The notes beneath the pieces are model-generated. The model did not search any database. It worked only from the letters and a program-made list of their open reading frames with translations, and was not told the origin of the DNA. Of a stretch of DNA of 64,000 nucleotides, positions 1 to 64,000 are shown in pieces. The first letter of the stretch is position 1. Each line of letters begins with the position of its first letter. The stretch covers positions 22,179 to 86,178 of the forward strand of contig MFRW01000001.1 in the NCBI GenBank assembly GCA_001786575.1. Reading direction: 5' to 3'. This stretch comes from Candidatus Moranbacteria bacterium RIFCSPHIGHO2_01_FULL_55_24. Lineage in GTDB: Bacteria; Patescibacteriota; Minisyncoccia; Moranbacterales; UBA1568. The translations under genes and the position numbers were made by a program.

Positions 1-861
1 TTCCATCCGCTTGCGGTAAAGATCGCCTTCGTCTTCGTGCTCGTCGGGTACGGGACCAAAGTCGGCCTCGCACCGCTCCACGCCTGGCTCCCGGATGCCC
101 ACAGCAAGGCGCCTTCGCCTATTTCCGCGCTCCTCTCGGGAGTGCTTCTGAATGTCGCCCTCTTCGCAGTGCTCCGCTTCAAGGGAGTGGCGGACCTCGC
201 TTTGGGAGACGCAGTGTTTACGGGACAGCTCCTTATCTTCTTCGGAATGCTTTCGCTCGCCATCGCTTCGCTCATCATCTTCGTCCAGAAGAACTACAAG
301 CGTCTGCTTGCCTATTCGAGCATCGAGCACATGGGCATCATGGCGCTCGGTTTCGGCTTCGGGGGGCTCGGCGCCTATGCGGCGCTTCTCCACATGCTCT
401 ACCACGCGCTGGCGAAGTCGCTCCTCTTCCTCTCGGCAGGAAATATCTTTCTCCGCTACAGTTCGACCAAACTCAAGAACATTTCCGGCGTCCTCTCGGC
501 GCTTCCGGTGACTGGCGTCCTCTTCTTCGGGGGATTCCTCATGATCGCCGGCATGCCGCCGTTCGGCATCTTCACGAGCAAGTTCCTGCTTCTCTCTGCC
601 GGCATCGGCGCGCATCCTTGGGTGACGGGAGTAGCACTCTTCCTGATCGCTCTCGTGTTTTTCGGATTCTTCAAGCATGTGACCGCTCTCGCTTTCGGCA
701 AGCCGGCCGAAACGATCGAGATCGGCGAGAGCCGCAACCCGCTGACCATTCTGCCGCTCGTGGCGCTTGCGCTCCTCATCGTTTTCCTCTCCTGGCGTTT
801 CCCGGCATCGCTCGAAATGCTCATCCGGCTCGCCGCGGAGCAGCTCATCCTCAATTCATAG
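1..861 (+). CDS. NuoL/M/N-family proton-translocating membrane subunit (complex I / Mrp antiporter / hydrogenase-4 type), 5' truncated by window edge
   Basis: Frame 1 is open from nt 1. Motif GLAPLHAWLPDAHSKAPSPISALLSG is typical of NuoN/NuoM/MnhD. Several hydrophobic helices follow. Confidence 0.75.
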   Translation, partial: FHPLAVKIAFVFVLVGYGTKVGLAPLHAWLPDAHSKAPSPISALLSGVLLNVALFAVLRFKGVADLALGDAVFTGQLLIFFGMLSLAIASLIIFVQKNYKRLLAYSSIEHMGIMALGFGFGGLGAYAALLHMLYHALAKSLLFLSAGNIFLRYSSTKLKNISGVLSALPVTGVLFFGGFLMIAGMPPFGIFTSKFLLLSAGIGAHPWVTGVALFLIALVFFGFFKHVTALAFGKPAETIEIGESRNPLTILPLVALALLIVFLSWRFPASLEMLIRLAAEQLILNS

Positions 862-871
862 GTCCACGCAT

Positions 872-2461
872 ATGACAGACATCGCCCACATCGTTTCGCG
901 CTACGGGATCGCCGGATACCCGGGACAGCTTTCCGGGAATACCTATGCCTTTCCGGTTCCTGAAGGGGACCTGGTTTCCGTCATAGAGAATCTGAAGGGT
1001 ATCCACGGCTTGCCGCTCAAGACGGTCGCAGCGACGGATGAGCGCGAGACGCATGGGACGTTCCGCATCTACTATGTTTTCGGCATCCCGAAAGAAGGGA
1101 TTTTCCTGGTGCCGTACTTGAACGTCGACAAGTACACCCAGGTGTTCCCGTCGCTGACGCCCTTGTATCATGAGTTTTCCGCGTACGAGAAAGAGATCAA
1201 GTCCTTCTTCGGCCTGCTTCCAGCCGGGCATCCGGATGCCAAGCGCGTCATTCTCCATAGCGAGACGTTCCCGAAGAACTTGTACCCGCTTCTCAAGGAC
1301 TTCGCCTGGGATAGCAAGACCACCCTTTCCGAAGAAGAACGCGAATGGCCGGAGTTCCAGACCTATGCCGGAGAAGGCGTGTATGAGATTCCGGTAGGGC
1401 CGGTCCATGCCGGCATCATCGAGCCAGGCCACTTCCGCTTCAGCATGCTCGGGGAAGAGATGCTCCGCCTCGAGCCGCGTCTCGGCTATGTCCATAAGGG
1501 GACCGAGAAGCTCTTCGAGCACCTGCCGATGGAGGACAAGCTCAAGCTTTCCGAACGCATTTCCGGCGACAGTTCCTTCCATCACGCGCTCGCTTGGAGC
1601 CAGGCGGTTGAGACGCTTGCCGGGGTGACGGTATCTGAAAAGGCGCGCATCCTCCGGGTAGTGTATGCGGAACTGGAGCGCCTGGCCAACCACTTCAATG
1701 ACCTGGCCTTCATCATGCTCGACACGGGCTTCAGTTTCGGCGGTTCGCACGGGACCAGGATCCGGGAACGCATCCTCCAGTGGAACGAGAAGCTTTCCGG
1801 CAGCCGTTTCCTGCGCGGGGTGGTCATGCCCGGCGGCGTGACGAAAGACATCTCTACCGAAACGATCGACGAGCTCCAGAATGATCTCGATGTCATAGAG
1901 AAAGACTTTTCCGAAGTGATCGAAGTCGCCGAAGAGACCGTATCCGTGCTCAATCGTTTGAAGACTACCGGTATCTTGGACCGGGACGTCGCAGAAGACC
2001 ACGGCGCGCTCGGCGTGGCTGCCCGGGCCGTAGGGCTCGGCCTCGATGCCCGCGCGGATTACCCGTACGCCGAATATCAGAATATCCAGTTCTCGGTGCC
2101 GACCGAAGAGACCGGAGACGTGTACGCCCGCTATCGGATCCGTGTCCGCGAGGCGCACCAGTCATTCCGCATCCTGCATCAGGCGCTGACGATGGCGCTC
2201 CATGCCGAAGGACCGCTTGCTCTCGAGCTCCCGTCCCTGCCCGCCGATAGTCAGGCCGTCGGTATCGTCGAGGGTTTCCGCGGCGATATCGTGTACTTCG
2301 TGAAGACCGACCAGCAAGGCAAGATCACCCGGGTGAAGGTCCGCGACACCTCGTTCATCAACTGGACGGTCTTCCCGTATATCGTCAGCCGCGATGTCAT
2401 CCCGGACTTCCCGCTCATCAACAAGAGCTTCAATCTCTCCTATACTGGAAACGATCTCTAG
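872..2461 (+). CDS. Fused NuoC-NuoD-like / group-4 [NiFe]-hydrogenase large-subunit homologue lacking Ni-ligating cysteines (Ehr-type)
   Basis: ATG at 872 is in frame with ORF 767..2461. N-terminal NuoC-like region then NuoD/HycE-like core (GPVHAGIIEPGHFRF, LEPRLGYVHKG). The position of the RxCGxC motif reads ERISGDSSFHH. The C-terminal DPCxxCxxH position reads RDTSFINWTVFP. Confidence 0.8.
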   Translation: MTDIAHIVSRYGIAGYPGQLSGNTYAFPVPEGDLVSVIENLKGIHGLPLKTVAATDERETHGTFRIYYVFGIPKEGIFLVPYLNVDKYTQVFPSLTPLYHEFSAYEKEIKSFFGLLPAGHPDAKRVILHSETFPKNLYPLLKDFAWDSKTTLSEEEREWPEFQTYAGEGVYEIPVGPVHAGIIEPGHFRFSMLGEEMLRLEPRLGYVHKGTEKLFEHLPMEDKLKLSERISGDSSFHHALAWSQAVETLAGVTVSEKARILRVVYAELERLANHFNDLAFIMLDTGFSFGGSHGTRIRERILQWNEKLSGSRFLRGVVMPGGVTKDISTETIDELQNDLDVIEKDFSEVIEVAEETVSVLNRLKTTGILDRDVAEDHGALGVAARAVGLGLDARADYPYAEYQNIQFSVPTEETGDVYARYRIRVREAHQSFRILHQALTMALHAEGPLALELPSLPADSQAVGIVEGFRGDIVYFVKTDQQGKITRVKVRDTSFINWTVFPYIVSRDVIPDFPLINKSFNLSYTGNDL

Positions 2462-2489
2462 GAGGTATTCTCGAAAGGACATCGGAAGA

Positions 2490-2521
2490 ATCCCCGGAAT
2501 CATGATTCCGGGGATTTTTTT
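2490..2521 (+). terminator. Rho-independent terminator
   Basis: Perfect 12-bp stem ATCCCCGGAATC/GATTCCGGGGAT with a 2-nt loop, followed by TTTTTTT. Confidence 0.8.
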
Positions 2522-2541
2522 GACCATTCCCTGCGAGGAGG

Positions 2542-3756
2542 GTGTATAATGGAAACATGAACAGAAAATATCTCATCTTCGGAATTTTCGCGGTGTTTTT
2601 TCTCATTCTTGCGGGAGTAGCATGGAACTATTTGGGATTGGATCGGAAAACCTCGACTCCGGGCGAGAAAGTCGTCTTGGATGAGAGGGAGAAAGTCTCT
2701 CCCGAGGATCAGACCGGAGCGGTCGCAGAGAAAGAGTGGGTGACAGAGACGGTCGCAGAAGGGCTCGTCGTCCCGTGGAGCCTCGCTTTTACGGCCGAGA
2801 ACCGTATGCTGGTGACCGAGCGGCCGGGGAGGGTCCGGGCCATCGTGGACGGGGAGCTCCTCGAGAAACCGCTCTACACATTCAAGGACGTCTCTTCGAC
2901 CGGCGAGGAGGGTCTCATGGGACTTGCAATCGATCCGCACTACGCGGAGAACCGCTACCTCTACGTTTCTTATGCCTACGGCAGTCCGCTTCGGGTGAAG
3001 GTGGTGCGTCTCAAGGACGAGGGCGAAGCGCTTTCCGAGCCTACGGTGATTCTGGATAAGATTCCGGCCGCACAGTATCATGCCGGCTCGCGCCTGAAGT
3101 TCGGTCCTGATAAGGCTCTGTACATCACGACGGGGGATGCCACGGATAAGGCGCTCGCCCAGAACATGCAGAGTCTTGCCGGGAAGATCCTCCGGATCAA
3201 CACGGACGGCTCGATTCCGGAGGATAATCCGGATCCGGCGAGCCTGGTCTATAGCTACGGTCATCGCAATCCGCAGGGTATCGCTTGGGATCCGTATTCC
3301 GGAGAGATGTATGCGACGGAGCATGGGCCAAGCGTTTTCGACGGTCCGGCCGGAGGCGATGAAGTGAACCATATCATGCCGGGCGCGAACTATGGTTGGC
3401 CGCTCGTCTCGCATGAGAAGAAGCTGGACGGTACCGAAGAGCCGCTGCTTCTCTTTACGCCGGCGATCGCGCCGTCCGGGGCGACGTTCTACTCGAGCGA
3501 TAAGATCCCGCAGTTTACGGGGAAGTTCTTCTGGACAGCACTCAAGGGAGAAGGGGTGTTCATGGGAACGGTGGATGTGGAAGACCCGGATGATTTCGAT
3601 GATTATGAGAAATTGCCGAACCTTGATTATGGGCGGATCCGCGACATCGTCGAGGGACCGGATGGTGCGTTGTATTTCCTGACGAGTAACCGGGACGGCC
3701 GCGGCAAGCCGCAAGCGGGGGACGACAAAGTCATCCGGTTGAGAACCAAGGAATAA
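2542..3756 (+). CDS. PQQ-dependent sugar dehydrogenase (soluble quinoprotein glucose/sorbosone dehydrogenase family), signal-anchored
   Basis: N-terminal hydrophobic anchor then beta-propeller motifs (LVVPWSLAF, GLMGLAIDP, GSRLKFGPDKALYITTGD, YSYGHRNPQGIAWD, GWPLVSHE). GTG at 2542 or ATG at 2557. GGAGGAGGG RBS upstream. Confidence 0.7.
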   Translation: MYNGNMNRKYLIFGIFAVFFLILAGVAWNYLGLDRKTSTPGEKVVLDEREKVSPEDQTGAVAEKEWVTETVAEGLVVPWSLAFTAENRMLVTERPGRVRAIVDGELLEKPLYTFKDVSSTGEEGLMGLAIDPHYAENRYLYVSYAYGSPLRVKVVRLKDEGEALSEPTVILDKIPAAQYHAGSRLKFGPDKALYITTGDATDKALAQNMQSLAGKILRINTDGSIPEDNPDPASLVYSYGHRNPQGIAWDPYSGEMYATEHGPSVFDGPAGGDEVNHIMPGANYGWPLVSHEKKLDGTEEPLLLFTPAIAPSGATFYSSDKIPQFTGKFFWTALKGEGVFMGTVDVEDPDDFDDYEKLPNLDYGRIRDIVEGPDGALYFLTSNRDGRGKPQAGDDKVIRLRTKE

Positions 3757-3775
3757 GCGAGTTGGGAAAAAGAAA

Positions 3776-3803
3776 AGACCCTCTTTCGGGAGGGTCTTTT
3801 TTC
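3776..3803. terminator. Bidirectional intrinsic terminator between convergent genes
   Basis: Stem AGACCCTC/GAGGGTCT with a 6-nt loop, T-runs on both sides. Confidence 0.7.
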
Positions 3804-3822
3804 TCTTTTTCTCTAAGGAAAG

Positions 3823-4368
3823 TTAGGCCTTGTTTTCCTGGAGATACTTGAGCATAGTGTCCGCGTCGCTTACTTCGAACGGATCATCCTGGCAGTTGTC
3901 GGAGTAGCCCTTCTCGACGAACATCTGCTTGATCGTCCCGTCCTCGACGTACATGGAGTAGCGCCAGGAACGGTCGCCGAAGCCCAAGTTCTCTTTCCGG
4001 ACGAGCATTCCCATCTTGCGGGTGAATTCGGCGTTTCCGTCGGGAAGCATGAAGACCTTCTGGGCACCCAGCTTGTCTGCCCATTGCTTCATGACGTAAG
4101 CATCGTTGACGGAGAGGCAGATGACTTCGTCTACGCCGAGCGCTTTGAATTCATCGTATTTGGCCTCATAGCCCGGAACGTGCGTCGAAGAGCAGGTCGG
4201 AGTGAAGGCGCCAGGCAGAGCGAAGAGTACGATCTTCTTGCCTTTGAACACATCATCGGTCGTGAGATCCTGCCAGCGGTAAGGATTCTCTCCGCCGACG
4301 GATTCATCGCGGACGCGGGTCTTGAAGACGACGTCCGGCACTTTCTGGTTGACTAAAGTATGCGACAT
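3823..4368 (-). CDS. Peroxiredoxin, Prx5/type-2 (AhpC/TSA family)
   Basis: Motif LFALPGAFTPTCS with peroxidatic Cys. Length 181 aa, typical of Prx5-like thiol peroxidases. Confidence 0.85.
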   Translation of the reverse strand: MSHTLVNQKVPDVVFKTRVRDESVGGENPYRWQDLTTDDVFKGKKIVLFALPGAFTPTCSSTHVPGYEAKYDEFKALGVDEVICLSVNDAYVMKQWADKLGAQKVFMLPDGNAEFTRKMGMLVRKENLGFGDRSWRYSMYVEDGTIKQMFVEKGYSDNCQDDPFEVSDADTMLKYLQENKA

Positions 4369-4473
4369 ACGTTTGAAAAAAATGATTATTTCGGATGCCT
4401 TGAAGCATCACTTTATTTTACCTTACCGGAAACGGGTGTCAAGCAGCTTTCTCGAAATGTGGTGTAATATTTT

Positions 4474-5589
4474 TCAGCGAAGAGAAGTGTAGCCTCCTGG
4501 TATGCCTTCTTTCGAGAGGATGATCTGCCAGAGCTGGTTCTTGCGCGCCCTGAATGAGGCGGCGCAGGAAAGGAGGTAATACTTCCACATGCGCCGGAAG
4601 CGCTCACGGTAATTCTTCTGCAGTTCCGGCCAGGCGGCTTCGAAATTCCGATGCCATGCCATGAGCGTCTTGTCGTAGTCGGCGCCGAAGTTATGCCAGT
4701 CTTCCATGACGAACAGTCCTTCGATGGACTTGCCGATCTGGCTTGTAGAGGGAAGCATGCCGTTCGGGAAGATGTAGCGGTCGAGCCAGGAGTCTGTCCT
4801 CCGGACAGAAGTGTTGCTGCCGATGGTATGGAGGAGAAAGCGTCCGTCTCTCTTGAGCAGCCGGGAAGCTGTTTCCATATAGGTACGGTAATTCTTGGAC
4901 CCGACGTGCTCGAACATGCCGAGAGAGACGATATGATCGAATGCTCCGGATGTCTCCCGGTAGTCTTCCAAGCGGATTTCTACCGGAAGTCCGGCGCAAA
5001 GTTCTCTGGCGAGTGCGGCCTGTTCCTGGGAAATGGTGATGCCGACTACCTCTACTCCGTAGCGCTCGGCGGCAAAACGAGCGAAGCTGCCCCAACCGCA
5101 GCCGATATCCAGCACTTTCTGTCCCGGCCGGAGGCCGAGTTTCCGGCAGACGAGATCGAGCTTGGCTTCCTGGGCCTGATTGAGGCTGTCCGTGTCTTTC
5201 CAATAGCCGCACGTATAGACAAGTCGCTTATCCAGCATGGCCTGATAGAGGTCGTTCCCGATGTCGTAGTGGCGTTCGCCGACTTGGAAAGCGCGCCGCT
5301 TCGATTGGCGGTTCAGGAGAAGGGAAGAGAAGAAAAAGAAAAGTTCCGGCAGGGAGAAGACTTGCTTCTTGTTGAGCCCTGCTTGGAATATCCGAGTGAA
5401 GAATTCATCGAGAGCCGGCACATCCCACCAGCCATCCATATAGGACTCGCCGAGGCCTAAGGAACCCTCCCGGAACACCCGCGAGAAAAAACGCTCGTCA
5501 TGGACCGTAAGATCCCACGGCCGTGAACCGCCGATCTCGATGTCGGCTTTGGCAAGCAATTCCGCCGCTTTTTTCTCGAGTGTTTCCAT
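4474..5589 (-). CDS. cfa: Cyclopropane-fatty-acyl-phospholipid synthase
   Basis: SAM-MTase motif VLDIGCGWGSFARFAAERYG plus the conserved CFA synthase C-terminal region (LMAWHRNFEAAW, YYLLSCAASFRAR). Confidence 0.85.
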   Translation of the reverse strand: METLEKKAAELLAKADIEIGGSRPWDLTVHDERFFSRVFREGSLGLGESYMDGWWDVPALDEFFTRIFQAGLNKKQVFSLPELFFFFSSLLLNRQSKRRAFQVGERHYDIGNDLYQAMLDKRLVYTCGYWKDTDSLNQAQEAKLDLVCRKLGLRPGQKVLDIGCGWGSFARFAAERYGVEVVGITISQEQAALARELCAGLPVEIRLEDYRETSGAFDHIVSLGMFEHVGSKNYRTYMETASRLLKRDGRFLLHTIGSNTSVRRTDSWLDRYIFPNGMLPSTSQIGKSIEGLFVMEDWHNFGADYDKTLMAWHRNFEAAWPELQKNYRERFRRMWKYYLLSCAASFRARKNQLWQIILSKEGIPGGYTSLR

Positions 5590-5734
5590 ACGCCGAAGCG
5601 AAAGAGAGTTCTTCCTGGAAAAGACGAAAAGGTATTGGAGTGTATTATAGAATATCCGGAAAATCCTGCATAGGGCCTCCGGACATGTTTCTACAGAGGG
5701 GTTCCAAGGAATCGGCTTTGTCTGATCCAGACAC

Positions 5735-5764
5735 TAAAAAACCGCCCCATGAAGGGCGGTTTTA
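5735..5764 (-). terminator. Intrinsic terminator downstream of csp (minus strand)
   Basis: AAACCGCCC / GGGCGGTTT stem. On the minus strand it is followed by a T-run. Confidence 0.7.
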
Positions 5765-5778
5765 GGTATCGGGGCCGA

Positions 5779-5976
5779 TTAGGCGCGGGATACGTTGGTA
5801 GCTGCTGGGCCTTTCTCACCTTGGGTCACTTCGAAAGTAACCTTGTCTCCGACCTGGAGCTCGTTGAAAGTAACGCCAGAGAGCTCGTTCGAATGGAAAA
5901 ACAGGTCCTTTTCCTCGCCTTCGCGAGAAATGAATCCGAATCCCTTTTCCGTGAGCGTCTTGATTGTTCCGTCCAT
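5779..5976 (-). CDS. Cold-shock protein, CspA family
   Basis: 65 aa. RNP motifs KGFGFI and FFHSNEL; S1-like cold-shock domain. Confidence 0.9.
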   Translation of the reverse strand: MDGTIKTLTEKGFGFISREGEEKDLFFHSNELSGVTFNELQVGDKVTFEVTQGEKGPAATNVSRA

Positions 5977-6114
5977 AGTTTTATGTGTGGGCTATAGTTG
6001 CTTTGAAATTCGACGACGTTTCATTCTGCGTTAATTGCATGTGCTAAGAATAACACATACTGGGAAAAAGTAAAGGAGGAGGGGAATTCGATCCCTATCC
6101 ATCTGACAATACCA

Positions 6115-6145
6115 TAAATAAAAAAGCCCCTAGGAGGCTTGTTTA
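6115..6145. terminator. Possible weak hairpin terminator in AT-rich spacer
   Basis: AAGCC/GGCTT stem with a 7-nt loop, flanked by A-run and T-run. Could serve the minus-strand hypothetical gene. Confidence 0.3.
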
Positions 6146-6233
6146 TTTGTGTATGTTGGGCTTATTGGATGCGTTCGGAACTGTGAATTGGAAAGAGGTA
6201 GCCACTGAGCTAAAAAGCTTAGATTTATTTTAG

Positions 6234-6839
6234 TTAGTTAGAGGATTTTAGAACAATCTTTATTAATTTATATTTCGATTCTTCTATTACAAGAATAATT
6301 TTTCTGAATGGAGATTTGAGAGTATTAGATTCTTCTTGTTTGCGAAGATAGGCAAGTATTTCAGATTTTTGCTTATCTATTCCAGCAACTAAATCACCAC
6401 TGTCGTATATTAGTAAATCAATACTTTCTAAAGTTTTATCGTATTGAGAATACTTTGAGTTTTTACTCGCTACTAATCTCTTTAAAGCTTCTATCCTTTC
6501 TGGACTTTGAGGTAAAGACCTCAGCACCCCAGCAGATAGCGGTGTTTCTGTTCCGTCATCCTCAATCTTAAATATAGTATCAATGACTTTTAAGTTCCCT
6601 ATATCTTCCTTATGAATGAAGTTTTTGCTAAGGAGTCTGCCAACATAATTTGGAATATTTTTAAATCTACCACTAGTGGGGGTGTCAAAATACTGTGTAA
6701 CTTCAACCCCGAAAAGGATGTTGCTAGAATTATCCTTTAATATAAAATCTGGATTTTCAGAGGAATTGATGAGGCTATATTCAGACTCAGGATAAAAAGT
6801 CCTTAGTATTTTAAGCTCACCTGGCTTCTTTTTATTCAT
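6234..6839 (-). CDS. Hypothetical protein, low-GC (about one-third GC by eye), no recognisable domain
   Basis: The 230-aa ORF 6234..6926 overlaps tRNA-Gln. The internal ATG at 6839 (MNKKKPGELKIL...) gives 202 aa clear of the tRNA. Composition differs sharply from flanking genes. Confidence 0.5.
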   Translation of the reverse strand: MNKKKPGELKILRTFYPESEYSLINSSENPDFILKDNSSNILFGVEVTQYFDTPTSGRFKNIPNYVGRLLSKNFIHKEDIGNLKVIDTIFKIEDDGTETPLSAGVLRSLPQSPERIEALKRLVASKNSKYSQYDKTLESIDLLIYDSGDLVAGIDKQKSEILAYLRKQEESNTLKSPFRKIILVIEESKYKLIKIVLKSSN

Positions 6840-6853
6840 ACTTCTAGATCTAG

Positions 6854-6925
6854 CTGGGGAGGAAGGGATCGAACCTTCGCATGGGGGCTTCAAAGGCCCC
6901 TGCCTTACCGCTTGGCTACTCCCCA
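6854..6925 (-). tRNA. tRNA-Gln (anticodon UUG)
   Basis: Minus-strand sequence UGGGGAGUAGCCAAGCGGUAAGGCAGGGGCCUUUGAAGCCCCCAUGCGAAGGUUCGAUCCCUUCCUCCCCAG. 7-bp acceptor stem; anticodon loop CUUUGAA; GGTTCGATCC T-arm; close to E. coli tRNA-Gln. CCA is not encoded. Confidence 0.85.
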
Positions 6926-6939
6926 AGAAGCGTCTTAGT

Positions 6940-8583
6940 TTAGACGCTTTCAGCGATGCGTCCGCCGAGCATGCTCATGGCCTGGCTGATGAGGGGATTG
7001 TCCGAAAGAGATTCTCTGGGAGAATTCTTCTGCGATCCCTCGGCTACGATGACACGGAGGCGGATTTTTGTCCCTAAAATCCTATCAAACGCCTCCATGA
7101 GTGTCAATTGATTGTGGGCTTCATCGAGACGCTCTTTGTGGAAAGGATAACGGACGGCGATCACGAGGAAGTTGTCTTCCAGCGAGCGCGGTTCCGCCGT
7201 CGAAAGAGCGAGAGAAAGCGAGGCGTTCAGGTCCTTGGCGGTACCGAGGAAGCGCTGCCAATGCTCCCGTATGTCCTCGATGCTGAAAGAAAGCTTTTCT
7301 GGGGCAGAGGTTTCAGTTTCGCTAAGGGTGTTTTTTGTCGTTGTGGCTGTTTTTGTTTGGGATTTTTTTGGCGTTTCTCTCGTTTCTTTCTGCGGCTGGC
7401 TGGGGGCTTCCGGCGCGCCTTCCTGTTCTCCTCCCGGCGCGTCTCCGGGATTTCCCGGTTGCGGTCCTGGTCCGGCTAGAGGAGGGGTTTTCGGAGCGAG
7501 AAGAGTGATGATCTTCACGACCGCGATTTCCAGCGGAAGCTCGAGGATGACGGTGTTCTTGCTTTCGCGTTGGGCGATCTGGAGGATTTCCAGCATGGAA
7601 ACGACCTCATTCGGAGAAAACGCCTGGGCGAGAAGGAGGATGTCGCTCTTGTCGGTTTCGCTTAGGTGAGGGAGGGCTTCCAGGCCGCGCTCCGGCTCGG
7701 CAGATACGAGAAGCAAGTCGCGCAGATAGTGGATGAGCGCTGTGAGGAACACCGAGAGATCACGGCCGTCCTGGGAGAGGGTGCGCACGAAGGCGAGTGC
7801 AGAAGGGAGGTCGCGCTCGGCGATGCGGGAGAGGAGGTTGTGGAAGGCATCTCGGCGAGCTGTCCCGAGAATCTCGATCACCTGGGCCTCTGTGATCTTC
7901 CCTTGGCCGAGGGAGGATATCTGGGTGAGGAGGGATTCGGCGTCGCGCATGCCGCCTTCTGCAGCGAGAGCGATCATTTCGAGAGCGCCTTTCTCGATCT
8001 TGAACTTTTCTTCTTTCGCGATCTTCTCCAGCTTGGCGACGATATCGGCAATCGGGAAACGGGAGAGGTCGAAGCGCTGGCAGCGGGACAGGATGGTGTC
8101 GGGTATCTTATGGAGCGCCGTCGTGGCGAGGATGAAGAGCGCGTGGCGAGGAGGCTCTTCGAGGGTTTTCAGGAGCGCATTCCAGGCTCCGGCAGAGAGC
8201 ATATGCACCTCGTCGATGATGTAGATCTTGTGGGACCCCAGAGAAGGCGGGAGCGCGATGGTCTCGCGCAGCTCGCGGATGTTGTCGACGCCGGTATGGG
8301 AAGCGGCATCGATCTCGATGATATCGAGCGAGCGGCCTTCGCTCATGAGGATGCAGTGCTCGCATTTGCCGCAGGGCTCCGCGCCTTTCCGATCCAAACA
8401 GTTCACTGCTTTCGCGAAGATGCGGGCCAGGGTCGTCTTGCCGGTCCCGCGCGGCCCGGTGAAGAGGTAGGCTTGGCCGACTTTGCCGAGGCGTAAAGCG
8501 TTCTCGAGCGTGGTAACGATGTGTTTCTGTCCGACAACGTCGGAGAATGTCTGCGGGCGATACTTCCGATACAGGGTAGTCAT
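6940..8583 (-). CDS. dnaX: DNA polymerase III subunit gamma/tau
   Basis: N-terminus MTTLYRKYRPQTFSDVVGQ. Walker A GPRGTGKTT. Zn module CGKCEHC. Motifs IIDEVHML and SRC. Pro/Thr-rich linker and C-terminal domain. Confidence 0.9.
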   Translation of the reverse strand: MTTLYRKYRPQTFSDVVGQKHIVTTLENALRLGKVGQAYLFTGPRGTGKTTLARIFAKAVNCLDRKGAEPCGKCEHCILMSEGRSLDIIEIDAASHTGVDNIRELRETIALPPSLGSHKIYIIDEVHMLSAGAWNALLKTLEEPPRHALFILATTALHKIPDTILSRCQRFDLSRFPIADIVAKLEKIAKEEKFKIEKGALEMIALAAEGGMRDAESLLTQISSLGQGKITEAQVIEILGTARRDAFHNLLSRIAERDLPSALAFVRTLSQDGRDLSVFLTALIHYLRDLLLVSAEPERGLEALPHLSETDKSDILLLAQAFSPNEVVSMLEILQIAQRESKNTVILELPLEIAVVKIITLLAPKTPPLAGPGPQPGNPGDAPGGEQEGAPEAPSQPQKETRETPKKSQTKTATTTKNTLSETETSAPEKLSFSIEDIREHWQRFLGTAKDLNASLSLALSTAEPRSLEDNFLVIAVRYPFHKERLDEAHNQLTLMEAFDRILGTKIRLRVIVAEGSQKNSPRESLSDNPLISQAMSMLGGRIAESV

Positions 8584-8703
8584 AGTGAGCGGGGTCTTAG
8601 GAAAAAGGAGGAGTTGTTTTCTCTTATTATACAGCCATCAAGGGAAGAAAAAAAGCCTCGTAAGAAAGAGGCTTTTTCAGTCCCTTATATCCCTTGGAAG
8701 GCG

Positions 8704-9165
8704 TTATTTCTTGAAGACGAAGAACTTGTAGCCGACGAAGTTCCAGACAAGCGAGAGGCCGGTTGCCATAAGTTTGGCGACGTTGGCCCAGAGAACTGCC
8801 GAGAGGCCGAAGAGCGGCGGGATGAAGTAGGTGATGCCGGAGAGCACGCCGCCGTTTATGATGATGCCGACGACGCTTACGGCCAAGAACTGGGAGAATT
8901 TCACCGGCTCTTTCTCCGAAACACTCTTGTCTTCGAAGGTCCAGCGCTTGTTCATGAAGTAGCTGTTGATGACAGCCACGGAGAAGGAGATGGTGTTCAG
9001 GACGAAGAGCTCGATTCCGGCGGTAATCCCGGTCAGATAGATGAGGATATTCAGTACGAGGAAATCGATTCCCGTATTGACGCCGCCGACGATGATGAAT
9101 TTGGAAAACTGCTTAACAAGCTTCGCGAGCGGATTCTGGGCCGCCTGGGTCTGGATAGTATCCAT
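8704..9165 (-). CDS. GtrA-family membrane protein (polysaccharide biosynthesis-associated)
   Basis: 153 aa with 4 TM segments. Motifs FSKFIIVGGVNTGIDF ... NKRWTF ... typical of GtrA/DUF2304-like proteins. Confidence 0.7.
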   Translation of the reverse strand: MDTIQTQAAQNPLAKLVKQFSKFIIVGGVNTGIDFLVLNILIYLTGITAGIELFVLNTISFSVAVINSYFMNKRWTFEDKSVSEKEPVKFSQFLAVSVVGIIINGGVLSGITYFIPPLFGLSAVLWANVAKLMATGLSLVWNFVGYKFFVFKK

Positions 9166-9189
9166 GTTTCTGGAATAAAAATTTATAGC

Positions 9190-9981
9190 TTACTTCCCCT
9201 GATTGATTTCCTTCTCTATGTCTTCCATGTCTCTCACCCAAGAATTGAGAAGAGAAGACCGACCGGTCTTTTCTTCTTCCGAGGCGTTGTGGAATGTCAT
9301 GGCAGAACCGCCCTGGCCTTCTTCGGAATTGTCGGAAATATCCAGATCTTTCTTCCAGCTGTTCACGACACTGTTCGATTCCGCGGCTTTTTGGAATTCA
9401 CCCTGCCAATCCTTGTGAGCGCCCTTCTGGATGATGTTCTCTATGGCGGCCCAGGAGGCGTCGAGGTCGCGCGGAAGGACAACGGCTACCTCGTCTCCCG
9501 GGATAGCCTTGAAGTAGGTGATGGAAGCGAGCAGGATGCGGTACGGCTTGCCGTTCGCGAGGACGTAATAGTTCCCGTTCTCGTCCTGGGTGACGATCCC
9601 GATCGCATGGCGCCGCTCGATGGGGCCGATCTGCTTGTAGAGGAAGGTGCCATCGGGAGTGATGGTGAGCTTCAGCATATCGCCCTCGACCAGCTTGGAT
9701 TTCGAGGCGTAATTGGCCGGAACAGGGTATTGCTTGCCATCGGTGCCGGTCATCAGCTGGCCGTCGAAAGTGCCTTCGACCACAGTGCCGTCTTCAGGGC
9801 TGCCGACCTCTGTTTTGCGCGGCCGGCCTGTCTTTTTCTTGCCTTCCAACTGGAGGAGCATGGCCTTGGCGCCCTGGATAGTCTTTTCGGCGTTCAAGAC
9901 CATATCGCGGAGGGCCTGGATTTTCATGGCGCGGTCCGCTTCGTTCGGAGGTTCTTCGTCGTGGGGGTTTATTTTTGTCAT
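9190..9981 (-). CDS. Hypothetical protein (AT-hook-like GRPRK motif)
   Basis: ORF 9190..10179; the internal ATG at 9981 (MTKINPHDEEPP...) is the likely start. No recognisable domain. Confidence 0.45.
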   Translation of the reverse strand: MTKINPHDEEPPNEADRAMKIQALRDMVLNAEKTIQGAKAMLLQLEGKKKTGRPRKTEVGSPEDGTVVEGTFDGQLMTGTDGKQYPVPANYASKSKLVEGDMLKLTITPDGTFLYKQIGPIERRHAIGIVTQDENGNYYVLANGKPYRILLASITYFKAIPGDEVAVVLPRDLDASWAAIENIIQKGAHKDWQGEFQKAAESNSVVNSWKKDLDISDNSEEGQGGSAMTFHNASEEEKTGRSSLLNSWVRDMEDIEKEINQGK

Positions 9982-10127
9982 AACTTTTATTTTGGGGCGC
10001 AGAACCTGGTTCTGCTTTTCATGTCTATTATAAATGGGGGAGGATTTCTTGACAAGCAACGCAAGAAGTTTTCTGATGATGATTTCCGGGAGAAAGTGCC
10101 GCTTTTTTCCGGGGAAGGCCCAGACTC

Positions 10128-10157
10128 TTGACAAAAATACAGAACGTGCGTTAATAT
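10128..10157 (+). promoter_or_regulatory. Sigma70-type promoter (TTGACA-N18-TAATAT)
   Basis: Consensus -35 TTGACA at 10128-10133 and -10 TAATAT at 10152-10157, about 45 nt upstream of the ATG at 10204. Confidence 0.55.
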
Positions 10158-10203
10158 AAGTTGATTCCTTCGGGAGCATTATTCATCTAAATAGACAGCT
10201 TGT

Positions 10204-11271
10204 ATGGCAGGAAAGAACATCGCTTCCGAAACCAATCAGGGTGTACGGAAAGTATCATTTCAGAACTCTCTGGAACAGTTCCTTATGGGACTGCCTGAAC
10301 GCTCGCGCGCGATCGTCGCGGCCCGCTTCGGCATCGGAGCGGAGTCTGCAAAGACGCTTGAGGAGATCGGCAAGTTCTACGGGATCACCCGGGAGCGCGT
10401 ACGCCAGGTTATCTGCAGCGCTGTCGCCCAGCTCGCGCAGGCGCTCGAGAAGGACAAGGAATTCGCTTCTGCCGTAGGGCGTATCGAATCGACACTGGAA
10501 AAGAGAAATGGTATCATGCAGGCAGAGGACCTGATCCGCGAACTCTCTTCTGGTGATACGAATGAAGCCGGACCGCTCCATGCCTTCCTTGAATCGCTCC
10601 GCTCCGTAAAGTGCGAGAAGGCGACCAAGGATCATGAGAAGCTGTACCGCTTGGAAAGCTTTTCACTGGAGACTTGGAAGCGTGTGAAGGAAGCCGCGAA
10701 AAAAATCCTGGCAGAAGCCGGTGAAACCCTTTCCGACAAAGACCTCTACGCACGTTTCAAAAAAATCTCCCAAGATGACCTTTCCCAGGAGCAGTTCTTC
10801 GATTTCCTGGCTGTTGCCAAGGACGTCAAGCAGAACGTTTTCGGGAAATGGGGACTCACGACGTGGAGCGATATCAAGCCGCGCGGTACCCGCGAGAAGG
10901 CTTACCTCGTCCTGAAGACCTCTAAGAAGCCGCTCCATTTCCGTGAGATCGCCGATCTGATCGATCAGCACGGCCTGCACGGCAAAAAGAAACGGAGTCA
11001 TCCGCAGACGGTACATAACGAGCTTATCAAGGACAAGCGTTTCGTTCTGGTCGGCCGCGGTATCTATGCCCTCTCCGAATGGGGGTACAAGAAGGGGACC
11101 GTGAAGGAAGTCATCGAGGAGATTCTGAAGGCTGCCAAGAAGCCGCTCTCGCGCGAAGAGATTCTCGCCGAGGTGCTCAAGGTGCGCCAAGTAAAAAAAA
11201 CAACCATCATCATCAATCTGAATTCTTTTTTCAGCCGGGTCGGTAAAGACGCCTACTGGCTCAAGAAGTAG
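10204..11271 (+). CDS. Sigma-70 region-4-like HTH protein with C-terminal HARE-HTH domain
   Basis: Region LPERSRAIVAARFGIGAESAKTLEEIGKFYGITRERVRQV resembles sigma70 region 4. The C-terminal region (KKPLHFREIADLI...GRGIYALSEWGY...KKPLSREEI) resembles HARE-HTH / RpoE-delta N-terminal domain. Confidence 0.55.
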   Translation: MAGKNIASETNQGVRKVSFQNSLEQFLMGLPERSRAIVAARFGIGAESAKTLEEIGKFYGITRERVRQVICSAVAQLAQALEKDKEFASAVGRIESTLEKRNGIMQAEDLIRELSSGDTNEAGPLHAFLESLRSVKCEKATKDHEKLYRLESFSLETWKRVKEAAKKILAEAGETLSDKDLYARFKKISQDDLSQEQFFDFLAVAKDVKQNVFGKWGLTTWSDIKPRGTREKAYLVLKTSKKPLHFREIADLIDQHGLHGKKKRSHPQTVHNELIKDKRFVLVGRGIYALSEWGYKKGTVKEVIEEILKAAKKPLSREEILAEVLKVRQVKKTTIIINLNSFFSRVGKDAYWLKK

Positions 11272-11334
11272 GGAGCGCAAGAGGAGGAAACGGAGAGATG
11301 CTTCAAAAGGTCAACGAACCTGAATCGCATACCC

Positions 11335-12639
11335 ATGAGTATTTTATTTGAAAGCCTGGCAAACGCATTTTCTTTTTTCGGCAACATGTTTTCTGTTGCT
11401 GCTGATCTGTGGTTCGTCCTCTTTCCTCCGGCCCTCTACGCCGTTTTCAAGATTCTCTGGCTCCCGCACGTGTGGGGGCATTACGGTTCCAAGATCAAAT
11501 GGGTGCTCTTGGAGATCATCCCGCCTCGCGATATCGAGGCGAGCCCGCTTCCGATGGAGTCGATCTTCGCTGGCCTTGCCGGCGTAAGCAAGGGTTCGAC
11601 GATAGCAGAAGAGTGGGTCAAGGGTGAATTCCCGACAGCCTTCTCTCTGGAAATCGTGAGCCAGGAGGGCAATGTGCATTTCTATATCCGCACCCAGACC
11701 GCCTTCCGCAACCTCGTGGAGGCGCATTTCTACGCCCAGTATCCGAATGTCGAAATCGTCGAAGCCGACGACTACGTGAACACCGTGCCGCGCACCCTGC
11801 CGAACAAGGACTGGGATCTGTGGGGTACGGATTTTGAATTGGTGAAGCCCGACCTCTATCCCATCAGGACTTACAAATACTTCGAAGAATCCGTGACCGG
11901 CAAGATGATCGATCCCTTGGCCGGTCTCATAGAGACTATGGGCAAAGCGGGTCCCGGCCAGCATATGTGGCTCCAGTTCATCATCGCTCCGGAAAAGGAG
12001 AAATGGTACGCGACTGGCAAGGCGACGGTCGATGAGTTCCTGGGAAAGAAGAAGAGCGAAAAGCACGGAGTCTTTATTCGTCTTCTGATCGATCTCAAGG
12101 ATATTTTCACGAATATTTTTTCCGGTATGCTCGGGAAAGAAATGACGCATACTGTTCTTGAAGAAGAAAAGACAGATGAAAACGGCGTTCCGATCGAGTC
12201 GAAGCTCACTTTCGGGCAGCGCGAAGTCCTGAAGGCGCTGGAAGAAAATCTCGGCAGGATCATGTTCAAGACCAAGATGCGCTACCTCTATGTGGGCCGG
12301 CGCGAAACCTTCAACAAGCCGACCGGCGTTTCCGCTCTCATCGGCGGCATCAAGCAGTTCAATGACCAGAATCTGAATAGTTTCAAGCCGAATGATGATA
12401 CCAAGACCGATGCCAAGTATCTCTTCGTCGAGCCGCGCCTCCGCTACCGCCAACGCCGCATTTTCCGCCGCTACGTGAGCCGCGATTCGGATCCGCAGTT
12501 CAACCGTTTCGAGTTGAGCACGACAGAGCTCGCAACGATTTTCCATATCCCGGATATGTCCGTGGTGGCTCCGTCGCTCACGCGTGTGGCTGCGAAGCGC
12601 GGAGGTGCCCCGTCGAACCTGCCGATCCAGAGCGAATAA
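11335..12639 (+). CDS. Membrane protein (N-terminal 2 TM) with large soluble domain, partner of the downstream T4CP-like ATPase
   Basis: 434 aa. Hydrophobic N-terminus FFGNMFSVAADLWFVLFPPALYAVFKILWL. No recognisable catalytic motif. 33-nt spacer to the next gene on the same strand. Confidence 0.55.
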   Translation: MSILFESLANAFSFFGNMFSVAADLWFVLFPPALYAVFKILWLPHVWGHYGSKIKWVLLEIIPPRDIEASPLPMESIFAGLAGVSKGSTIAEEWVKGEFPTAFSLEIVSQEGNVHFYIRTQTAFRNLVEAHFYAQYPNVEIVEADDYVNTVPRTLPNKDWDLWGTDFELVKPDLYPIRTYKYFEESVTGKMIDPLAGLIETMGKAGPGQHMWLQFIIAPEKEKWYATGKATVDEFLGKKKSEKHGVFIRLLIDLKDIFTNIFSGMLGKEMTHTVLEEEKTDENGVPIESKLTFGQREVLKALEENLGRIMFKTKMRYLYVGRRETFNKPTGVSALIGGIKQFNDQNLNSFKPNDDTKTDAKYLFVEPRLRYRQRRIFRRYVSRDSDPQFNRFELSTTELATIFHIPDMSVVAPSLTRVAAKRGGAPSNLPIQSE

Positions 12640-12672
12640 TCACAAGAATACACATTCACATTTTCTTTTCCT

Positions 12673-14631
12673 ATGCACGCTTCCCCGCAAAACGAAATCG
12701 CTTTTTTCGCCAAGACGAACTTCCGTAACCAGGATCGCGTTTTCGGTATCAAGTTGGATGACCGGCGCCGGCACATGTACGTGATCGGAAAGACCGGCAT
12801 GGGCAAGACCAATCTTTTGGAAAACCTGGCGATCCAGGATATCCAGAACGGGCACGGTATCGCCTTCATCGATCCGCACGGAGACACGGCGGAAAAGCTC
12901 ATCAAGGCTATCCCGTCTTCGCGCATCAACGATGTCATCTATTTCAATCCGGCCGATCAGGACTTTCCGATCGCGTTCAATGTGATGGAGAAAGTGGATC
13001 CCGAATACCGTCATCTGGTCGCCTCCGGCCTGGTCGGAGTCTTCAAGAAGCTCTGGGCGGAATCCTGGGGACCGCGTCTCGAATACATCCTGCGCAATGA
13101 CATCATCGCCCTTCTCGAGTATCCCGGAAGCACGCTCCTCGGCGTGACGCGCATCCTCGTCGACAAATCCTACCGCGAACGGGTGGTAGAGAAGATCACC
13201 GACCCGGTGGTACGCAGCTTCTGGGTGGATGAATTCACCAAGTGGAACGAGCGCGTGCTCCAGGAAGTCATTTCTCCGATTCAGAACAAAGTAGGTCAGT
13301 TCCTCTCGAGCTCGCTTATCAGAAATATCGTCGGCCAGACGGCATCTTCTTTCGATGTGCGCAAAGTCATGGATGAGAAGAAGATTCTCATCATGAACCT
13401 CTCGAAGGGCCGCATCGGCGAGGACAACAGCGCGCTTCTTGGCGCTATGATGATCACCAAGATCCAGCTGGCCGCCATGAGCCGCGTAGATATCCCGGAG
13501 GAGACCCGTAACGATTTCTACCTCTACGTCGATGAGTTCCAGAACTTCGCTACCGAATCGTTCGCGAACATCCTGTCCGAGGCCCGCAAGTACCACCTGA
13601 ACCTCATTCTTGCGAACCAGTATGTGAGCCAGATCGACGAGAAAGTGCGCGATGCGATCTTCGGAAATGCCGGTACGATCATCTCGTTCCGCGTGGGAGC
13701 GATGGATGCGGAGTTTTTGGAGAAGGAATTCGAGCCGGTCTTTATGGCGAACGATATCATCAATCTTCCCAAGTATCAGATCTACCTCAAGCTCATGATC
13801 GACGGTATCGCAGGAGACGCCTTCAGCGCGACGACGCTTCCGCCGATCAAGCTGGAAGACGCCGGGAATGAAGACAAGATCATCCAGGGTTCGCGCGAAC
13901 GCTATGCCTCGAAGAAGGATGATGTCGAAGATAAGATCCGCCGCTGGAGCGGCATGCTGACAGCCGAAGAGCGCCAAGCGCTTATCAAGCCGGTGAATGC
14001 GCCTCGGAGAGAAGCGCCAGTTATCACGAGGAAAGCCCCTCCGAAACCAGCGCCGGTCTCGAAGAAGGAACAGGTGCCGCGTGCGGAAGCTCCTCGAGCT
14101 CCTCAAGCCGCAGAAGTCCTCGCAGAAAGACCGCGAGAAGAAGCGGAGCTGCCTCCTCTGGAAGAGGAGAAAAAGCCGGCAGAAGTGCCGGCGGAGATAG
14201 AGGAAGTGCCTGAAGAGGAACCTGGAGCAGAAGCTGCCGTCCCTCGTACCCTGTACGATACGGTCTGTGCCACGTGCGGCACGCCTATCCAGGTACCATT
14301 CAAGCCGGATGGCAAGCGCCCGACATTCTGCAAGGATTGCCTGCGGGATTACCAGCGCGCCACCGCCAAGGCCCGTCTCGAAGAAGAACGGAAGCACGGA
14401 GCGGGCGAAGGCCAGGGGATAAGGACCGGACAACGGAACTCTATAAAAGAGCAGCCGGAACGCCGACTGGAGCGCAGGGTGTATGCTACGGATGAGAGGC
14501 CGGTTTCTCTCGCCCAAGTGCAGCATATCGGCCCCAAGAAATTCAAGAGTCTGCGAAAGCGCCCGGAAGTGAACCTTTCCGAGCTCCGCGAGCTCATCCA
14601 CACGACGCAGAAAAAGAATGGAGAAAGCTGA
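12673..14631 (+). CDS. VirD4/TraD/TraG (type IV coupling protein)-like P-loop ATPase, soluble, with Pro/Glu-rich linker and C-terminal 4-Cys zinc ribbon
   Basis: Walker A VIGKTGMGKTNLL followed by IDPHGD (T4CP DPKGE-like). Motif YFNPADQDFPIAFNV. Walker B FYLYVDEFQNF. Sensor ARKYHLNLILANQ. Tail EEAELPPLEEEKKPAEVPAEIEEVPEEEPGAEAA then CATCG...VPFKPDGKRPTFCKDC. Confidence 0.65.
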   Translation: MHASPQNEIAFFAKTNFRNQDRVFGIKLDDRRRHMYVIGKTGMGKTNLLENLAIQDIQNGHGIAFIDPHGDTAEKLIKAIPSSRINDVIYFNPADQDFPIAFNVMEKVDPEYRHLVASGLVGVFKKLWAESWGPRLEYILRNDIIALLEYPGSTLLGVTRILVDKSYRERVVEKITDPVVRSFWVDEFTKWNERVLQEVISPIQNKVGQFLSSSLIRNIVGQTASSFDVRKVMDEKKILIMNLSKGRIGEDNSALLGAMMITKIQLAAMSRVDIPEETRNDFYLYVDEFQNFATESFANILSEARKYHLNLILANQYVSQIDEKVRDAIFGNAGTIISFRVGAMDAEFLEKEFEPVFMANDIINLPKYQIYLKLMIDGIAGDAFSATTLPPIKLEDAGNEDKIIQGSRERYASKKDDVEDKIRRWSGMLTAEERQALIKPVNAPRREAPVITRKAPPKPAPVSKKEQVPRAEAPRAPQAAEVLAERPREEAELPPLEEEKKPAEVPAEIEEVPEEEPGAEAAVPRTLYDTVCATCGTPIQVPFKPDGKRPTFCKDCLRDYQRATAKARLEEERKHGAGEGQGIRTGQRNSIKEQPERRLERRVYATDERPVSLAQVQHIGPKKFKSLRKRPEVNLSELRELIHTTQKKNGES

Positions 14632-14673
14632 AAGAAACGCCCGTAGTTGTTCGGAGTGGCCGGTTTTGGTATC

Positions 14674-14793
14674 ATGGAGGATATGAGTTTCAGAAAATGG
14701 CACAAACGAGCCTACACCTTCTGGGTAGGGATCTCTATTCTCGTGGTGGTTTCCATGGTGGCGTTCCTTTTCGCGCCGTTCTTTATGTACTAG
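14674..14793 (+). CDS. Possible small membrane protein (36-39 aa)
   Basis: ORF MEDMSFRKWHKRAYTFWVGISILVVVSMVAFLFAPFFMY immediately upstream of the ftsB-like gene. One TM helix. Not in the ORF track because shorter than 60 aa. Confidence 0.3.
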   Translation: MEDMSFRKWHKRAYTFWVGISILVVVSMVAFLFAPFFMY

Positions 14794-14799
14794 GAGCCT

Positions 14800-15189
14800 A
14801 TGAAGCCCAAAGACTGGTACATGCGCCTCTTCGTAGCAGGCCTTCTGGTCCTGATCGGCTGGGCGCTCTATGTGTCTTCCAAACAGCTGGAGAGGAATAA
14901 GCGGATCGCACAGGAAGTGAACACGCTCCAGGAAGAGGCGGAAAAGATCAGGAAGGAAAACGAGACGCTTTCGGAGAGGATCGGGTACTTCTCTTCGCAG
15001 GAATTCCGCGAACAGGAAGCCAAGAAGAAATTGGGTCTGAAGAAGCCGCAAGAGACAGTCGTAGCGATCAAAGAAGAGGTTCCGGAGGAGCAGGGACAAG
15101 ACGCGGTTTCCGAGTCTCCGAAGGAGGCATCCAAGAGTCCGTCGGAAATTTATATGAAATGGTGGCAGCTTTTTTTCGCAAAAAACTAA
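14800..15189 (+). CDS. Septum formation initiator (FtsB/DivIC-like)
   Basis: N-terminal TM (LFVAGLLVLIGWALYV) followed by coiled coil LERNKRIAQEVNTLQEEAEKIRKENETL. GGAG RBS upstream. Confidence 0.55.
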   Translation: MKPKDWYMRLFVAGLLVLIGWALYVSSKQLERNKRIAQEVNTLQEEAEKIRKENETLSERIGYFSSQEFREQEAKKKLGLKKPQETVVAIKEEVPEEQGQDAVSESPKEASKSPSEIYMKWWQLFFAKN

Positions 15190-15208
15190 CTTCTCAAACG
15201 TCAAATGT

Positions 15209-16273
15209 ATGGACATAAAGAAGGATGTCTTGCAGAAGGTCAAAGTGAAATGGGAAACGGCGGCATACGCGCTTCTTGCGGTCGTCGTCTTCGTATTCGC
15301 GGCGAGCCTCATCGCTGTGTACGCGGTACCGCGCGGCACCTATCCGCTTATCGAACGCTTCTCCAAAGCGACTCCATACCCGGTTTCGATCGTCGGCATG
15401 AAAAACTTCATCAGCGAGCGCGAGCTTTCCGGAAATATGCGCTCTATCCGACGTTTCTATGAAGCCCAGGATTTCTCGCAGATCGGGCTACGGGTAGACT
15501 TTTCGACCGAAGAAGGCCAGAAACGCTTCCGTATCCGCGAGAAAGAAGTCCTAAACAAGATGATCGAAGACGCCGCGGTAGTGGAGATCGGCAAGAAGTA
15601 CGGTATCACTATCACCCAAGAGATGGCTCGCGAGGGCGTGCGCCGCTCGCTCGACGAATACGGCAACAGCGATACTGTGAAACAGGATTTGGAACGCCTC
15701 TACGGGTGGAGCTTGAGTGATTTCGAAGAGAAGATCGTATTGCCGAGCCTGTATGAAGAGAAACTCCAAGAAGTGTTCGCCAAGGAAAACGAAGCTTCAG
15801 ACGTCGCGAAGGAAAAGATCCAGAAAGCCGACCAGGCGCTGCGGGACGGCAAGCCTTTCCGGGAAGTAGCGATCGAATATTCGGACGGACAGACCAAGGA
15901 GAAAGGCGGGGAGCTGGGATGGTTCCAGATTTCAGATCTGACTCCCGAACTCCAGAAGCCGGTATCGATCCAGAAAGTCGGTGCTCCGGGGAGCATTATC
16001 GAAAGCGCTCTCGGGTACCATATCGTCATAATCGAAGAGACGAAAAGCGAAGACGGGGAGATGTTCTATCGCTTGAGTCAGGTATTCGCCCGCAAAGCTA
16101 CCTTTGCAGATTGGATGACAGAGAAGATGAAGGGCGTGTCGATTTTCGTCCTGTCTCCGGAATACCGCTGGAATGCCGAAGAAGCGCGGGCCGAATTCAG
16201 GCGCCAGGAGATGCGAGAGTTTGAGGAGGAAGTCTACAAGAATACGAACGGCGATGCCCTTTTTTTCTTCTAG
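15209..16273 (+). CDS. Peptidyl-prolyl cis-trans isomerase, parvulin type (PrsA/SurA-like), membrane-anchored
   Basis: N-terminal TM, chaperone-like region, then parvulin domain (FREVAIEYSDGQTKEKGGELGWFQ ... GYHIVII). Confidence 0.75.
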   Translation: MDIKKDVLQKVKVKWETAAYALLAVVVFVFAASLIAVYAVPRGTYPLIERFSKATPYPVSIVGMKNFISERELSGNMRSIRRFYEAQDFSQIGLRVDFSTEEGQKRFRIREKEVLNKMIEDAAVVEIGKKYGITITQEMAREGVRRSLDEYGNSDTVKQDLERLYGWSLSDFEEKIVLPSLYEEKLQEVFAKENEASDVAKEKIQKADQALRDGKPFREVAIEYSDGQTKEKGGELGWFQISDLTPELQKPVSIQKVGAPGSIIESALGYHIVIIEETKSEDGEMFYRLSQVFARKATFADWMTEKMKGVSIFVLSPEYRWNAEEARAEFRRQEMREFEEEVYKNTNGDALFFF

Positions 16274-16290
16274 CAGGAGCTTTCCAAGAA

Positions 16291-16317
16291 AAAGACCCTT
16301 GATAAGGGTCTTTTTTC
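16291..16317 (+). terminator. Intrinsic terminator
   Basis: AGACCCTT/AAGGGTCT stem with a 3-nt loop, followed by TTTTTT. Confidence 0.75.
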
Positions 16318-16329
16318 GGCCTTTTTTGA

Positions 16330-16356
16330 TTAGCACTCTCACATAGAGATTGCTAA
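16330..16356 (+). promoter_or_regulatory. CIRCE-like inverted repeat (HrcA operator-like) upstream of clpB
   Basis: TTAGCACTC-N9-GATTGCTAA versus consensus TTAGCACTC-N9-GAGTGCTAA (one mismatch), 55 nt upstream of the clpB ATG. Confidence 0.55.
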
Positions 16357-16410
16357 TTTTTTATTTTCATGATATTTTTCAAGTGGAAAAAATATCGAAA
16401 TATTTTGAGT

Positions 16411-19050
16411 ATGAATATCAATAAATTCACTACCAAGTCGCAGGAAGCCCTGCGCATGTCACAGGAGATCGCTTTGTCGCGGAGCAATCCGCAGATGGAC
16501 ACGGCGCATCTTCTCTACGCGCTCCTCTTGCAGGAAGAATCCATCGTCCCGGTAATCGTGGGCAAGCTGGATGTCGATATCGAGGACATCAAGGGAGCGA
16601 CGCTTACGGAGATCGAGTCCTTTCCGCAGGCAGAGTCGGGAGCGGTCGGCCAGCTGTATCTTTCGCAGGCCCTGGCCCAGGCGTTCGGCGAAGCGGAGAA
16701 GCAGATGGAGAAGATCGGCGACAGTTTCGTATCGACGGAGCATCTGCTCCTGGCGCTTCTTTCAGTGCCGAGCAAGGTACAGAAGATCCTGGAAGAAGCG
16801 GGCATCAGCTATGACCGAACGCTTCAGATCATGACCGAAGTGCGCGGCGGGCAGAGAGTGGAAAGCCAGGCGCCCGAAGCGACGTATCAGGCTCTCGAAA
16901 AATACGCAATCAACCTGACCAAGGAAGCGCGCGAAGAGAAGCTCGACCCGGTAATCGGACGCGACGAGGAGATCCGCCGGGTGATGCAGGTGCTTTCGCG
17001 CCGTACCAAGAATAACCCGGTCTTGATCGGAGAGGCCGGGACCGGAAAGACGGCTATCGCCGAAGGTCTGGCCCAGCGCATCGTTTCCGGAGATGTGCCG
17101 GAAAATCTGAAGAACAAGGAGATCATCGCGCTCGATCTGGGAGCGCTCCTCGCTGGGGCGAAGTTCCGCGGCGAGTTCGAAGAGCGCCTCAAGGCGATTC
17201 TGAAGGAAGTGGAACGCGCCGCAGACCGTTTCATCCTCTTCATCGACGAGCTCCACACGCTCGTCGGAGCGGGAGCGACTGAAGGGTCGCTCGACGCGTC
17301 GAATATGCTGAAGCCGGCACTCGCGCGCGGCAAGCTGCGCACGATCGGCGCGACCACGCTCAAGGAATACCAGAAATATATCGAGAAAGACGCGGCGCTC
17401 GAACGCCGCTTCCAGCCCGTCTACGTCTCCGAGCCGTCCGAAGAGGATGCGATCGCCATCCTGCGCGGCATCAAGGAGAAATATGAGCTCCATCACGGCG
17501 TCAAGATCACGGATGACGCGCTCATCGCAGCCGTCAAGATGTCGCGGCGCTATATCACCGACCGCTTCTTGCCGGACAAAGCAATCGACCTCATCGACGA
17601 GGCAGCATCGCTCCGCCGCATGGAGATCGATTCGCTTCCGACCGAGCTGGACCAGCTGGAACGCAATATCCGCCGCATGGAAATCGAGAAACGGGCGCTC
17701 GAGAAAGATAGCGACAAGGGCAGTAAGGCGAAGATCAACGCTCTGGAGCGCGAGCTTTCCGAATTGAAAGAGCGTTCCAAGAAATTGATGCTCCAATGGA
17801 AGTCCGAGCGCGATCTCATCATGGCGATCCGGAAGCATAAGGAGGAGATAGACCGGTTCCGTTCAGAGGCGGAAATGGCCGAGCGTCGGGGCGAATTGGA
17901 TCAGGTCGCCGAGATCCGCTACGGGAAGATCCCGAATCTGGAAAAGGAAATCAGTACAGAGGAGAAAAAAATGGCTCGGCTCCAGAAGACGAGTTTTCTC
18001 TTGAAGGAGGAGATCGCTGAAGAGGATATCGCACAAGTGGTTTCCCGCTGGACAGGTATCCCAGTCGCGAAGATGCTCGAGAAAGAGACCGAAAAACTCG
18101 TCCATTTGGAGGCAGAATTGAAGAAACGAGTGGTCGGGCAGGATGAAGCGATTCATGCGATCGCGAATGCTATCCGCCGCTCCCGTGCCGGCCTCTCGGA
18201 AGAGACGCGGCCGATCGGATCCTTCATCTTCCTCGGGACGACCGGCGTCGGGAAGACCGAACTCGCCAAGGCTTTGGCCGAGGTGCTTTTCGACGATGAG
18301 AAATCGCTGGTACGGGTGGATATGAGCGAGTACATGGAATCGCATTCGACGGCGAAGCTCATCGGTTCGCCGCCGGGATACGTGGGTTATGAGGAGGGTG
18401 GGCAGCTGACCGAGACGATCCGGCGCCGCCCATACAGCGTGATCCTCTTCGATGAGATCGAGAAGGCTCATCCGGATGTCTTCCATATCTTCCTTCAGAT
18501 TCTGGACGACGGCCGCCTGACGGATGCCAAGGGACGGACAGTGAACTTCAAGAATACCGTCATCATCATGACTTCCAATGTCGGATCGGAAATCCTCGTA
18601 CGTTCCCGGGACCTGGGATTCAAGGAAGAGAGCAGGAAGAATGTTGCCTTGCGCGAGACCGAGATCCGCGAGCGGATCGAAGGGGCTCTCCGCGAGACGT
18701 TCCGCCCGGAATTCTTGAACCGTATCGATGAGACGATCATCTTCCATCCGCTCTCGCCGGAAGTGCTTTCCGGGATCGTGGATCTTCAGATCGAGATTCT
18801 GAAAAAGCGTTTCGAAGAGCGGGAAATCTCCATTACCTTCGAGCCGAGCGCGAAGCGGTACTTGGCCAAGCAGGGCTATGATCCCCTCTATGGCGCCCGG
18901 CCGCTCAAGCGGGTCATCCAGAACGAAGTGCTCGATCCGCTCGCGCTTGAAATTTTGGAGAAAAAGGTTCAAAGTGGGGATAGCGTCCGTGTCACTCTCG
19001 CGAAAGGCAAGCTGATTTTCAAGAGCGAAAAGAAAGGCCGGACCCGCTAA
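16411..19050 (+). CDS. clpB: ATP-dependent chaperone ClpB
   Basis: N-domain, D1 ([15 protein letters not shown]; FILFIDELH), long coiled-coil middle domain, D2 ([15 protein letters not shown]; [10 protein letters not shown]; sensor 2 GARPLKR). Start moved to the ATG at 16411 (MNINKFT). Confidence 0.9.
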
Positions 19051-19078
19051 TTTCCGCTTTCACCGAACCCGGCTTCCT

Positions 19079-19834
19079 ATGGTCTTCCATTTCTCCGTTT
19101 TCTTCTGGTCAGTAGTGTTCTTCCTCGGACTCCAAGGGGTAATACTGAACCCGATCACGCTCACCTGGAGCTGGTACCTCTTCGCAATCATCCCGCTCCT
19201 GGTGGTGGCCTTTCTGGCGGCGAACCGTCTGACGGGGAAGTATGCCGATGCCTATCTTCCCGGCCTCCTGGCAGTCTCGTCGCCGATTCTCCTCTCGTTC
19301 GTCGATCATCCGACGGAGCAGCAGATTTTCGTCTTCCTATGCTCCGGGATGTTCTATTTCGCGCTCCTCGGGATCTACCGCCTCCGCTATGCTCCGAATG
19401 ACAAGACCGCACAGGCGATTTTGAGCACCGCCGCTATGGCGGCGCTTTTCTTTTTCTTTTCCGGTATCTATGGGTTCTACCTGAACTTCTCTTTCCCGCT
19501 CTGGGGGATGATGCTCATTTTCTTCCTCGGGACCGCTCTGACGAGCTACGAGACGTTCATCGGCGTGGAGCGGGAAAACAAGCGGCGGGTGAAAATCTAC
19601 AGCGTGCTCCTCGGGCTCATGATGGGGGAGCTTGTCTGGATCATGAGCTTCTGGCCGTTCGGTTCGCTGACGACCGGAGCGATCGCCCTCATCTTCTACT
19701 TCATGGCCTGGGATATCGCTTTCGATACCTTCCGGAAGACGCTCTCGCTGCGGCGCGCCGTCATCCGCATGTTCCTCTTCTCGCTTTTGATCATTTTGCT
19801 CCTGGTGAGCTCGCCCTGGAGAATCCTGGTCTAG
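19079..19834 (+). CDS. Hypothetical polytopic membrane protein
   Basis: 251 aa with about 7 hydrophobic segments. No motif recognised. Confidence 0.5.
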   Translation: MVFHFSVFFWSVVFFLGLQGVILNPITLTWSWYLFAIIPLLVVAFLAANRLTGKYADAYLPGLLAVSSPILLSFVDHPTEQQIFVFLCSGMFYFALLGIYRLRYAPNDKTAQAILSTAAMAALFFFFSGIYGFYLNFSFPLWGMMLIFFLGTALTSYETFIGVERENKRRVKIYSVLLGLMMGELVWIMSFWPFGSLTTGAIALIFYFMAWDIAFDTFRKTLSLRRAVIRMFLFSLLIILLLVSSPWRILV

Positions 19835-19892
19835 ACAGTTGACAAACCCGCTAGAAAGGGTTTAGATAGAGTGTTCTTTACCAGAGAAAGGA

Positions 19893-20414
19893 GTGGGTTC
19901 TTTGAAACACAAGAAAATCATACTACCCGGCGCTATAAGCGAGCCGGAGCCTACATGTGTCGATTATCTGCTTTCGAAGATCAACCCCAAAGCGCGAATC
20001 AGCGATCTCATACGGGAGGCAAACTTCGAGTGGAATCTCACACCCGTGCCTTTCGTGGCCAGGCGGCGGTTGGTGCGCGAGATGCTTTACTATGGCCAAC
20101 CTGATTACGTGACGCTCGTGTTTTTTCCGCATGACATGTTCTTCGATCGCATCGCACCGCGTATCGAGTCTCTCGGGTATCGCTTCGCAGTCCTTCCCGA
20201 GCTTCTCCAGTTCGCAATCGATCATCCTGAAGTGCAGAACAGCCACCCGGTAGCAAGTCTCGATTACAAGTCAAAGTCTCGCCACGGCCCTTATAAGTAC
20301 CCTGTCCTCACGCGGAGGACCGATGGGCGGCTTATCGAGATGCGGGTCCCTGGAAAGAGACCGTGGAGCAAAGCGACCGGCTATCTATGTGTCCGGCAGG
20401 GAGAAATCCCATGA
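19893..20414 (+). CDS. Hypothetical protein
   Basis: GTG at 19893 or TTG at 19902, just after an AAGGAG RBS. No recognisable domain. Confidence 0.45.
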   Translation: MGSLKHKKIILPGAISEPEPTCVDYLLSKINPKARISDLIREANFEWNLTPVPFVARRRLVREMLYYGQPDYVTLVFFPHDMFFDRIAPRIESLGYRFAVLPELLQFAIDHPEVQNSHPVASLDYKSKSRHGPYKYPVLTRRTDGRLIEMRVPGKRPWSKATGYLCVRQGEIP

Positions 20415-20424
20415 ATCCCTACTG

Positions 20425-20461
20425 AAGCCCTGTAGAATATTCTTCTGCAGGGCTTTTCTCT
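20425..20461 (+). terminator. Intrinsic terminator
   Basis: GAAGCCCTG ... CAGGGCTT stem followed by TTTCTCTT. Confidence 0.6.
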
Positions 20462-20495
20462 TGTCAGGAATCGCGAAATGTGTTACAAATAGTAC

Positions 20496-21689
20496 TTGCA
20501 TATGAAGGCACCCCTTATTACAAAAAGCGCCCTTTTCATCCTCTTTCTCGGGGCAGTTTTCTTCGTGGGAGGCTTGGGCGGTATCGTCCTGGACCGCTAC
20601 GCCATACCGAAATTGGCAGCTCTTCCGAGCTTGAGCGGCAACCCGCTCCTCAAGAAGGCGACCGAACGCATCACTATCATCAATAAGACGGAACAGGTGG
20701 TGATCCGCGAAGATGATTCAGTAGAGAAGATCATTTCCCAACCGGCGACGACCGTGGTGAATATCATCTCCGTCTTCGATGCGCCCGTGGCCAAGAACGG
20801 CGAAACCGCGACGGAAGTAGCCGGTACGGAAGCGGCAGTAACGCGCACCGGCGTGCTTTTGACCAACGACGGGCTCATCGTTACATACGCGAACCGGGTA
20901 CCGGAGACGGAAGGCGTGCGCTACTCGGTCCTTCTTTTCGATGGCAAGAACTACGGCGCCCGCTTTGTCGGCTATGATACGCTGACGAACCTGGCATATT
21001 TCCACTTGGAGGAGAATCTCTCTGTTCCCGCTATCGCGCTTGCGAACTCCGATGATGCGCGTACCGGGAAGCGTCTTATCGCCATCGGGAACAGTTTCGC
21101 TGAATACCAGAACCGCATAGCTCTCGGCGTTTTAGGAAACATCAACCGCACCTTCAATCTCGCGGGAAAGTCAGTCTCTTCTTCCGAGAAATGGGAGGGA
21201 GTCTTTGAAATGGATTTTGCGAATGCTCGGAACTTCGTAGGAGGACCGGTCATCGGCTTTAACGGCGAGATGGTCGGCCTTGTCGGCCTGCTTTCGATCG
21301 ACAATCAAGAGGAGACTTTCCTCATTCCGGCGAATGTCGTCCGGAGCTCTTCCGAACGCGCCCTCTCCGGCAACCTGGAGAAGCGCGCCAATCTCGGCGT
21401 CTATTACCTGCCCATTACCAAGGCCTACGCATTGGGCCAGGGGATAAGCCGCGATCGCGGGGCGCTCGTCTACTCCTCTTCGGGGAAGACCGGTCTCGCC
21501 GTCCTCGACAACTCTTCCGCTATGCGCGCGGGTATCCGTGCCGGCGATATCATCACGGCCGTGGATGGCACCGAGATCAATCTCGACACGCCGCTCCCGG
21601 AAGTCCTGAACCGCTACAGCCAGGGCGACACGATCGAACTCACCCTGCTGCGGAACGGAGCCGAACTGAAGCTTCCGGTGAAGTTCTAA
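20496..21689 (+). CDS. HtrA/DegP-like trypsin-fold protein with C-terminal PDZ domain; catalytic triad H/D/S replaced by N/N/V (predicted inactive)
   Basis: N-terminal TM. Aligns to DegP with GYVVTNNHVV -> GLIVTYANRV, SDIALI -> TNLAYF and GNSGGALVNLNGELIG -> NFVGGPVIGFNGEMVG. PDZ motifs (GALVYSSSGKTGLAVLDNSSAMRAGIRAGDIITAVDG). Confidence 0.7.
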   Translation: MHMKAPLITKSALFILFLGAVFFVGGLGGIVLDRYAIPKLAALPSLSGNPLLKKATERITIINKTEQVVIREDDSVEKIISQPATTVVNIISVFDAPVAKNGETATEVAGTEAAVTRTGVLLTNDGLIVTYANRVPETEGVRYSVLLFDGKNYGARFVGYDTLTNLAYFHLEENLSVPAIALANSDDARTGKRLIAIGNSFAEYQNRIALGVLGNINRTFNLAGKSVSSSEKWEGVFEMDFANARNFVGGPVIGFNGEMVGLVGLLSIDNQEETFLIPANVVRSSSERALSGNLEKRANLGVYYLPITKAYALGQGISRDRGALVYSSSGKTGLAVLDNSSAMRAGIRAGDIITAVDGTEINLDTPLPEVLNRYSQGDTIELTLLRNGAELKLPVKF

Positions 21690-21711
21690 TATCCTTTGTC
21701 CGGATGTCCGT

Positions 21712-21744
21712 ACCGCGCCCCTTTTCCGGCGCGGTTTTTCTTTT
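21712..21744 (+). terminator. Intrinsic terminator
   Basis: ACCGCGCC/GGCGCGGT stem with an 8-nt loop, followed by TTTTTCTTTT. Confidence 0.75.
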
Positions 21745-21794
21745 GACAGGGGGTTTTCGCTCCGGTATCATTGAGAAAAGAACGAAGCCTCCTT

Positions 21795-23033
21795 ATGCGA
21801 CAGTCACGCCTGTTTACTCGGACCAAGAAAACTGCCCCCAAAGACGAAGTGAGCAAGAACGCGGAACTCCTGATCCGCGCTGGTTTCGTGCACAAAGAAA
21901 TGGCCGGAGTGTACGATTACCTGCCGCTCGGCCTGCGGACGCTCAACAAGATCATCGGGATCATCCGTGAAGAAATGAACGGTCTCGGCGCCGAGGAGCT
22001 CCTCATGAGTTCGCTTCAGAGGCCGGATGTCTGGAAGGCGACTGACCGCTGGGATAGTGAGAAAGTAGATGTCTGGTTCAAGACGACACTTCAGAGCGGC
22101 TCCGAGCTCGGCCTGGCGCTGACCCATGAAGACCCGCTTACCGATCTCATGCGCTCCTTCGTCTCTTCGTATCGCGACCTGCCGTTTTCTGTCTACCAGT
22201 TCCAGACGAAGTTCCGGAATGAGATGCGGGCCAAGTCCGGCATCATGCGCGGAAGAGAATTCATCATGAAAGACCTGTATTCATTCGCGAGGACCGAGGC
22301 AGAGCTCGATGCCTTCTACGAAGAGGCGGCTCTGGCCTATGAGCGCATCTTCGCGCGCGTGGGGCTCGGAGAAGAGACCTACAAGACGTTCGCAAGCGGC
22401 GGTATTTTCAGCAAGTACAGCCATGAGTTCCAAACGCTTTGCGAAGCCGGGGAAGACATCATCTATGTCGATGAAGAGAAACGGATCGCAATCAATGAGG
22501 AAGTGTTCACTGACGAAGTCCTCCAGGAGCTCGGTCTCGACAAAGAAAAGCTGGTCCAGAAGAAAGCCGTGGAAGTCGGCAACATCTTCAAGCTCGGCAC
22601 GCGTTTCTCGGAGCCGCTCTCGCTTACGTACAAAGATGAGCAAGGGAAGGACCAGATGGTCATCATGGGCTCCTACGGCATCGGTCCCGGTCGGGTGATG
22701 GGAGCTATCGTAGAAACCCATGCGGATGACAACGGGCTGGTCTGGCCGGAGGCAGTCGCGCCGTTCCGCGTGCACCTCCTTTCTCTCGGTGCGGACGAGA
22801 AAGCGACGGAAATCTATGAGGCTTTGGAAAAGGCTGGCATCGAAGTGCTCTATGACGACCGGGAAGCGAGCGCCGGCGAGAAATTTGCCGATGCGGATCT
22901 CCTCGGAATCCCGTACCGGGTCGTCATCGGCAAACGCTCCCAGGAGAGCGGCCATGCCGAGGTGAAGAAGCGTACCGAGAGCGCTGCCCAAGAAGTGGCT
23001 CTCGAAAGCCTCGTCTCTTATTTCCAGTCATAA
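21795..23033 (+). CDS. proS: Proline--tRNA ligase (class II, short form without editing domain)
   Basis: Motifs MRQSRLFTRT, FRNEMRAKSGIMRGREFIMKDLYSF (motif 2) and GSYGIGPGRVMGAIVE (motif 3). C-terminal anticodon-binding domain. Upstream in-frame ATG at 21771 is less likely. Confidence 0.9.
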   Translation: MRQSRLFTRTKKTAPKDEVSKNAELLIRAGFVHKEMAGVYDYLPLGLRTLNKIIGIIREEMNGLGAEELLMSSLQRPDVWKATDRWDSEKVDVWFKTTLQSGSELGLALTHEDPLTDLMRSFVSSYRDLPFSVYQFQTKFRNEMRAKSGIMRGREFIMKDLYSFARTEAELDAFYEEAALAYERIFARVGLGEETYKTFASGGIFSKYSHEFQTLCEAGEDIIYVDEEKRIAINEEVFTDEVLQELGLDKEKLVQKKAVEVGNIFKLGTRFSEPLSLTYKDEQGKDQMVIMGSYGIGPGRVMGAIVETHADDNGLVWPEAVAPFRVHLLSLGADEKATEIYEALEKAGIEVLYDDREASAGEKFADADLLGIPYRVVIGKRSQESGHAEVKKRTESAAQEVALESLVSYFQS

Positions 23034-23043
23034 AGAGCTGCTT

Positions 23044-24159
23044 ATGCGCGTCGCTCTCCAAGCGAGTGATCTCGATCATGAGCGGATCGATGGGACGCGT
23101 GTCTATCTCCGCGAGCTCTTGCGCCGTTTCGGGAGTCTTTCTCCCGAGACGGATTTTCTTCTCTACCACAGGTCGCGCTTCAACCCGGCGCTCGCTCCGC
23201 CAACTTTTCCGAATTACGTGGAGCGACTCCTCTCTTTCCCTCTAGCGTGGATGCAGACGCGCTTCGCATGGGCGATGTATCGTGAGCGTCCGGACAAGCT
23301 TTTCCTGCCGATCCAAGCTGCGCCGCTTTTCTTGCCGCAAGGATTGGAAGTCACCGCGACTATTCATGATCTGGCATTCAAGAAGTATCCGAAAACCTTT
23401 CCCCGGGAAGACCTGTTCAAGCTGAACTTCCTCTTAAACCGCGTGGTAAGCCGTGCCGACAAGCTCATCGCCGTATCGGAAGCGACCAAGCGCGATCTCC
23501 TTGATTTCTTCCCTCATCTTCCGCCGGAGCGCATCCATGTGATCCATCACGGCTTCGACGGAGCCTTTTTCGGAACGAAGCTTTCCCCGGAAGATCTGAA
23601 GCGCGAGCTCTGGGAGCATCGATTAGAAGCAGGAAGCTATATCCTCTATGTCGGCGCGCTTCAGCCGAGGAAAAACCTGATACGGCTCATCCGGGCGTTC
23701 GAAGGTGTGAAGCGCGAGTTTCCCGGACTCAAGTGCGTGTTGGCCGGAGAGGATGCCTGGCTTTCCGGAGGTATCAGGGAAGCGAGGGAAAAAAGCCCTT
23801 CTCGGGAAGACATTCTCTTGACCGGCCGCGTCTCTTTCGAAACATTACGTGCGCTCTACCAAGGAGCGCGGGCTTTCGTGTTCCCGTCGCTCTATGAAGG
23901 TTTCGGACTGCCTATCCTCGAAGCCTTCGCTTCCGGGACGCCGACCCTGGTGGCGCGGAACTCGAGCCTAGCCGAAGTGGCCGGCGAAGGAGCCCTTTTC
24001 TGCGAAGCGGAAGACGAGCGAGACATCGAAGAGAAACTCGGACTGCTTCTCCGGGACGAAACGCTCCGGGCATCGCTTCGGGAGAGAGCTTCCCGGGAGC
24101 TCGGACGGTTTTCTTGGGAAAAGACGGCAGAAGAGACCCTCCGCTGTATCCTGGGATAG
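23044..24159 (+). CDS. Glycosyltransferase family 4 (GT-B, group 1)
   Basis: C-terminal motif [26 protein letters not shown] (EX7E). Confidence 0.8.
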   Translation: MRVALQASDLDHERIDGTRVYLRELLRRFGSLSPETDFLLYHRSRFNPALAPPTFPNYVERLLSFPLAWMQTRFAWAMYRERPDKLFLPIQAAPLFLPQGLEVTATIHDLAFKKYPKTFPREDLFKLNFLLNRVVSRADKLIAVSEATKRDLLDFFPHLPPERIHVIHHGFDGAFFGTKLSPEDLKRELWEHRLEAGSYILYVGALQPRKNLIRLIRAFEGVKREFPGLKCVLAGEDAWLSGGIREAREKSPSREDILLTGRVSFETLRALYQGARAFVFPSLYEGFGLPILEAFASGTPTLVARNSSLAEVAGEGALFCEAEDERDIEEKLGLLLRDETLRASLRERASRELGRFSWEKTAEETLRCILG

Positions 24160-24212
24160 AGGGTGTATACTAGGAAGCAGAGTACTTTGAGAATGCGGAA
24201 GGAGGAAAACAG

Positions 24213-24728
24213 ATGCAAGCTCTCCAATCGGAATCGGCGGAGCGTCTCCGCTCGATATCATTTCTGCTCGGCAGGAGCGTAATCGGTTGCCAGGGTCTCG
24301 CGCATAATATCCGCACCAGCGGATACGGCCTTTCTGATCAAGCGGAAGCGCTCGTGTATGCGAATACCGAATGGTTTTATCTGGCAGATAATCGGAAATT
24401 CGCAGCGTTCCGGCTCATGGAACTCGGTTGCCGCAAGAAAATACCCTGGACAGAGCTCGAAGGGTATGCGGATGCGAACCATCTGGAGTACTGTCCGCTG
24501 GAGGGAGTGCTCCTCTATCGGCTTGAAAGACGCTCCGAGTTTGGCAGCGATGATTTCGTGACTGCATACATGCGGCCGCAGCTTCTCGCAGGCCGTCCGG
24601 CAGTATTGGAACTTTACTCGAAGGTCGACGGTTCGCAGGCCTTGCATGGCCTTCAGACCGAGCATGTCGATACGCTCGAGCTTGAGCCGCAAGATGCCGT
24701 GCTGTTCATGCTTCCCTACTACAGTTGA
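24213..24728 (+). CDS. Hypothetical protein
   Basis: 171 aa. GGAGGAAAACAG RBS upstream. No domain recognised. Confidence 0.45.
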   Translation: MQALQSESAERLRSISFLLGRSVIGCQGLAHNIRTSGYGLSDQAEALVYANTEWFYLADNRKFAAFRLMELGCRKKIPWTELEGYADANHLEYCPLEGVLLYRLERRSEFGSDDFVTAYMRPQLLAGRPAVLELYSKVDGSQALHGLQTEHVDTLELEPQDAVLFMLPYYS

Positions 24729-24735
24729 ATGCCAG

Positions 24736-24775
24736 CGGCCCTGTTTCGTGAATCACGAAGCGGGGCCGTTTTTTA
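24736..24775. terminator. Bidirectional terminator between convergent genes
   Basis: 15-bp stem CGGCCCTGTTTCGTG / CACGAAGCGGGGCCG (two G-U pairs) followed by TTTTTT. Confidence 0.7.
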
Positions 24776-25180
24776 GTCTCTTGCGAAGAAGAGCTGCCAG
24801 AAGAGAAAGAGGAGGGCCAGGGATGCCAAGACGAGGACAATGATTGCCCAGAGAGGGAATTTGTAGAGCGAGAGCGCGAGGATCCCCAGTATCCACAGAA
24901 GTGCGGGAACGAAGAGCAGGCGGTGCCAGGGTTTTTGGAGAGGGACATAGCTTTTCTCGAGCTTCTCTGCGAGGATGGCCGCCAGGAAGGTGAGGATGAG
25001 AAGGAAAAGGAGAAGGCCCGCGAGGCTGAAGCGCACCGTGACGAAGGTAGGGAGAAGGGTCTCCAGGGTAAACAGCCCGAGGAATCCGAGGTATCCGAAG
25101 ACGAGGAATTCCAAGAGGAGCGCGTGCATGACCGCGAGTGCGTTCCGATCTTTGAAGATGGCGGGGGATATTTTCTTCAT
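24773..25180 (-). CDS. Hypothetical membrane protein (4 TM)
   Basis: 135 aa, strongly hydrophobic. Confidence 0.5.
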   Translation of the reverse strand: MKKISPAIFKDRNALAVMHALLLEFLVFGYLGFLGLFTLETLLPTFVTVRFSLAGLLLFLLILTFLAAILAEKLEKSYVPLQKPWHRLLFVPALLWILGILALSLYKFPLWAIIVLVLASLALLFLFWQLFFARD

Positions 25181-25187
25181 AGTGTTT

Positions 25188-26336
25188 CTAGATTCCGAAG
25201 CGGGTCAGGAAGCGCTGCTTCATCTGTGAGAGGAGGAAGAGCATGTTTCCCGTACTTTTGTCGGTATGGAAGTCGAGCTCGAGCGAAGCGATATCGATGG
25301 ACGCGGATCCGTTCGCGATGTGAAGCTCGTAGTCATTCCCGGCGTTGTCCTGGAGGCTTAGGAGCGGGAGGCGGCAACCGAAAGAGCGGGTGAGAAGCGA
25401 AACGCTTTCTCCTCTGCAGGAGACGGATTCATCCAAGCGGCTCTGGCTGTAGCGGATGGGCGTCTGCTGTGCTATGAGGAAGTCTCTGTAGCCCGGATCC
25501 TTCAAGGCATGGCGCATGCCGTCCTGGATAAGGAAAAAGGTATCGGAATCCGTTTCTTGGAAAAGAGTCCCAGCCGGATGCAAAGCGCCTAAGAGGAAGA
25601 TCCTGCCGCGCTCGTAGATGCCGAGCTCCTCGGCATTCGCCGGGTACACATCCTCGAAGCGGTAGCCGAGTGCGAGGAAGATATCCGCGCTTCCGATCGG
25701 CCGCATCTCCGTCTCGCTTGTGATGATGAAGACGCCGTCCGCGAAGGAGACGAGAAGACCCGGGCGGAAGCCGAGCAGAGTTTCAGATAAAGGATAGCGG
25801 GAAAGAAATGTTTCGTCTTGCGGCAATGCCTGATCTTTCCGATAGCGCGTGAGGAATGCGTCTTCGCTAACGAAACGGTAGAGCGTATCGTCACGCAGGG
25901 AATAGTAGCGGTCGCCGATCCGATAGAGCGTGTCTTTCGGGAATCCGTCTAGAGGTGCGCCTTCCGGGAGCCAGGCGGCCCGATAGCCGCGGCGGAGAGA
26001 GAACTCGAGCGTTTCCGGATCGGAAGATTTGTCCTCCGGCACCAGGGAGATGCTTGCGTGTGAGAAGTTGCCGCTTATTCCGGCATTCCCTATAAGTATT
26101 CCTTCTGCCTCGAGGCGGCCGTTTCCGCGCGAGCTGCCATCGGGAGCCCGAGGATCAAGGAATGAATTCTTGCTGGCGCCAGGATTCTTGAAATCGAAGG
26201 TGAAAGGAATGGTCGGGAAGAGCGCCTTCTGGGCGAGGAAGAAAACGGTCGAGAACATCGCGATGAAGAGGAGGACACGCAGGCTCCTGTAGCGTTTGGA
26301 CCAGACTGGCGAAAGGGTTTCAGAGAGGAAAGGCAT
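25188..26336 (-). CDS. Hypothetical signal-anchored extracytoplasmic protein
   Basis: N-terminal TM (LLFIAMFSTVFFLAQ). No domain recognised. Confidence 0.5.
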   Translation of the reverse strand: MPFLSETLSPVWSKRYRSLRVLLFIAMFSTVFFLAQKALFPTIPFTFDFKNPGASKNSFLDPRAPDGSSRGNGRLEAEGILIGNAGISGNFSHASISLVPEDKSSDPETLEFSLRRGYRAAWLPEGAPLDGFPKDTLYRIGDRYYSLRDDTLYRFVSEDAFLTRYRKDQALPQDETFLSRYPLSETLLGFRPGLLVSFADGVFIITSETEMRPIGSADIFLALGYRFEDVYPANAEELGIYERGRIFLLGALHPAGTLFQETDSDTFFLIQDGMRHALKDPGYRDFLIAQQTPIRYSQSRLDESVSCRGESVSLLTRSFGCRLPLLSLQDNAGNDYELHIANGSASIDIASLELDFHTDKSTGNMLFLLSQMKQRFLTRFGI

Positions 26337-26348
26337 AGGGAGAATGGG

Positions 26349-28181
26349 TCAATAGAGTTGGAACAGAAGGTTCTTGGTTTCCTTGGTTGTCACTTCCGGC
26401 AGCGAGATCGAGGAGACTTCCGAAAGATTTTCCGGTTCCAGCCCGCTCGTCTTGAAGGTATACTCGCCCCGGTAGATCATCTTGTCGCCGAACACAGATG
26501 CGTAGCGCGGCAGATTCTCGTTCGGGGTGAGGAGATAGATGCGGCTGAAGCGCGAAGTATCGAGCTTCGCCAAGTCTTCCGGATTGAAGAAATAGACGGT
26601 GTTCTTCTTGAAGAGGGCATTGCCCGGGCCGGTGAGCATAGCGTAGCCGTTCCCGGTCGCGAAACGGTCGACCAGAACCAGATCTTCTTCGGTGAACTGC
26701 GAAGCGAAGGCTTCTACCTGGGGTAGGAGCTCCGGGTTTTCGCGGGAAGTCATGGCGAGGCGCCAGCTCGGGAATTGCAGGGCGAGGAGGATGATGCAGA
26801 AGAGCACGAAAAGCGGATTGAATACTTTCTTGAGCGCCGGTCCGCCTGGGGCAGCGGCCCGCTTGCTTTCCAGGATGGCAGCGAATGCGAAGACGGCTGT
26901 CAGGAGGAGCGCCGGAAAGAGCGAGAAGAGATAGCGGCGGAGCATCCAAGGATGATCGAGCGTGATATTCGGCGAGAAGAGATAAAGGAATGTCGGGAGC
27001 GCGAGCGCCACAGGAATGAGCTGCTCGTAGCTCTTCTTGCGGATGAGTACGAGGATGCCGAAGAGCCCGGCTATGAAGATTCCCAAGAGTCCGTAGAGGA
27101 TGAAAACGGAACCGAGCGGATAGGCGGTAACGAGGCCGGCGAAGGGCGTGCCGTTCGCTATGATGTCATTCCCGAAGCCATGGAGGAATTTGAAGAGAGC
27201 CTTTCCGATGACCTTGTAGTAGGGGAGATTGATGAAGAAGTTCCGCAGGAAGATGAAGCTGAAGATGGCTCCCGGGAGGAGGAGACTCTTTACGGGATAG
27301 CTCTTCCAGATAGCGCGCGTTTTGGGGTTCGCGGCGAAGAGAAGGAGTGTGACCCCGAGAAAAGCGAAGCCCTCGATCCGTGTGAACGCGAAGAGAGTGG
27401 CGGAAAGCAAGGCGCTTGCATACGAGACGAACTTTCCCTCACGGAAGAGGAGGATATGGGAGAGAACGAGAGAAAGGAAGAGAAAGAGCGCGAAGTTTTC
27501 GGTAAGGGTGAACTTCGGGAACCATGCAAGGAGAAAAGAGAAGGCTCCGAGCCCGAGACCGAGCAGCGCATACCCTGAAGAGAGCGATAAGCGCAGGATC
27601 TGGTAGAGAGTGATAAGAGAAAGAAAGACGAGAAGCGCATTGGCCGCGAGCAGGCCCAGAATGCCGAAGAGGGTCATGAAACTCGCCAGCCAGGCGGTAT
27701 AGGCGACCGGGAATTGGGTTATGAGGTATCCGGATTCGGTATAGATGAACCCGGGGAAATTCAAAGCCGTTCCCGGCCCGTAGATCCGGAAGAAAGCGTC
27801 TGTTGCCGGTGTGTTCCAGGCGAGTTCTCCATTCTGGGAAAGTCGGATCGCCGCTTCGCTGATCGACCCCTGGTCGCGTCCCGAAAAGAGGGTGGGTGTG
27901 GTGGCGCTCCAGGCGATGAGGAATGCGTAGAGGAGAGAGAGAACGAAGACGAGCCGCCTGTCCGAAGAAGTGCGCGAAAGGTATTTCCAGCCGAAGAAGA
28001 GCGCCGCGAGGGCGGCGAAGAGAGCGATGCTTACGATGAGCGGGGACGAGAAAAGACCGAAAAGAGCGAGAACGAAAACGACCCACCCGAAAACGAGGAA
28101 AATCATTCCGAAAAGCACGAAGGGGATATCGCTTTTCATGTCGAAAGAGGGGAGATTCATAATGCTCATAGTATACCGCAT
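26349..28181 (-). CDS. Polytopic membrane protein with GT-C-like (ArnT/PMT-type glycosyltransferase) architecture
   Basis: 610 aa; more than 10 TM segments in the N-terminal two-thirds, C-terminal soluble domain. Assignment by architecture only. Confidence 0.4.
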   Translation of the reverse strand: MRYTMSIMNLPSFDMKSDIPFVLFGMIFLVFGWVVFVLALFGLFSSPLIVSIALFAALAALFFGWKYLSRTSSDRRLVFVLSLLYAFLIAWSATTPTLFSGRDQGSISEAAIRLSQNGELAWNTPATDAFFRIYGPGTALNFPGFIYTESGYLITQFPVAYTAWLASFMTLFGILGLLAANALLVFLSLITLYQILRLSLSSGYALLGLGLGAFSFLLAWFPKFTLTENFALFLFLSLVLSHILLFREGKFVSYASALLSATLFAFTRIEGFAFLGVTLLLFAANPKTRAIWKSYPVKSLLLPGAIFSFIFLRNFFINLPYYKVIGKALFKFLHGFGNDIIANGTPFAGLVTAYPLGSVFILYGLLGIFIAGLFGILVLIRKKSYEQLIPVALALPTFLYLFSPNITLDHPWMLRRYLFSLFPALLLTAVFAFAAILESKRAAAPGGPALKKVFNPLFVLFCIILLALQFPSWRLAMTSRENPELLPQVEAFASQFTEEDLVLVDRFATGNGYAMLTGPGNALFKKNTVYFFNPEDLAKLDTSRFSRIYLLTPNENLPRYASVFGDKMIYRGEYTFKTSGLEPENLSEVSSISLPEVTTKETKNLLFQLY

Positions 28182-28295
28182 CGTTCACGGTGAAACCAGA
28201 CGGTTTCTCCTTGCAACGAAAGCGGAAACATGGTTTGCCAAGCGGGACCCGAGGCTTTAAAATGGAAAAAAGGCAGACCAACCACTTTTCATCGT

Positions 28296-30749
28296 ATGAA
28301 TGATTCTTTTTTTCTGTGGTATTACACGCGCGGATTGTCTGGCGCGCCTTTTGTGCTTTGGAATTATCTGCGCTACACGCTCCACCGCTTCAATATCCTC
28401 GGATTGCTCGGGACGCTGGTATCGCCTTGGAAGCGCGATGTGACCCCGCGGACCTGGAGAGGTTGGCATCCGCTGAAATCCTTGAACCGCTTGGTCGAGA
28501 ATCTCCTCTCGCGCTTTTTAGGTATGCTGGTGCGTCTCGGGGTCATTGTCTTCGGGATTACCGTATTCTTGCTGGTTCTCTTCGGCGGTACGCTCCTTCT
28601 TTTCGGATATGCGCTCGCCCCGCTTTTCCTGGTGACAGGATTGATAACTCTGGGAGCCGATATTCTCTGGGGAGCCGGGTTGCTTCTTTTGGGAATCGCC
28701 GGCATAGCTTTCGGTTTCTTCGGCTATCAGGCACGGGAGCGCGAGGAGCCGGCGGATTTCTCTCTCGCCAGCCTGCGGCATTCCCGGTCTTTCCCGAGAA
28801 TCTTGGCGCGTCTGGGCCTGAAGAAAGGATTTTTCGACGAAGGAATACTTGAGAACGATGAGCGCTTTATGGAATTCCTGCAGTCCCTGGGTATCTCGCG
28901 CCTCACGTTCGAGCGTTCGGTGCTGATAGAGCGCCATCGGGAACAAGAAGAGAGGCTTCGGGCGCGCTTCTGGTCATGGGACCGCCTCGAGAAAGCACCT
29001 CGCCTCGGCAGGACGTGGAAGTTCGGGTACACGCCGAAGCTCGACCGCTATGTGACGGATCTTTCGCAGGGAGATTTTTCCGAATATGCCCATGCCGAGC
29101 TGGTGGGCCGGACCGATGAACTGAAGGTCGCCGGAGTGATCTTGGAGCGGCCGACAGAAAACAGTCTTATCCTCGTGGGAGATCCCGGTATCGGAAAACA
29201 GACATTCATCCATTACTTCGCGCGCCTCATCCGCGAGAACGCTTTCAGAGGGACATTTTTCGATGATTCACGCGTCCTGCTTTTCGACTTCGGGCGTGCC
29301 GTGGGCGATGCGACGACTCAAGGCAGCGATCCGGAGAATTTCTTGCGATACCTCTTGAGCGAAGCGGTGATGGCCGGGAATATCATCCTCGTGATCGAGA
29401 ACGTCGACCTTTTCATGGGCGGTGAGGAGACGGGTCGCCATAATTTCGCGCCGCTTCTCGGTGAGTTCCTCATCTATCCCGGATTCCGGGTGATCGGGAC
29501 CGCTTCTGCTTCCGCCTACCATGCGCTCATGAAGCATGATGAACACTCTCTCAAATATTTCGAAGCCGTGTATATGCGTGAGACCGATGCTGATGAGACG
29601 CTCGGTATCCTTATCGATGAATTCAAAGAGGTCGAAAAGAAACAGATCGTATTCACAATGAAGGGCTTCGAGCAGATTGTGGAGAACGCTGACCGCTACA
29701 ATTGGGAAACGCCGTTTCCCGAGCGTGCTCTCGACTTGGCGCACGAAGTCCTGACCTATTGGCGGACGACTGACGAGAGCTTCATCACCGAGGCTACGGT
29801 AGACGCTTTCATCGCGCTCAAGACCGGGATACCGCAGGGCGCTGTCGGAGAAGAGGAAAAGGACAAGCTTTTGCGCCTGGAAGAACTGCTCCATGAACGG
29901 GTTGTCGGCCAGGACACGGCGGTCACCCGGGTAGCGGAAGCCATGCGTAAGGCGCGCGCCGGATTCGGCAATGAGAAGCGCCCGCTCGGGAGCTTTCTCT
30001 TCTTAGGGCCGACCGGTGTCGGGAAGACCGAAACCGCGAAGGCATTCGCCGAGAGTTACTTCGGAAGTGAGGATCGCATGATCCGGCTGGACATGAGCGA
30101 GTTTCAGACGGCAGAGTCCATCGACCGCCTGATCGGCTCGCAGGAAAAGGGACTGACGGGCGAACTGACGAACGCTCTCCAGGAGAACCCCTTCTCGCTC
30201 CTCCTCCTCGACGAAATCGAGAAAGCCTATCCGCAGGCGCTCGACCTTTTCCTGCAGATTCTCGATGAAGGATACGTGAACGACGGATTCGGGAAGAAGG
30301 TCAGTTTCCGGAGCGCCGTCATCATCGCCACTTCCAACGCCGGTGCGCCGCTTCTGAAACAGCTCATAGAGGCGGGAACGCCCCAGGAAGAGATCGAGAA
30401 GCGCATGATCGATGAGGTCGTGAACCGGGGCATTTTCCGTCTGGAGTTCCTCAACCGTTTCGACGGAGTCGTCTTCTTCTCGCCGCTTCAGGAACAAGAG
30501 CTTCTCGAGGTCGTCGGTCTCAAGCTCCGCGACCTCCAAGCGCGTCTCAAGAAAGAGAAGAATATCGCGCTTCAGTTCGGCGAAGGCGTCCCGGAGGCGA
30601 TTGTCGCGAAGGGATACAGGCCCGAGTTCGGCGCCCGCTCGCTCAATCGTTTCATCAATGATACGATTGAGGACCGTGTTGCCAAAGCCATTATTTCCGG
30701 CGAACTGGCAAATGGAGGGACGCTCACCCTTACTCCGAATGACCTGTGA
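28296..30749 (+). CDS. Membrane-anchored ClpA/B/C-like double AAA+ protein with degenerate D1 (Walker A GKQ, Walker B EN) and intact D2
   Basis: N-terminal 190 aa with about 3 TM helices. D1: LILVGDPGIGKQTFI and IILVIENVD (versus ClpB GEAGTGKT / FIDELH). D2: FLGPTGVGKTETAKAFAE, LLLLDEIEKAYP, sensor ATSN, GARSLNRFI. No long M-domain and no IGF/L loop. ATG at 28296 in ORF 28230..30749. Confidence 0.75.
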   Translation: MNDSFFLWYYTRGLSGAPFVLWNYLRYTLHRFNILGLLGTLVSPWKRDVTPRTWRGWHPLKSLNRLVENLLSRFLGMLVRLGVIVFGITVFLLVLFGGTLLLFGYALAPLFLVTGLITLGADILWGAGLLLLGIAGIAFGFFGYQAREREEPADFSLASLRHSRSFPRILARLGLKKGFFDEGILENDERFMEFLQSLGISRLTFERSVLIERHREQEERLRARFWSWDRLEKAPRLGRTWKFGYTPKLDRYVTDLSQGDFSEYAHAELVGRTDELKVAGVILERPTENSLILVGDPGIGKQTFIHYFARLIRENAFRGTFFDDSRVLLFDFGRAVGDATTQGSDPENFLRYLLSEAVMAGNIILVIENVDLFMGGEETGRHNFAPLLGEFLIYPGFRVIGTASASAYHALMKHDEHSLKYFEAVYMRETDADETLGILIDEFKEVEKKQIVFTMKGFEQIVENADRYNWETPFPERALDLAHEVLTYWRTTDESFITEATVDAFIALKTGIPQGAVGEEEKDKLLRLEELLHERVVGQDTAVTRVAEAMRKARAGFGNEKRPLGSFLFLGPTGVGKTETAKAFAESYFGSEDRMIRLDMSEFQTAESIDRLIGSQEKGLTGELTNALQENPFSLLLLDEIEKAYPQALDLFLQILDEGYVNDGFGKKVSFRSAVIIATSNAGAPLLKQLIEAGTPQEEIEKRMIDEVVNRGIFRLEFLNRFDGVVFFSPLQEQELLEVVGLKLRDLQARLKKEKNIALQFGEGVPEAIVAKGYRPEFGARSLNRFINDTIEDRVAKAIISGELANGGTLTLTPNDL

Positions 30750-30754
30750 TACCT

Positions 30755-31939
30755 ATGAAGATCCTTGTTGTCGCTCCCACACCGTTCTTCTCGGATCGGG
30801 GGACACACATCCGTATATTGGAAGAAGCGCTCGCTCTGGAGAGGCGCGGCCATGAGGTGACGATTGCGACGTATCACATCGGGGCGGAGATCCCTCCATT
30901 CCTGGGGTCGAAGATCGACGTGCGCCGTATCCGCCGCTTGCTCTTCTGGTATAAGAAGCTCGAAGCCGGACCGGATTGGCAGAAGATCATTCTCGATCTC
31001 TTGCTGATCAAGAAAACGTTTTTCCTGGCCCGGACCAAGCGCCCGGATATCATCCATGGGCATCTCCATGAAGGAGCGCTCATCGGCTGGATCGTCCAGA
31101 AACTCCTCTTCTGGAGGAAAATGGGCCTGGTGGCGGATTTCCACGGCAGCCTGACCCGCGAGATGGTTTCGCATGACTATCTGCATGTCTCTTTCGCCCA
31201 GAAGGTCTTCCAGTGGGTGGAACGTCTGATCAACAACCTGGGCGATGCCGCGGTCGCGAGTTCTTGGGACAACGCCGAAGAGATCAATCAGGCGCGCACC
31301 AAGAAGCGTGCCCTCCCGCTTTTGGATGGAACGCGCCTGGATCTGTTCGAGAATCTGCCTTCTAAAGAGTCGCTCCGCAAGGAATACGGTATTCCCGAGG
31401 ACAAGGTGGTCGTTACCTATACCGGCGCGCTCATCCCGAATAAGGGCATCCGCTATTTTCTCGACGCTGTTCCGCTGGTGTTTGCCGCACATCCGGAGGC
31501 GCATGTGGTGATCGCCGGCTTTCCGGTAGATCAGATCAGCGATTATCTGGCGCGGCCGGAATTCCAGTCCGGCGTATCCGTCATAAGCCCGCTTTCGTAC
31601 TTCGAGCTGCCGAAAATCCTGCATATGAGCGATATCGGCGTGGATCCCAAGGATAGCGTGACGAGGCAGGCGAGCGGCAAGACGCTCCAGTATATGGGAG
31701 CCGGGCTCCCGGTCGCGGTATTCGACACCGAGAATAACCGCGAATATCTGGCCGATGGCGGCACATATGCCCCGGAGATTTCCGCGAAGGGACTGGCTTC
31801 CGCGATCGGAGAACTGGTATCTTCCAGGGAACTCCGTGATACGCGGGGACGGATCTGCCGCACACGCGCCGAACAATTCAGCTGGGACCAGACCGCGCTT
31901 CAGGCGGAAGCGATATATAAGGAACTTTTGGAAAAGTAA
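30755..31939 (+). CDS. Glycosyltransferase family 4
   Basis: Typical GT4 N- and C-domains. ATG at 30755 follows the upstream stop; the GTG at 30746 overlaps it. Confidence 0.75.
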   Translation: MKILVVAPTPFFSDRGTHIRILEEALALERRGHEVTIATYHIGAEIPPFLGSKIDVRRIRRLLFWYKKLEAGPDWQKIILDLLLIKKTFFLARTKRPDIIHGHLHEGALIGWIVQKLLFWRKMGLVADFHGSLTREMVSHDYLHVSFAQKVFQWVERLINNLGDAAVASSWDNAEEINQARTKKRALPLLDGTRLDLFENLPSKESLRKEYGIPEDKVVVTYTGALIPNKGIRYFLDAVPLVFAAHPEAHVVIAGFPVDQISDYLARPEFQSGVSVISPLSYFELPKILHMSDIGVDPKDSVTRQASGKTLQYMGAGLPVAVFDTENNREYLADGGTYAPEISAKGLASAIGELVSSRELRDTRGRICRTRAEQFSWDQTALQAEAIYKELLEK

Positions 31940-31944
31940 GCGCT

Positions 31945-33126
31945 ATGGATCTCTTTCTCATAAAAATAGGAAAAGCATGGAACGTCTTGCGGCGAGACGG
32001 TTTTTTCCGCGGATTGAAACGCGTCTTCTCGGCTTTCTTCCTCCAGTTCCGCCGGGTGCATCCGGGCGAGGTGCTTTTCATTTCCAACGGAGTAGGCGAC
32101 AGTGCCCGCTATCGGACGCGCCACGTCGCCGAAGAATTGAATCTCCATGGCTTCGCCGCATCCGTGACCGTGCAGGACAACCCGTTCCTCATTTCTTACG
32201 CGGACAAATTTTCCGTCTTCGTTTTCCACCGGGTGCTTTTCACGGACAAGATCGCCCGCTTCGTCGAAGTATTGAAGGGGCTCGGGAAAACGATCGTTTT
32301 CGAGACGGATGATTTGGTCTACGATCCGGAATTCCTCCGGCACATGGACTACTACGCCAAGATGAACGCGCTCGAAAAGAAGCTCTACGAGCATGGGGTA
32401 GGCGGCGAGATACTGGCTGATCCGTACGTCACGCATTGCACGACTTCCACCCGATTCCTCAAGGAGAAACTCGAAGCGAAGGGCAAACAGGTCTTCCTGG
32501 TCAGAAACAAGCTCTCGCAGGAAGACGTCTCGTGGGCGGAGGAGGTTCTCCGCAAGCGAGTGCCGCGAAACGACGGGCTCGTCCGCATCTGCTATCTCTC
32601 GGGTACCCCGAGCCATGACAAAGACTTCGCGACGATTACCGGGGCTCTCGTCCGTCTCTTGGAAAAGCATCCGGATATCCGCCTCGTCCTGGCCGGCCCT
32701 TTGGATACGGAGAGCGCTCTCAATCGTTATGAAGCGCAGATCGAACGCGTAGCGTATATGCCGCGGAAAGAATACTTCGGGACCATCGCCGAGATGGACA
32801 TCAATGTGGCGCCGCTCGAGATCGGGAACCCGTTCTGCGAGTCCAAGTCCGAACTCAAGTTCTTCGAGACGGGACTGGTCGGCGTCCCGACGGTCGCCGC
32901 TGCGACCGGAACTTTCCGGGAAGCGATCGCCGACGGCGTAGACGGCTTCGTCGCGGCCACGGAGGATGAATGGGTAGAGAAGCTGGAAGCTCTCATAGCG
33001 GATTCCGGCAGGCGCCGCGCGATGGGAGAAGCAGCGAGAGCGGCAGCGCTCCGGCACTATACGACCAAGGATGGCAGCTCGCCGGAATATTACGGATTTC
33101 TGAAGGAGCGCATCGGGAAGGCCTGA
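31945..33126 (+). CDS. Glycosyltransferase (GT-B, group-1-like)
   Basis: C-terminal domain with NVAPLEIGNPFCESKSELKFFETGLVGVPTV. Confidence 0.65.
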   Translation: MDLFLIKIGKAWNVLRRDGFFRGLKRVFSAFFLQFRRVHPGEVLFISNGVGDSARYRTRHVAEELNLHGFAASVTVQDNPFLISYADKFSVFVFHRVLFTDKIARFVEVLKGLGKTIVFETDDLVYDPEFLRHMDYYAKMNALEKKLYEHGVGGEILADPYVTHCTTSTRFLKEKLEAKGKQVFLVRNKLSQEDVSWAEEVLRKRVPRNDGLVRICYLSGTPSHDKDFATITGALVRLLEKHPDIRLVLAGPLDTESALNRYEAQIERVAYMPRKEYFGTIAEMDINVAPLEIGNPFCESKSELKFFETGLVGVPTVAAATGTFREAIADGVDGFVAATEDEWVEKLEALIADSGRRRAMGEAARAAALRHYTTKDGSSPEYYGFLKERIGKA

Positions 33127-33138
33127 CGGAAGAAATAT

Positions 33139-34113
33139 ATGGGAGAGCAGAAAACGGAGAAAGTCTTCATTACCGGCGGAGCAGGATTCATCGGGTCAGC
33201 GACCGCGAAAGCGCTCATGGACCGCGGAAACGAGGTAGTGATGATCGATAATTTCAACGACTATTATGATCCCCAGCTGAAGCGCGATCGCATCAGCGTC
33301 TTTCTGGCTGATTACACGGGGAAATTCTCATTGTACGAAGGCGACATCCGCGACGAAACGCTGCTTCGGGAAATATTCCAGAAGGAAAAACCGGAAAAGA
33401 TCATTCATCTGGCCGCGATGGCAGGAGTGCGGAATTCCTTAAAGAACCCCTCTCTCTATGTGGATGTGAATATTGTCGGCACTGTCCGTCTTCTCGATCT
33501 GGCCGTAGAGTATGGAGTGAAGAATTTCGTGTACGCATCATCGTCTTCCGTCTATGGGAACAATGAGAAAGTGCCATTTTCCGAAGAAGACAGCGTGGAT
33601 AGGCCGATCTCGCCGTATGCCGCAACCAAAAAAGCGGATGAGCTCTTGGCCCATGTGTACAGCCATATCCACGGGCTCCCGACGACGGGGCTGCGCTTCT
33701 TTACCGTGTACGGTCCTTGGGGCCGGCCGGATATGGGCGTATTTGCCTTCATCGAGAACATCCTAAACGGCAAGCCGATCGAGGTCTACAATCACGGCGA
33801 TATGCGCCGTAACTTCACCTATATAGACGATATCGTTTCCGGGATCCTGGTAGCGCTCGACACAGATCTGCCGTATGCCATAATGAATATCGGCGGCGAC
33901 CGCGATGAAGCGCTTCTCGACTATATCGCGGCAGTGGAGAAACATACCGGCAAGACCGCAGAAAAAATCCTGCTTCCCATGCAGCCGGGGGATGTGCCGA
34001 GGACAGTCGCGGATATCAGCCGCATGCGCGCGCTCGGTTGGGAGCCGAAAACGCGCATCGACGAAGGCATCAGGAATTTCGTCGAGTGGTACCGAGGGTA
34101 TTTCCATAAGTAA
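33139..34113 (+). CDS. NAD-dependent epimerase/dehydratase (UDP-glucuronate 4-epimerase-like)
   Basis: Motifs ITGGAGFIGS, YASSSSVYG, YAATKKADE and FTVYGPWGRPDM. Confidence 0.8.
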   Translation: MGEQKTEKVFITGGAGFIGSATAKALMDRGNEVVMIDNFNDYYDPQLKRDRISVFLADYTGKFSLYEGDIRDETLLREIFQKEKPEKIIHLAAMAGVRNSLKNPSLYVDVNIVGTVRLLDLAVEYGVKNFVYASSSSVYGNNEKVPFSEEDSVDRPISPYAATKKADELLAHVYSHIHGLPTTGLRFFTVYGPWGRPDMGVFAFIENILNGKPIEVYNHGDMRRNFTYIDDIVSGILVALDTDLPYAIMNIGGDRDEALLDYIAAVEKHTGKTAEKILLPMQPGDVPRTVADISRMRALGWEPKTRIDEGIRNFVEWYRGYFHK

Positions 34114-34133
34114 GATACTGAATACAAGAGAGC

Positions 34134-34856
34134 ATGACGTTGATTACAGCCAAAAACCTTTCCAAGATATACGACAACGAGGGCGTGAAGACGCAAGCGC
34201 TTGCTGATGCCAGCTTCTCTATCGAGAAGGGAGAATTCGTCGCGATCATGGGGCCGAGCGGAAGCGGCAAGTCTACGCTCATGCAGATCCTGGGACTTCT
34301 CGACAGACCGACCGGAGGGACATACTTCCTGAAAGACAAAGACGTGAGCAAGATGACTGATGATGAGCTCGCGCAGATGCGGAATAGCGAGATCGGCTTC
34401 GTGTTCCAGGCGTTCAATCTGCTGCCGCGAACCACCGTGTTCGAAAATGTCGAACTGCCGCTTCTCTACGATGAACATCCTATCAAGGACACCAAAGAAC
34501 GGGTGATGGAAGCGCTCCGAGCAGTCAATCTGGAACATCGGGCTTTCTATTATTCCAACCAGCTCTCCGGTGGCGAGAAGCAGCGGGCCGCCATCGCGCG
34601 GGCGCTTGTGAATGATCCGGCGATCATCTTCGCCGACGAGCCGACCGGAAACCTGGATTCCAAATCCGGCCTCCAGGTGATGCTCATCCTCCAGGCTTTG
34701 AATGAAAGCGGCGCGACCATCATCCTGGTGACGCACGAGACAGACACTGCCGAGCACGCCAAACGCATCATCCGCATGCTTGACGGACGCATCGTTTCCG
34801 ATGAGCTGGTAGCAAACCGCCAATTCGCAAACTCCAAAGGCGAGCTCACCAAATAG
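34134..34856 (+). CDS. ABC transporter ATP-binding protein (MacB/LolD-type)
   Basis: Walker [11 protein letters not shown]-loop, signature [15 protein letters not shown], Walker [13 protein letters not shown]. Confidence 0.85.
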
Positions 34857-34863
34857 TTTCCGT

Positions 34864-36105
34864 ATGCGTTATTCAGATCCCATCCGAATCGCCTATAACT
34901 CTTTAGTGGCGGCGAAACTCCGCTTTTTCCTGACGGTGCTCGGAATCGTGATCGGAGTCGCAGCGGTCATTATGGTGATGGGTATCGGGGCAAGCGCCCA
35001 AGGACTCGTACTTTCGCAGGTGAAAAAGGTAGGATCGGACCTGATCGGGATATTGCCGGGAGCCTCGGAAGAGGAAGGGGCTCCTGCTTCTGCCTTGGGG
35101 ATCGTGACAACGACGTTCAAGAATGACGATCTCAAGGCCCTGCGCGAACGGCGTTCGGTACCGCACTTTACCGCGATCTCCGGCTATGTGACTGGGAGCG
35201 CGACTATCGAATCCGCCCGTGAGAGCGAGAGCGTAAGTTTCCAAGGCGTTTCGCCGGAAATGATCGAGGTGGAGAATATCCAGGTGGCCGAAGGCCGCTT
35301 CTTTTTCCCGGAAGAGGAATCCAACCTTTCCCGGGTGATCGTCCTGGGCTCTACGCGCGCCGCCGAGCTTTTCCCTGATCGGAGCGCCGTCGGTGAGACC
35401 GTCAGGTTCAAGGACATCCCGTTCAAAGTGGTCGGGGTTCTGGAGGAGCGCGGTTCGACGGCATTCTCGAATCCGGACACGCTCGTCTATGTGCCGCTCG
35501 AGACCGCCCAGAAGCTTCTTCTCGGAATCGATTATCTCAACTTCGCTCGCGGCAAGGTGGATGACGTGGCGCATATCGATCAGACGATCGCGGATGTGGA
35601 AGAGCTTCTGCGCAAGCGCCATGACCTGGAAGACGATGAGGAATCCGATTTCTCCGTCCGCAGTACGGCTGCGGCGCTCGACGTCTTGACCTCCATTACG
35701 GATGTGCTCAAATATTTCCTTATGGCCATCGCTTCGCTGTCGCTTCTGGTGGGCGGTATCGGCATCATGAACTCCATGCTCATTTCCGTCTCGCAGCGTA
35801 TCCGCGAGATCGGACTCCGCAAGGCGGTGGGTGCCCGGCCGAAGCACATCATTCGTCAGTTTCTCATCGAGTCGGCCTTCATTACCTGTCTGGGAGGTAT
35901 CCTCGGCATCATCTTAGGTATCGGGCTTACCTTTGTCGCAAGCATCATCATCAAAGCCCTCGGCTATGAGTGGGAATTCCTGGTGCCGCTCATATCTCTC
36001 GCTCTCGGTTTCGGCGTATCGCTCGTGATCGGGATCGTGTTCGGCATCTATCCGGCGATCAAAGCCTCGCGGGTGACTACTATGGAAGCGCTTCGCTATG
36101 AATAG
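34864..36105 (+). CDS. ABC transporter permease, FtsX/MacB family
   Basis: N-terminal TM, large periplasmic domain, C-terminal 3-TM FtsX core ([28 protein letters not shown]). Confidence 0.8.
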
Positions 36106-37354
36106 AAAAACTCTCTTTCCACTCCTTTTTGCCATAAAGACGATCCGGTCGCACAAGGCGCGGACGGCTTTAGCGCTCCTCGGGGTGGTGATCGGCGTCT
36201 TCGCAGTCGTAGTCGTCATGTCCTTGGGCCAAGGCGTGAAGAATTTCGTCCTCGACCAAGTCGAGACCTTCGGGACAGATCTCATTCAGATAGAGGTGAA
36301 GGTGCCGAATACCGGGACCATGTCGAGCGAGAACGCGACATCGCGGGCCCAGGGCGTGCAGATCACGACCCTCACGACGGACGATAAAGATGAGATCAAA
36401 AAGCTGCCGAACGTGGCGACTGCCTATGCAGGGACTATCGGCCAGGAACGGGCGACAGTCGGCTCTATCGGGAAGCGCGTCCTCCTCTTCGGAGCGAGCG
36501 CGGAAGTGGCGGAAGTAGATCAGAAAGCGACGCTTGCGAGCGGCCGCTTCTATACTGAAGACGAGGGAAGGAGTCTGGCGAGAGTCGTGGTTCTCGGATC
36601 GGAAACCAAGGACACGTTTTTCGGCAGGGGCGATGCCGTGGGCGAGACAATCACGCTCAAAGGCGAGAAGTACCGTGTGGTGGGAGTGCTCGAGTCGCGC
36701 GGTACGGCCGGATTCTTCAACCTCGATACTCTCACGTACGTTCCGGTCGAGACGCTCCAGAAGAAGATCTTAGGCGTCGACTATGTCCAGATGATCTCGG
36801 TCCGGATGGAAGATCCTGCGAAAGAGCGCGAGACGGTCGCCGATATCATCTCGCTCTTGCGCAAGCGCCACGATATCGATGATCCGGACAAAGACGATTT
36901 CTCCGTCACCTCTACCCGCGAAGCGCAGGAAACGCTCGGCGATATCCTAGGCTCGCTTACCATCCTCCTGATCGCCCTGACCTCGATCTCGCTCGTCGTC
37001 GGCGGAGTCGGAATCATGAATGTCATGTATGTATCGGTCGCGGAACGGACGAGCGAAATCGGGCTCCGCAAGGCGCTCGGAGCGACGAGTAGCAGCATCT
37101 TGAAGCAGTTCCTCCTCGAAGCGCTCATCATCACGCTCTTCGGGGGCTTGCTCGGCATCCTTTTAGGAATCCTCGTTTCGCTCGCCTTGAGCGCGGTCAT
37201 CGGCGCTTTAGGGTACGACTTCGAACTGACCTTCACCCTTGATTCGCTCCTCCTCGGCTCGGGATTCTCGCTCTTCGTGGGACTCGTCTTCGGTCTGGCA
37301 CCGGCCTACCGGGCCGCCAAGCTTTCCCCGATGGAAGCTTTGCGGAAGGAATAA
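36098..37354 (+). CDS. ABC transporter permease, FtsX/MacB family (second copy)
   Basis: Same architecture (GGVGIMNVMYVSVAERTSEIGLRKALGA). 8-nt overlap with the upstream gene. Confidence 0.8.
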   Translation: MNRKTLFPLLFAIKTIRSHKARTALALLGVVIGVFAVVVVMSLGQGVKNFVLDQVETFGTDLIQIEVKVPNTGTMSSENATSRAQGVQITTLTTDDKDEIKKLPNVATAYAGTIGQERATVGSIGKRVLLFGASAEVAEVDQKATLASGRFYTEDEGRSLARVVVLGSETKDTFFGRGDAVGETITLKGEKYRVVGVLESRGTAGFFNLDTLTYVPVETLQKKILGVDYVQMISVRMEDPAKERETVADIISLLRKRHDIDDPDKDDFSVTSTREAQETLGDILGSLTILLIALTSISLVVGGVGIMNVMYVSVAERTSEIGLRKALGATSSSILKQFLLEALIITLFGGLLGILLGILVSLALSAVIGALGYDFELTFTLDSLLLGSGFSLFVGLVFGLAPAYRAAKLSPMEALRKE

Positions 37355-37356
37355 AA

Positions 37357-37384
37357 AAAGCCCCGGAAGGGGGCTTTGTTTTTA
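37357..37384. terminator. Bidirectional intrinsic terminator
   Basis: AAAGCCCC/GGGGCTTT stem with a 5-nt loop, followed by TTTGTTTTT. Sits between convergent genes. Confidence 0.75.
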
Positions 37385-38371
37385 CAGGAAGCTCGAGAAT
37401 ATGTGGTGCAGCCTGGCAAGGCGCGGAGCCTTCTTCGGTACGGTCTTTTCTTCGAAGGAGTTCTTCACCACGCGAGCGATACCTTCCTCGATGGGGACTT
37501 TCGGTTCCCAGCCGAGCTCGTTTCGGATCTTCTGGTGCGAGAGGCAGGAACCGCGTTGTTCCTTCCAGGGGGCGGGGATATGCTTCTTCTCGAAACGGTT
37601 TTCGAATTGTGAGTTCAGTTCATGGAAGACTTGGTTCACGCTTATCTCGCATTCGCAGGAGACATGGTAGATCCCGTAGGCGCTCTGGCGCTCGAGAACG
37701 AGGATAAAGGCGCACACCACGTCTTCGACGTAAACGAAGTCGCGGGTCTGCTCGCCGTCGCCGTAGATGATCGGGTTGTCGCCGCGGAGCATCTTCTCAA
37801 GGAAGATAGCGATCACTCCGGCTTCCCCGTGGGGATTCTGGCCGGGGCCGTAGATGTTCGACGGCCGAAGGGCCACAAAACGGATGCCGTGGGTTTCCGA
37901 GAAGAAGCGGAGGTAGTTTTCCGCGGACAATTTCGAGATGCAGTAGGGGATAGTCGGAAGCGCCGGAAAGGTCTCGTCGGTGGGACGAGGAGCCTCATCG
38001 CCGTACATGACGCCGCCGGTCGAGGCGTAGATGAAGGTGCGGAGGCTATAATCTTTAGCAGTTTCTGCCAGATTGATCGTCGCCCATGTATTGACCTGGT
38101 GATCGTACAGCGGATTATCGATGGAGCGGCGCACGTTTATCTGTCCGGCCAAATGAAAAATAGCTTCCGGGCGGATCTGGGAGAGGATGCGTCGCACCGC
38201 CTTGTGGTCGGTCACGTCTGCAACGAAAAGCCGCGCATCCTTATGCACGTTCTTTCTCTTGCCTCCGTGTTTGAGGCTATCGATGACGGAGACATCGTAT
38301 CCGCGCTCCACGAGCGCTTCGACGAGGTGCGAGCCGACGAACCCGGCTCCTCCGGTTACGAGCACTTTCAT
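37382..38371 (-). CDS. NAD-dependent epimerase/dehydratase (UDP-glucose 4-epimerase GalE-like)
   Basis: Motifs VTGGAGFVGSH, YASTGGVMYG and YCISKLSAE (YxxxK). Confidence 0.8.
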   Translation of the reverse strand: MKVLVTGGAGFVGSHLVEALVERGYDVSVIDSLKHGGKRKNVHKDARLFVADVTDHKAVRRILSQIRPEAIFHLAGQINVRRSIDNPLYDHQVNTWATINLAETAKDYSLRTFIYASTGGVMYGDEAPRPTDETFPALPTIPYCISKLSAENYLRFFSETHGIRFVALRPSNIYGPGQNPHGEAGVIAIFLEKMLRGDNPIIYGDGEQTRDFVYVEDVVCAFILVLERQSAYGIYHVSCECEISVNQVFHELNSQFENRFEKKHIPAPWKEQRGSCLSHQKIRNELGWEPKVPIEEGIARVVKNSFEEKTVPKKAPRLARLHHIFSSFL

Positions 38372-38581
38372 ACGCTTGACCGTTAGTCACTTTGCACATT
38401 TGTTGTACTCGTCCTTAGAAATAGCATTGGCACTAAGAACCTTATATAATACACCTTTTTTGTCTTTTTGTCAAGGGTAAGAAACCCCTTAATCAGAGGG
38501 AAGAAAAAACATGGAAGCTTTACGGAAGGAAGAGGTTTTGCTAGATTGGAGAGTCAAGTTCTTTGAAAGGGAGAAAGAGAG

Positions 38582-38797
38582 ATGAATGCTACGTCAGTCC
38601 TCTATACGAAGTCGCACGGGATTTCGGTCTTGGAGCTCGGTCGGGATATCGAGCACCTGCTCCGCAAGCAGGAAATAGCGACTATCAATGATCTGGGGCA
38701 CTGCTATGCCTCCGACCTTGCGGCGGGCGGTTTTTCGCGGGAGCAGATAGCGCTCATCGAGAGCAGCCTTGAGCAGCACGGTTTCGCGTTGGCATAA
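38582..38797 (+). CDS. Hypothetical small protein (possible HhH-like fold)
   Basis: 71 aa. Preceded by a 24-codon ORF (38511..38585) whose stop overlaps this ATG (ATGA). Confidence 0.4.
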   Translation: MNATSVLYTKSHGISVLELGRDIEHLLRKQEIATINDLGHCYASDLAAGGFSREQIALIESSLEQHGFALA

Positions 38798-38810
38798 GAA
38801 AGGGGTATCT

Positions 38811-39149
38811 ATGGAAAGGGAACGGATAGAGCATGCTCTGGTCGAGCTTCGCAAGGAGCTCGATGCTACCTGCAAGGTGCTTTTCGGGGATGTTCTGGAA
38901 CCTCAAGAAATAATGGATAAGGAGCTGCTAGAACTCTTACTGGAACACAAGCTCGCGCACCTCTTGTATATGATAGGACGGATCAACATCTTTCTCGACG
39001 AGGGGCGGCGCGAGAAGGCGATGCGCTGGATCGGATTCCTCCAAGGAGCCGTCTGGTGGGGAGAGTTCATTTCTATCGAGAAACTCAAGAAGATGAACGC
39101 CCCGGGCACCTACGTTATCCAAGGTGACCTTTTTGAAAAAGCTGCCTAA
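38811..39149 (+). CDS. Hypothetical protein
   Basis: ORF 38769..39149. The ATG at 38811 (MERERIEHALVE...) avoids overlap with the upstream gene. Confidence 0.4.
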   Translation: MERERIEHALVELRKELDATCKVLFGDVLEPQEIMDKELLELLLEHKLAHLLYMIGRINIFLDEGRREKAMRWIGFLQGAVWWGEFISIEKLKKMNAPGTYVIQGDLFEKAA

Positions 39150-39226
39150 GCATGGCAGAAGCCTCGCGACCGTAAATCGGAAGCGGGGCTTTTCTTTTTC
39201 TCGGAGACTAGTGTAGGCTGGAGTAT

Positions 39227-39745
39227 ATGAAACTTCCTGTCTGGAAACCGTTTTACTATCTTCTGAAAATAGCCCGTTTCCCGGTTGTCTGGGAGACTTC
39301 TGTCGGGGCGGTGGTTTTCTCTGTGAATCGGGAAGGAAAGCGCGAATACCTGCTTCTCCATTATCCGAGCGGACATTTCGATTTCGCCAAGGGGCACATC
39401 GAGCCTGGCGAAACCGAAGAGATGACGCTCCGGCGGGAAACGGAAGAAGAGACAGGGATCGCGGATCTCAAAGTGTTTTCCAAACGCACTAGCATCCGTT
39501 ATTTCTATGTCGCGAAGGGCAATGAACGCGCTCGGCGCATCCGCGAAGGACGAGCTATTTGGATTTTCAAAGACGTCCATTTCTACCCGGCTCAAACGAC
39601 CAACGGGCAGCGCGTGATACTTTCCCACGAGCATGTTGGATCGCTCTGGCTTCCCTACGAACAAGCGCTTCAGAAAGTGACCTTCGAGAACGCGCGCCGC
39701 GTCCTGCGTGAAACCGAAAGCCATCTCATCGCTCTCGGAGAATAA
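39227..39745 (+). CDS. NUDIX hydrolase
   Basis: Nudix box GHIEPGETEEMTLRRETEEETGI (GX5EX7REUXEEXGU). Confidence 0.8.
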   Translation: MKLPVWKPFYYLLKIARFPVVWETSVGAVVFSVNREGKREYLLLHYPSGHFDFAKGHIEPGETEEMTLRRETEEETGIADLKVFSKRTSIRYFYVAKGNERARRIREGRAIWIFKDVHFYPAQTTNGQRVILSHEHVGSLWLPYEQALQKVTFENARRVLRETESHLIALGE

Positions 39746-39806
39746 TCCGCACCTCTCTTGATTTTTTCGGTTTTCTATTGCATAATAGGAAACTCTCTCT
39801 TTATTT

Positions 39807-41468
39807 ATGCTGACACTCAAAGAAATTCGGAAAACTTTAGGCGGCCAACGCGTGCTCAACAAGATCTCGTTTTCGATCGGTGAGGGCCAACGCGTGGCGC
39901 TCGTGGGACAAAACGGCGTGGGCAAGTCCACGCTGCTTCGTATTATCGCGGGCCTGGAAGATGCGGATCGCGGCGAGATCCTGCTTCCGAACCGGGTCCT
40001 CAAGGGCTATCTGCCCCAGGAAGCGCTTGCGACCGCGGACGAAACTCTCGGGAGTTACCTCCGGCGCATGGCCGGGCTTGAAGCGCTCGAACAGGAGATG
40101 AAAGTCCTGGAAGGCAAGCTGGAGAATCCGGAAGCCATGGAGCAATATGAAACGCTCATGGGCGAATACCGGCGCCTCGGCGGTTACGACTTCGAGCGGC
40201 GCATGCAGAAGGTGGTCGAAGGATTGCGTCTCCATACCGTCGGCCCGGAACGGCTCGTCTCGGAGCTTTCTGGCGGCGAACGGCGCAAGGCGGCGCTTGC
40301 GGGAGTGCTTCTGCGCGGAGTCGACCTGCTTCTCTTGGACGAACCCACGAACAACCTGGATCTTCCGGCGCTTCTCTGGCTGGAGAAATATCTCGTGCAG
40401 TCCGGCGCGACCTGCCTTATCGCCTCCCATGACCGGAGCTTCCTTGACCATGTCGTAGAAAAGGTGATCGAGATCGACTGGATCAAGCGCGAAGCCAAGA
40501 TGTACACCGGCAACTGGTCCACTTATTCAGAAATGAAAGCGCATGCCTTCCGCCGGCACAAGGAAGAGTACCGCCGTCAAGAAGAGGAACGCGAACGGCT
40601 GACGGAATCCAAGGTCCAGAAGAAAGAATGGGCCGATCGCGTCTGGGATAGGAAGGTGTATGACCTCGACAAGATGGCAGCCCACTTCAAGAAAGAACGC
40701 GCGTCCAAGAAATTCCATGCCTCCGCCAAGGCGATCGAAGGACGCGAGAAGCGTCTCCGCACCGTCGAGACGCCTCTGGAGCGGGCGCCGCTCATGATCG
40801 ATCTCGGTATCCCGGAAGAGAGCGAAGCCAAGGATCTCTTGGTCCAGGCGGAAGAGCTCCGCTTCGGATACCCGTCCGGTTTTTCGGGCGGCCCGGTTTC
40901 ATTCGCTATCCCGTTCGGGAGCCGCATCGCGCTCCTGGGGGATAATGGTGCCGGGAAGACGACGCTTTTGAAGACGCTTACCGGACAGCTCGCGCCGCTC
41001 GGGGGCACGCTTACCGTGGGAGGTTTGGTCAAGTTCGGCTACCTGGTCCAGGAGCACGAAGAACTCATCCGGGACGAGAAGATAAAGGTCAGGGAATTCT
41101 TCAAGCGCCGGCTCAAAGGTTTCGACCATGACGAGCTCCCGAAGCGCTTCCAGGATTTCCAGTTGCCGCTCACGCTTCTCGACACCCGGCTAAGCCAAGT
41201 GAGCCCCGGGGAACGCGTGCGCATGCTGGTGCTCCTCTTGGTGCTCCAGCAGGTGAATGTTCTCGTCTTAGACGAGCCGACGAATCATCTCGACTTGGAA
41301 GCGATCGAAGCGCTTGAGGAATCAACGAATGCTTTCCCGGGAACGCTCCTCCTGGTCACGCATGACCGGAGATTTCTTGAAAACGTCCGGCTCGATGAAC
41401 ACTATCTGCTCCAAGAGGGGCAGCTGGCGCGCCTTCCCGGGAAAGATATCCTGGAGCAGACTCTTTGA
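39807..41468 (+). CDS. ABC-F family ATPase (tandem ABC domains, no TMD; EttA/Uup-like)
   Basis: Two cassettes: GQNGVGKSTLL / LSGGERRKAALAGVLL / LLLLDEPTNNLD and GDNGAGKTTLL / LSPGERVRMLVLL / VLVLDEPTNHLD, with an inter-domain linker. Confidence 0.85.
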   Translation: MLTLKEIRKTLGGQRVLNKISFSIGEGQRVALVGQNGVGKSTLLRIIAGLEDADRGEILLPNRVLKGYLPQEALATADETLGSYLRRMAGLEALEQEMKVLEGKLENPEAMEQYETLMGEYRRLGGYDFERRMQKVVEGLRLHTVGPERLVSELSGGERRKAALAGVLLRGVDLLLLDEPTNNLDLPALLWLEKYLVQSGATCLIASHDRSFLDHVVEKVIEIDWIKREAKMYTGNWSTYSEMKAHAFRRHKEEYRRQEEERERLTESKVQKKEWADRVWDRKVYDLDKMAAHFKKERASKKFHASAKAIEGREKRLRTVETPLERAPLMIDLGIPEESEAKDLLVQAEELRFGYPSGFSGGPVSFAIPFGSRIALLGDNGAGKTTLLKTLTGQLAPLGGTLTVGGLVKFGYLVQEHEELIRDEKIKVREFFKRRLKGFDHDELPKRFQDFQLPLTLLDTRLSQVSPGERVRMLVLLLVLQQVNVLVLDEPTNHLDLEAIEALEESTNAFPGTLLLVTHDRRFLENVRLDEHYLLQEGQLARLPGKDILEQTL

Positions 41469-41575
41469 CAGGACCTCATAAAGAGCGCATAACAATAGAT
41501 TCAGAGAAGGAAGAGAAAAAGTTCTTTGGAAAGGAGACAGGAAAAGAAGGGGAAACAGATAAAGAGGAGGAAGAG

Positions 41576-42079
41576 ATGCCTGATTCGTATCGCGTAAAGG
41601 CTTTCCTATGCCGAGCGTCGGCTGTCCTGTGCCTGTTGCTTGCCGCTTTCGGTATCGTTCCGGTCGCGTATGCCGCCGGATCTTGCCAAGAGCAGGGGCA
41701 TCAGGCTGGATGGTTCGCTGTAAGCGGCATGAAGACTCCGAGCGATCCCCGCGTAGCATTTGTCTATAACGGAGTAGCTCGGGATTTCTGCTTGTTCCGC
41801 CTAGAAAAGAAAAGGCTTGTCTTCAGGCCTCTCGTTGCCGCCGGGGTATTGTATGAAAAAGCTCCGTGGCATTCTTGGCACGAGATCATCGAAGATGGCT
41901 GGTCTGTCCGGTACATGATCCAGGGAGAATTCCGCTATCCGATCAGCCGCGACGGCAGTCTCGGGTTCGTCATAAGCAAGATGACGGCGCCGGATGACAG
42001 GTCGCTCCGGCATATCTATGGAGATGACGATGATGGAGTCTTTCTCGGCGTTTCCTTTGTCCGGAATTTCGGATTATGA
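41576..42079 (+). CDS. Hypothetical secreted protein
   Basis: ORF 41465..42079. ATG at 41576 gives signal peptide MPDSYRVKAFLCRASAVLCLLLAAFGIVPVAYAAGS. The upstream in-frame segment is purine-rich low-complexity. Confidence 0.45.
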   Translation: MPDSYRVKAFLCRASAVLCLLLAAFGIVPVAYAAGSCQEQGHQAGWFAVSGMKTPSDPRVAFVYNGVARDFCLFRLEKKRLVFRPLVAAGVLYEKAPWHSWHEIIEDGWSVRYMIQGEFRYPISRDGSLGFVISKMTAPDDRSLRHIYGDDDDGVFLGVSFVRNFGL

Positions 42080-42095
42080 ATGAGGAAGAGTAACA

Positions 42096-42130
42096 GGGCT
42101 TGTTGTTTACGGACAGCAAGCCCTCTTTCA
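42096..42130 (+). terminator. Possible terminator hairpin
   Basis: GGGCTTG / CAAGCCC stem with a 14-nt loop and a T-rich tail. Confidence 0.35.
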
Positions 42131-42199
42131 TTATCTGGTATTTTCTGAAAAATGGCTTGGTTTGCCTAAAATCTCTCTTTTGGATATACTTTTCTCTAT

Positions 42200-43876
42200 A
42201 TGAGACAACAGATCAAAATTCGCTGGCAATTCGCCGGAGTACTCCTTCTTGGCCTTGTTTCAGGCCTGATTGCCTACCCGGAGTCCGTCCGTTTCGCTGC
42301 TCCTATCCATGAATTCTTCTCGCAATTCAAGGTGAATCAGGGACTCGACCTTCAGGGCGGGATCCATTTGGAATACGCGGCCGACGTCTCCGCGCTTCCG
42401 AGCGACAAAGCGGATGAAGCGCTGGCGGCTGCCGAAGCGGTCATCGAGCGCCGTGTGAATGCCTTCGGCGTCGGCGAGCCTCTGGTACAGCTGGCCCGGT
42501 CCGGCACCGAGCACCGCATCATCGTCGAGCTTCCAGGCATCAAAGACATCGAGCAAGCCAAGAAGATGATCAAGGAAACGCCGTTCTTGGAATTCCGCGA
42601 GCCGGCCGGCGAGGAAGTGCAGAAAGAGATCGATACAGCGAACGAGGCAGCCAAGGGAAAGGCGGCGGTTCTGCTTGCGCGTGCCAAGGCCGGTGAAGAC
42701 TTCGCGACCATGGCCAAGCAGTCGAGCGAAGACCCGGGATCCAAAGACAACGGCGGAGACCTGGATTTCGTGAAGCAGGGGATGTTCGTCCCGCAATTCG
42801 ACGAGGTGATTTTCAAGCCGGACTTCAAGGCCGGCACGGTCTATCCGGAATTGGTCGAGAGCGATTTCGGATGGCATATCATAAAGAAACTCGAGGAGCG
42901 GGGCGAGGGCGATAACCGCGAAGTGCGCGCCGCGCATATCCTTCTCTTGAAGCGTTCGTTGAACGACAGTCCGCTCTTGGCCTATCAGCCGACGGGGCTT
43001 TCCGGCAAGCATCTGAAAGACGCCTATGTGGACTATCAGACCCAGGGTCTCGGCTCGCCGCAGATCGCACTCCAATTCGATGACGAGGGGACGAAGCTTT
43101 TCGCCGAAATCACCAAGCGAAACATCGGCAAGCCGGTAGCGATCTTCCTCGACGGGGAAATCATCAGTCAGCCGACGGTCCAGAACGAGATCGTCGCCGG
43201 CCAGGCAGTGATCACCGGAAACTTCACGCTGCCGGAAGCCAACGAGCTGGTGCGCCGCCTGAATGAAGGCGCGCTGCCGGTGCCGATCACACTCGTCTCG
43301 CAGCAGAGCGTCGACGCTTCCCTAGGAGAAAGCGCTCTCCGGCAGAGCTTGTTCGCCGGACTCGTCGGGCTCGCGGCAGTGGCGATCTTCATGGTTTTCT
43401 ACTATCGTTTTCTCGGAGTGATCGCGGTTCTGGCACTCCTCCTCTACACGGCGATGCTTCTCGCCATCTTCAAGCTTTCCGCTTTCACGCCATTCTCTAT
43501 CACTGTGACGCTTTCGGGTATCGCCGGGTTCGTCCTCTCGATCGGTATCGCCGTGGATGCGAACGTGCTCATCTTCGAGCGTACCCGCGAAGAGCTCTCC
43601 TATGGCAAGGGCGCGATCAAGTCGATCAAGGAAGGCTTCCGCCGCGCCTGGCCGAGCATCCGCGACGGCCACGTCTCGACGCTTCTCACGACGCTTATCT
43701 TGATCGGTTTCGGCACAGGCTTCGTCAAGGGCTTCGCGGTCATCCTCGCTTTGGGTGTGCTCCTCTCGCTCTTCACTGCCGTGGTCTTGGTGCGCATCAC
43801 GACGACGTTCTTCATCGGCGAATGGATGGAGAAACACCCATGGATCCTCGTCTCTCCCAAAAAGCCTCTGGAATAA
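42200..43876 (+). CDS. secD: Protein translocase subunit SecD with inserted parvulin-type PPIase module in the periplasmic P1 domain
   Basis: TM1, P1 head (GLDLQGGIHLEY ... VQLARSGTEHRIIVELPG), parvulin block EDFATMAKQSSEDPGSKDNGGDLDFVKQGMFVPQFDEV...FGWHIIKK followed by VRAAHILL, then canonical P1 base (AIFLDGEIISQPTVQNEIVAGQAVITG; GALPVP) and TM2-6. Confidence 0.8.
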   Translation: MRQQIKIRWQFAGVLLLGLVSGLIAYPESVRFAAPIHEFFSQFKVNQGLDLQGGIHLEYAADVSALPSDKADEALAAAEAVIERRVNAFGVGEPLVQLARSGTEHRIIVELPGIKDIEQAKKMIKETPFLEFREPAGEEVQKEIDTANEAAKGKAAVLLARAKAGEDFATMAKQSSEDPGSKDNGGDLDFVKQGMFVPQFDEVIFKPDFKAGTVYPELVESDFGWHIIKKLEERGEGDNREVRAAHILLLKRSLNDSPLLAYQPTGLSGKHLKDAYVDYQTQGLGSPQIALQFDDEGTKLFAEITKRNIGKPVAIFLDGEIISQPTVQNEIVAGQAVITGNFTLPEANELVRRLNEGALPVPITLVSQQSVDASLGESALRQSLFAGLVGLAAVAIFMVFYYRFLGVIAVLALLLYTAMLLAIFKLSAFTPFSITVTLSGIAGFVLSIGIAVDANVLIFERTREELSYGKGAIKSIKEGFRRAWPSIRDGHVSTLLTTLILIGFGTGFVKGFAVILALGVLLSLFTAVVLVRITTTFFIGEWMEKHPWILVSPKKPLE

Positions 43877-43880
43877 ACGT

Positions 43881-44786
43881 ATGCTCAATATCATCCAAAA
43901 AAGAATCTACGCCTACATTTTTTCCGGCATCCTGACGGCGGCAAGTATCGCCCTGCTTTTCTTCTGGGGATTGAACCTCGGTATCGACTTCAAGGGCGGA
44001 ACGCTCATGGAGGTGCGCTTTGCGCTTTCCGAAACCCCGAGTGTTCCGATGATCCAGGAGAAGATCGGCGGTCTGGGGCTCCAGAGCCTCACTATCCAGC
44101 CGACCGGGGACCAGAGCGTCCTTTTGCGCTATCTGGCTTCTGATGACAATGCCAACCAGGCCGTGCTCGGCGCGCTCCACTCGCTCGATCCGGGCATCAC
44201 CCAGCTCCGCACGGATTTCATCGGCGGATCGGTCTCGAACCAGATCACCCGGAACGCGATTACCGGGACGCTTCTTTCCATCCTCGGCATCGCACTCTAT
44301 ATCGCCTGGGCCTTCCGCGGCGTTTCCGGAGCGGTGACTTCCTGGGAATACGGCATCGGCGCGGTCATCGCGCTGGCCCATGACATCATCATTACCCTGG
44401 GCGTCTTCTCGATCCTCGGACACTTCTACGGAGTGGAAGTAGGCGTGCCGTTCATCGCTGCTATTCTCACCATTCTCGGCTATTCGGTGAATGACTCTAT
44501 CGTGGTATACGACCGGGTGCGCGAGAACCTCCAGCGTCGCTCGAGCAAAGAGCCATTCGAGCTATTGGTCAACCGCTCGCTCAACGAGACGCTGGGGCGC
44601 TCCATCAACACGTCGCTCACGGTCATCATCACGCTCATCGCTATCGTCCTTTTCGGCGGCGAGAGCATCCGCTGGTTCGGGGTCGCGCTCCTCGTAGGTG
44701 TCGGCTTCGGAACATACTCTTCCATCTATATCGCATCGGCCCTGCTCGTGACGCGCTATAATATAAAGAAGGGGATCGGAAGATAA
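43881..44786 (+). CDS. secF: Protein translocase subunit SecF
   Basis: Motifs MLNIIQKRIYAYIF, GIDFKGGT and C-terminal TM core (NDSIVVYDRVRENL). ATG at 43881 within ORF 43755..44786. Confidence 0.85.
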   Translation: MLNIIQKRIYAYIFSGILTAASIALLFFWGLNLGIDFKGGTLMEVRFALSETPSVPMIQEKIGGLGLQSLTIQPTGDQSVLLRYLASDDNANQAVLGALHSLDPGITQLRTDFIGGSVSNQITRNAITGTLLSILGIALYIAWAFRGVSGAVTSWEYGIGAVIALAHDIIITLGVFSILGHFYGVEVGVPFIAAILTILGYSVNDSIVVYDRVRENLQRRSSKEPFELLVNRSLNETLGRSINTSLTVIITLIAIVLFGGESIRWFGVALLVGVGFGTYSSIYIASALLVTRYNIKKGIGR

Positions 44787-44830
44787 CGGAACCTCTCGCA
44801 GCATTTATTTCTTTTCCAAAGCATTTCTCT

Positions 44831-45130
44831 ATGTGGAATCCATTTTCCAAAAACCAAGACGACAAGGATAAGCAAGATGAACTCGAAGAGCTCGCCGGCA
44901 TGCCCGGGATGCCGGAGACCAAGGACATGAGCATGATGCAGCGCTTCGCGATGAAGCGTCTGGCCAAGATGAGTCCGGCCGAGCGCGAGAAGGTCATGAA
45001 GAAGGCGATGACACCGAAGAATATCGAGAAGCACAAAGGCGAGATTATCGCGTCTCTCGAAGCCATGCGTAAGGCAGGCCAGATCTCGGACGACCAGTAC
45101 CGCCTTGCGAAGAAGCGTTTCGGCCTCTAA
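44831..45130 (+). CDS. Hypothetical small basic/Met-rich protein
   Basis: 99 aa. No domain recognised. Confidence 0.4.
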   Translation: MWNPFSKNQDDKDKQDELEELAGMPGMPETKDMSMMQRFAMKRLAKMSPAEREKVMKKAMTPKNIEKHKGEIIASLEAMRKAGQISDDQYRLAKKRFGL

Positions 45131-45150
45131 TACACAGCAAAGTCCTCTCT

Positions 45151-46347
45151 ATGAATACAAACAGCCAGGAGCAGAAAATCGAGGAGCTCTTGTCCCGCGG
45201 CGTCGCGGAGGCGATCGACCGGGAGCATCTCAAAGAGCGTCTTCTTTCGGGTGAGAAGCTCCGCGTGAAGCTCGGGATCGATCCGACCAGTCCGAACATC
45301 CACATCGGCCGCGCCGTACTCCTCCTGAAGCTTCGGGATTTCCAGGAACTCGGCCATCAGATCGTTTTCATCGTCGGGGATTTTACGGGCGTGATCGGCG
45401 ATACTTCTGACAAAGAGAGCGAGCGTCCCATGCTTTCGGAAGAGACGATTAAAGAGAACCTCAAAAGCTACACCGAACAAGCGGGGAAGATCCTCGACAT
45501 CTCCAAGACCGAGGTCCGCTACAATTCCGAATGGCTTGCCAAGCAGAGCTTCAGCGAGATCGGGAAGATGGCAGACGCTTTTTCGCTTGCCGAATTCAAC
45601 GCCCGCGAGAATATCAAGAAGCGCCTGGATGCCGGGAAGCGCGTTTCGCTTCGCGAGCTCCTCTACCCGCTCATGCAGGGCTATGACAGCGTTGCCGTAG
45701 AGGCGGACGTCGAGCTCGGCGGGACCGACCAGCGCTTCAACCTGCTCGCCGGCCGGCACCTCCAGCCGCTCTATGGACAGAAGCCGCAGGATATCCTCAT
45801 GACGGACCTCATCCTCGGGACCGATGGCCGCAAGATGAGCTCGAGCTGGGGCAACACCATCAACCTGACCGATACCCCGAACGACATGTTCGGAAAAGTG
45901 ATGAGCATCCCGGACGAACTCATCGTAAGCTACCTTGTTCATTGCACTCGGGCACCGATGGAAGAAATATCGCGGATTGAAAAAGAACTTTCTGGCGGTG
46001 CGAACCCGCGTGACGCCAAGGTCTTTCTCGCTAAAGCGCTTGTCGAACTCTATTACGGACCGGAAGCAGCTCTGGCTGCTGAAAAATATTTTATTGATAC
46101 CTTTTCCAAAGGTGTCGTACCGGAAGAGGTGCGTCCTTCCCAGGCTCCGGCCGGAAAGAGCTTGGTCGAGTTTCTGGTGGCTGAAGGGCTTGCCGAAAGC
46201 AAGTCGGATGCCCGGCGGAAAATAGAGCAGGGAGGCGTCAGTGTCGATGGAGAGAAACTTACCGATCCGGAAGTGGAAATCGGTGACGATTTCTCCGGCA
46301 AAGTCATGAAAGTCGGCAAGAAGGATTTCGTGAAGATAGTGTTGTAA
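45151..46347 (+). CDS. tyrS: Tyrosine--tRNA ligase
   Basis: HIGH motif PNIHIGR, KMSKS motif KMSSS, C-terminal S4 domain (SKSDARRKIEQGGVSVDGEKL). Confidence 0.85.
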   Translation: MNTNSQEQKIEELLSRGVAEAIDREHLKERLLSGEKLRVKLGIDPTSPNIHIGRAVLLLKLRDFQELGHQIVFIVGDFTGVIGDTSDKESERPMLSEETIKENLKSYTEQAGKILDISKTEVRYNSEWLAKQSFSEIGKMADAFSLAEFNARENIKKRLDAGKRVSLRELLYPLMQGYDSVAVEADVELGGTDQRFNLLAGRHLQPLYGQKPQDILMTDLILGTDGRKMSSSWGNTINLTDTPNDMFGKVMSIPDELIVSYLVHCTRAPMEEISRIEKELSGGANPRDAKVFLAKALVELYYGPEAALAAEKYFIDTFSKGVVPEEVRPSQAPAGKSLVEFLVAEGLAESKSDARRKIEQGGVSVDGEKLTDPEVEIGDDFSGKVMKVGKKDFVKIVL

Positions 46348-46419
46348 ATTTTGCAGCAGGATTGTTTCGTTAGCTGAAAAATCTTCGCCAAACGGAGAGA
46401 AATTAGATAGAATAGCAGT

Positions 46420-47454
46420 ATGCAAGAACGAATTCTCGAGATTGGACAGGCGGCGAAAAGCGCTCTCCTCGCTCTTCAGAGCACGGAGGCGCTTCTTGAT
46501 TGGGAAGTAGAATACCTGGGCCGCAAGAGCGAGCTCAATGCCATCCTGAAGGGTCTCAAGGACCTCTCTGCGGAAGAACGGCGCGTCGTGGGTCCGGCTG
46601 CCAATGCGCTGAAAACCGAACTCACCCTTCTTCATAAGGAAAAAGAGACAGCGCTTCGTGAATCCGCGCGCGACTGGGAGAGCGAAGGCATCGACGTGAC
46701 CGCTCCGGGTGCCAAGAAGCCGCTGGGTCATTTGCATCCTGTCACCACCCTCGAGCATGCTGTCGAGGACATTTTCACCGAACTCGGATTCGCCATTGCG
46801 GACGGTCCGGAGCTCGAGAAGGAATGGTACAACTTCGATGCGCTCAACTTCCCCAAGGATCACCCGGCGCGCGATATGCAGGATACGTTCTGGGTCTCGA
46901 CCAAGAAGGGAAAGGATCGGTTCGTCATGCGCACCCACACTTCTCCGGGCCAGGTGCGCTATATGGAGACTCACAAGCCGCCCTTCCGCGTAGTGGTACC
47001 GGGGCGCGTCTTCCGTAACGAAGCCACCGACGCATCGCATGAGCATACTTTCAATCAGTTCGAATGTCTTATGGTAGGGGAGGCCGGCGAAGTCAGCGTC
47101 GCCACATTCAAATACTTAGCAACCACTTTCTTCGAACGTTTCTTCGGAAAGAGGGTCGAGGTGCGTCTACGCCCGAGCTTCTTCCCGTTCACCGAGCCTT
47201 CGTTCGAATTCGATATCACCTGCGTGCTCTGCAATGGCAAAGGCTGCTCGACCTGCAAGCAGACAGGGTGGCTCGAGATCGGCGGCGCCGGCATGGTGAA
47301 CCAACGCGTCTTCGAGGCGGCCGGCTACCCGCGCGGCAAGTATCAGGGATTCGCGTGGGGGTTCGGTCTGACCCGGCTCGCCATGATGAAGTACAAGATT
47401 TCCGATATCCGCCTCCTCATGAGCGGCGATCTTCGTTTTATCCGGCAGTTTTAG
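46420..47454 (+). CDS. pheS: Phenylalanine--tRNA ligase alpha subunit
   Basis: Motifs FPKDHPARDMQDTFW, FRNEATDASHEHTFNQFE and GFAWGFGLTRLAM. Confidence 0.9.
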   Translation: MQERILEIGQAAKSALLALQSTEALLDWEVEYLGRKSELNAILKGLKDLSAEERRVVGPAANALKTELTLLHKEKETALRESARDWESEGIDVTAPGAKKPLGHLHPVTTLEHAVEDIFTELGFAIADGPELEKEWYNFDALNFPKDHPARDMQDTFWVSTKKGKDRFVMRTHTSPGQVRYMETHKPPFRVVVPGRVFRNEATDASHEHTFNQFECLMVGEAGEVSVATFKYLATTFFERFFGKRVEVRLRPSFFPFTEPSFEFDITCVLCNGKGCSTCKQTGWLEIGGAGMVNQRVFEAAGYPRGKYQGFAWGFGLTRLAMMKYKISDIRLLMSGDLRFIRQF

Positions 47455-47462
47455 TTTTCCCT

Positions 47463-49853
47463 ATGAAATACAGCTACCATTGGCTCAAAGAGCTTTCCGG
47501 AACCAAGAAGTCGCCTGACCAGCTGGCGAAGCTCCTTATGATGCACGCGTTCGAAGTGGAAAGCGTGGAGAAATTCCCTCACGGGCTTTCCGATATCGTC
47601 ATCGGCGAAGTCGCAGCTCTGGCACCGCACCCGAATGCCGACCGCCTACGCGTGGCGACGGTATGTACCGGCAAGGACGCCGAGCACACCATCGTCTGCG
47701 GCGCTCCGAACATCGAGGCAGGCCAGAAGGTGGCAGTGGCGCTTCCTGGAACAGTACTTCCTGGCGGCATGGAGATCGGCGAGGCGAAGCTTCGCGGAGT
47801 TCTCTCCCAGGGAATGATCTGCTCCGAGCGCGAGCTCGGGCTGGGCGAGAATCATGAGGGCATCCTGGTCCTGCCCGAAGACGCGCCGACCGGAGCGCTT
47901 TTTGCCAAGCATTACAAACTCGATGACAGCATCCTGGATATCAAGATCCTGCCGGATCGCGGTTCGGATGCGCTTTCATACGAAGGCATGGCGCGGGAGA
48001 TAGCGGCGCTCGACGGTCACGCTCCGCGTTTCGACGAAAAGCCGCGGAAAATCGTCAAGATTCCGGCCTACAATCGCGCACCGAAAGTGCTGCTTGCCGA
48101 CAAGAAGGCCTGCTCGCGCTACGTCGGACTGTCTTTCCAGGGCGTGAAGATCAACGAGTCCCCGCTCTGGCTCAAGCTGAAACTGTTTCTCTCCGGTCTC
48201 CGGCCGATTAACAACGTCGTAGACGCGACCAACTATCTCATGCTCCTTACCGGCCAGCCGATGCACGCCTTCGATGCCGATAAGATTTCCGGCCCGGTAT
48301 CGGTCCGCTTCGCCAAGAAGAACGAGAAGCTGACGCTTCTTTCGGGCGCGACGATCAAGCTCCACCCGGAAGACCTGGTCATCGCGGATGCCAAGAAAGC
48401 GCTCGCGCTTGCCGGCGTCATGGGCGGCAATCTCTCTGCGGTCACTCCGGAAACCGAGAATATCTTCCTAGAAATCGCGGTGTTCGACCCGGCGACGGTG
48501 CGGCGCACGAAGATGCGCCACGGACTCCCGACGGACGCCAGCTATCGCTTCGAACGGGGCTTGGATCCGAATCTTCCGACTGATGCGCTCCGTGAAGCAG
48601 CGATGCTCCTCACGTCGCTCACCGGCGGCAAGCTCATGGGACTGCGCGATGTTTACCCGAAAGCCGTCAAGCCATGGAAGATCAGGCTTTCCCTGGAACG
48701 CGTCGAGGAAATGCTCGGAACCAAAGTGCCGCTCTTCGAAGCGGTGCAGTATCTGGCGCTCCTCGGACTCAAGGTCAAGAAGATGGCCGACCGGAATATC
48801 CTCGAGGTAACCGTGCCGACCCGCCGCCCGGATCTCCTGGACGAATGGGATCTCATCGAGGAGATCGGCCGCATGCGCGGCTACGAGAAAATCCCGGCGC
48901 TTGCCCCGATCCTGCCGCTCACGCCGAGAGAGCCGGCTCCCGGGAAAACTTTCGAACGCGCTTTGAAGACCTATCTGGCCGATAGCGGTTTCGATGAGAT
49001 CATGACTTACTCGTTCTATGCCGTGAAAGACGCGGAAGCGGCGCGCCTGCCTGCCGACAAGCATCTCGTCCTGGAGAATCCTTTGAGCCCGGAGCACTCC
49101 TGGCTCCGTCTGTCGCTTTCTCCGACGATGCTCCGCAAAGTGCGCGAGAACCTGCGCTATCAGGAAGCATTCTCCTGCTTCGAATACGGAAGCGTCTTCC
49201 GAGCAGCGGGGAAATCCGAGACGCCGAGCGAACGGAAAGAAGTCCTCCTCGCTTCCGTGATTGAGAAAAGCGAGGAAAAAGGCAGCGCCTTCTTCGCTCT
49301 CAAGGGGAGTGTCGCGGCGATGCTCGAAAAGCTCGGCTGCCAGGACGCTTCCTTCGAACGACTCACGCCGGAACATGTCTATCTGACAGCTGCCATGCTT
49401 CATCCGACGCGAAGCGCGGTCATAAAGAGCGGCGACAAAGTGATCGGGCTCATGGGCGAGCTTCACCCGAGCGTTGCCAAGAGCTTCGGTCTGCCGGAAG
49501 GCCGCGTAGCTCTTGCCGGGTTCCAGGTGGAGGCGCTCTCCGAGTTACAGAAAGAAACTCCACTCTTCACCCCGCTCCAGAAATTCCCGTCAGTGTTTCG
49601 CGATGTCTCTCTCACATTCCCCAAGACGGTCATCGTGGGTGCAGCGGAATCCGTGATCCGCAAGGCGGGCGAGCCGCTTCTCCGCTCCCTGGAACTTTTC
49701 GATATCTACGAGCAGGAGGGCGAGAAGAGTCTTGCTTTCCATCTGGCCTTCGGCGCCGAAGACCGGACCCTTACGGCCGAAGAGGCGGATCAAGCCATGC
49801 AGGCTATCGTTTCGCATATCCATACCGAGCTCCAGGGCTACCTCCGCGCATAA
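47463..49853 (+). CDS. pheT: Phenylalanine--tRNA ligase beta subunit
   Basis: Motifs MKYSYHWLKEL, tRNA-binding domain, B3/B4 and B5 domains. The ORF 47064..49853 N-extension overlaps pheS in another frame; start taken at the ATG at 47463. Confidence 0.9.
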   Translation: MKYSYHWLKELSGTKKSPDQLAKLLMMHAFEVESVEKFPHGLSDIVIGEVAALAPHPNADRLRVATVCTGKDAEHTIVCGAPNIEAGQKVAVALPGTVLPGGMEIGEAKLRGVLSQGMICSERELGLGENHEGILVLPEDAPTGALFAKHYKLDDSILDIKILPDRGSDALSYEGMAREIAALDGHAPRFDEKPRKIVKIPAYNRAPKVLLADKKACSRYVGLSFQGVKINESPLWLKLKLFLSGLRPINNVVDATNYLMLLTGQPMHAFDADKISGPVSVRFAKKNEKLTLLSGATIKLHPEDLVIADAKKALALAGVMGGNLSAVTPETENIFLEIAVFDPATVRRTKMRHGLPTDASYRFERGLDPNLPTDALREAAMLLTSLTGGKLMGLRDVYPKAVKPWKIRLSLERVEEMLGTKVPLFEAVQYLALLGLKVKKMADRNILEVTVPTRRPDLLDEWDLIEEIGRMRGYEKIPALAPILPLTPREPAPGKTFERALKTYLADSGFDEIMTYSFYAVKDAEAARLPADKHLVLENPLSPEHSWLRLSLSPTMLRKVRENLRYQEAFSCFEYGSVFRAAGKSETPSERKEVLLASVIEKSEEKGSAFFALKGSVAAMLEKLGCQDASFERLTPEHVYLTAAMLHPTRSAVIKSGDKVIGLMGELHPSVAKSFGLPEGRVALAGFQVEALSELQKETPLFTPLQKFPSVFRDVSLTFPKTVIVGAAESVIRKAGEPLLRSLELFDIYEQEGEKSLAFHLAFGAEDRTLTAEEADQAMQAIVSHIHTELQGYLRA

Positions 49854-49877
49854 TCCGGTTTCTCTCCGTTTCGGCCT

Positions 49878-50996
49878 ATGAAGATCGCTCTCGTGCACGA
49901 CTATCTGGTGCAGTACGGCGGCGCAGAGCGCGTCCTAGAAATCTTCCAGGAACTCTATCCGTACGCTCCTATCTATACGCTGGTCCATGATCCGAGCGCG
50001 ATGCATGGCAAGTTCGCCGCAAGCCGCATCTACACCTCGTTCCTCCAGAAGATGCCTTTCTCACGGAAGCATCATCGCCTGTTCCCGCCGCTCATGCCGC
50101 TCGCTATCGAGCAGTTCGATTTCAGCAAGTACGATGTCGTGCTCTCGGATTCGTCGAGTTTCGCCAAGGGTATCATCACGCGGCCCGAGACGCTCCATAT
50201 CTGCTATATGCACACTCCCATGCGCTATGCCTGGGACGACTGCCAGAAGTACACCGAGGACTTCGGCTTCCCCGGTCTCATCAAGAAATTGGTGCCGTTT
50301 TTCATGAGCCCCATCCGCCTGTGGGACCGGGCGAGCGCCGACCGGGTAGACCGGATCATCGCCAATTCGCAGTTCGTGGCGAAGCGCATCCAGAAGTACT
50401 ACCGCAAGGATTCTCTCGTCATCCATCCGCCGGTGAACGTGAGCCAGTTCTACCGAAGCGAGACCAGGGGCGACTATTTCCTCATGGTAGGGCGGCTCAT
50501 CGCCTACAAGCGCCACGACATCGCGATCGAGGCCTTCAATCGCCTGAAGCTGCCGCTCAAAATCATCGGGCGCGGGCCGGAGTATGACCGGCTGAAGAAA
50601 CTGGCCGGTCCGACCATCGAGTTCTTGGGCCGCGTACCGGAGGAGGAGTTGCCCAAGTACTATGCCGAGTGCCGCGGCTTCGTTTTCCCCCAGGAGGAGG
50701 ACTTCGGAATCGTGGCGATCGAGGCTATGGCTTCGGGCCGGCCGATTATCGCCTATCGGGGCGGGGATATCGTCGAGCACATGGAAGAAGGCGTCATGGG
50801 CGAATACTTCGACGAGCAGACCCCGGAAGCCCTCATGAAAGCGGTAGAGCGTTTCGACGAATCCAAGTACGATCCGGGGTATATCCGGAGCAAAGCCGGC
50901 ATCTTTGACAAGGAGCTATTTAAGGCTACAATAAAGGGCTATGTGGAGGAGGCCGTACGAGAGCATTTACAGAAAAGAACCCGCTTATGGAATTGA
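49878..50996 (+). CDS. Glycosyltransferase family 4
   Basis: MKIALVHDYLVQYGGAERV ... FVFPQEEDFGIVAIEAMASGRPIIA. Confidence 0.8.
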   Translation: MKIALVHDYLVQYGGAERVLEIFQELYPYAPIYTLVHDPSAMHGKFAASRIYTSFLQKMPFSRKHHRLFPPLMPLAIEQFDFSKYDVVLSDSSSFAKGIITRPETLHICYMHTPMRYAWDDCQKYTEDFGFPGLIKKLVPFFMSPIRLWDRASADRVDRIIANSQFVAKRIQKYYRKDSLVIHPPVNVSQFYRSETRGDYFLMVGRLIAYKRHDIAIEAFNRLKLPLKIIGRGPEYDRLKKLAGPTIEFLGRVPEEELPKYYAECRGFVFPQEEDFGIVAIEAMASGRPIIAYRGGDIVEHMEEGVMGEYFDEQTPEALMKAVERFDESKYDPGYIRSKAGIFDKELFKATIKGYVEEAVREHLQKRTRLWN

Positions 50997-51589
50997 GAGA
51001 ATACATCCGCATTTTTTGGAAAGACCGGCTCCTCTTCGCGGTTTTGGTGATACTTTTCGTATTTTTCGGAGCTTTATGGCAAGGGCTCCAGCCCGTCCGC
51101 TATCAGGCAGCGCTCCTCTTGAATGTCGGCCGCCAAAGCGTCCAAGAAACCCAAGACTACACCTTCGACAGCTTCTACCGCCTCCAGGCCGACGAGCGCT
51201 TCGGCGATACGGTGGTGCGCTGGCTCCAGTCGCCGCGGGTGGTGACGGATATCTTCCAGGACGCCGGAGAAAGCGCTCCTGGGAACTCTACTGATTTCTT
51301 CCAGGCCAGGAGGCTGTCGTCCCAAGTGATCGAAGTGACGTTCGTTTCCGGAGATGAGGAAACGCTCCGCTCGCTGTCGCACGCCGCCGTGAAGGTGCTT
51401 AACCGCTACGCCGCAGACCTGAACCGCGAGAACAGCGAAGCCAATTGGTTCGTCGTGATCGGGAGCGAGCCGATCCTCTCCGATGCGCGCGTCCCGTTCC
51501 TGCCCGTCCTTCTCATAAGTTTCTTCATCGGATTCTTCGTGGCTTTCTGGACCATTCTCCTCAAGCATTATCTGATAGCCAAAGAGTAA
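50987..51589 (+). CDS. Wzz/polysaccharide co-polymerase-like chain-length determinant (small)
   Basis: N- and C-terminal TM helices flanking a soluble domain, located between GT4 genes. Weak family assignment. Confidence 0.4.
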   Translation: MELREYIRIFWKDRLLFAVLVILFVFFGALWQGLQPVRYQAALLLNVGRQSVQETQDYTFDSFYRLQADERFGDTVVRWLQSPRVVTDIFQDAGESAPGNSTDFFQARRLSSQVIEVTFVSGDEETLRSLSHAAVKVLNRYAADLNRENSEANWFVVIGSEPILSDARVPFLPVLLISFFIGFFVAFWTILLKHYLIAKE

Positions 51590-51590
51590 G

Positions 51591-52751
51591 ATGCGGATCG
51601 GCATAGACGTACGGTGCCTTACGGAGGGGAGGCGGACCGGAGTAGAAGAATACACCGAAAAGCTTCTGCGGGAGCTCTTTTCGCTTGACCAGGAGAACGA
51701 GTACGTTCTTTTCCTGAATTCCTGGCACGAGACCGCCGGGGACTTCGCCTGGCTGGAAGCCTTCCCTCGCGTCACGCTCTGCCGCTTCCGCTACCCGAAC
51801 AAGCTCCTCAATCTCTGTCTCTGGTACCTGGGCCGGCCATATCTCGACCGTCTCCTCGGCGGGGTAGATGTCTTCTTTGTCCCCAATCAGAACTTCGTCC
51901 GGGTCAGTCCCGGGGTGCCGCTCGTAGTGACGGCGCACGACCTCTCTTTCGAGCTTTTCCCGGAGACCTTCTCGTGGAAGCAGCGGCTCTGGCATTTCTT
52001 GGTCAATTTCCGCGGGCTGGCCCGGCGGGCTGCCCGGATCATCGCCGTTTCGCAGTCGACGGCCGGGGATCTCCAGGAATACTACGGCGTTCCGGAGGAG
52101 AAGATCACGGTGGTATTAAGCGGGAAAGATGAGACGTGCCAGCCGATGGATCGGAACAGTCTCACGCTTCTCGACGTGCAGAAGCGCTATCGTCTCCCGT
52201 ATCGCTTCATCCTTTCTTTCGGAACCTTCGAGCCGCGCAAGAATACGCTCATGCTCGTAGAGGCCTTCGAGGAGCTCCGGCGTAGCGGCGGAGAAGCGGC
52301 GAAGTATGACCTCGTGCTCGCAGGGAGCCCTGGCTGGGGCAGCGAAGGGCTCTATGCGCGTATCGAAGCTTCGCCTTTCCGCGAGAATATCCGTGTCTTG
52401 GGCTTCGTTCCGGACGAAGACAAAGCCGCGCTCTACAACCTGGCGAGCCTCTTCGTCTACCCGTCGCTCTATGAAGGCTTCGGATTCCCGCCGCTCGAAG
52501 CCATGGCTTCCGGCGTGCCGGTCATCGCTTCGCATGCCTCCTCGATTCCGGAAATCGTTTCCGATGCCGCACTTCTCGTCGATCCCTACCAGCCGAACGA
52601 GCTCCTCTTGGCGCTTCAGGCGGTGCTTACGGATCGCGAGCTGTCAGAACGCCTCAAGGCGCGCGGGCTTGCGAGAGCGGCGCGATTTTCCTGGAAGCGC
52701 TCCGCGGAGGAGACGCTCCGAGTACTCACAGAAGCAGGAAAAGGCTCTTGA
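51591..52751 (+). CDS. Glycosyltransferase family 4
   Basis: C-terminal motif [27 protein letters not shown]. Confidence 0.8.
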
Positions 52752-52835
52752 CGAGTCCTTTTTTTCTTCCCCAAAAGGTATATAATGAAAGAGGATGAAA
52801 AAATAAGCACTCTCATCCGCTAAAACAAAAAGGAT

Positions 52836-54236
52836 ATGTCGAAATTTAAAGATGGCCTCAAAGGCTTGGGAACGCTCCCAGCGCTTTTGATCGTCGTGGT
52901 GTCTTTCGGAGGATTTCTCGCAGCCGCGTCCATCGTGACGCACAACCAGCTGGCTTTGTCGCCGGTTTCTTTGGCGAAAGACGGCGAGGATGATGGCGGT
53001 GACAGCGAAGATAGCAAAGATAGCGAAGATGAAGACAAAGATGAAGATAAAGACGAGGACAAGGATGAAGATAAAGACGAAGATAAGTCTTTAGAGAAGG
53101 AAAGAGAAGCAGCCAAGAAGCAGGCCGAGCGTGAGCGCGAAGCCGCGAAGAAGAAGTCCAATAGCGGCCAAGGCGGCGATAACCTCTCTCTAGACGAGAA
53201 TGAAACGGAAGACGAGCTGGATGATGTAGAAGAAGACGAGCTGGATGATGAGCAACAGGCCGAAACAGAGAAGGCCATGTACAAGGATCGTACTAAGACT
53301 CTCGAGAAGCTGAACGAAGAGATCTACGAGGCCGAGAAGAAGATCATGGAAGCCAAGGCCGAAGGGGTCAATGTGAGCAAGGCGCTTGCAACTCTCGGAC
53401 TTGCCAAGGCGAAGATTGCCGAAGTAGAGCGAGCATTCAGCACATCCGACCTCGAAGCAGCGAAGCGTCTCGCCAAGGAAGTGAAGAAACTCGCGCATTT
53501 CGCGCGCAACGAGGATTTTCATGACGCCGAGAAACTTACCGAAGACCTTTCGAAGATCGCCAAGCGCATCTCGCAGGCTCGCGGCAAGATCGTGCTGTAT
53601 GAATCGCTTGGTGGTGACGGATCGGCATTTGCGAACTCGCTGAACAATCTTGAAGCGGAATTCAATGTCACCAAAGCGACTATCGCCGCGGGCGGAGACG
53701 GATCTCTTTCCGCTATTGATTCTCTGGATACCTTGGAGCGCAAGATAAAGTCCGTAAAGAGCAGCGTGGAGAACTCCATCTACGCTCTCGGCGGTACGGA
53801 TGAGGAATACGACGACGATTATAAGGACGAAACAGAGGACCTCATGGCAGAACTCGAAGATGTGGCGGAAATTGAGGGCGAGGACCTCGGCAAGCAGGTG
53901 CGCACTATCGCTCGTGCCCAGGGGATTTCGGCCAGCAAGGTAGGTGATACGGTAGAAAGTATCGATAACCGCAATGCTGCGCTTCAGTTCCTCTTCGGCA
54001 CCAAGAAGAGCGAGATCGAAAAATTGGAACAAGAAATTGCTGCCAACAAGGCGCGTGTCGATCTGCTCATCCAGGCTGCAGCCAAGGTCGAGGATCCAGA
54101 TGTGAAGCAGATCCTCCTAGACCAGGCAGAAGTTCTTAAGCAGGAGACCGCGAAGCTCGAAACCTTCGTTTCCGGTCAGAAGAACCGTTTGAGTCTCTTC
54201 GGCTGGCTCCTCAACCTGAACCCCGGCCAGAATTAA
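52836..54236 (+). CDS. Signal-anchored coiled-coil protein with (DEDK)n acidic repeat
   Basis: TM LLIVVVSFGGFLAAASIV, then DSEDSKDSEDEDKDEDKDEDKDEDKDEDK, then extended heptad-like Ala/Lys/Glu-rich coiled coil. Confidence 0.55.
   Translation: MSKFKDGLKGLGTLPALLIVVVSFGGFLAAASIVTHNQLALSPVSLAKDGEDDGGDSEDSKDSEDEDKDEDKDEDKDEDKDEDKSLEKEREAAKKQAEREREAAKKKSNSGQGGDNLSLDENETEDELDDVEEDELDDEQQAETEKAMYKDRTKTLEKLNEEIYEAEKKIMEAKAEGVNVSKALATLGLAKAKIAEVERAFSTSDLEAAKRLAKEVKKLAHFARNEDFHDAEKLTEDLSKIAKRISQARGKIVLYESLGGDGSAFANSLNNLEAEFNVTKATIAAGGDGSLSAIDSLDTLERKIKSVKSSVENSIYALGGTDEEYDDDYKDETEDLMAELEDVAEIEGEDLGKQVRTIARAQGISASKVGDTVESIDNRNAALQFLFGTKKSEIEKLEQEIAANKARVDLLIQAAAKVEDPDVKQILLDQAEVLKQETAKLETFVSGQKNRLSLFGWLLNLNPGQN
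53025..53087 (+). repeat. 12-nt tandem repeat (GAWGAYAARGAY) x about 5 encoding DEDK repeats
   Basis: gaagatgaagacaaagatgaagataaagacgaggacaaggatgaagataaagacgaagataag. Confidence 0.7.
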
Positions 54237-54262
54237 GCCAAAGACAGGAGAAAAGCTGAAAA

Positions 54263-54285
54263 AGAGGGAGAAATCCCTCTTTTTG
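54263..54285 (+). terminator. Intrinsic terminator
   Basis: AGAGGGA/TCCCTCT stem with a 4-nt loop, followed by TTTTT. Confidence 0.7.
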
Positions 54286-54323
54286 CTTGATTAAAGATCC
54301 ATTGAAATGTTTACGATATAATA

Positions 54324-54351
54324 TTGACAAATAGAGAAATTCGGGATATAT
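54324..54351 (+). promoter_or_regulatory. Consensus sigma70 promoter TTGACA-N17-TATATT driving the radical-SAM operon
   Basis: -35 at 54324-54329, -10 at 54346-54351, in an AT-rich spacer. Confidence 0.6.
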
Positions 54352-54356
54352 TCAGC

Positions 54357-54375
54357 TGTCAGAAACATTCTGACA
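54357..54375 (+). promoter_or_regulatory. Operator-like perfect palindrome TGTCAGAA-ACA-TTCTGACA at the predicted transcription start
   Basis: 8-3-8 inverted repeat starting 6 nt downstream of the -10 hexamer. Confidence 0.5.
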
Positions 54376-54417
54376 ACTTTTCTTTAACAAATTAGCCGAT
54401 AAAGAAGGGAAGTCAAA

Positions 54418-55500
54418 ATGTCTCATCAAGCTTTGTTCTGGAGGGTTGTGATGCAACCAACTTCCTTCTGTAATTTGAATTGTAGCTATTGCTATTTGAA
54501 GTACAGAAGAAGTAGCTATAAGATGAGTGTCACTGTGGCTCAAAGTGTGGCGCAGTCCGTCTTTCAAGCGGGTAATCCGGTAAGAATATTGTGGCATGGC
54601 GGTGAGCCATTGAGCTGTGGCAAGAAGCACTTCCAATCGCTACTTACGCCTTTCCAAGGCCTATGCGAAGCTCATATGGCCTCTCATTATATCCAGACAA
54701 ATGCAACTCTCATCAATGAAGAATGGTGCAGATTCTTCATTAACAATAATGTCCATGTGGGGGTAAGCATAGATGGGCCTGACTGGGCTAATAGAAATAG
54801 AACCGACTGGTCAGGAAGATCGTCGTTTAGCAGAATAATGGCTGGGGTATCATATTTAAAAGAATTTGATATACCATTTAGTGTTATCTGTGTTATCGAT
54901 GAATCAAGCTTGGAGAAGGCTGAAGAAATCTATACCTTCTTCTGCAATCTTGGATGTAGCGAGGTTGCATTTAATATCGAGGAGAAGCTTGGAATACATG
55001 AAACAAGTGCTCCGGATGATTCCAGACGTATAACAAACTTCTGGGCAGAACTGTTTAGATATTGGAAGGAAAGGCCGAATATCCCGATAAGGGAGGTGGA
55101 CAGGACTTTGCGTTGGATAGCAGCTCAAGAGGGTCCACAAGGAGATCCAGTAATAGAAGATTTCTTCCCTAGCGTTGCATATGATGGGAAGGTAGTATTG
55201 CTTTCCCCAGAGTTTCTCGATGTTTCCTGCAAGCTTTATTCTGATTTTTGTGCAGGAAATGTTTTGGATAGCACGTTAAATCAAATATGCGCCAAGGCAA
55301 AAAATCTTCAATACATTCAAGATTACTTGGAAGGTTTAAGAAAGTGCAAATCGGAATGCGAATATTTTGCATTCTGTAAGGGAGGCCAGGCAGCGAGTAA
55401 ATATTTTGAACATGGTACTACATGTGCCACGGAAACGGTATACTGCCGCAATTCAGAACAAAGGCTGCTTGAGGGAGTTCTTCAGTCAATAGAAGCTTGA
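54418..55500 (+). CDS. Radical SAM enzyme with C-terminal SPASM domain, anSME-family (peptide/protein-modifying maturase)
   Basis: N-terminal CNLNCSYCY (CxxxCxxC). Motifs ILWHGGEPL, IQTNATLINEEW and VGVSIDGP align with anaerobic sulfatase-maturating enzyme. C-terminal cluster CKSECEYFAFCKGGQ...C...C. No sulfatase gene in the window. Confidence 0.8.
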   Translation: MSHQALFWRVVMQPTSFCNLNCSYCYLKYRRSSYKMSVTVAQSVAQSVFQAGNPVRILWHGGEPLSCGKKHFQSLLTPFQGLCEAHMASHYIQTNATLINEEWCRFFINNNVHVGVSIDGPDWANRNRTDWSGRSSFSRIMAGVSYLKEFDIPFSVICVIDESSLEKAEEIYTFFCNLGCSEVAFNIEEKLGIHETSAPDDSRRITNFWAELFRYWKERPNIPIREVDRTLRWIAAQEGPQGDPVIEDFFPSVAYDGKVVLLSPEFLDVSCKLYSDFCAGNVLDSTLNQICAKAKNLQYIQDYLEGLRKCKSECEYFAFCKGGQAASKYFEHGTTCATETVYCRNSEQRLLEGVLQSIEA

Positions 55501-55530
55501 TGTTCTCTAATCGAAAGGAGGTGAGTTAGA

Positions 55531-55713
55531 GTGAGTGATTTGCAGAGCAGGTTGGTCAATAAAAGTTCTATGGCTACGGAAATCCTGGTTAAAACAGGAT
55601 ATGCCGAGGCCACAGAATTCTCTGCTGATGCCAATACTAGCCATGTAAAGGCTTTCAGCAAAGGCTGGGATAAGGGCTGGGGCAAGAGTGGCGGTCCTGG
55701 ACCGGATAGGTAA
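55531..55713 (+). CDS. Candidate RiPP precursor peptide (60 aa) with C-terminal KGWDKGWGKSGGPGPDR
   Basis: GTG start 10 nt after an AAGGAGG RBS, 30 nt downstream of the rSAM stop. Lys/Trp/Gly-rich C-terminus with a WGK motif. Followed by a strong hairpin. Confidence 0.45.
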   Translation: MSDLQSRLVNKSSMATEILVKTGYAEATEFSADANTSHVKAFSKGWDKGWGKSGGPGPDR

Positions 55714-55718
55714 AACTA

Positions 55719-55757
55719 GAGGGCTGGAGCTATAATATAGCTACAGCCCTCATTTTA
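55719..55757 (+). terminator. Stem-loop (attenuator/terminator) immediately after the candidate precursor gene
   Basis: AGGGCTG...CAGCCCT outer stem enclosing palindromic AGCTATAATATAGCT, followed by TTTTAAT. Confidence 0.55.
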
Positions 55758-55765
55758 ATGTATTT

Positions 55766-56578
55766 ATGGATAAAACTATCATTTCAAGGCAATTAAAAAA
55801 TGCCTATAAAAGACTAAATCACAAGGAGTATAAATCACCCTATAAGTACAAGCTTAAAAAGGGAAAACAGATACTCTATTTTTTCGGTTCCCGACATTCT
55901 TATAATCCAAAGGATGTGCAATTTGTTGAACTTCGGGACTTTTGGGATGATTTTCAAAAGAACGTTTCTGGCCCATATGAAGTTCTTATAGAAGGAGGCA
56001 AGAGGAGTAATAAATTTAAGGATGAAATTGAAGCAATAAAAAAGGAAGGAGAATTAGGCTTAGTGTATTTTTTAGGAAAAAAGGCTGGCGTAAAAATTGA
56101 TTCTCCCGATCTTTCTGATAGAGATTGGTTCAATGGTCTAGCGAAGATATTTAATAGGGACTTCGTAGCTTATTATGATTTTATTCGGGTTGCTTATCAG
56201 TGGAACAGGACTGACAAAAGCATATCTTTTAAAAAATATGCAAGCAGTTTCCTTAAGCAGAATGAGAAAAGTGTTCATTGGAAGGATTTTGATTTTTCTT
56301 TAAAAAATATGCAGCGTATTCATAAGGAGCTCTTTAAGACGCCTTTTGATGAGAACGATCAAAATTTCCTTGTATCTTTGCTTGATGTAAATTCGGATAA
56401 GTCGGTTATTAATGAAATTTCACGTTACGATGACGAGGGATTTCGCGATTTGAAAATTATCGACAATATCTCCAAAGAATGGAGCAAGAAATTAAGCCTT
56501 TTTATAATTTTTGGTGCCCCGCATGCCATTGTTATGAGAGACATTTTAAAGAAGATAGTTGGAGGAGGCGCTAAATAA
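55766..56578 (+). CDS. Hypothetical protein, very low GC (about one-third by eye), Lys/Phe/Asp-rich
   Basis: 270 aa. No recognisable domain. Composition unlike the rest of the chromosome. Confidence 0.45.
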   Translation: MDKTIISRQLKNAYKRLNHKEYKSPYKYKLKKGKQILYFFGSRHSYNPKDVQFVELRDFWDDFQKNVSGPYEVLIEGGKRSNKFKDEIEAIKKEGELGLVYFLGKKAGVKIDSPDLSDRDWFNGLAKIFNRDFVAYYDFIRVAYQWNRTDKSISFKKYASSFLKQNEKSVHWKDFDFSLKNMQRIHKELFKTPFDENDQNFLVSLLDVNSDKSVINEISRYDDEGFRDLKIIDNISKEWSKKLSLFIIFGAPHAIVMRDILKKIVGGGAK

Positions 56579-56624
56579 GCCTTTCTGGCTTGTGTTTATT
56601 TGGTGGTAGAATAAGGTCAACACT

Positions 56625-57377
56625 ATGTCCCAGTACTACAATCCTCGGAGGACGCGCAATATCTTCGATCCGGCGAGCACGGAGCCCTTCCGCTTGAGCC
56701 GCAGCCGCTTGGAGCTCTTCATGAGCTGTCCGCGCTGCTTCTACCTGGACCGGCGCCTGGGTATAGACCGTCCTCCAGGATACCCGTTTTCCTTAAACTC
56801 GGCCGTGGACACGCTCCTTAAGAAGGAATTCGATATCCACCGCGCGGCAGGCACGAGCCACCCGCTCATGGATACCTATGGCGTTGATGCGGTGCCGTTC
56901 CAGCATGAGAAGATGGAAGAATGGCGCGACTCGCTCCGCCGCGGAATAACCTTCTATCATGAGGAGAGCGGATTCTTCTTCACCGGAGGCGTCGATGACG
57001 TCTGGGTGGATCCGGACGGTGAACTGATTATCGTCGACTACAAGGCGACCGCCAAAGACGGTGAAGTGACGCTTGATGCCGAGTGGCAGGGCGGGTACAA
57101 GCGCCAGATGGAGATGTATCAGTGGCTCTTCCGCCAGAATGGCTTCCAGGTATCGGACACCGGCTACTTCGTCTATTGTAACGGCCAGACGGACCGCAAG
57201 GCTTTCGATGGCAAACTGGAATTCACCGTGAAGCTCATTCCGTACTCCGGAAGCGATGCCTGGGTTTCCGATACCCTTATGGCGGCGCGCGAATGCTTGG
57301 AACAGTCCGAAATCCCGCAGGCTCACCCCGACTGCGACTACTGCGCCTATCGCAAAGAAACCGCAAAGGTGGAATAG
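56625..57377 (+). CDS. PD-(D/E)XK nuclease with CxxC...CxxC cluster (Cas4/RecB-nuclease-domain-like), stand-alone
   Basis: N-terminal CPRCFYLD. Motif GVDDVWVDPDGELIIVDYKAT (D...D-x-K). C-terminal CDYCAY. No cas genes or repeats nearby. Confidence 0.55.
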   Translation: MSQYYNPRRTRNIFDPASTEPFRLSRSRLELFMSCPRCFYLDRRLGIDRPPGYPFSLNSAVDTLLKKEFDIHRAAGTSHPLMDTYGVDAVPFQHEKMEEWRDSLRRGITFYHEESGFFFTGGVDDVWVDPDGELIIVDYKATAKDGEVTLDAEWQGGYKRQMEMYQWLFRQNGFQVSDTGYFVYCNGQTDRKAFDGKLEFTVKLIPYSGSDAWVSDTLMAARECLEQSEIPQAHPDCDYCAYRKETAKVE

Positions 57378-57392
57378 GGTTTGAAATAAGCC

Positions 57393-57420
57393 AAAACAGG
57401 CGTCCAAACGCCTGTTTTCT
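57393..57420 (+). terminator. Intrinsic terminator
   Basis: AACAGGCG/CGCCTGTT stem with a 6-nt loop, followed by TTTCT. Confidence 0.7.
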
Positions 57421-57422
57421 AT

Positions 57423-57450
57423 TGACATTTTCGTGAAGAAGGTGTATAAT
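57423..57450 (+). promoter_or_regulatory. Consensus sigma70 promoter TTGACA-N16-TATAAT
   Basis: Perfect hexamers about 40 nt upstream of the GTG at 57492. Confidence 0.6.
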
Positions 57451-57491
57451 TGCTGGTTATAGTGCCTTAACAACCAAGCAGGAGATGTGTC

Positions 57492-58154
57492 GTGAAACAA
57501 GCGGTAATGCAAATTGCCGCGCGGATCGCGGCAATACTCAACAAGGTCTGGAGCTTTGCGGTTTCGATCCCGATCATCGGGAAAGGACTTCAGTGGCTCG
57601 CAACGCTGTCTAAAGAGGTTTCGGTAAGCTTCTTCATCCTCGAAGAGGCTACGAGCATCGAAGACGGCGCCGAGAGGGTTGCCAACACGGTTGCGAAGAG
57701 GATATTCTACTACTTCGCAGACTGGGGTCTGGCGCTTCTCTCGTGGTCTATGGTCGGCGGACTGAAACTCCTCGGAGTGCAGTTCGTGTACGCGCTCGGA
57801 GCGATGTGGGTCTATGACGTCGTTATAGCGACGGCGTTCCTCTACGTCTACAAGCGCCACAACACCGACCTCACGCTCGGCATCAATTTCCGCCGCGGCG
57901 TGGACGCAGTGTTCAGGCGGTCCCGTATCGCCGGAATGCTTGCGGTCGCCGGAGTGATCATCAAAGCCATCTATTGGGATGGCCCGGAACACATCGTCAT
58001 CTTCTTCGAAAAGGAGCTGAAGACGACTTCCCGGATGATGGTGCTTCTGGTGATCCTGACAGTCATTCAGGCTTATATCTGGACGGCTATCATCTATCTC
58101 GGGCTGGAAGGCCTGGGAGACCTTGTCGGGTTCCTCTGGAACCTGCTGACCTAA
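57492..58154 (+). CDS. Hypothetical membrane protein (about 5 TM)
   Basis: GTG start after an AGGAG RBS. Hydrophobic segments. Terminator-like GC palindrome plus T-run follows at about 58155-58198. Confidence 0.5.
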   Translation: MKQAVMQIAARIAAILNKVWSFAVSIPIIGKGLQWLATLSKEVSVSFFILEEATSIEDGAERVANTVAKRIFYYFADWGLALLSWSMVGGLKLLGVQFVYALGAMWVYDVVIATAFLYVYKRHNTDLTLGINFRRGVDAVFRRSRIAGMLAVAGVIIKAIYWDGPEHIVIFFEKELKTTSRMMVLLVILTVIQAYIWTAIIYLGLEGLGDLVGFLWNLLT

Positions 58155-58237
58155 GCGCGTGATTGGGAAATTCCCGATTACGCGCTTCTTTTTTTTGTTT
58201 GCATATCATATAATAGAAGTACTGTTGCGAAGAAAAT

Positions 58238-58792
58238 ATGAAAAAGAAAGCAAACTTCATTTTCTTACTCCTCATCATCATTTTCGCTGTTTCCGTTTTT
58301 TACGCGTTCCTGAAGTTTTTCGTGTTCCGGGATTATATGATCTACGCCCAGACGGAGTGCGACCCCTCTCTTGAAAGCTGTTTCATCTATACCTGCGACC
58401 CTGCGACCGAAGAGTGTACTGGCGACCCCGAAGAGGATACGTGGTATTACAATCTGATTACCAAAAATGCCCAGAATATCGCTGTCTGCGATCCATCCGC
58501 AGAGGAGTGCGAAGAGCTTTCCTGCGCTCCTGGCGAGATAGGCTGCGAAGTGGCGTTTTGCGATGAGGAACTGGCTGCCGAACAGGGCGAGGGAGTGACC
58601 TGCAGCAACCCGGCGGACTTCCAGGAGGAAGAAACCGAAGAAGGAGCCGAGGAAACGGAGATGACGGAAGAAGAGGGGGAAACGGATGGATCAGCGGATG
58701 AATCCGAAGAATCTGTTCCGGAAGAGAGCGAAGGCTCGTCCGAACCGGGAGAAGGGGCTTCTTCTGGGGAAGAATCTCCAGTCATGCTTTAA
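58238..58792 (+). CDS. Signal-anchored Cys-rich protein with poly-acidic C-terminal tail
   Basis: N-terminal TM. 12 Cys in about 90 aa (ECDPSLESCFIYTCDPATEECTGD...CSNP), then a Glu/Ser/Gly-rich tail. Confidence 0.5.
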   Translation: MKKKANFIFLLLIIIFAVSVFYAFLKFFVFRDYMIYAQTECDPSLESCFIYTCDPATEECTGDPEEDTWYYNLITKNAQNIAVCDPSAEECEELSCAPGEIGCEVAFCDEELAAEQGEGVTCSNPADFQEEETEEGAEETEMTEEEGETDGSADESEESVPEESEGSSEPGEGASSGEESPVML

Positions 58793-58861
58793 AGCTATCC
58801 TTGACAAAACACTTCAAAAGTGCTATTATACGCAGTCAATCTAAGATCTGGGGGAGTTTGA

Positions 58862-60181
58862 ATGATTTCTACTATGCGTATCTTGCTTGTTTCAGATGAC
58901 TTCTCGGCAGCCGATTTGGCGTACCGACTCCAGCAGGAAGGGAACGATGTGCGCGTCTATGTGGAAGACGAATCTTCCAGCCGGGACTACGCCGGTATGC
59001 TCCGCAAGGTGACGAGCTGGAAAAAAAGCCTCCCCTGGGTGGGGAAGGACGGCCTTATCGTCTTCGATGGCACCGGCCACGGCCGGACCCAGGACGAGCT
59101 CCGTAAGAAGGGGTATAGCGTGGTGGGCGGCAGCCAAGCCGGCGACCGCTGCGAAGACGACCGCACCTATGGGCAGGAAGTCTTGTGGGGCTGCGGTATG
59201 AAGATGATCCAGAGCCAAGACTTCTCGTCTCTCGATGACGCGATAGATTTCGTGAAGAAACACCCGAAGCCATGGGTCATCAAGCAGAACGGCCATGCCT
59301 CGAAGATCTTCAACTATGTAGGATCTCGTCGGGACGGGTCCGATGTGATCAGTGTCCTGGAGAGCTACCGCAAGACCGCTCCCAAGAAAGAAATCAAGAA
59401 CGTCCAGCTCCAGGAGCGCATCTACGGGGTGGAGATCGGCGTGGCCCGCTACTTCAACGGTCATGACTGGGTAGGGCCGATCGAAATGAACGTAGAGCAC
59501 AAGAACCTGTCTGACGGCGATCTGGGACCGAAGACCTATGAGATGGGAACGCTCATGTGGTTCGATTCCGATGAATCCAACCCGCTTTTCCGCGAGACCC
59601 TAGCCAAGATGAAGGGTTACCTCCAAGGCATCGGCTTCAAGGGGGATGTAGACATCAACTGTATCGTGAATGAGAAGGGAGTCTACCCGCTCGAGATCAC
59701 GGCGCGTTTCGGTTTTCCAGCGCTCCAGCTCCAGCAGGCCCTCTCGCCCGAAGTTTCCTGGGCCGAATTCCTGAAGGCGGTAGCCGACGGGGAACAGTTC
59801 GATTTCAAATACAAAAAAGGGGAATATGGCGTAATCGTCCTCTTGGCGGTGCCTCCCTTCCCGTATGCCGGGACACTCAAGGCCAAGAAATCGGTCAATC
59901 TAGACTTCTTCCTGGATGAAACACTCACCCCGGAGGAGCGCCGGCATATCCACTTCGAAGAAGTTTCGAAGCGCCGGAATGGCCAACACTACGTCTCCGG
60001 GAGCACGGGTTTCGCGCTCCATGTCTCGGGTGCCGGCAAGACGGTAGCCGCCGCCCGCAAGCAGGCCTACGACATCATCCAGAAAATCACCATCCCCAAG
60101 ATGTTCTACCGCACCGATATCGGCATCAAGTTCGAGCAGGAAGACAAGAAGAAGCTTAAGAAGTGGGGATATATCAAATAG
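58862..60181 (+). CDS. ATP-grasp protein, phosphoribosylamine--glycine ligase (PurD)-like, divergent (no GGREHA loop)
   Basis: Central and C-terminal similarity to PurD (EHKNLSDGDLGPKTYEMG versus DHKRVGDKDTGPNTGGMG; YRTDIGIKFE versus CRKDIGWRAIE). N-terminus lacks the GGREHAL motif. Probable start MRILLVS at 58874. Confidence 0.5.
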   Translation: MISTMRILLVSDDFSAADLAYRLQQEGNDVRVYVEDESSSRDYAGMLRKVTSWKKSLPWVGKDGLIVFDGTGHGRTQDELRKKGYSVVGGSQAGDRCEDDRTYGQEVLWGCGMKMIQSQDFSSLDDAIDFVKKHPKPWVIKQNGHASKIFNYVGSRRDGSDVISVLESYRKTAPKKEIKNVQLQERIYGVEIGVARYFNGHDWVGPIEMNVEHKNLSDGDLGPKTYEMGTLMWFDSDESNPLFRETLAKMKGYLQGIGFKGDVDINCIVNEKGVYPLEITARFGFPALQLQQALSPEVSWAEFLKAVADGEQFDFKYKKGEYGVIVLLAVPPFPYAGTLKAKKSVNLDFFLDETLTPEERRHIHFEEVSKRRNGQHYVSGSTGFALHVSGAGKTVAAARKQAYDIIQKITIPKMFYRTDIGIKFEQEDKKKLKKWGYIK

Positions 60182-60192
60182 AATGCAAGAAG

Positions 60193-60220
60193 CCCTGGAA
60201 TGAATCCAGAGGTTTTTAGT
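60193..60220 (+). terminator. Intrinsic terminator
   Basis: CCTGGA/TCCAGAGG stem followed by TTTTTAG. Confidence 0.55.
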
Positions 60221-60221
60221 C

Positions 60222-60249
60222 TTGACAAAATAATTCTTTATTATATTAT
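60222..60249 (+). promoter_or_regulatory. Sigma70 promoter TTGACA-N16-TATTAT
   Basis: About 40 nt upstream of the ATG at 60289. Confidence 0.55.
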
Positions 60250-60288
60250 AAAAGCGCAATATCATTTGCTTTAGAGGAGTATTTTGAG

Positions 60289-60876
60289 ATGCAGGTTCTT
60301 TTGCGTACCTCCCCCAACTGTGCAGCACCTCGCTGTAGTGATTGTAGCGGCCCAAGCAGCTGTGCCGCGGGAAAATGTTCCTCCGACTTTAAGTCGAGGG
60401 AAGAAAGTTCTGGTATTGTGGTTGCCAGATTCATCGATTCGTTTGATCTCGGTTTCTTGAGGCCGAAGCTCAAGGATTCTGAAATGGGTCCCGGTTGGAA
60501 TGATGAGGAAATCGAAAGAGCCATTCGTCGTTTCAAGCGGTTCTTTTATATGACAGGAACCCAGACAATTCCTGGTGGTCCCGGCTTCGTTCCCACCAAG
60601 GAAATCGACTGGGTCTGGCACATGTTTCTGCTCTATACCAAACGGTACGCCGAGACATGTTTCAATCTTTTCGGCCGGATGATTCACCATGCTCCTGATG
60701 AAGATGCGAGCATGGAGAGCAAAAACCAGCTTAGGAAAGGTTTCTCTGCGACAGCCGAACTTTACCAACGGCTCTTCGGAGAAAATTATGGAGAAGTGCG
60801 CGCGGAATGCGGCGCCTGCTGTGATGGTTCTGGCGGATGCCACAGCTGTCAACATATTGCCGTCGAGCAGCAATAG
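60289..60876 (+). CDS. DUF1399/glycine-rich-domain-protein (GRDP)-like protein with Cys-rich N- and C-termini
   Basis: Core EIDWVWHMFLLYTKRYAETCFNLFGRMIHHAPDED resembles the WHxHxLxPxxYxxDC motif of DUF1399. N-terminus CAAPRCSDCSGPSSCAAGKC; C-terminus CGACCDGSGGCHSCQH. Confidence 0.45.
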   Translation: MQVLLRTSPNCAAPRCSDCSGPSSCAAGKCSSDFKSREESSGIVVARFIDSFDLGFLRPKLKDSEMGPGWNDEEIERAIRRFKRFFYMTGTQTIPGGPGFVPTKEIDWVWHMFLLYTKRYAETCFNLFGRMIHHAPDEDASMESKNQLRKGFSATAELYQRLFGENYGEVRAECGACCDGSGGCHSCQHIAVEQQ

Positions 60877-60916
60877 AAAAACAGAATAACTTAAGGGAGT
60901 CCGCAGCGCGGACTCC

Positions 60917-61498
60917 CTATTTCTTTTTCTTGACTAAAAAATTAAAAAAATGCCAGTGTTTGGTGGTTCCGACGGCGGTGGAACCATCTTTTTCAATTTC
61001 TTCGAATTTGATCACTTCATAGCTGCCTAAGAGATCTTCCGTCTCTTGTTTTGTAAAGAAAGTCATCTTGGTTTCGGGGGTATTCCATTCATCCCGGTCT
61101 CCAAAAAGCTGGCCGCAGAATATAGCGCCAGGCTTGAGAGATTCTCTGATTCCTTTCCAGACTTTGGGGAAGTCCTCCTTTCTTAGGAAAGGGAGCGTAA
61201 ATTGTGAACTGACTAGATCGAAATGTTCCGTAGGGAAGTCATAGCTTTCGGTGCCACCGAATCTATAGCTGAAACGAGGATCTTTGATCTGCTCTGCTAA
61301 AGCTGGGAATTCCTTGGCGGAATCTATAGCGACTACCTCCTGGAATCCTTCCGCCAAGAGCCGCTTGACATCATTCAGAGTTCCAGCTCCTATATCGAGA
61401 GCAGAGCCTTTTTCGGATATGAAATTCAAACTTTCCACCAAAAGGGGTCGAGCAGGTGTCTGGTGAGTTTTTCGATAGTATGCTGACCAGTCAGGCAT
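60917..61498 (-). CDS. Class I SAM-dependent methyltransferase (small, TehB/UbiE-like)
   Basis: Motif I SALDIGAGTLNDVKRL; acidic post-I residue AID. Confidence 0.7.
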   Translation of the reverse strand: MPDWSAYYRKTHQTPARPLLVESLNFISEKGSALDIGAGTLNDVKRLLAEGFQEVVAIDSAKEFPALAEQIKDPRFSYRFGGTESYDFPTEHFDLVSSQFTLPFLRKEDFPKVWKGIRESLKPGAIFCGQLFGDRDEWNTPETKMTFFTKQETEDLLGSYEVIKFEEIEKDGSTAVGTTKHWHFFNFLVKKKK

Positions 61499-61693
61499 AG
61501 ATTTCTGATAATTTTATCTAAATCATACCCCAGTCTTTATTATATTGGAAATCTATCAGAAAACACCATTTATGTGACCCATTTTAAATTTTAAATAAGA
61601 CTATAAGAGCCCAAGAGCAATCCAGGGCTTTGTTTTTTTGAGGGAGGTGCTAAAATCGGGGTAGCTGTTTCTAACTGAAATAACAGGAAAAAT

Positions 61694-62095
61694 ATGCTTA
61701 ATTTGAAAATCCAGACCGTGCCCGATGATCAGCAGCGCTACAATACCGTAGGCGACTACTACCTGAATGACAAAGGGGAACGCATCTTTGTGATTTCGGA
61801 TATGCGAGACTGGCGCTACGAGATTCTGACAGCCGTCCACGAGCTGGTGGAGAGCGCGCTCTGCAAGCATCGGGGCGTCACAGATGAACAGATAGACGCC
61901 TTTGATCTCGAGTTTAGCGAGAAAAGAGCTACAGGAGACGTGAGCGAGCCGGGGGATTCTCCGGAAGCCCCATACTACAGGGAACACCAATTCTCCAATA
62001 AGATAGAGAAGATGCTGGCGGATGAGCTGAAAGTGGATTGGGAACAGTACGGGAAAACAGTGGATACGCTCATGAGAAATACCGAAGTCATCTGA
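61694..62095 (+). CDS. Hypothetical protein
   Basis: 133 aa. No domain recognised. Confidence 0.4.
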   Translation: MLNLKIQTVPDDQQRYNTVGDYYLNDKGERIFVISDMRDWRYEILTAVHELVESALCKHRGVTDEQIDAFDLEFSEKRATGDVSEPGDSPEAPYYREHQFSNKIEKMLADELKVDWEQYGKTVDTLMRNTEVI

Positions 62096-62278
62096 AAAGC
62101 CTAGCATTTAAAGGAGTTGTAGATTGCCGAGCCCTCTTGACATAATTTAATTTATAGATATAATATAATCACTTTGCTAAGCTTTCTCAAAGGGGGAATG
62201 GATGAAAATTCATTCCCCTTTCATTTTTTTACTTTTTCTTTGTTCCATAATTCTATCCATTTTATTAACTTTAAAAAA

Positions 62279-62893
62279 ATGCGCTTCTACAAAAATCTTT
62301 CAGATGATTTACATTGCTTCCAGGCTTCTTTAAAGATGGTGCTTTCAATCTATTTCCCTTCAGAGGAATTCTCATTCAAACAAATAGATAAGGCTACCGG
62401 TTTTAAGAAAGATAAGGGGACCTGGGATGCCAGGGGCTTTCTCTGGCTTGCCAAGAAAGGTTTCCGGATAATCCGTATTTCGGATTTTGATTATAAGAGA
62501 TTCGCGGATGAGGGTGAAAAGTACCTAAAATGGTTCTGGATGCCAGAAGTGTACGAATACCAAAAAAAGTATTCGGACTTTAAAAATGCTCAGAGGGCAG
62601 TTAAGGGTCTTTTGGATTATGCGAATTTTATTTTTCGGCGGCCTCTCCTTTCGGATATAGATAAATATGCGAGGAAAGAAGGTTCTACAATGATGGCTTC
62701 TGTGAATCCGAAGGTCCTTGATCACAAAGGGGGCTATGGAAACCATGTGGTAGTTATCGAGTCTATCTCAAAGAAGTATGTCGTTTTTAGTGACCCCGGC
62801 TTGCCTCCCGAGCCTCATCGGAAGGTTACGAGGAGCCTTTTTAAGAAAGCCTTATTTGAGCTTATAGTGATTACTCCTGCTAGTTTTAAATAG
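62279..62893 (+). CDS. C39-like / papain-fold cysteine peptidase domain protein (Peptidase_C39_2 / BtrH-N-like)
   Basis: Cys motif DLHCFQASLKMVLSIY and His motif GNHVVVIESISKKYVVFSDP. Low GC. ATG at 62279 within ORF 62174..62893. Confidence 0.5.
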   Translation: MRFYKNLSDDLHCFQASLKMVLSIYFPSEEFSFKQIDKATGFKKDKGTWDARGFLWLAKKGFRIIRISDFDYKRFADEGEKYLKWFWMPEVYEYQKKYSDFKNAQRAVKGLLDYANFIFRRPLLSDIDKYARKEGSTMMASVNPKVLDHKGGYGNHVVVIESISKKYVVFSDPGLPPEPHRKVTRSLFKKALFELIVITPASFK

Positions 62894-62995
62894 AGAAAAT
62901 AGGAATGTTAGATTATTTGAAAGCCCTGACTTGTCCCAGGGCTTTGATTTTTGCTTGGAAATGGTAGAATTGAATTATCTATTTGAACTTTATTT

Positions 62996-63835
62996 ATGCA
63001 TGAGACGAAAGAATACTGGTCAATGACAGAAGGAGTTTTTAATTGTTTGTTTGATAAAGAAAGAACGGAAGCATTTGCCAAGGCAATTCAGAATACTGTA
63101 AAAGAAGGGGATGTCGTTGTAGATATGGGAACGGGGAGCGGTATCTTGGCTATGCTTGCTGCCCAGGCAGGAGCAAAGAAGGTGTACGCTATTGAGTTTG
63201 ATGAGAATAACTACAGGAATCTTGAGAAGGTATTCAAAGTAAATGGTTTCGATCAGATTGTTTTATTAAATGAAGATGTGCGTTCTGTTGAAATTCCTGA
63301 AAAAGTGGACGTCATTATTGGAGAAATGATTGCGACGGGACTTATTGAGGAACAGCAGATCCAGGCTATGAATAACATCCTAAAATATACAAATCTGGGA
63401 TGTAAGACACTTCTAAAGAAGTACACTAATTATATAGACTGTGTTTATAACAAAGATCAGTATTACGGGCTACAGTTTCCCATTGTAAGGTATGAGTATT
63501 CAGGCGAGTCAGAATTAGAGTCCTGGCCGCTTACCGGCAAAGAGTCGTATTCAGTGACTGATTTTTCTAAGATTACCTCTGAAGAAGAACGGGTTGTTGA
63601 TAAAACCTTGAATCTTGTTGCGATAAAGGATGGTAAAATAAACGGGATAAGAATCAGTAGCGAAACAGAGTTTTCTGACGGTACAAAATTCTGGGGATCT
63701 TTTGCCTATAGTTACCCTATTATTCTTCCTGTCGAGGATGTTGAAGTTAAGGAAGGAGATAGGATTCAAGTGAAAATAAGCTACGTTTTATGCGGGGGAT
63801 TCAATAATCTAAAGTATTCTCTAAATAAAGATTAA
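62996..63835 (+). CDS. Protein arginine N-methyltransferase (PRMT)-like SAM-dependent methyltransferase
   Basis: [30 protein letters not shown] matches PRMT motif I / post-I ([27 protein letters not shown]). Double-E-like region IIGEMI. C-terminal beta-barrel-length region. Low GC. Confidence 0.6.
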   Translation: [279 protein letters not shown]

Positions 63836-63837
63836 GT

Positions 63838-64000
63838 ATGTTTTGCGAAGCTTTTCCTGATATACAGTTCTTTATTTTTACGAAACATGTTCCGTCGCTG
63901 CTTTACTATTCACATATCCCGACCGCTCTTACAGCCTTACTGATCGGCTTCTTTATTTATGTTAAAAGTAATCGGAATCAACTTTCAAAAATACTCCTTT
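63838..64000 (+). CDS. Hypothetical membrane protein, 3' truncated by window edge
   Basis: ATG at 63838. Hydrophobic N-terminus (LTALLIGFFIYV). Open to the end of the window. Confidence 0.3.
   Translation, partial: MFCEAFPDIQFFIFTKHVPSLLYYSHIPTALTALLIGFFIYVKSNRNQLSKILL

Follow-up and report, generated by a model that had tools for sequence, protein, structure and literature searches.

A two-gene coupling motor of Patescibacteria, very probably the separated halves of a fused conjugation-type T4CP

Conjugation-type coupling proteins (T4CPs) such as TrwB of R388, VirD4, TraD and DotL are motors of the FtsK/HerA superfamily that have Pfam signatures specific to T4CPs, both Walker motifs with a helical insertion between them, and an RK...Q motif; the ATPase studied here shares all of these. 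The fused T4CPs of ~800 aa found in Streptomycetaceae (e.g. WP_331738717 of an Embleya plasmid, and proteins of Streptomyces sp. NBC_01431 and S. lydicus) additionally carry DUF8128 (PF26449), which was on one chain with PF10412 in 118 of 120 such proteins, in the order hydrophobic N-terminus, DUF8128, TrwB-type ATPase. These single polypeptides are encoded within pilin-VirB6-VirB3-VirB4-T4CP-relaxase-like-hydrolase clusters with integrases. The order in two Streptomyces chromosomes was T4SS_pilin (PF18895) - VirB6-like (TrbL_3 in locus L092) - PrgI - VirB4 - T4CP - Replic_Relax - SLT/NlpC_P60, and the core order PrgI - VirB4 - T4CP - relaxase-like - NlpC/P60 was also found on the Embleya plasmid.

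For Patescibacteria, a genome survey reports T4CP genes in 96% of genomes and VirB4 in 80% of 3,035 genomes, with T4CPs almost never beside virB4 (148 of 5,713 are virB4-proximal) and relaxases almost missing from the phylum (109 in 3,035 genomes) (Quinonero-Coronel et al., 2025; PMC12102498). According to a second study, the Saccharibacterium S. epibionticum encodes a non-essential, apparently fused T4CP of 921 aa, SEML1_0293, while its T4SS cluster and another T4CP-like paralogue, SEML1_0142, are essential (Wang et al., 2023; PMC10633639). The accessible passages of these two papers do not describe a DUF8128 half, a gene fission, a synteny with an HTH gene or a zinc-ribbon tail.

The locus studied here lies in a 64-kb window, i.e. 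the whole stretch of DNA that was analysed, and represents the same phenomenon of a T4CP apart from virB4. Unlike SEML1_0293 and the Streptomycetaceae proteins it is divided between two genes, and it further differs from the latter in its zinc-ribbon tail, its sigma4/HARE-HTH neighbour and the lack of T4SS genes nearby. The features were as follows:

10128..10157, + strand: promoter-like TTGACA-18-TAATAT upstream of the HTH gene (consensus scan)
10204..11271, + strand: upstream HTH gene, 355 aa, with sigma-70 region 4 (residues 27-77) and an RNAP-delta-type HARE-HTH (231-293) (Pfam, TIGR04567)
11335..12639, + strand: DUF8128 (PF26449) protein, 434 aa, very probably the N-terminal half of a split T4CP (hhalign, AF2, PF26449 of homologues)
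11347..11493, + strand: hydrophobic N-terminal helix, probable membrane anchor, residues ~5-53 (hydropathy, AF2, Pro31)
12511..12624, + strand: conserved C-terminal tail of DUF8128, ELSTTELATIFHIPDMSVVAPSLTRVAAKRGGAPSNLP, residues 393-430 (invariant columns, alignment)
12673..14631, + strand: soluble VirD4/TrwB-type ATPase with tail, 652 aa, very probably the C-terminal half of the split T4CP (Pfam, hhalign)
12787..12810, + strand: Walker A GKTGMGKT, residues 39-46 (aligns with TrwB Walker A)
13522..13620, + strand: Walker B LYVDEFQNF (residues 284-292) and RK...ANQ motif (305-316) (aligns with TrwB LFIDE...RKAGLRVVAGLQ)
13990..14244, + strand: Pro/Glu/Ala-rich low-complexity linker, residues 440-524 (composition)
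14245..14346, + strand: CxxC-x17-CxxC zinc ribbon, residues 525-558 (PF23477, TIGR04272, AF2)
14500..14598, + strand: conserved C-terminal motif PVSLAQ...PKKFKSL...VNLSELRELI, residues 610-642 (kept among homologues)

Both open reading frames of the pair were present as given in a preliminary description of this DNA; they share a reading frame, and 33 nt separate them. A fused-protein query extended over the intervening stop codon (tblastn), and hhalign mapped columns 10-423 of the first protein onto residues 32-388 of the Streptomycetaceae fused T4CP profile (Prob 92.7%, E 4.3e-7) and residues 20-391 of the ATPase onto residues 402-775 (Prob 100%, E 6e-60), with the break falling within the inter-domain linker; the ATPase cores are 32% identical. 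Since both genes map collinearly onto the fused protein, they are very probably the front and back halves of one T4CP of a monoderm subfamily, and the earlier idea of a split membrane anchor was borne out by these maps together with the N-terminal position of DUF8128 in the Streptomycetaceae homologues. Homologues were very numerous (at least 8,000 matches for the ATPase, 1,780 clusters at 50% identity for the partner), and the two frames are therefore not chance ORFs.

Two ORFs in one frame might also be a broken gene, and relatives do occur in ICE-like clusters with integrases, which together would suggest decaying, non-functional cargo left by an integrated conjugative element. This reading was effectively refuted by conservation. 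Among 80 Patescibacteria loci fetched with DUF8128 from species-level genomes, the ATPase followed immediately 3' of DUF8128 in 77, with varied spacers and gaps mostly below 100 nt, and the pair is thus syntenic in relatives and its split ancient and conserved. Among homologues the ATPase core was near-invariant with all catalytic motifs intact, the chromosomal neighbours were conserved, and the GC content was that of the surroundings. Neither integrase nor relaxase was found among the Pfam-scanned ORFs (those around the locus and the largest in the window; the others were checked by eye only), and IMG/VR yielded only one 40-residue fragment. The pair is not a mobile element; the module was vertically inherited in Patescibacteria and is encoded by two genes in Paceibacteria and ABY1 and apparently by a single one in Saccharimonadia.

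The ATPase had been described as T4CP-like, and the profile searches agreed with this rather than with FtsK, HerA or VirB4. TrwB_AAD_bind (PF10412) scored 38.5 against a gathering threshold of 20.5 and TraG-D_C (PF12696) 27.6 against 22; 38 of 38 diverse orthologues matched both, and 30 of 38 matched PF02534. The PDB profile matches ranked TrwB (8.5e-8) and DotL (7e-7) far above HerA (2e-3) and included no VirB4, and a VirB4 identity was rejected (TIGR00929 16, cut-off 643). The FtsK_SpoIIIE profile was matched weakly, and by only 6 of 38 orthologues. All motifs of the diagnostic set were located, including YFNPADQDFPIAFNV at residues 90-104 and the RK...ANQ stretch RKYHLNLILANQ at 305-316, but IDPHGD (residues 66-71) does not directly follow Walker A, as had been stated, since 19 residues intervene. 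In contrast to canonical T4CPs, the chain has no TM domain of its own (max KD19 = 1.29), as previously noted, no relaxase or T4SS is linked to the pair, and the protein scored far under every NCBIfam TraD/VirD4 equivalog cut-off, e.g. 52.7 versus 366. The AF2 model of the ATPase was poor (pLDDT 54.7), so that a hexamer and an all-alpha domain are putative.

The ATPase tail begins with a linker that is ~85 residues long and not ~120, as first estimated, although its low-complexity Pro/acidic character was correctly recognised: 62% of its residues are E, P or A, its sequence and length are hypervariable across homologues, and its pLDDT is < 50. The zinc ribbon that follows (CATCGTPIQVPFKPDGKRPTFCKDC = residues 532-556) was confirmed by PF23477 (46.1, cut-off 27) and TIGR04272 (48.2, cut-off 36), was modelled at a pLDDT of 78-95, and occurred in 51 of 73 complete orthologues; the same domain binds Zn in small proteins of M. 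mazei (PMC12704099). A V[DN]LxxLRxxLxE helix related to the C-terminal motif was kept even in orthologues lacking the ribbon.

In the partner, whose homologues bear precomputed PF26449, an N-terminal hydrophobic anchor precedes an alpha/beta domain (AF2 model, pLDDT 88.8). The sole hydrophobic stretch is confined to the first ~50 residues (KD19 peak 1.77; above 1.6 in 41 of 60 family members), which makes a membrane anchor likely. Two N-terminal TM helices had been proposed, but in the AF2 model residues 2-53 form a single long helix, which contains the near-invariant Pro31. The tail of DUF8128 holds five of the family's nine invariant columns (A400, H404, P406, P426, P430), is of low confidence from about residue 404 in the model of the isolated protein, and aligns with the segment immediately N-terminal to the ATPase domain in fused T4CPs; I propose that it may be a docking or linker element toward the ATPase. 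The only significant PDB matches of the DUF8128 model were TrwK/VirB4 chains (E 9e-5, prob 1.0), but with low TM-scores (0.31-0.36), and neither sequence nor profile comparisons revealed any similarity to TrwK, TrsD or TrsE. In candidate-phyla-radiation (CPR) bacteria, VirB4 is also divided between two genes, one for the N-domain (TrsD, PF11130) and one for the ATPase; the window ATPase differs in being of T4CP type.

The upstream HTH gene, probably the first of the operon, encodes a protein scoring 44.7 bits with Sigma70_r4, 63 bits with HARE-HTH and 46.8 with TIGR04567 (RNAP delta; cut-off 42), and its best PDB matches were RpoS/SigA region 4. The promoter-like site may be the operon promoter, but this evidence is weak because such sites were not more numerous in the region than expected by chance. 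Far from being an incidental housekeeping neighbour, as had been assumed, the HTH gene was found immediately 5' of the DUF8128 gene at 71 of 80 loci; in S. epibionticum its orthologue SEML1_0294, which has the same architecture and is essential, precedes SEML1_0293. Nearly all CPR bacteria of this group carry the pair beside this RNA-polymerase-like DNA-binding gene.

This gene order, shared with Saccharimonadia, would fit an exapted, T4SS-independent translocase that, along with the HTH protein, was recruited to work at the membrane on a chromosomal or DNA-handling task, an explanation that is possible but the less likely one. It would also fit an ATPase core with 57-91% identity between classes, roughly double the conservation of its partners (median 68.6% versus 37%), the ribbon and conserved short motifs in the ATPase tail, and ftsB adjoining the pair in close Moraniibacteriota-type loci. 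By analogy with FtsK or Streptomyces TraB, hexameric motors that belong to this superfamily, are tethered to the membrane and are paired with a DNA-reading HTH element, one variant would be sequence-directed pumping of dsDNA, in which DNA might be read by the HTH protein or by the ribbon; the window chain, however, has no gamma/wHTH domain and a different N-terminal module. The ftsB linkage, correctly noted earlier, holds only for the closest Moraniibacteriota-type relatives (14 of 84 loci; L001-L014 except L008, L011 and L012), and Saccharibacteria reportedly possess ftsK, which counts against exaptation, as does the role of the nearest fused relatives as bona fide T4SS components. In favour of exaptation, T4CPs are almost never found near virB4, the survey authors raise it themselves (PMC12102498), and the positional orthologue in S. 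epibionticum is dispensable while the T4SS is essential; there the HTH gene is also essential and the T4CP is not, which argues against a single function common to both. By my own calculation, two T4CP copies versus one VirB4 copy at ~80% MAG completeness would give the prevalences of 96% versus 80%, which are therefore no evidence of T4CP independence.

T4SS genes were sought in the window by tblastn with TrwK, TrsE, TrsD and actinobacterial VirB4, which gave no match, and by a Pfam scan of 17 ORFs (7 close to the locus plus the 10 largest that lacked an assignment), 5 of which matched no family, the remaining ORFs being inspected only by eye; no T4SS, VirB6, relaxase or pilin gene was found, in agreement with the preliminary description. 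The latter had proposed a minimal stand-alone device of the two proteins for taking up DNA or protein and scavenging DNA, for which the missing channel and pilus genes and weak NCBIfam similarity to CedD (29.9 bits) and CedB (20.2 bits), ATPases of archaeal DNA import, could speak. Such a device is highly improbable: the Ced scores lie far under their thresholds (600 and 700), DUF8128 provides no channel, since its short hydrophobic helices number two at most, and complete T4SS clusters are the setting in which the fused homologues work. Nor did a DNA-uptake role find support, as transformation in the one tractable relative relies on ComEC and the positional T4CP orthologue is non-essential there. 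In genomes of related Moranbacteria, a VirB3-TrsD-VirB4(-VirB6) T4SS cluster is present and the T4CP genes lie apart from it, the very arrangement that had been named as a sign of ordinary dispersal, so that at lineage level a stand-alone device is not needed. Given this separation and the mere 148 of 5,713 T4CPs that lie close to virB4, ordinary dispersal of a coupling protein is no less likely than a translocation device made self-sufficiently by two genes.

The pair is real and a moderately novel variant of a known conjugation-type coupling motor, with a putative function. Most probably it would act as substrate receptor and motor for a Patescibacteria T4SS encoded elsewhere in the genome; the full statement, a split T4CP including this coupling, stands at about an even chance. 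The DUF8128 protein would tether the soluble ATPase to the membrane via its conserved C-terminal tail, the VirD4/TrwB-type nucleotide-binding motor would assemble into the usual T4CP hexamer, and the extension found in this lineage (disordered linker, zinc ribbon and short conserved C-terminal helix) may recruit substrate or adaptor. The process served would be an accessory, non-essential transfer of DNA or protein. Since in S. epibionticum the T4SS and SEML1_0142 are essential and SEML1_0293 is not, SEML1_0142 rather than the present family may be the T4SS partner. VirB4 was not detected in the pair-bearing Portnoybacteria RBG_13_40_8, an incomplete MAG. Pilin PF18895, PrgI/VirB3 and VirB4 are common to the Streptomyces clusters and the Patescibacteria T4SS.

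As a separate observation, the near absence of relaxases from the phylum counts against T4SS coupling, and so do the conservation of the ATPase core and the RNA-polymerase-like neighbour, both atypical of conjugative T4CPs.

Both forward-strand open reading frames of the preliminary description were present, and a stop codon plus 33 nt lies between them, with the reading frame identical on either side.

Two-gene module and motif positions in the ATPase
11335-12639 (+): 434-aa DUF8128 protein (the partner)
12673-14631 (+): 652-aa ATPase
ATPase residues 39-46: Walker A
ATPase residues 90-104: YFNPADQDFPIAFNV
ATPase residues 284-292: Walker B
ATPase residues 305-316: RK...ANQ motif
ATPase residues 532-556: CxxC-x17-CxxC

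The quoted ATPase motifs were all located in the 652-aa sequence. IDPHGD was found at residues 66-71, although at a distance of 19 residues from Walker A and not directly after it, and the low-complexity linker (residues 440-524; Glu, Pro or Ala = 62%) measured ~85 aa where ~120 aa had been estimated. The reported lack of a transmembrane (TM) segment in the ATPase held true (no hydrophobic segment, maximum KD19 = 1.29): the N-terminal TM domain that a canonical type IV coupling protein (T4CP) has in the same polypeptide is missing, and the hydrophobic segment sits on the separate DUF8128 protein. An 899-aa ORF on the opposite strand (12640-15339, -) overlaps the ATPase and ftsB in antisense; it is a shadow ORF arising from GC-rich coding sequence, and a greedy longest-ORF map wrongly picks it over the real ATPase gene.

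Profile searches bore out the T4CP assignment. TrwB_AAD_bind (PF10412) scored 38.5 against a cut-off of 20.5 and TraG-D_C (PF12696) 27.6 against 22, so that the nucleotide-binding domain combines T4CP-specific matches with intact Walker A and B motifs; PF10412 and PF12696 were matched by 38/38 diverse orthologues, and PF02534 by 30/38. With a profile of these 38 orthologues, TrwB ranked first among PDB sequences (E = 8.5e-8), ahead of DotL (7e-7) and far ahead of HerA (2e-3), while VirB4 was not among the matches. With TrwB first and the T4CP families passing their cut-offs, the refuting outcome of best matches in FtsK or HerA did not materialise: FtsK_SpoIIIE (PF01580) had no match in the window ATPase and weak matches in only 6/38 orthologues, and the DUF87 match was confined to the P-loop surroundings (residues 32-71, 24.9 bits). 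The VirB4/CagE profile TIGR00929 scored 16 against a cut-off of 643, and the NCBIfam TraD/VirD4 equivalogs also stayed below theirs (TIGR03743, 52.7 vs 366; TIGR03754, 39.4 vs 647.55; NF045973, 34.9 vs 250), as did those of the archaeal Ced/Ted DNA-import ATPases (CedD, 29.9 vs 600; CedB, 20.2 vs 700).

The TrwB_AAD_bind alignment covers ATPase residues 29-332, and it is from this profile alignment that an all-alpha domain is predicted between Walker A and Walker B, since AF2 modelled the ATPase poorly overall (pLDDT 54.7), for which reason the model was also kept out of the fold search. This low quality is explained by the alignment used, 53 sequences with 70-76% overall identity and hardly any variation in the ATPase core; the model's only confident parts were a helical block at ~110-220 (pLDDT 70-89) and the zinc ribbon. 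The ribbon was confirmed by four Cys in 2-17-2 spacing and by TIGR04272 (48.2 vs 36) and PF23477 (zf_Tbcl_2; 46.1 vs 27), and zinc binding through the CxxC-x17-CxxC domain has been shown in small proteins of M. mazei, for archaeal members only (PMC12704099).

Homologues of the partner in databases carry Pfam PF26449 (DUF8128), a family of 1,780 clusters at 50% identity; with the local Pfam copy, no match was obtained on the window partner itself. The partner was modelled confidently by AF2 (pLDDT 88.8, pTM 0.84) and is hydrophobic only in the first ~50 residues (KD19 peak 1.77; >1.6 in 41/60 family members). A membrane anchor at this N-terminus is likely, but the two TM helices first described there are unproven, as AF2 gives a single long helix; Pro31 is near-invariant. 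Foldseek of the model against the PDB returned significant matches solely to R388 TrwK/VirB4 chains (E 9e-5 to 1e-2, prob 0.9-1.0), with TM-scores of just 0.31-0.36, whereas the DUF8128 profile found nothing among PDB sequences and hhalign against TrwK, pGO1 TrsD and TrsE was negative. The case for a VirB4-N-domain-like fold of DUF8128 consequently comes from Foldseek, and at these TM-scores it is treated as suggestive only.

Fused relatives provided the decisive result, by which the two window genes, read in order, correspond to one full-length T4CP split within the linker between its domains. Among the distant relatives of the ATPase core on plasmids is an 812-aa T4CP of Embleya, encoded in a PrgI - VirB4 - T4CP - relaxase-like - NlpC/P60 cluster. 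The tblastn match of the Embleya protein to the window began at nt 12505, still within the 3' end of the DUF8128 gene, and continued over the stop codon into the ATPase, and in other loci Embleya residues ~186-392 aligned to DUF8128. Set against the single Embleya sequence in hhalign, the DUF8128 profile likewise aligned collinearly, its columns 55-425 with residues 78-397 (E 3.4e-4). When homologues were sought with the Embleya protein as query, 118/120 Streptomycetaceae T4CPs of ~800 aa had PF26449 and PF10412 in one chain; they are referred to here as fused T4CPs. In profile-profile comparison, DUF8128 residues 10-423 matched fused T4CP residues 32-388 (Prob 92.7%, E 4.3e-7) and residues 20-391 of the ATPase from Patescibacteria (CPR) matched 402-775 (Prob 100%, E 6e-60, 32% identity). 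The suggestion that the upstream protein is a split membrane anchor was therefore correct: both window proteins map collinearly onto the fused T4CP, the DUF8128 module preceding the T4CP ATPase, with the break in the inter-domain linker and two ORFs in place of a single polypeptide. PF26449 occurred on 0/120 CPR ATPases among the matches listed, and 0/150 partner representatives listed were fused proteins, none being longer than 691 aa.

The fused form sits in T4SS_pilin (PF18895) - VirB6-like - PrgI - VirB4 - T4CP - Replic_Relax - SLT/NlpC_P60 clusters with integrases, a parts list that echoes that of the Patescibacteria type IV secretion system (T4SS). Three other results were set aside. A tblastn of DUF8128 against plasmids gave no match and was rejected as a false negative of sensitivity, given the DUF8128 domain of the Embleya plasmid T4CP; a 708-aa Bradyrhizobium relative was dismissed as a fused homologue, its N-terminus not being DUF8128; and an alignment to a Gly/Ser-linked DUF8128-ATPase fusion was discarded, MAFFT having put partner homologues on the ATPase half at ~18% identity.

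Of the 9 invariant columns of the DUF8128 family, 5 lie in its C-terminal tail, which the AF2 model of the partner alone leaves disordered, and the equivalent segment abuts the motor in the fused T4CP, from which I infer that the tail is a docking element for the ATPase. DUF8128 would tether the soluble motor to the membrane through this tail, the motor would assemble as a hexamer, and recruitment of a substrate or adaptor would fall to the linker, the zinc ribbon and the C-terminal helix.

DUF8128 was found in at least 587 genomes in a scan with one genome per species, and these are Patescibacteria wherever names are credible; for divergent DUF8128 proteins, the names of cluster members gave no further taxonomy. 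The pair is syntenic in relatives, with the ATPase directly downstream of DUF8128 in 77/80 best loci; of the three others, one ends at a contig edge and two (L029 and L038) are true exceptions. In L038, a HicB-antitoxin-like small ORF (L038:3893-4144) and unrelated genes follow DUF8128 in place of the ATPase, which suggests a local insertion or rearrangement. The zinc ribbon is present in 51/73 complete ATPases, and the short C-terminal motifs are kept even in those without it. A gene for a protein with sigma-70 region 4 and HARE-HTH domains (in the window 10204-11271, +, 355 aa) lies directly upstream in 71/80 loci, and 5 of the 9 misses are contig truncations. The N-terminus of this HTH protein matches RpoS/SigA region 4, its HARE-HTH domain scores above the RNAP-delta equivalog cut-off (46.8 vs 42), and promoter-type consensus scans were compatible with a three-gene operon, without proving one. 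Across 65 loci, the ATPase core had a median identity of 68.6% to its window counterpart, as against 37.0% in DUF8128 and 37.5% in the HTH protein.

Conservation of the neighbours ftsB, PpiC, GtrA and dnaX does not extend beyond the closest, Moraniibacteriota-type loci (L001-L014). The same restriction to the closest loci applies to a 329-aa protein beside the HTH gene (9190-10179, -), which had no Pfam or NCBIfam match and whose annotated start is probably too far upstream, because its homologues are ~250 aa. The idea that the module replaces FtsK was downgraded because the ftsB adjacency is limited to these closest relatives and because Saccharibacteria reportedly have ftsK.

The statement that no T4SS parts lie nearby was upheld: tblastn with four VirB4/TrsD-type queries was blank in the window, and VirB4, TrsD and TrsE were found by tblastn neither there nor in the 84 related loci. 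Pfam was run on 17 window ORFs, those flanking the locus and the largest without assignment, while the rest were judged by eye; the 17 comprised housekeeping, envelope or unassigned proteins and no T4SS families, and the linkage to virB4 and/or a relaxase that is typical of canonical T4CPs is missing at the locus. The module is vertically inherited, and the proposal that it is a decaying ICE remnant, for all the integrases beside the fused form, is barely credible. A viral origin was also rejected, with one 40-residue fragment only in IMG/VR and the module essentially absent from viral contigs.

Separation from other T4SS genes is common in the phylum. A survey found VirB4 in 2,417/3,035 Patescibacteria genomes and 5,713 VirD4-type T4CPs in 2,918 genomes, only 148 of them near virB4, with only 109 relaxases, and its authors raised possible exaptation of T4CPs (Quinonero-Coronel et al., 2025, PMC12102498). 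An argument for T4SS independence from 96% versus 80% prevalence was rejected, since two copies versus one at ~80% completeness give the same numbers. In Table S3 of the survey, VirB3-TrsD-VirB4 clusters are listed for Moranbacteria, whose T4CP genes, about two in number, lie elsewhere; a second T4CP paralogue right after the DUF8128-linked T4CP in two related loci fits that number (L035:5644-6900 and L076:8349-9608; 43-44% identical to the window ATPase core). In the same table the CPR VirB4 itself is divided between a gene for the N-domain (TrsD, PF11130) and one for the ATPase, as in genes 360-362 of Moranbacteria GW2011_GWD1_37_17: VirB3, TrsD (PF11130, VirB4 N-terminal region) and VirB4 (PF19044, ~57% profile coverage) (PMC12102498). 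From these entries, VirB4 of Patescibacteria appears to be split too, in parallel to the fission into DUF8128 and ATPase.

The Saccharibacterium S. epibionticum offers a counterpart with essentiality data. Its T4SS cluster is essential and, as described, has no recognisable coupling protein (Wang et al., 2023, PMC10633639). SEML1_0294 (349 aa; Sigma70_r4 27-72, HARE-HTH 225-283) is essential, whereas SEML1_0293 directly downstream (921 aa, its TrwB domain starting at residue 402) is non-essential, its reads having dropped from 5817 to 1372 (PMC10633639). The HTH-to-T4CP order therefore spans Saccharimonadia, Paceibacteria and ABY1, and judging from length and domain positions, the T4CP appears to be fused in Saccharimonadia; with the same state in Streptomycetaceae, the fission would be class-specific. 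Also essential is another T4CP-like gene, SEML1_0142 (1019 aa, P-loop domain 381-800), which is situated upstream of gyrB/gyrA and comes after two small genes, SEML1_0140 (non-essential, then growth-defective) and SEML1_0141 (growth-defective at the first of three time points and essential thereafter) (PMC10633639 supplement). SEML1_0142 may be the true T4SS-coupled or otherwise vital paralogue.

The module pairs a T4CP-type motor with intact catalytic motifs and a partner homologous to the T4CP N-terminal module, in conserved adjacency. Its predicted role is that of coupling protein of the lineage's T4SS in an accessory transfer process, to which I give close to an even chance. An exapted translocase that works independently of the T4SS and is tied to the sigma4/delta-like factor is possible though doubtful. 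Unlikely, too, is a more specific version, in which a domesticated conjugation motor, kept as a core chromosomal module across three classes and tied physically or regulatorily to the essential sigma4/delta-type factor, would act without a T4SS, for instance by pumping DNA in a sequence-directed way to export or partition it at the epibiont membrane, with the zinc-ribbon tail and HTH protein selecting the substrate. If T4SS independence were true, it would mean a new cellular role for such a motor. A stand-alone uptake device, as first envisaged for a pair outside any conjugation locus, is very improbable; transformation in S. epibionticum needs ComEC (PMC10633639). A coupling role with the T4SS is the preferred reading.

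A large part of bacterial diversity belongs to the Patescibacteria, which were already known to carry dispersed T4CP homologues. In the literature searched, no account was found of DUF8128 forming the N-terminal part of a T4CP, of the split into two genes, of the conserved link to the HTH gene, of the tail with its zinc ribbon and short motifs, or of the unusually strong motor conservation. Epibiotic growth depends on the T4SS in the single lineage where this was tested, with no recognisable coupling protein in the published cluster (PMC10633639), and a widespread 'orphan' T4CP would now be complete, the half that anchors it in the membrane having been catalogued as a domain of unknown function. 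DUF8128 is given a setting, at the N-terminus of a monoderm T4CP subfamily, the gene fission is dated to within the phylum, and a conserved link of a T4CP to an essential sigma4/delta-like factor is exposed.

Several further features of the window were recorded. A SecD (42200-43876, +) carries a PPIC-type rotamase domain (residues ~143-232) between its SecD_1st and P1 head domains. A fused Complex1_30kDa and Complex1_49kDa protein (767-2461, +) is NuoC/D-like or hydrogenase-like, in a group whose genomes usually have no respiratory chain. GC content drops to 0.42 at 54001-56000 and 0.38 at 62001-64000, against ~0.55 elsewhere, and these stretches may have been acquired. A radical-SAM-like CxxxCxxC motif stands at the start of the ORF at 54418-55500. 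Besides ClpB at 16369-19050, the window encodes a second protein of the ClpB-like AAA+ type, 839 aa long (28230-30749, +; AAA_2 and ClpB_D2-small).

Follow-up and report, generated by a model that had tools for sequence, protein, structure and literature searches.

The window (the whole stretch of 64,000 nucleotides of Moranbacteria DNA that was analysed) encodes an HtrA/DegP-like protein without the catalytic triad, called the dead HtrA here. It is a true HtrA-family pseudoprotease that was fixed long ago, and the gene is not broken: the active site is degenerate, while the fold is kept under selection. With a probability of roughly 60%, we take it to act outside the cytoplasm as a holdase, an adaptor or a binding protein without catalysis, and to work with a DUF5656 membrane protein in envelope protein quality control. 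HtrA pseudoproteases such as MamO and the plant Deg proteins are already known, and what is new here is a dead HtrA with an invariant DUF5656 partner. This pairing is the most informative new fact.

Domain architecture of the dead HtrA

The open reading frame at 20,496..21,689 on the + strand is intact, as the preliminary description had stated, and counts 397 aa from a TTG codon. Its start needed correction: the start codon is probably ATG 20,502, as used in P0001, a database protein of identical sequence, and by the gene callers, with TTG 20,496 as the alternative. The gene at 20,502..21,689 (+) then encodes 395 aa plus the stop, in agreement with the gene calls in the identical loci L089-L091. 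Residue numbers such as N131, N163 and V246 follow the 395-aa protein.

Pfam placed Trypsin_2 at aa 118-262 (E 4.5e-14) and PDZ_2 at aa 322-396 (E 3.8e-12), and found neither TauE nor any extra domain in the protein. The trypsin-like (HtrA) fold domain, without catalytic triad, covers 20,847..21,281 (+) and was recovered by PF13365, the alignment to DegP, Foldseek and hhalign. The PDZ domain covers 21,459..21,683 (+); it is matched by Pfam PDZ_2 and PDZ_6, aligns with PDZ1 of DegP and is modelled with pLDDT 84-94. Just 5' of it lies the carboxylate-binding loop NLGV (aa 297-300, nt 21,390-21,401), which aligns with ELGI of DegP and bears out the earlier statement that the PDZ domain is intact. 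Among solved structures, the top match of the protein is E. coli DegP (E 1.7e-24). The AF2 model, which is of moderate quality (pLDDT 70.7) and poor at the conserved pre-protease motif and the L3-like loop, matched DegP, DegQ and DegS in Foldseek (E ~1e-21, probability 1.00). The dead HtrA is therefore an HtrA/DegP (MEROPS S1C) homologue, in which a trypsin-like fold is followed by at least one PDZ domain.

The membrane anchor named in the preliminary description turned out to be a single TM helix at aa 11-29 (20,532..20,588, +; score 2.52 in a Kyte-Doolittle 19-residue window; AF2 helix 3-39). K2 and K8 lie ahead of this helix and point to an N-in, C-out topology, and an extracytoplasmic location through the N-terminal anchor is predicted. 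Such a TM anchor with external HtrA and PDZ domains is the monoderm-type HtrA topology. The pre-protease motif RITIINKTEQVVIREDDSVEKIISQPATTVVNI (aa 56-88; 20,667..20,765, +; mean major-residue frequency 0.89) is specific to the DUF5656-adjacent (B-type) HtrAs, and it is found in P0168 and P0208 but not in the active copies adjacent to a PPIase. The L3-like loop (aa 211-236; 21,132..21,209, +; mean major-residue frequency 0.88) contains the near-invariant SSEKWEGVFE, and the 12-mer at aa 227-238 ranks second in conservation in the whole protein.

Loss of the catalytic triad

The replacements first described, His to Asn, Asp to Asn and Ser to Val, were found again with MAFFT and hhalign. The codons are N131 at the His position (20,892..20,894, +), N163 at the Asp position (20,988..20,990, +) and V246 at the Ser position (21,237..21,239, +), and the GGP after V246 is kept. 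In the relatives, the His position holds Glu (90 of 120) or Asn (23 of 120), the Asp position holds Asn (117 of 120) and the Ser position holds Val (86 of 120) or Ile (31 of 120). The alignment to DegP had been called unambiguous. This is right for Asp and Ser, where pairwise HMMER, MAFFT and hhalign all gave N163 and V246, but not for His, where pairwise HMMER gave R132 while MAFFT and the profile-profile hhalign gave N131. The segment of the former catalytic His contains no His, whether N131 or R132 is chosen, and the loss of the triad was confirmed by four alignment methods. Besides, no His or Cys column is conserved at 90% or more anywhere in the dead-HtrA family.

The homology itself is clear, as the profiles of the dead and the active family align in hhalign with a probability of 100% (E 2.4e-40). 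The canonical A-type (PPIase-adjacent) HtrAs of the CPR and the B-type actives P0168 and P0175 are full-length homologues (hhalign 100%), and these two B-type actives share with the dead HtrA the TM helix, the juxtamembrane motif and the DUF5656 neighbour. The active CPR HtrAs keep TNKHV, NDIA and GNSGGPL, whereas the window protein is 25-31% identical to them and all three motifs are missing. The oxyanion, S1 and "TDAAIN" elements of the active relatives are degenerate as well. The dead HtrA scores 131.6 bits with TIGR02037 against a cut-off of 416.2, and falls far under every curated cut-off of the NCBIfam Do/HtrA/DegP/DegQ/DegS equivalog models. To judge from the sequence, the protein is without Ser-His-Asp catalysis, and it lacks the triad that marks an active HtrA/DegP (MEROPS S1C) peptidase.

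Conservation, selection and phylogeny

The triad is absent in more than 120 relatives from Moranbacteria/Patescibacteria MAGs. About 60 further clusters at 50% identity, with identity down to 28%, are all likewise triad-less, without His and Ser, and in this wider dead clade the three triad positions are occupied by freely varying residues. In total, 156 species-representative genomes carry a dead HtrA; few deep members of the clade carry names, and the named ones are Moranbacteria or Patescibacteria. In a distance-based NJ tree with bootstrap, the triad-less sequences form one clade (bootstrap 73, core 87) apart from the clade of the co-resident active copies (100), while deep nodes are weakly supported and the sister relationship to P0168 reaches just 39%. 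Natural intermediates also exist today, namely His-less forms that still have the Ser.

Full-length intact ORFs of 375-420 aa were found for 81 of 84 fetched orthologous genes; the other 3 lie at contig ends or are partly covered, and none of them has a stop or frameshift, so that the proposed search for decay in orthologues returned nothing among the 84. The dN/dS of the dead HtrA is 0.03-0.11 for unsaturated pairs, and in five genome pairs it is no higher than that of the active paralogue, DUF5656, the PPIase and ProRS measured on the same pairs. Since the window copy is saturated against its nearest sequenced relatives (dS >2 or undefined), these values come from closer pairs within the family. 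The alignment of the family has 49 invariant and about 100 nearly invariant columns, and the window copy departs from the family at 2 of 149 highly conserved positions, which makes it a typical member. Conservation is highest in the B-type juxtamembrane motif, in aa 176-210 and in the L3-like loop, and it is lower in the segments that once formed the active site. Together with the fixed triad replacements, these data uphold the earlier proposal of a retained non-proteolytic paralogue. The strict conservation throughout the lineage and the constant neighbouring membrane protein indicate a working non-enzymatic "pseudoprotease" rather than a broken gene.

The DUF5656 partner gene

The neighbouring membrane protein is encoded at 19,079..19,834 (+). 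It is a polytopic DUF5656 protein (PF18900) of 251 aa with 8-9 TM helices by TM scan, and its AF2 model (pLDDT 84.4) has nine helices. We defined the DUF5656-HtrA (B-type) gene pair in this analysis as an HtrA-like gene directly 3' of DUF5656 on the same strand; the window has such a pair, with an ORF inserted between the two genes, and L083, L084, L086, L087 and L088 have one too. A DUF5656 gene lies 5' of the dead HtrA in all 73 of 73 loci, with a median gap of 78 bp. The same order, with DUF5656 first, is seen for the deep dead P0177, for the His-less P0208 and for the active relatives P0168 and P0175, and the family HMM confirms that the upstream genes of these relatives are DUF5656. The pairing is older than the loss of the triad, because the active P0168 and P0175 also follow DUF5656.

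The Arg/Lys-rich loops of DUF5656 are on one face and its invariant motifs FYLNFSFPLWG and WPFG on the other, which by the positive-inside rule would be the outside. The DUF5656 sequence had no match in the PDB, its AF2 model had none in Foldseek (best E 0.38, TM <=0.37), no transporter or enzyme fold could be recognised in it, and we found no publication on DUF5656. The partner, without a relative of known function and without literature, therefore gives no mechanistic handle.

In the window, the gap between DUF5656 and the dead HtrA is 667 bp, against the median of 78 bp elsewhere. An ORF of 170-173 aa without detectable family (19,893..20,414, +) lies between the two genes, and this is the case in the window's lineage only; there is no real similarity between orf173 and orf171 (E 0.003 over 19 aa). 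The flanking terminators of the preliminary description correspond to a hairpin with a 14-bp stem 5' of the dead HtrA (20,424..20,456, +) and a GC-rich hairpin with a T-run 23 bp past the stop (21,712..21,735, +). Both hairpins do exist, but they are pattern matches, and terminator-like hairpins in the region are not above chance (11 found, 9.2 expected). With this ORF and a terminator-like hairpin in between, co-transcription of DUF5656 and the dead HtrA is doubtful in the window.

The gene cluster and the active HtrA paralogue

Upstream in the window are a TM-anchored PpiC-type PPIase (PrsA/SurA-like; 15,209..16,273, +; Pfam Rotamase; TM 22-40), which by synteny is a conserved member of the cluster, and the disaggregase ClpB (16,411..19,050, +). 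ClpB holds the site where most relatives carry an active HtrA, with or without ClpB. It turned out that 52 of 56 related loci spanning this interval have, a few kb further upstream and on the same strand, another HtrA that is fully intact, which answers for the lineage the question raised earlier whether a second intact htrA exists. This active HtrA adjoins the PrsA-like PPIase and often ClpB, its H-D-S is intact in all 57 of 57 complete copies, and it is also present in L088, the closest relative with context. Dead and active paralogues are 25-29% identical and belong to long-separated clades. There is no active HtrA in the 64-kb window, which is one of four lineages without an adjacent active copy. 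When the active HtrA of L088 was used as query, none of the best 120 matches listed (to E ~1e-146) lay on the contigs of 635,596 bp and 269,150 bp, which come from genomes without an adjacent copy.

Downstream lies prolyl-tRNA synthetase (21,795..23,033, +), a frequent neighbour (29 of 76 loci), and a GT4 gene is also seen downstream in the window. CPR genomes are compact, and the cluster includes unrelated genes (ProRS, GT4), so some of the adjacency may be historical. In basal loci, the DUF5656-HtrA pair stands beside Wzz/GNVR-like and glycosyltransferase or LytR-CpsA-Psr genes.

Discussion

The nearest known case is MamO of magnetotactic bacteria, an HtrA-family pseudoprotease that occurs with the active HtrA MamE (PMC4794232). 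In both systems an HtrA with degenerate site is kept under selection, an active paralogue is encoded in the same cluster (here in most genomes), and the loss of catalysis came after a duplication. The dead domain is also tied to a polytopic membrane module in both, which is the fused TauE in MamO and the separate adjacent DUF5656 here. However, in MamO only the Ser is replaced, by Thr, and His and Asp remain, whereas all three are replaced in the dead HtrA. MamO relies on a surface di-His metal site and the fused TauE, neither of which is found here; nothing in MamO corresponds in role to the intact PDZ of the dead HtrA, and MamO's lineage and cellular process are unrelated to those of this CPR protein.

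In B. subtilis and E. coli, HtrA engineered to be catalytically inactive shows a chaperone-like benefit (PMC10715036). These Ser mutants of E. coli DegP and B. subtilis HtrA have the same fold, the same protease-PDZ order and the same extracytoplasmic location as the dead HtrA, which is TM-anchored like B. subtilis HtrA, and by analogy the dead HtrA may have the chaperone-like activity of the mutants. They are engineered point changes, while the loss here is natural, ancient and complete (H, D, S and the TDAAIN and GNSGG motifs), and the dead HtrA has one PDZ against two in DegP. Plant Deg pseudoproteases and the second protease domain of DEG7 are likewise natural family members that were retained with mutated triads, and the degenerate DEG7 domain serves oligomerisation (PMC3473262, PMC3194040). 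Yet they are eukaryotic and organellar, mostly with single-residue losses or truncations, and several may be true pseudogenes; unlike the dead HtrA, none has a conserved membrane-protein partner gene.

In the role we propose, the single N-terminal TM helix would anchor the dead HtrA in the cytoplasmic membrane, with the HtrA-fold and PDZ domains outside the cell. The protein retains the HtrA scaffold, Gly-Gly-Pro where the oxyanion loop used to be, the very conserved L3-like loop and the PDZ with its intact carboxylate-binding loop, and it could bind unfolded or C-terminal segments of exported proteins without cleaving them. The protein may act jointly, and in physical contact, with DUF5656, the product of the gene 5' of it, within an envelope folding and quality-control cluster that would comprise the PrsA-like PPIase, the canonical active HtrA, ClpB and DUF5656/dead HtrA. 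As a holdase or adaptor, it might pass clients to the active HtrA or tune it.

Other readings have to be weighed against this one. The missing active-site motifs and the score of 131.6 bits against 416 could also be expected of a pseudogene in decay, or if the alignment or the annotation were at fault, but the data on selection and conservation (the low omega, the intact genes in 81 of 84 loci, the 156 genomes, the many invariant columns and the same gene model in independent assemblies) have already refuted this, and we dismiss it. A hydrolase with a non-canonical site, formed in the SSEKWEG loop by Ser228, which is invariant, and Lys230, which is nearly so, or by other conserved Ser, Glu or Asp, is very improbable too. 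S79, S183, S228, K230, E232, D147 and D159 are invariant or nearly so, and the 12-mer of the SSEKWEG loop ranks second in conservation; however, a conserved His or Cys is lacking, the elements of the old site are degenerate, and the site's former segments are among the less conserved ones, with triad positions free to vary in the wider dead clade. We also know of no case in which the catalytic site of an HtrA fold has moved elsewhere.

In HtrAs, the L3 loop mediates communication between subunits and with the PDZ domain, and the near-invariance of the L3-like loop fits a dead HtrA that serves as regulatory or structural subunit of the active HtrA, in mixed trimers or higher oligomers or by allosteric activation. 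An intact H-D-S copy upstream in 52 of 56 loci, L088 included, agrees with this, as do MamO, which promotes proteolysis by MamE (PMC4794232), and the oligomerising DEG7 domain (PMC3194040). We nevertheless regard it as rather doubtful: the dead copy is equally conserved in the window, where no active HtrA is present, three more lineages have no adjacent active copy (although their genomes and that of the window may carry one elsewhere), the paralogues are long separated, and the invariant partner is DUF5656 (73 of 73) and not the active HtrA. It is quite unlikely that the dead HtrA is an accessory ectodomain of a DUF5656 machine outside proteostasis (transport, envelope biogenesis or surface-polymer handling), with the scaffold as a structural lid or receptor. 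The universal pairing that predates the loss of the triad, the surface-polymer genes beside the basal pairs, the GT4 downstream in the window and MamO, whose HtrA scaffold gained the unrelated function of metal binding, would suit such a machine. Nevertheless, folding factors (PPIase, HtrA, ClpB) abound in the Moranbacteria cluster and DUF5656 has no recognisable transporter or enzyme fold; moreover, the paired active relatives P0168 and P0175 keep the full protease site, which suggests that the ancestral job of the pair involved proteolysis. We thus retain the non-catalytic binding, holdase or adaptor role in envelope protein quality control.

More tentatively, and with a low probability, DUF5656 and the B-type HtrA might constitute an unrecognised two-protein envelope module of the CPR. 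Its HtrA half in Moranbacteria might have turned from a protease into a non-catalytic client receptor or gate for DUF5656. What becomes of exported or surface proteins would then depend on it, and the active HtrA next to it, where there is one, would be licensed by it, in a logic like that of MamO and MamE.

Database entries label the dead-HtrA proteins as "S1C family serine protease" or "serine protease Do". For hundreds of Moranbacteria/Patescibacteria genomes, these labels make the proteolytic repertoire look larger than it is, and they should be revised. The chaperone function of HtrA is usually separated from proteolysis with engineered Ser-to-Ala mutants, and a lineage-wide, constrained and naturally dead HtrA offers a clean separation of chaperone or adaptor function from proteolysis. 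The pairing is the first functional association for DUF5656, a membrane family restricted to the CPR, and the graded series from active B-type through His-less to fully dead forms provides material for studies on the origin of pseudoenzymes. CPR bacteria are ultra-small, and their episymbiotic lifestyle depends on the cell surface, which makes their envelope proteostasis machinery of general interest.

Loss of the catalytic triad

The triad-less HtrA of the window (hereafter the dead HtrA; product P0001) is a homologue of HtrA with the HtrA fold and a PDZ domain. Its reading frame, 20496..21689 (+), is uninterrupted and the start is probably the ATG at 20502, as given by the identical protein P0001 and by independent gene calls at the same locus in three assemblies; residues are numbered in the resulting 395-aa frame. 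Pfam domains Trypsin_2 (E 4.5e-14) and PDZ_2 (E 3.8e-12) were found, and the carboxylate-binding loop of the PDZ domain is kept (NLGV aligned to DegP ELGI). The closest solved structure is E. coli DegP (E 1.7e-24), and an AlphaFold2 model (pLDDT 70.7; barrels and PDZ good, loops poor) matched DegP, DegQ and DegS in Foldseek (E ~1e-21, probability 1.00). There is one hydrophobic helix, at aa 11-29 with Lys residues ahead of it, so placed that the anchor would be oriented N-in, C-out, with the ectodomain on the outer side of the membrane.

All three triad residues are replaced. MAFFT and hhalign profile-profile alignment of the dead against the active family (probability 100%, E 2.4e-40) put N131 at the catalytic His position, while N163 and V246 occupy the Asp and Ser positions in all alignments. 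Pairwise HMMER moves the gap at the His site so that R132 is aligned instead, and the segment is His-free in both alignments. The preliminary description was thus right about the intact frame, the intact PDZ domain and the mutation of the entire triad; the alignment it called unambiguous is so for Asp and Ser, while the His site is N131 or R132 depending on the method. The terminators it placed on either side correspond to hairpins at 20424-20456 and 21712-21735, which are consensus matches only. The hallmarks of the active family, TNKHV, DP..D.A and IQTDAAINPGNSGGPL, are all degenerate in the dead HtrA, in which only GGP is left. The NCBIfam Do/HtrA model scored 131.6 bits, far under its cut-off of 416 bits, and no NCBIfam equivalog model exceeded its cut-off. 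Because the catalytic feature is absent and the curated score cut-offs are failed, the protein ought not to be classed among serine endopeptidases.

Extent of the family and selection

The first protein search gave at least 120 full-length relatives with 56-73% identity, mostly metagenome proteins; those with names come from Moranbacteria/Patescibacteria MAGs and carry the annotation “S1C family serine protease”. Among 120 relatives, the His column holds Glu in 90 and Asn in 23, the Asp column Asn in 117, and the Ser column Val in 86 and Ile in 31. When 1.84 billion representatives were searched exhaustively, about 60 more 50%-identity clusters came up, down to ~28% identity, which also lack His and Ser; proteins with intact H-D-S were first met at ~31% identity. 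Triad loss in this family is complete and ancient. A relative was confirmed in 156 species-representative genomes, and the best 80 of these are almost all Moraniibacteriota/Patescibacteria MAGs. Database labels do not follow: members P0007-P0115 are called “S1C family serine protease”, “serine protease Do” or “trypsin-like peptidase domain-containing protein”, and none has the triad. Many TPA MAG records with the Moranbacteria-type cluster (L004, L006, L007, L009, L013-L016 and others) bear the title “uncultured Bdellovibrionales bacterium”, a taxonomic label that is almost certainly wrong.

Decay into a pseudogene is excluded, and the gene is retained as had been proposed. Intact full-length ORFs (375-420 aa) were present in 81 of 84 fetched genes, and dN/dS, taken from pairs in which dS was unsaturated (0.2-1.0), was 0.03-0.11, apart from one pair at 0.20-0.25. 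For the same genome pairs, omega was 0.03-0.09 for the dead HtrA, 0.02-0.16 for the co-resident active HtrA, 0.014-0.05 for DUF5656, 0.03-0.13 for the PPIase and 0.04-0.10 for ProRS. In the close-family alignment, 49 columns are invariant and ~100 nearly so, and the window copy departs from consensus at 2 of the 149 columns conserved at >=90% (family median 3.5).

Purifying selection is strong and focused away from the old active site. The highest major-residue frequencies belong to a pre-protease motif (aa 56-88, RITIINKTEQVVIREDDSVEKIISQPATTVVNI; 0.89), a segment at aa 176-210 (PAIALANSDDAR...AIGNSFAEYQNR; 0.89) and an L3-like loop (aa 211-236, ...SSEKWEGVFE; 0.88), and are lower in the former His/Asp (0.74) and Ser (0.70) segments. 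Across the wider dead clade there is free variation at the triad positions. No His or Cys column is conserved at >=90% in the dead family, which argues against relocation of the catalytic site; a neo-catalytic site is unlikely.

Genomic neighbourhood and origin

The dead HtrA lies in a folding-factor neighbourhood. A DUF5656 gene stands immediately upstream on the same strand in all 73 loci whose upstream sequence extends for 1 kb or more (median gap 78 bp); the adjacency is obligatory. In the window (19079-19834) it encodes a polytopic membrane protein (251 aa, 8-9 helices), whose confident AF2 model (pLDDT 84.4) found no structural match in PDB. This protein is 100% identical to P0395 (A2808_03105, RIFCSPHIGHO2_01_FULL) from a Moranbacteria MAG of the Rifle aquifer, where the locus is found again on a 269-kb scaffold. 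DUF5656 is CPR-restricted; basal loci have a tiny DUF5679 gene before it and Wzz/GNVR-like genes after HtrA. The window gap is 667 bp and holds a lineage-specific insertion, a 170-aa ORF (19902-20414; ORF 19893-20414). Neither this ORF nor the 171-aa ORF at 24213-24728 has a Pfam family, and no similarity between the two was detectable.

A second, intact HtrA is flanked by a TM-anchored PpiC-type PPIase on one side and (ClpB-)DUF5656 on the other in 52 of the 56 loci spanning this interval, and TNKHV / NDIA / GNSGGPL are present in 57 of 57 complete copies. The usual order is therefore DivIC - PPIase - active HtrA - [ClpB] - DUF5656 - dead HtrA - (ProRS); P0004 (73% identical, locus L088), the closest relative for which context is available, has active HtrA - DUF5656 - dead HtrA - ProRS - GT4. 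The adjacent active HtrA is missing in four loci: the window, L012, L017 and L032. The window PPIase (15209-16273) is directly followed by ClpB across a 96-bp gap (16274-16368, hairpin at 16288-16316), and no second HtrA was found within the 64 kb; this lineage has either lost the active copy or moved it elsewhere. A conserved upstream block of DUF8128 (11335-12639), TrwB/TraG-like coupling ATPase (12673-14631) and DivIC (14800-15189) accompanies the PPIase-HtrA cluster throughout Moranbacteria. Long Pfam-negative antisense ORFs (12640-15339, 16762-17838 and 17863-18972, all (-)) overlie the TrwB-like gene and ClpB and look like GC-rich composition artefacts, not genes. GC is 0.42 at 54001-56000 and 0.38 at 62001-64000 against ~0.56 in the remainder, and these segments could be atypical, for instance through horizontal acquisition.

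In a distance-based NJ tree (100 bootstraps, deep nodes soft), all triad-deficient HtrAs fall into a single clade (73%; core 87%), which is nested among active HtrAs of the CPR type, and the co-resident active HtrAs form a separate clade (100%). P0168, the nearest relative with an intact triad (H-D-S), is a weak sister of the dead clade (39%); it has the same TM and juxtamembrane architecture and is preceded by DUF5656 (L083). Separate clades, this shared architecture and the DUF5656 neighbour therefore define two lineages: the PPIase-adjacent A-type, always active, and the DUF5656-adjacent B-type, which some CPR bacteria have in active form and Moranbacteria in dead form. A diverged DUF5656 also precedes the active P0175 (L087), ClpB and a DUF5656 homologue precede the deep dead P0177, and P0208 (L084) shares the DUF5679-DUF5656-HtrA-Wzz-like synteny of P0168. 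The pairing predates triad loss. Since the basal members P0208 (E-D-S), P0184 (S-E-S) and P0222 (Q-N-S) lack His and keep GNSGGP, His appears to have been lost first; the three may represent intermediate evolutionary stages, or enzymes whose activity is residual or altered.

Proposed role

HtrA pseudoproteases are already known, including MamO and other magnetotactic examples (PMC4794232), several plant Deg proteins (PMC3473262) and the degenerate HtrA-type domain of DEG7 (PMC3194040). Unlike MamO, the dead HtrA has lost all three triad residues, lacks the di-His site and the fused TauE domain, keeps its PDZ intact and has a separate invariant partner, DUF5656.

With its ectodomain outside the membrane, the dead HtrA would bind peptides or unfolded clients in PDZ and cleft without cleaving them, while the B-type-specific juxtamembrane motif would touch a conserved external face of DUF5656. 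It may act in envelope protein quality control, as a holdase or an adaptor, and possibly feed or tune the active HtrA. In E. coli and B. subtilis, HtrA inactivated by engineering gives a benefit like that of a chaperone (PMC10715036). In the main rival explanation, the dead HtrA would be purely a regulatory subunit of the active one; MamO promotes proteolysis by its active paralogue and has acquired new functions (PMC4794232). This explanation is weakened by the four lineages without an adjacent active HtrA, in which the dead copy is unrelaxed.

In conclusion, the finding is solid and lineage-wide, while a conserved pseudoenzyme as such is not very surprising. Our literature search found no paper that mentions DUF5656 or the triad status of HtrA in Patescibacteria, and the pairing with the dead HtrA is the first functional association for DUF5656.

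What the first reader, a model, noticed from the sequence alone, without database searches (positions are those of the whole stretch)
42200..43876. SecD with an inserted, apparently circularly permuted parvulin PPIase domain in the periplasmic P1 region
Between the P1 head (…IIVELPGIKDIEQAKKMIKETPFLEFRE) and the canonical P1 base (…AIFLDGEIISQPTVQNEIVAGQAVITG…GALPVP) lies a roughly 110-aa block. The block aligns residue-by-residue with PpiC/PrsA parvulins (EDFATMAKQSSEDPGSKDNGGDLDFVKQGMFVPQFDEV…FGWHIIKK). The hallmark first strand VRAAHILL follows the domain rather than preceding it, suggesting a circular permutation accommodated by insertion into a loop. Catalytic His residues (HIL, WHII) are retained. 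This would fuse a foldase directly to the translocon exit. A separate membrane-anchored parvulin is also encoded at 15209..16273.
Basis: seen in the sequence. Interest (0 to 1): 0.55.

Follow-up and report, generated by a model that had tools for sequence, protein, structure and literature searches.

The report
SecD with built-in permuted parvulin foldase
The protein-export subunit SecD of this Candidatus Moranbacteria genome carries a complete proline-isomerase (parvulin) domain spliced into its outer loop with its first strand moved to the end, a fusion shared by dozens of candidate-phyla-radiation (CPR) lineages that ties a folding enzyme covalently to the secretion machine.

Summary
ORF 42200..43876 (+) is a 558-aa SecD, 100% identical to a Candidatus Moranbacteria protein, with secF directly downstream.

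Between the N-terminal part of the P1 domain (aa 77-135) and the P1 head (aa 256-361) lies a roughly 120-aa parvulin domain (Pfam Rotamase_3, E = 5.8e-23). The Pfam match lacks the N-terminal strand beta1. A strand EVRAAHILLL (aa 241-250) follows the last strand instead.

Five lines of evidence show this trailing strand is the missing beta1:
- Moving it to the front restores an end-to-end match to canonical parvulins.
- AlphaFold2 places it in a hairpin with beta4 at pLDDT 96-97.
- Its histidine is kept or lost together with the beta4 histidine in 85 diverse homologues.
- Residue covariation couples it to beta4, beta2, alpha1 and alpha4.
- Foldseek aligns only the 80-column core to single-domain parvulins.

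So the circular-permutation reading is supported, though I had no coordinates to superpose.

The fusion is not unique. It occurs in 74 of the 80 best GTDB loci kept and in at least 88 50%-identity clusters, across Patescibacteria. Some relatives carry tandem or canonical-order versions.

Foldase activity at the translocon exit is inferred, not shown. I found no paper describing the fusion or a permuted parvulin. I rate it a new variant of known kinds, of moderate interest.

The parts
42200..43876 (+). secD, 558 aa plus stop codon, with the parvulin insert in periplasmic domain P1
   Evidence: ORF list. TIGR01129 372 bits against a cut-off of 244. 100% identical to a Cand. Moranbacteria SecD. 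Foldseek top hits are the SecDF structures 5xan, 5yhf and 3aqp.
42428..42604 (+). N-terminal part of P1 (Pfam SecD_1st, aa 77-135), ending in the strand LEFRE
   Evidence: PF21760, 6.4e-18. AF2 strands at 95-112 and 130-135.
42605..42970 (+). Inserted, circularly permuted parvulin domain (aa ~136-257)
   Evidence: PF13616, 5.8e-23, and PF00639, 1e-17, both lacking the beta1 positions. The isolated-domain AF2 model has pLDDT 91.3 and pTM 0.82. SecDs without a parvulin core (PV-less) have only a 9-230 aa variable linker at this site.
42611..42901 (+). Parvulin core in the order alpha1, alpha2, (alpha3), beta2, alpha4, beta3, beta4 (aa 138-234). It holds D187, F196, F200, S221 and H226.
   Evidence: DSSP of the AF2 models. 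Among 48 close homologues: H226 48/48; D187 is D in 31 and E in 15; position 221 is S or T in all 48; F200 48/48. The core superposes on CsPin (2rqs) at 1.9 A over 80 columns.
42902..42919 (+). Hairpin loop GEGDNR (aa 235-240), joining what are the C- and N-termini of a canonical parvulin
   Evidence: AF2 DSSP. A similar '(E)RGEG' junction occurs between tandem parvulin domains of a SurA-like protein (L069, third ORF).
42920..42949 (+). Trailing strand EVRAAHILLL (aa 241-250): the relocated beta1 carrying the first active-site histidine, H246
   Evidence: The re-permuted construct regains profile positions 12-115 and 9 bits, and aligns with SurA P2 EVHARHILL. pLDDT 96-97. H246 is present in 47/48 close homologues. 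His-His co-variation gives p = 2e-6. DCA (residue-covariation analysis) couples it to beta4, beta2, alpha1 and alpha4.
42965..43282 (+). P1 head subdomain (aa 256-361)
   Evidence: PF22599, 7.3e-30.
43289..43819 (+). C-terminal membrane domain of the RND (resistance-nodulation-division) transporter type (aa ~364-540), with the invariant AVDANxLxFER motif
   Evidence: PF02355, 5.2e-10. AF2 helices at 374-538. D453, N455 and R461 are invariant in 118 homologues.
43881..44786 (+). secF, the partner subunit, starting 5 nt after the secD stop codon
   Evidence: TIGR00966 278 bits against a cut-off of 160, and PF02355 8e-56.
15209..16273 (+). Separate membrane-anchored parvulin protein resembling PrsA or PpiD. 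It is context only and not part of the SecD feature.
   Evidence: Rotamase 3.3e-15 at aa 192-276, plus a weak SurA_N_3 match.

Best explanation
This is a functional SecD subunit of the SecDF export motor that carries a complete, probably catalytically competent parvulin domain. The parvulin is inserted at the hypervariable junction between the N-terminal (base) part of P1 and the P1 head.

The parvulin is a natural circular permutant. The chain enters at helix alpha1 and runs through beta2, alpha4, beta3 and beta4. It then turns through an approximately 6-9-residue loop into the strand EVRAAHILLL. That strand occupies the central beta1 position of the sheet and supplies the first of the two hydrogen-bonded active-site histidines.

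The most likely origin is a fragment of a tandem parvulin protein of the SurA/PpiD type, captured one strand out of register. This is the duplication-and-truncation route to permutation.

Inferred function: the domain sits next to the substrate-binding P1 head outside the membrane. There it would bind emerging unfolded chains and isomerise their prolyl bonds as SecDF pulls them out. The job done non-covalently by PpiD, PrsA, SurA or the Mycoplasma dome proteins would thus be hard-wired into the translocon at 1:1 stoichiometry.

Shown: the architecture, the permuted order, conservation of the catalytic-site residues, and wide conservation across Patescibacteria.

Inferred: the exact three-dimensional placement of the strand, enzymatic activity, and action on translocating substrates.
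For: Identity and architecture:
- SecD identity and domain layout.
- secF is adjacent.

Permuted order:
- The Pfam hits lack beta1.
- The re-permuted construct raises Rotamase_3 from 85.7 to 94.8 bits, with profile coverage extending from 33-115 to 12-115. It raises Rotamase from 68.7 to 72.3 bits with coverage 1-94.
- The construct aligns end to end with SurA P2.
- No His-bearing beta1-like strand lies upstream of the core in any single-core homologue, whereas an EVxAxHIL strand lies 7-8 residues downstream in most of them.

Structure prediction:
- In the full-length model the insert is the best-predicted region, with 10-residue-block pLDDT 85-92.
- The isolated insert has pLDDT 91.3 and pTM 0.82, and the strand has pLDDT 96-97.
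- DSSP gives beta4 (224-234), a loop, then beta1' (241-250), plus a 6-residue beta2 ladder. In the canonical fold that ladder pairs with beta1.
- Foldseek aligns single-domain parvulins over the core only (2rqs: 80 columns, 1.9 A). Tandem parvulin proteins (8hm3, 8hm4) align over the whole query.

Covariation:
- Among 85 single-core sequences, 73 keep both histidines, 6 lack both, 6 keep only the beta4 histidine, and none keeps only the strand histidine. Fisher p = 2e-6.
- This fits the structural coupling of the two histidines described for parvulins (PMC2678132).
- Mean-field DCA (290 sequences, Neff 178) couples the strand to beta4 (L231-A245), beta2 (D187-R243), alpha4 (F200-V242, I204-A244) and alpha1 (A151-L249, G153-I247).
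- These are the faces that S. aureus PrsA beta1 packs against. The residue equivalences rest on my own alignment of a recalled PrsA sequence to the residues named in PMC2678132.

Selection:
- In 48 close homologues H226 is present in 48/48 and H246 in 47/48. D187 is D or E in 46/48. Position 221 is S or T in 48/48. F200 is present in 48/48.

Breadth:
- All 120 and all 120 listed homologues carry Rotamase plus SecD Pfam domains.
- 88 of the best 150 50%-identity cluster representatives carry the core.
- 74 of the 80 best GTDB loci kept carry it.

Origin:
- Inter-domain junctions of canonical tandem parvulins read VGYHIIQLIERRGEGINTRHILIK and FGYHIIKKTGERASKGQLKTAHIMVV. SecD reads FGWHIIKKLEERGEGDNREVRAAHILLL.

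Functional analogy:
- PpiD-YfgM with SecYEG (PMC9643414).
- SurA with the Sec machinery (PMC9987972).
- Mycoplasma PrsA-like dome proteins with SecDF (10.1101/2025.04.25.650208 and 10.1101/2024.09.05.611430).
Against: - No coordinates were available, so the strand's occupancy of the beta1 slot was not measured directly. It rests on DSSP, pLDDT, covariation and sequence.
- The beta4/beta1' register suggested by DCA and DSSP (i+j about 474-476) is not exactly the register that puts the two histidines directly opposite (472). They may be diagonal neighbours.
- The Fisher test ignores phylogeny.
- Published work cited in PMC2678132 shows the histidines are not strictly needed for catalysis, so their conservation proves structural integrity rather than activity.
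- Some family members have lost both histidines (P0150, P0157, P0163, P0170). Catalysis is therefore dispensable in some lineages.
- Tandem relatives show a histidine pattern that a simple series of permuted units does not explain.
- No experiment links the domain to translocating substrates.
Confidence: 0.8

Rival explanations
1. The domain is structurally a permuted parvulin, but it works mainly as a non-catalytic substrate-binding (holdase) or steric module. This would resemble SurA P1 or the PpiD parvulin-like domain. It could, for example, enlarge the substrate-capture surface of the P1 head or tune its hinge motion.
For: - The insert sits exactly at the base-head junction.
- Some single-core relatives have lost both histidines and the Asp (P0150, P0163).
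- In tandem relatives the first core is always degenerate.
- The histidines are reported to be structural rather than essential for catalysis (PMC2678132).
Against: - In the window's clade the full active-site set is conserved: D or E at 187, S or T at 221, H226, H246, F200, and an aromatic residue (F or Y) at 196 in 46/48.
- 73 of 85 diverse single-core sequences keep both histidines.
- Binding and isomerisation are not mutually exclusive.
Confidence: 0.2
2. There is no real permutation. The insert is an N-terminally truncated parvulin, and the trailing strand is a vestige of a lost second domain. On this view the strand does not complete the sheet and serves only as a linker to the P1 head.
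For: - The core-loop-HIL sequence is just what a junction of tandem parvulins looks like.
- Tandem and canonical-order SecD relatives exist, in which Pfam aligns the middle strand plus the next core as a full canonical domain, positions 1-97 of 97.
Against: - A parvulin without its central strand would leave beta2 unpaired and one active-site histidine missing.
- AF2 gives the strand pLDDT 96-97 inside a compact domain with pTM 0.82.
- The strand's histidine co-varies with the beta4 histidine.
- The strand has strong covariation with beta2, alpha1 and alpha4.
- The strand is as conserved as the core.
Confidence: 0.07
3. The fusion is an assembly or gene-calling artefact: a chimeric contig, or a read-through of adjacent secD and ppiC genes.
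For: The source is a metagenome-assembled genome.
Against: - The insert is internal to P1 and in frame on both sides.
- The exact protein is found on 6 contigs in 5 databases.
- The same architecture occurs in hundreds of 90%-identity clusters and in 74 of the 80 GTDB loci examined.
Confidence: 0.01

Closest known systems
SecDF of Thermus thermophilus and Deinococcus radiodurans (PDB 3aqp, 5xan, 5yhf)
   Same: Same subunit: TM1, then P1 (base plus head), then five transmembrane helices. These are the best Foldseek matches (E down to 8.5e-23). TIGR01129 scores above its cut-off. secF is adjacent.
   Different: The solved proteins have no enzyme domain in P1. Here about 120 aa of parvulin are inserted between the N-terminal part of P1 and the head. 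In other SecDs that site holds only a 9-230 aa variable linker.
Canonical parvulin PPIase domains (E. coli PpiC/Par10, SurA P2, PrsA, Pin1, CsPin)
   Same: Same fold elements and the same active-site residues (Asp, Ser/Thr, two His, a Phe-rich pocket). Sequence E-values reach 3e-15 to SurA. The core superposes on CsPin at 1.9 A.
   Different: The order of elements is rotated: alpha3-beta-alpha-beta2-beta instead of beta-alpha3-beta-alpha-beta2. The native termini are joined by the ERGEGDNR loop, and new termini open between beta1 and alpha1. No permuted parvulin was found in the searchable literature.
Translocon-associated parvulin chaperones: E. coli PpiD-YfgM, SurA with SecDF-YajC, B. subtilis PrsA, and the M. 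pneumoniae Mdp444/436/489 dome on SecDF
   Same: A parvulin module is positioned at the outer face of the Sec machinery to receive emerging chains (PMC9643414; PMC9987972; 10.1101/2025.04.25.650208; 10.1101/2024.09.05.611430).
   Different: Those are separate proteins with their own membrane anchor and a SurA/trigger-factor-type chaperone domain, and they associate non-covalently. Here the parvulin alone, with no chaperone domain, is part of the SecD polypeptide.
Tandem-parvulin proteins, typed as SurA/PpiD-like from sequence alone (B. fragilis PPIase 8hm3/8hm4; L069 and L075 ORFs)
   Same: These give the best whole-query Foldseek matches (129-142 columns). The inter-domain junction '...GYHIIxxxERRGEGxxxxHILI' resembles the SecD beta4-loop-beta1' segment.
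   Different: In those proteins the strand after the junction starts a second complete domain. In the window's SecD no second core follows, and the strand is predicted to fold back onto the preceding core.

Membership tests
SecD (protein translocase subunit, TIGR01129) | Whole-protein match to the SecD equivalog-domain model above its curated cut-off | tested here: met
   TIGR01129 scores 372.3 bits against a cut-off of 244.4, with aa 48-533 covering model positions 2-395 of 397.
SecD (protein translocase subunit, TIGR01129) | Periplasmic P1 domain with an N-terminal part and a head subdomain, followed by the SecD/SecF C-terminal membrane domain | tested here: met
   PF21760 at 6.4e-18, PF22599 at 7.3e-30 and PF02355 at 5.2e-10. 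Foldseek top hits are SecDF structures.
SecD (protein translocase subunit, TIGR01129) | A partner secF gene, or fusion to SecF | tested here: met
   ORF 43881..44786 scores 278 bits on TIGR00966 against a cut-off of 160.
SecD (protein translocase subunit, TIGR01129) | PMF-dependent stimulation of protein export | not testable with these tools
   The membrane-domain motif AVDANxLxFER is invariant in 118 homologues. Its equivalence to the proton-path Asp of T. thermophilus SecDF was not aligned here.
Parvulin PPIase domain (Pfam PF00639 / PF13616) | Match to the family HMM above the gathering threshold | tested here: met
   PF13616 scores 82.1 bits (cut-off 22.5). PF00639 scores 65.3 bits (cut-off 21.7).
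Parvulin PPIase domain (Pfam PF00639 / PF13616) | Canonical element order beta-alpha3-beta-alpha-beta2, with beta1 at the N-terminus (PMC2678132) | tested here: not met
   The native hits start at profile positions 10/97 and 30/116. There is no upstream beta1. The beta1-like strand lies after beta4. All elements are present, but in rotated order.
Parvulin PPIase domain (Pfam PF00639 / PF13616) | Two conserved active-site histidines on beta1 and beta4, plus Asp/Cys and Ser/Thr partners | tested here: met
   H246 and H226, D187, S221. Alignment to SurA P2. Conservation 47/48, 48/48, D or E in 46/48, S or T in 48/48.
Parvulin PPIase domain (Pfam PF00639 / PF13616) | Parvulin three-dimensional fold | tested here: met
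   AF2 isolated domain has pLDDT 91.3. It superposes on CsPin (2rqs) over 80 columns at rmsd 1.9 A with TM(target) 0.70, and PrsA and other PPIase hits follow. Placement of the relocated strand is inferred, not superposed.
Parvulin PPIase domain (Pfam PF00639 / PF13616) | Peptidyl-prolyl cis-trans isomerase activity | not testable with these tools
   This needs an enzyme assay.
PrsA / SurA / PpiD chaperone-PPIases | A SurA-N / trigger-factor-type chaperone domain flanking the parvulin, and an own anchor or signal peptide | tested here: not met
   No SurA_N or related Pfam hit in SecD at E <= 0.1. The parvulin is flanked by SecD P1 segments. It plausibly works like these proteins but is not a member. 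The separate ORF 15209..16273 is the candidate member (a weak SurA_N_3 match at 0.0016).
Natural circular permutant of a domain | Moving the C-terminal segment to the N-terminus restores a collinear full-length match to the family | tested here: met
   For the re-permuted construct, PF13616 covers 12-115 at 94.8 bits, against 33-115 at 85.7 bits for the core alone. PF00639 covers 1-94. It gives an end-to-end phmmer alignment with SurA P2.
Natural circular permutant of a domain | Sequence-order-independent structural superposition on the canonical fold, including the relocated element | not testable with these tools
Indirect support comes from pLDDT and DSSP, His-His co-variation and DCA.

The most novel reading that the evidence does not exclude
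The SecD-parvulin family may be a living record of how a domain becomes circularly permuted. Its members span three forms: single permuted cores; tandem forms (core1, His strand, core2, trailing strand); and forms with a canonical-order parvulin plus an extra trailing strand.

The histidine pattern in the tandem forms is as follows. Core1 has lost its beta4 histidine and the middle strand keeps its histidine. Core2 keeps its histidine and the trailing strand has usually lost its own. This pattern suggests that a canonical parvulin is nested inside the beta4-beta1' hairpin of a permuted, now degenerate parvulin.

Functionally, the catalytic domain would ride on the PMF-driven P1 head. Pulling of the chain and prolyl isomerisation would then be mechanically coupled in a single polypeptide. 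In these small genomes that could substitute for part of the extracytoplasmic chaperone network.
Probability: 0.25. Interest if true: 0.7.

Novelty: new variant of a known kind. Interest (0 to 1): 0.55.

Why it matters
SecDF is thought to pull chains out of SecYEG with its mobile P1 head. Whether and how folding catalysts are coupled to that step is being worked out now, through PpiD-YfgM, SurA-SecDF and the Mycoplasma Sec-dome complex.

A covalent SecD-parvulin fusion conserved across many Patescibacteria lineages is a natural 'Rosetta-stone' argument that the two activities belong together. It also offers a compact single-polypeptide system for testing that coupling.

The fusion additionally appears to be the first described natural circular permutant of the parvulin fold, at least within the literature I could search. 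Intermediate architectures in relatives could document the duplication-and-truncation route.

The databases label these proteins simply 'SecD', so the feature is invisible to anyone reading annotations.

Tried and rejected
- **Foldseek on the full-length model.** It returned only SecDF and RND transporters in the top 50, so it said nothing about the insert. I remodelled the insert alone.
- **Direct test of strand placement.** This was not possible. The tools return no coordinates and Foldseek is order-dependent. I substituted His-His contingency and a home-made mean-field DCA.
- **Beta4/beta1' register.** The DCA register for the hairpin is ambiguous (i+j = 473-476).
- **Loci L069 (Melioribacteraceae) and L075/L077/L079 (Psychroflexus).** They looked like fusions outside CPR. 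L069 and L075 are ordinary tandem-parvulin proteins, not SecD; L077 and L079 likewise show no SecD architecture. I found no evidence for the fusion outside Patescibacteria.
- **Re-permutation test on the second parvulin (15209..16273).** It gave no gain in score or coverage, so the result is inconclusive.
- **The listing of cluster members.** It named only 2 of 10 representatives usefully: a Patescibacteria group bacterium and Candidatus Peribacterales.
- **Tandem relatives.** I considered modelling them to settle nested versus serial topology.
- **Arrest peptide upstream of secD.** I considered that ORF 41465..42079 might be a secretion-monitoring arrest peptide. It is 204 aa with no terminal arrest-like motif and no Pfam match, so I dropped the idea.
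Full report
**What is at the coordinates**

ORF 42200..43876 (+) encodes a 558-aa protein. It is SecD. NCBIfam TIGR01129 scores 372 bits against a cut-off of 244.

Pfam finds:
- Sec_GG
- SecD_1st (aa 77-135)
- SecDF_P1_head (aa 256-361)
- SecD_SecF_C (aa 364-528)

An AlphaFold2 model matches the SecDF crystal structures 5xan, 5yhf and 3aqp best. secF follows 5 nt after the secD stop codon, at 43881..44786. The protein is 100% identical to a database entry from Candidatus Moranbacteria, so the window comes from a Patescibacteria (CPR) genome.

**The parvulin block is real**

Two Pfam parvulin models match between SecD_1st and the P1 head:
- Rotamase_3 matches aa 145-232 (E = 5.8e-23, 82 bits against a cut-off of 22.5).
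- Rotamase matches aa 143-229 (1e-17).

Both matches begin well inside the profile, at positions 30/116 and 10/97. The N-terminal strand beta1 is therefore missing where it should be.

The IIVELPG...LEFRE segment is the N-terminal (base) part of P1. The AIFLDG...GALPVP segment is the P1 head.

SecDs without a parvulin core (PV-less) have only a linker at this junction. It is highly variable, 9 to 230 residues, and is often low-complexity or acidic by eye. The junction is thus a natural insertion hot spot. In the window the insert spans roughly aa 136-257.

**Is it circularly permuted?**

Several independent lines say yes.

1. *Sequence.* The strand EVRAAHILLL (aa 241-250) follows beta4 (FGWHIIKKLEE) after the loop RGEGDNR.
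   - I moved it in silico in front of helix alpha1.
   - Rotamase_3 rose from 85.7 bits (core alone) to 94.8 bits, and profile coverage extended from 33-115 to 12-115.
   - Rotamase coverage extended to 1-94.
   - The construct aligns end to end with the second parvulin domain (P2) of SurA, whose beta1 reads EVHARHILL.

2. *Absence of an alternative.* In single-core homologues nothing upstream of the core resembles a His-bearing beta1. An EVxAxHIL strand lies 7-8 residues downstream of the core in most of them.

3. *Structure prediction.*
   - In the full-length model the insert is the most confident region, with 10-residue-block pLDDT 85-92.
   - The excised insert has mean pLDDT 91.3 and pTM 0.82, and the trailing strand has pLDDT 96-97.
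   - DSSP shows helices at 138-163, 168-175 and 198-204, and strands at 187-192 (beta2), 224-234 (beta4) and 241-250.
   - In the canonical fold beta2 pairs with beta1. That sheet order is recalled knowledge and was not checked here; PMC2678132 gives only the beta-alpha3-beta-alpha-beta2 order.
   - A well-formed beta2 ladder therefore implies that the beta1 slot is filled.

4. *Foldseek behaviour.*
   - Single-domain parvulins align over the core only. CsPin (2rqs) gives 80 columns, rmsd 1.9 A and 39% identity.
   - Tandem-parvulin proteins (8hm3, 8hm4) align over the whole query, because 'core, junction, beta1' is collinear with their domain 1 to domain 2 junction.

5. *Histidine co-variation.*
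   - I examined 85 single-core inserts, taken from 50%-identity cluster representatives and GTDB species genomes.
   - 73 keep both histidines, 6 lack both, 6 keep only the beta4 histidine, and none keeps only the strand histidine.
   - Fisher p = 2e-6, not corrected for phylogeny.
   - This matches the known hydrogen-bonded, mutually stabilising histidine pair of parvulins (PMC2678132).

6. *Residue covariation.* A mean-field DCA on 290 non-redundant inserts (Neff 178) puts these pairs among its top 40:
   - strand to beta4: L231-A245, R234-E241, E232-R243
   - strand to beta2: D187-R243
   - strand to alpha4: F200-V242, I204-A244
   - strand to alpha1 or alpha2: A151-L249, G153-I247, D167-I247

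   In S. aureus PrsA the residue after the beta1 histidine packs against helices H1 and H2. The histidine face packs against F216 and L220, which correspond to SecD F200 and I204 by my own alignment of a recalled PrsA sequence (PMC2678132). The relocated strand thus has the partners expected of beta1.

I could not superpose coordinates, so the strand's placement remains a strong inference rather than a measurement.

**Conservation and breadth**

Active-site residues among 48 homologues of 70-80% identity:

| Position | Conservation |
|---|---|
| H226 | 48/48 |
| H246 | 47/48 |
| D187 | D in 31, E in 15 |
| 221 | S or T in 48/48 |
| F200 | 48/48 |

Breadth of the architecture:
- All 120 best hits of a single-sequence search carry Rotamase plus SecD Pfam domains. 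So do all 120 best hits of a profile search, down to 53% identity. The sources call them simply 'SecD'.
- An exhaustive search of 50%-identity representatives found a parvulin core between SecD_1st and the head in 88 of the best 150.
- A scan of GTDB species genomes kept the 80 best of 363 confirmed loci, and 74 of the 80 encode the architecture.
- The named lineages are Moranbacteria, Parcubacteria, Buchanan-, Kuenen-, Komeili-, Magasanik-, Falkow-, Peregrini- and Saccharibacteria.
- The apparent hits outside CPR that I examined (L069, L075) are ordinary tandem-parvulin proteins, not SecD.

**Variants and likely origin**

Relatives fall into three architectures:
- *Single core plus trailing strand*, as in the window.
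- *Tandem*: core1, His strand, core2, trailing strand.
- *Canonical-order*: a roughly 130-aa unassigned or degenerate segment, then a parvulin in canonical order (Pfam 1-97/97), then a trailing strand.

The single-core form shares its N-terminal flank (P.LT.EE...L) with core1 of the tandem forms. In more distant single-core relatives (P0137, P0154, P0159), the C-terminal flank (KTK...D[IF].PP..EW.NT.L[ST]GK) matches that of the tandem trailing strand. This second motif is not present in the window's own protein.

Junctions between domains of canonical tandem parvulins read almost like the SecD hairpin:
- L069: VGYHIIQLIERRGEGINTRHILIK
- L075: FGYHIIKKTGERASKGQLKTAHIMVV

The simplest origin is a tandem-parvulin fragment fixed one strand out of register. 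This is the classical duplication-and-truncation route to permutation.

In tandem SecDs the histidines show an odd pattern. Core1 has lost its histidine, the middle strand keeps one, core2 keeps one, and the trailing strand has mostly lost its own. That pattern hints at a canonical domain nested in the hairpin of a degenerate permuted one. I could not resolve this.

**Mechanism**

Shown:
- an intact SecD with its SecF partner
- a complete parvulin with a conserved active site, inserted at the base-head junction outside the membrane

Inferred:
- The domain binds unfolded chains emerging from SecYEG beside the substrate-binding P1 head.
- It accelerates prolyl isomerisation, or at least holds the chains.
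- It thereby does in cis what PpiD-YfgM, SurA, PrsA and the Mycoplasma PrsA-like dome proteins do in trans (PMC9643414, PMC9987972, 10.1101/2025.04.25.650208, 10.1101/2024.09.05.611430).

Some lineages have lost the histidines, so a purely binding role is a live alternative. The genome also keeps a separate membrane-anchored parvulin (15209..16273), so the fusion adds to that protein rather than replacing it.

**Novelty and verdict**

Six full-text searches found no paper on a SecD-parvulin fusion or on a circularly permuted parvulin. The domain co-occurrence is visible in precomputed Pfam annotation, so it is known to databases but not, as far as I could search, to the literature.

I rate it a new variant of known kinds: SecD, the parvulin fold, and translocon-associated foldases. 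It is confirmed as an observation and supported as an interpretation. Interest is moderate at 0.55.

Noticed in passing
window 15209..16273 (+): The separate membrane-anchored parvulin also has its Pfam hit starting at profile position 10. After beta4 (GYHIVIIEE) it carries a hairpin plus the strand FYRLSQVFARK, which resembles the SecD trailing strand with His replaced by Gln. An upstream candidate strand, KLQEVFAK, also exists. Whether this domain is permuted, canonical or five-stranded is open.
   Followed up: partly
related loci L058, L059, L061-L066, L068, L070, L072, L078; proteins P0131, P0138, P0139, P0144, P0145, P0149, P0153, P0155, P0191, P0195, P0205: These are tandem-parvulin SecDs. 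Core1 always lacks the beta4 histidine, the strand between the cores keeps HIL, core2 is intact, and the trailing strand has usually lost its histidine. A simple series of permuted units does not explain this pattern. It suggests a canonical parvulin nested in the hairpin of a degenerate permuted one.
   Followed up: partly
proteins P0160-P0270 without a parvulin core: The linker between SecD_1st and the P1 head ranges from 9 to 230 residues and is often low-complexity or acidic by eye. P0182 and P0247 contain what look like highly degenerate parvulin remnants. This site is a general insertion hot spot in SecD.
   Followed up: partly
loci L003, L005, L007, L010, L016, L018, L027, L029, L031 and others: MAG records titled 'uncultured Bdellovibrionales' or 'uncultured Gammaproteobacteria' encode SecD inserts 44-63% identical to the window's Moranbacteria SecD insert, with the same architecture. 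The organism labels of these co-assembly MAGs look wrong.
   Followed up: no
window 41465..42079 (+): A 204-aa ORF ends 120 nt upstream of secD. It has an acidic N-terminus, one hydrophobic segment and no Pfam family (best hit DUF6954 at E = 0.028). It does not look like a secretion-monitoring arrest peptide.
   Followed up: partly
window 44831..45130 (+): A 99-aa ORF lies just after secF. It has an acidic start, a GMPGMP motif and a lysine-rich helical tail. No Pfam match clears its curated cut-off; the only hit is a sub-threshold RPAP1_N match (E = 1e-4, 22.4 bits against a cut-off of 25.3).
   Followed up: partly
window 12673..14631 (+) and 14800..15189 (+): The first ORF is a TrwB/TraD-like coupling-protein ATPase with a C-terminal treble-clef zinc finger (PF10412, PF12696, PF23477). 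It is followed by a DivIC/FtsB-like septum protein, which lies directly upstream of the second parvulin.
   Followed up: partly
window 45127..47046 (-), 12640..15339 (-), 42260..43075 (-): Very long stop-free antisense ORFs (639, 899 and 271 aa) run opposite well-supported genes (tyrS-pheS, the coupling protein, secD). They are probably non-coding shadows of the sense frames, but they are unusually long.
   Followed up: no
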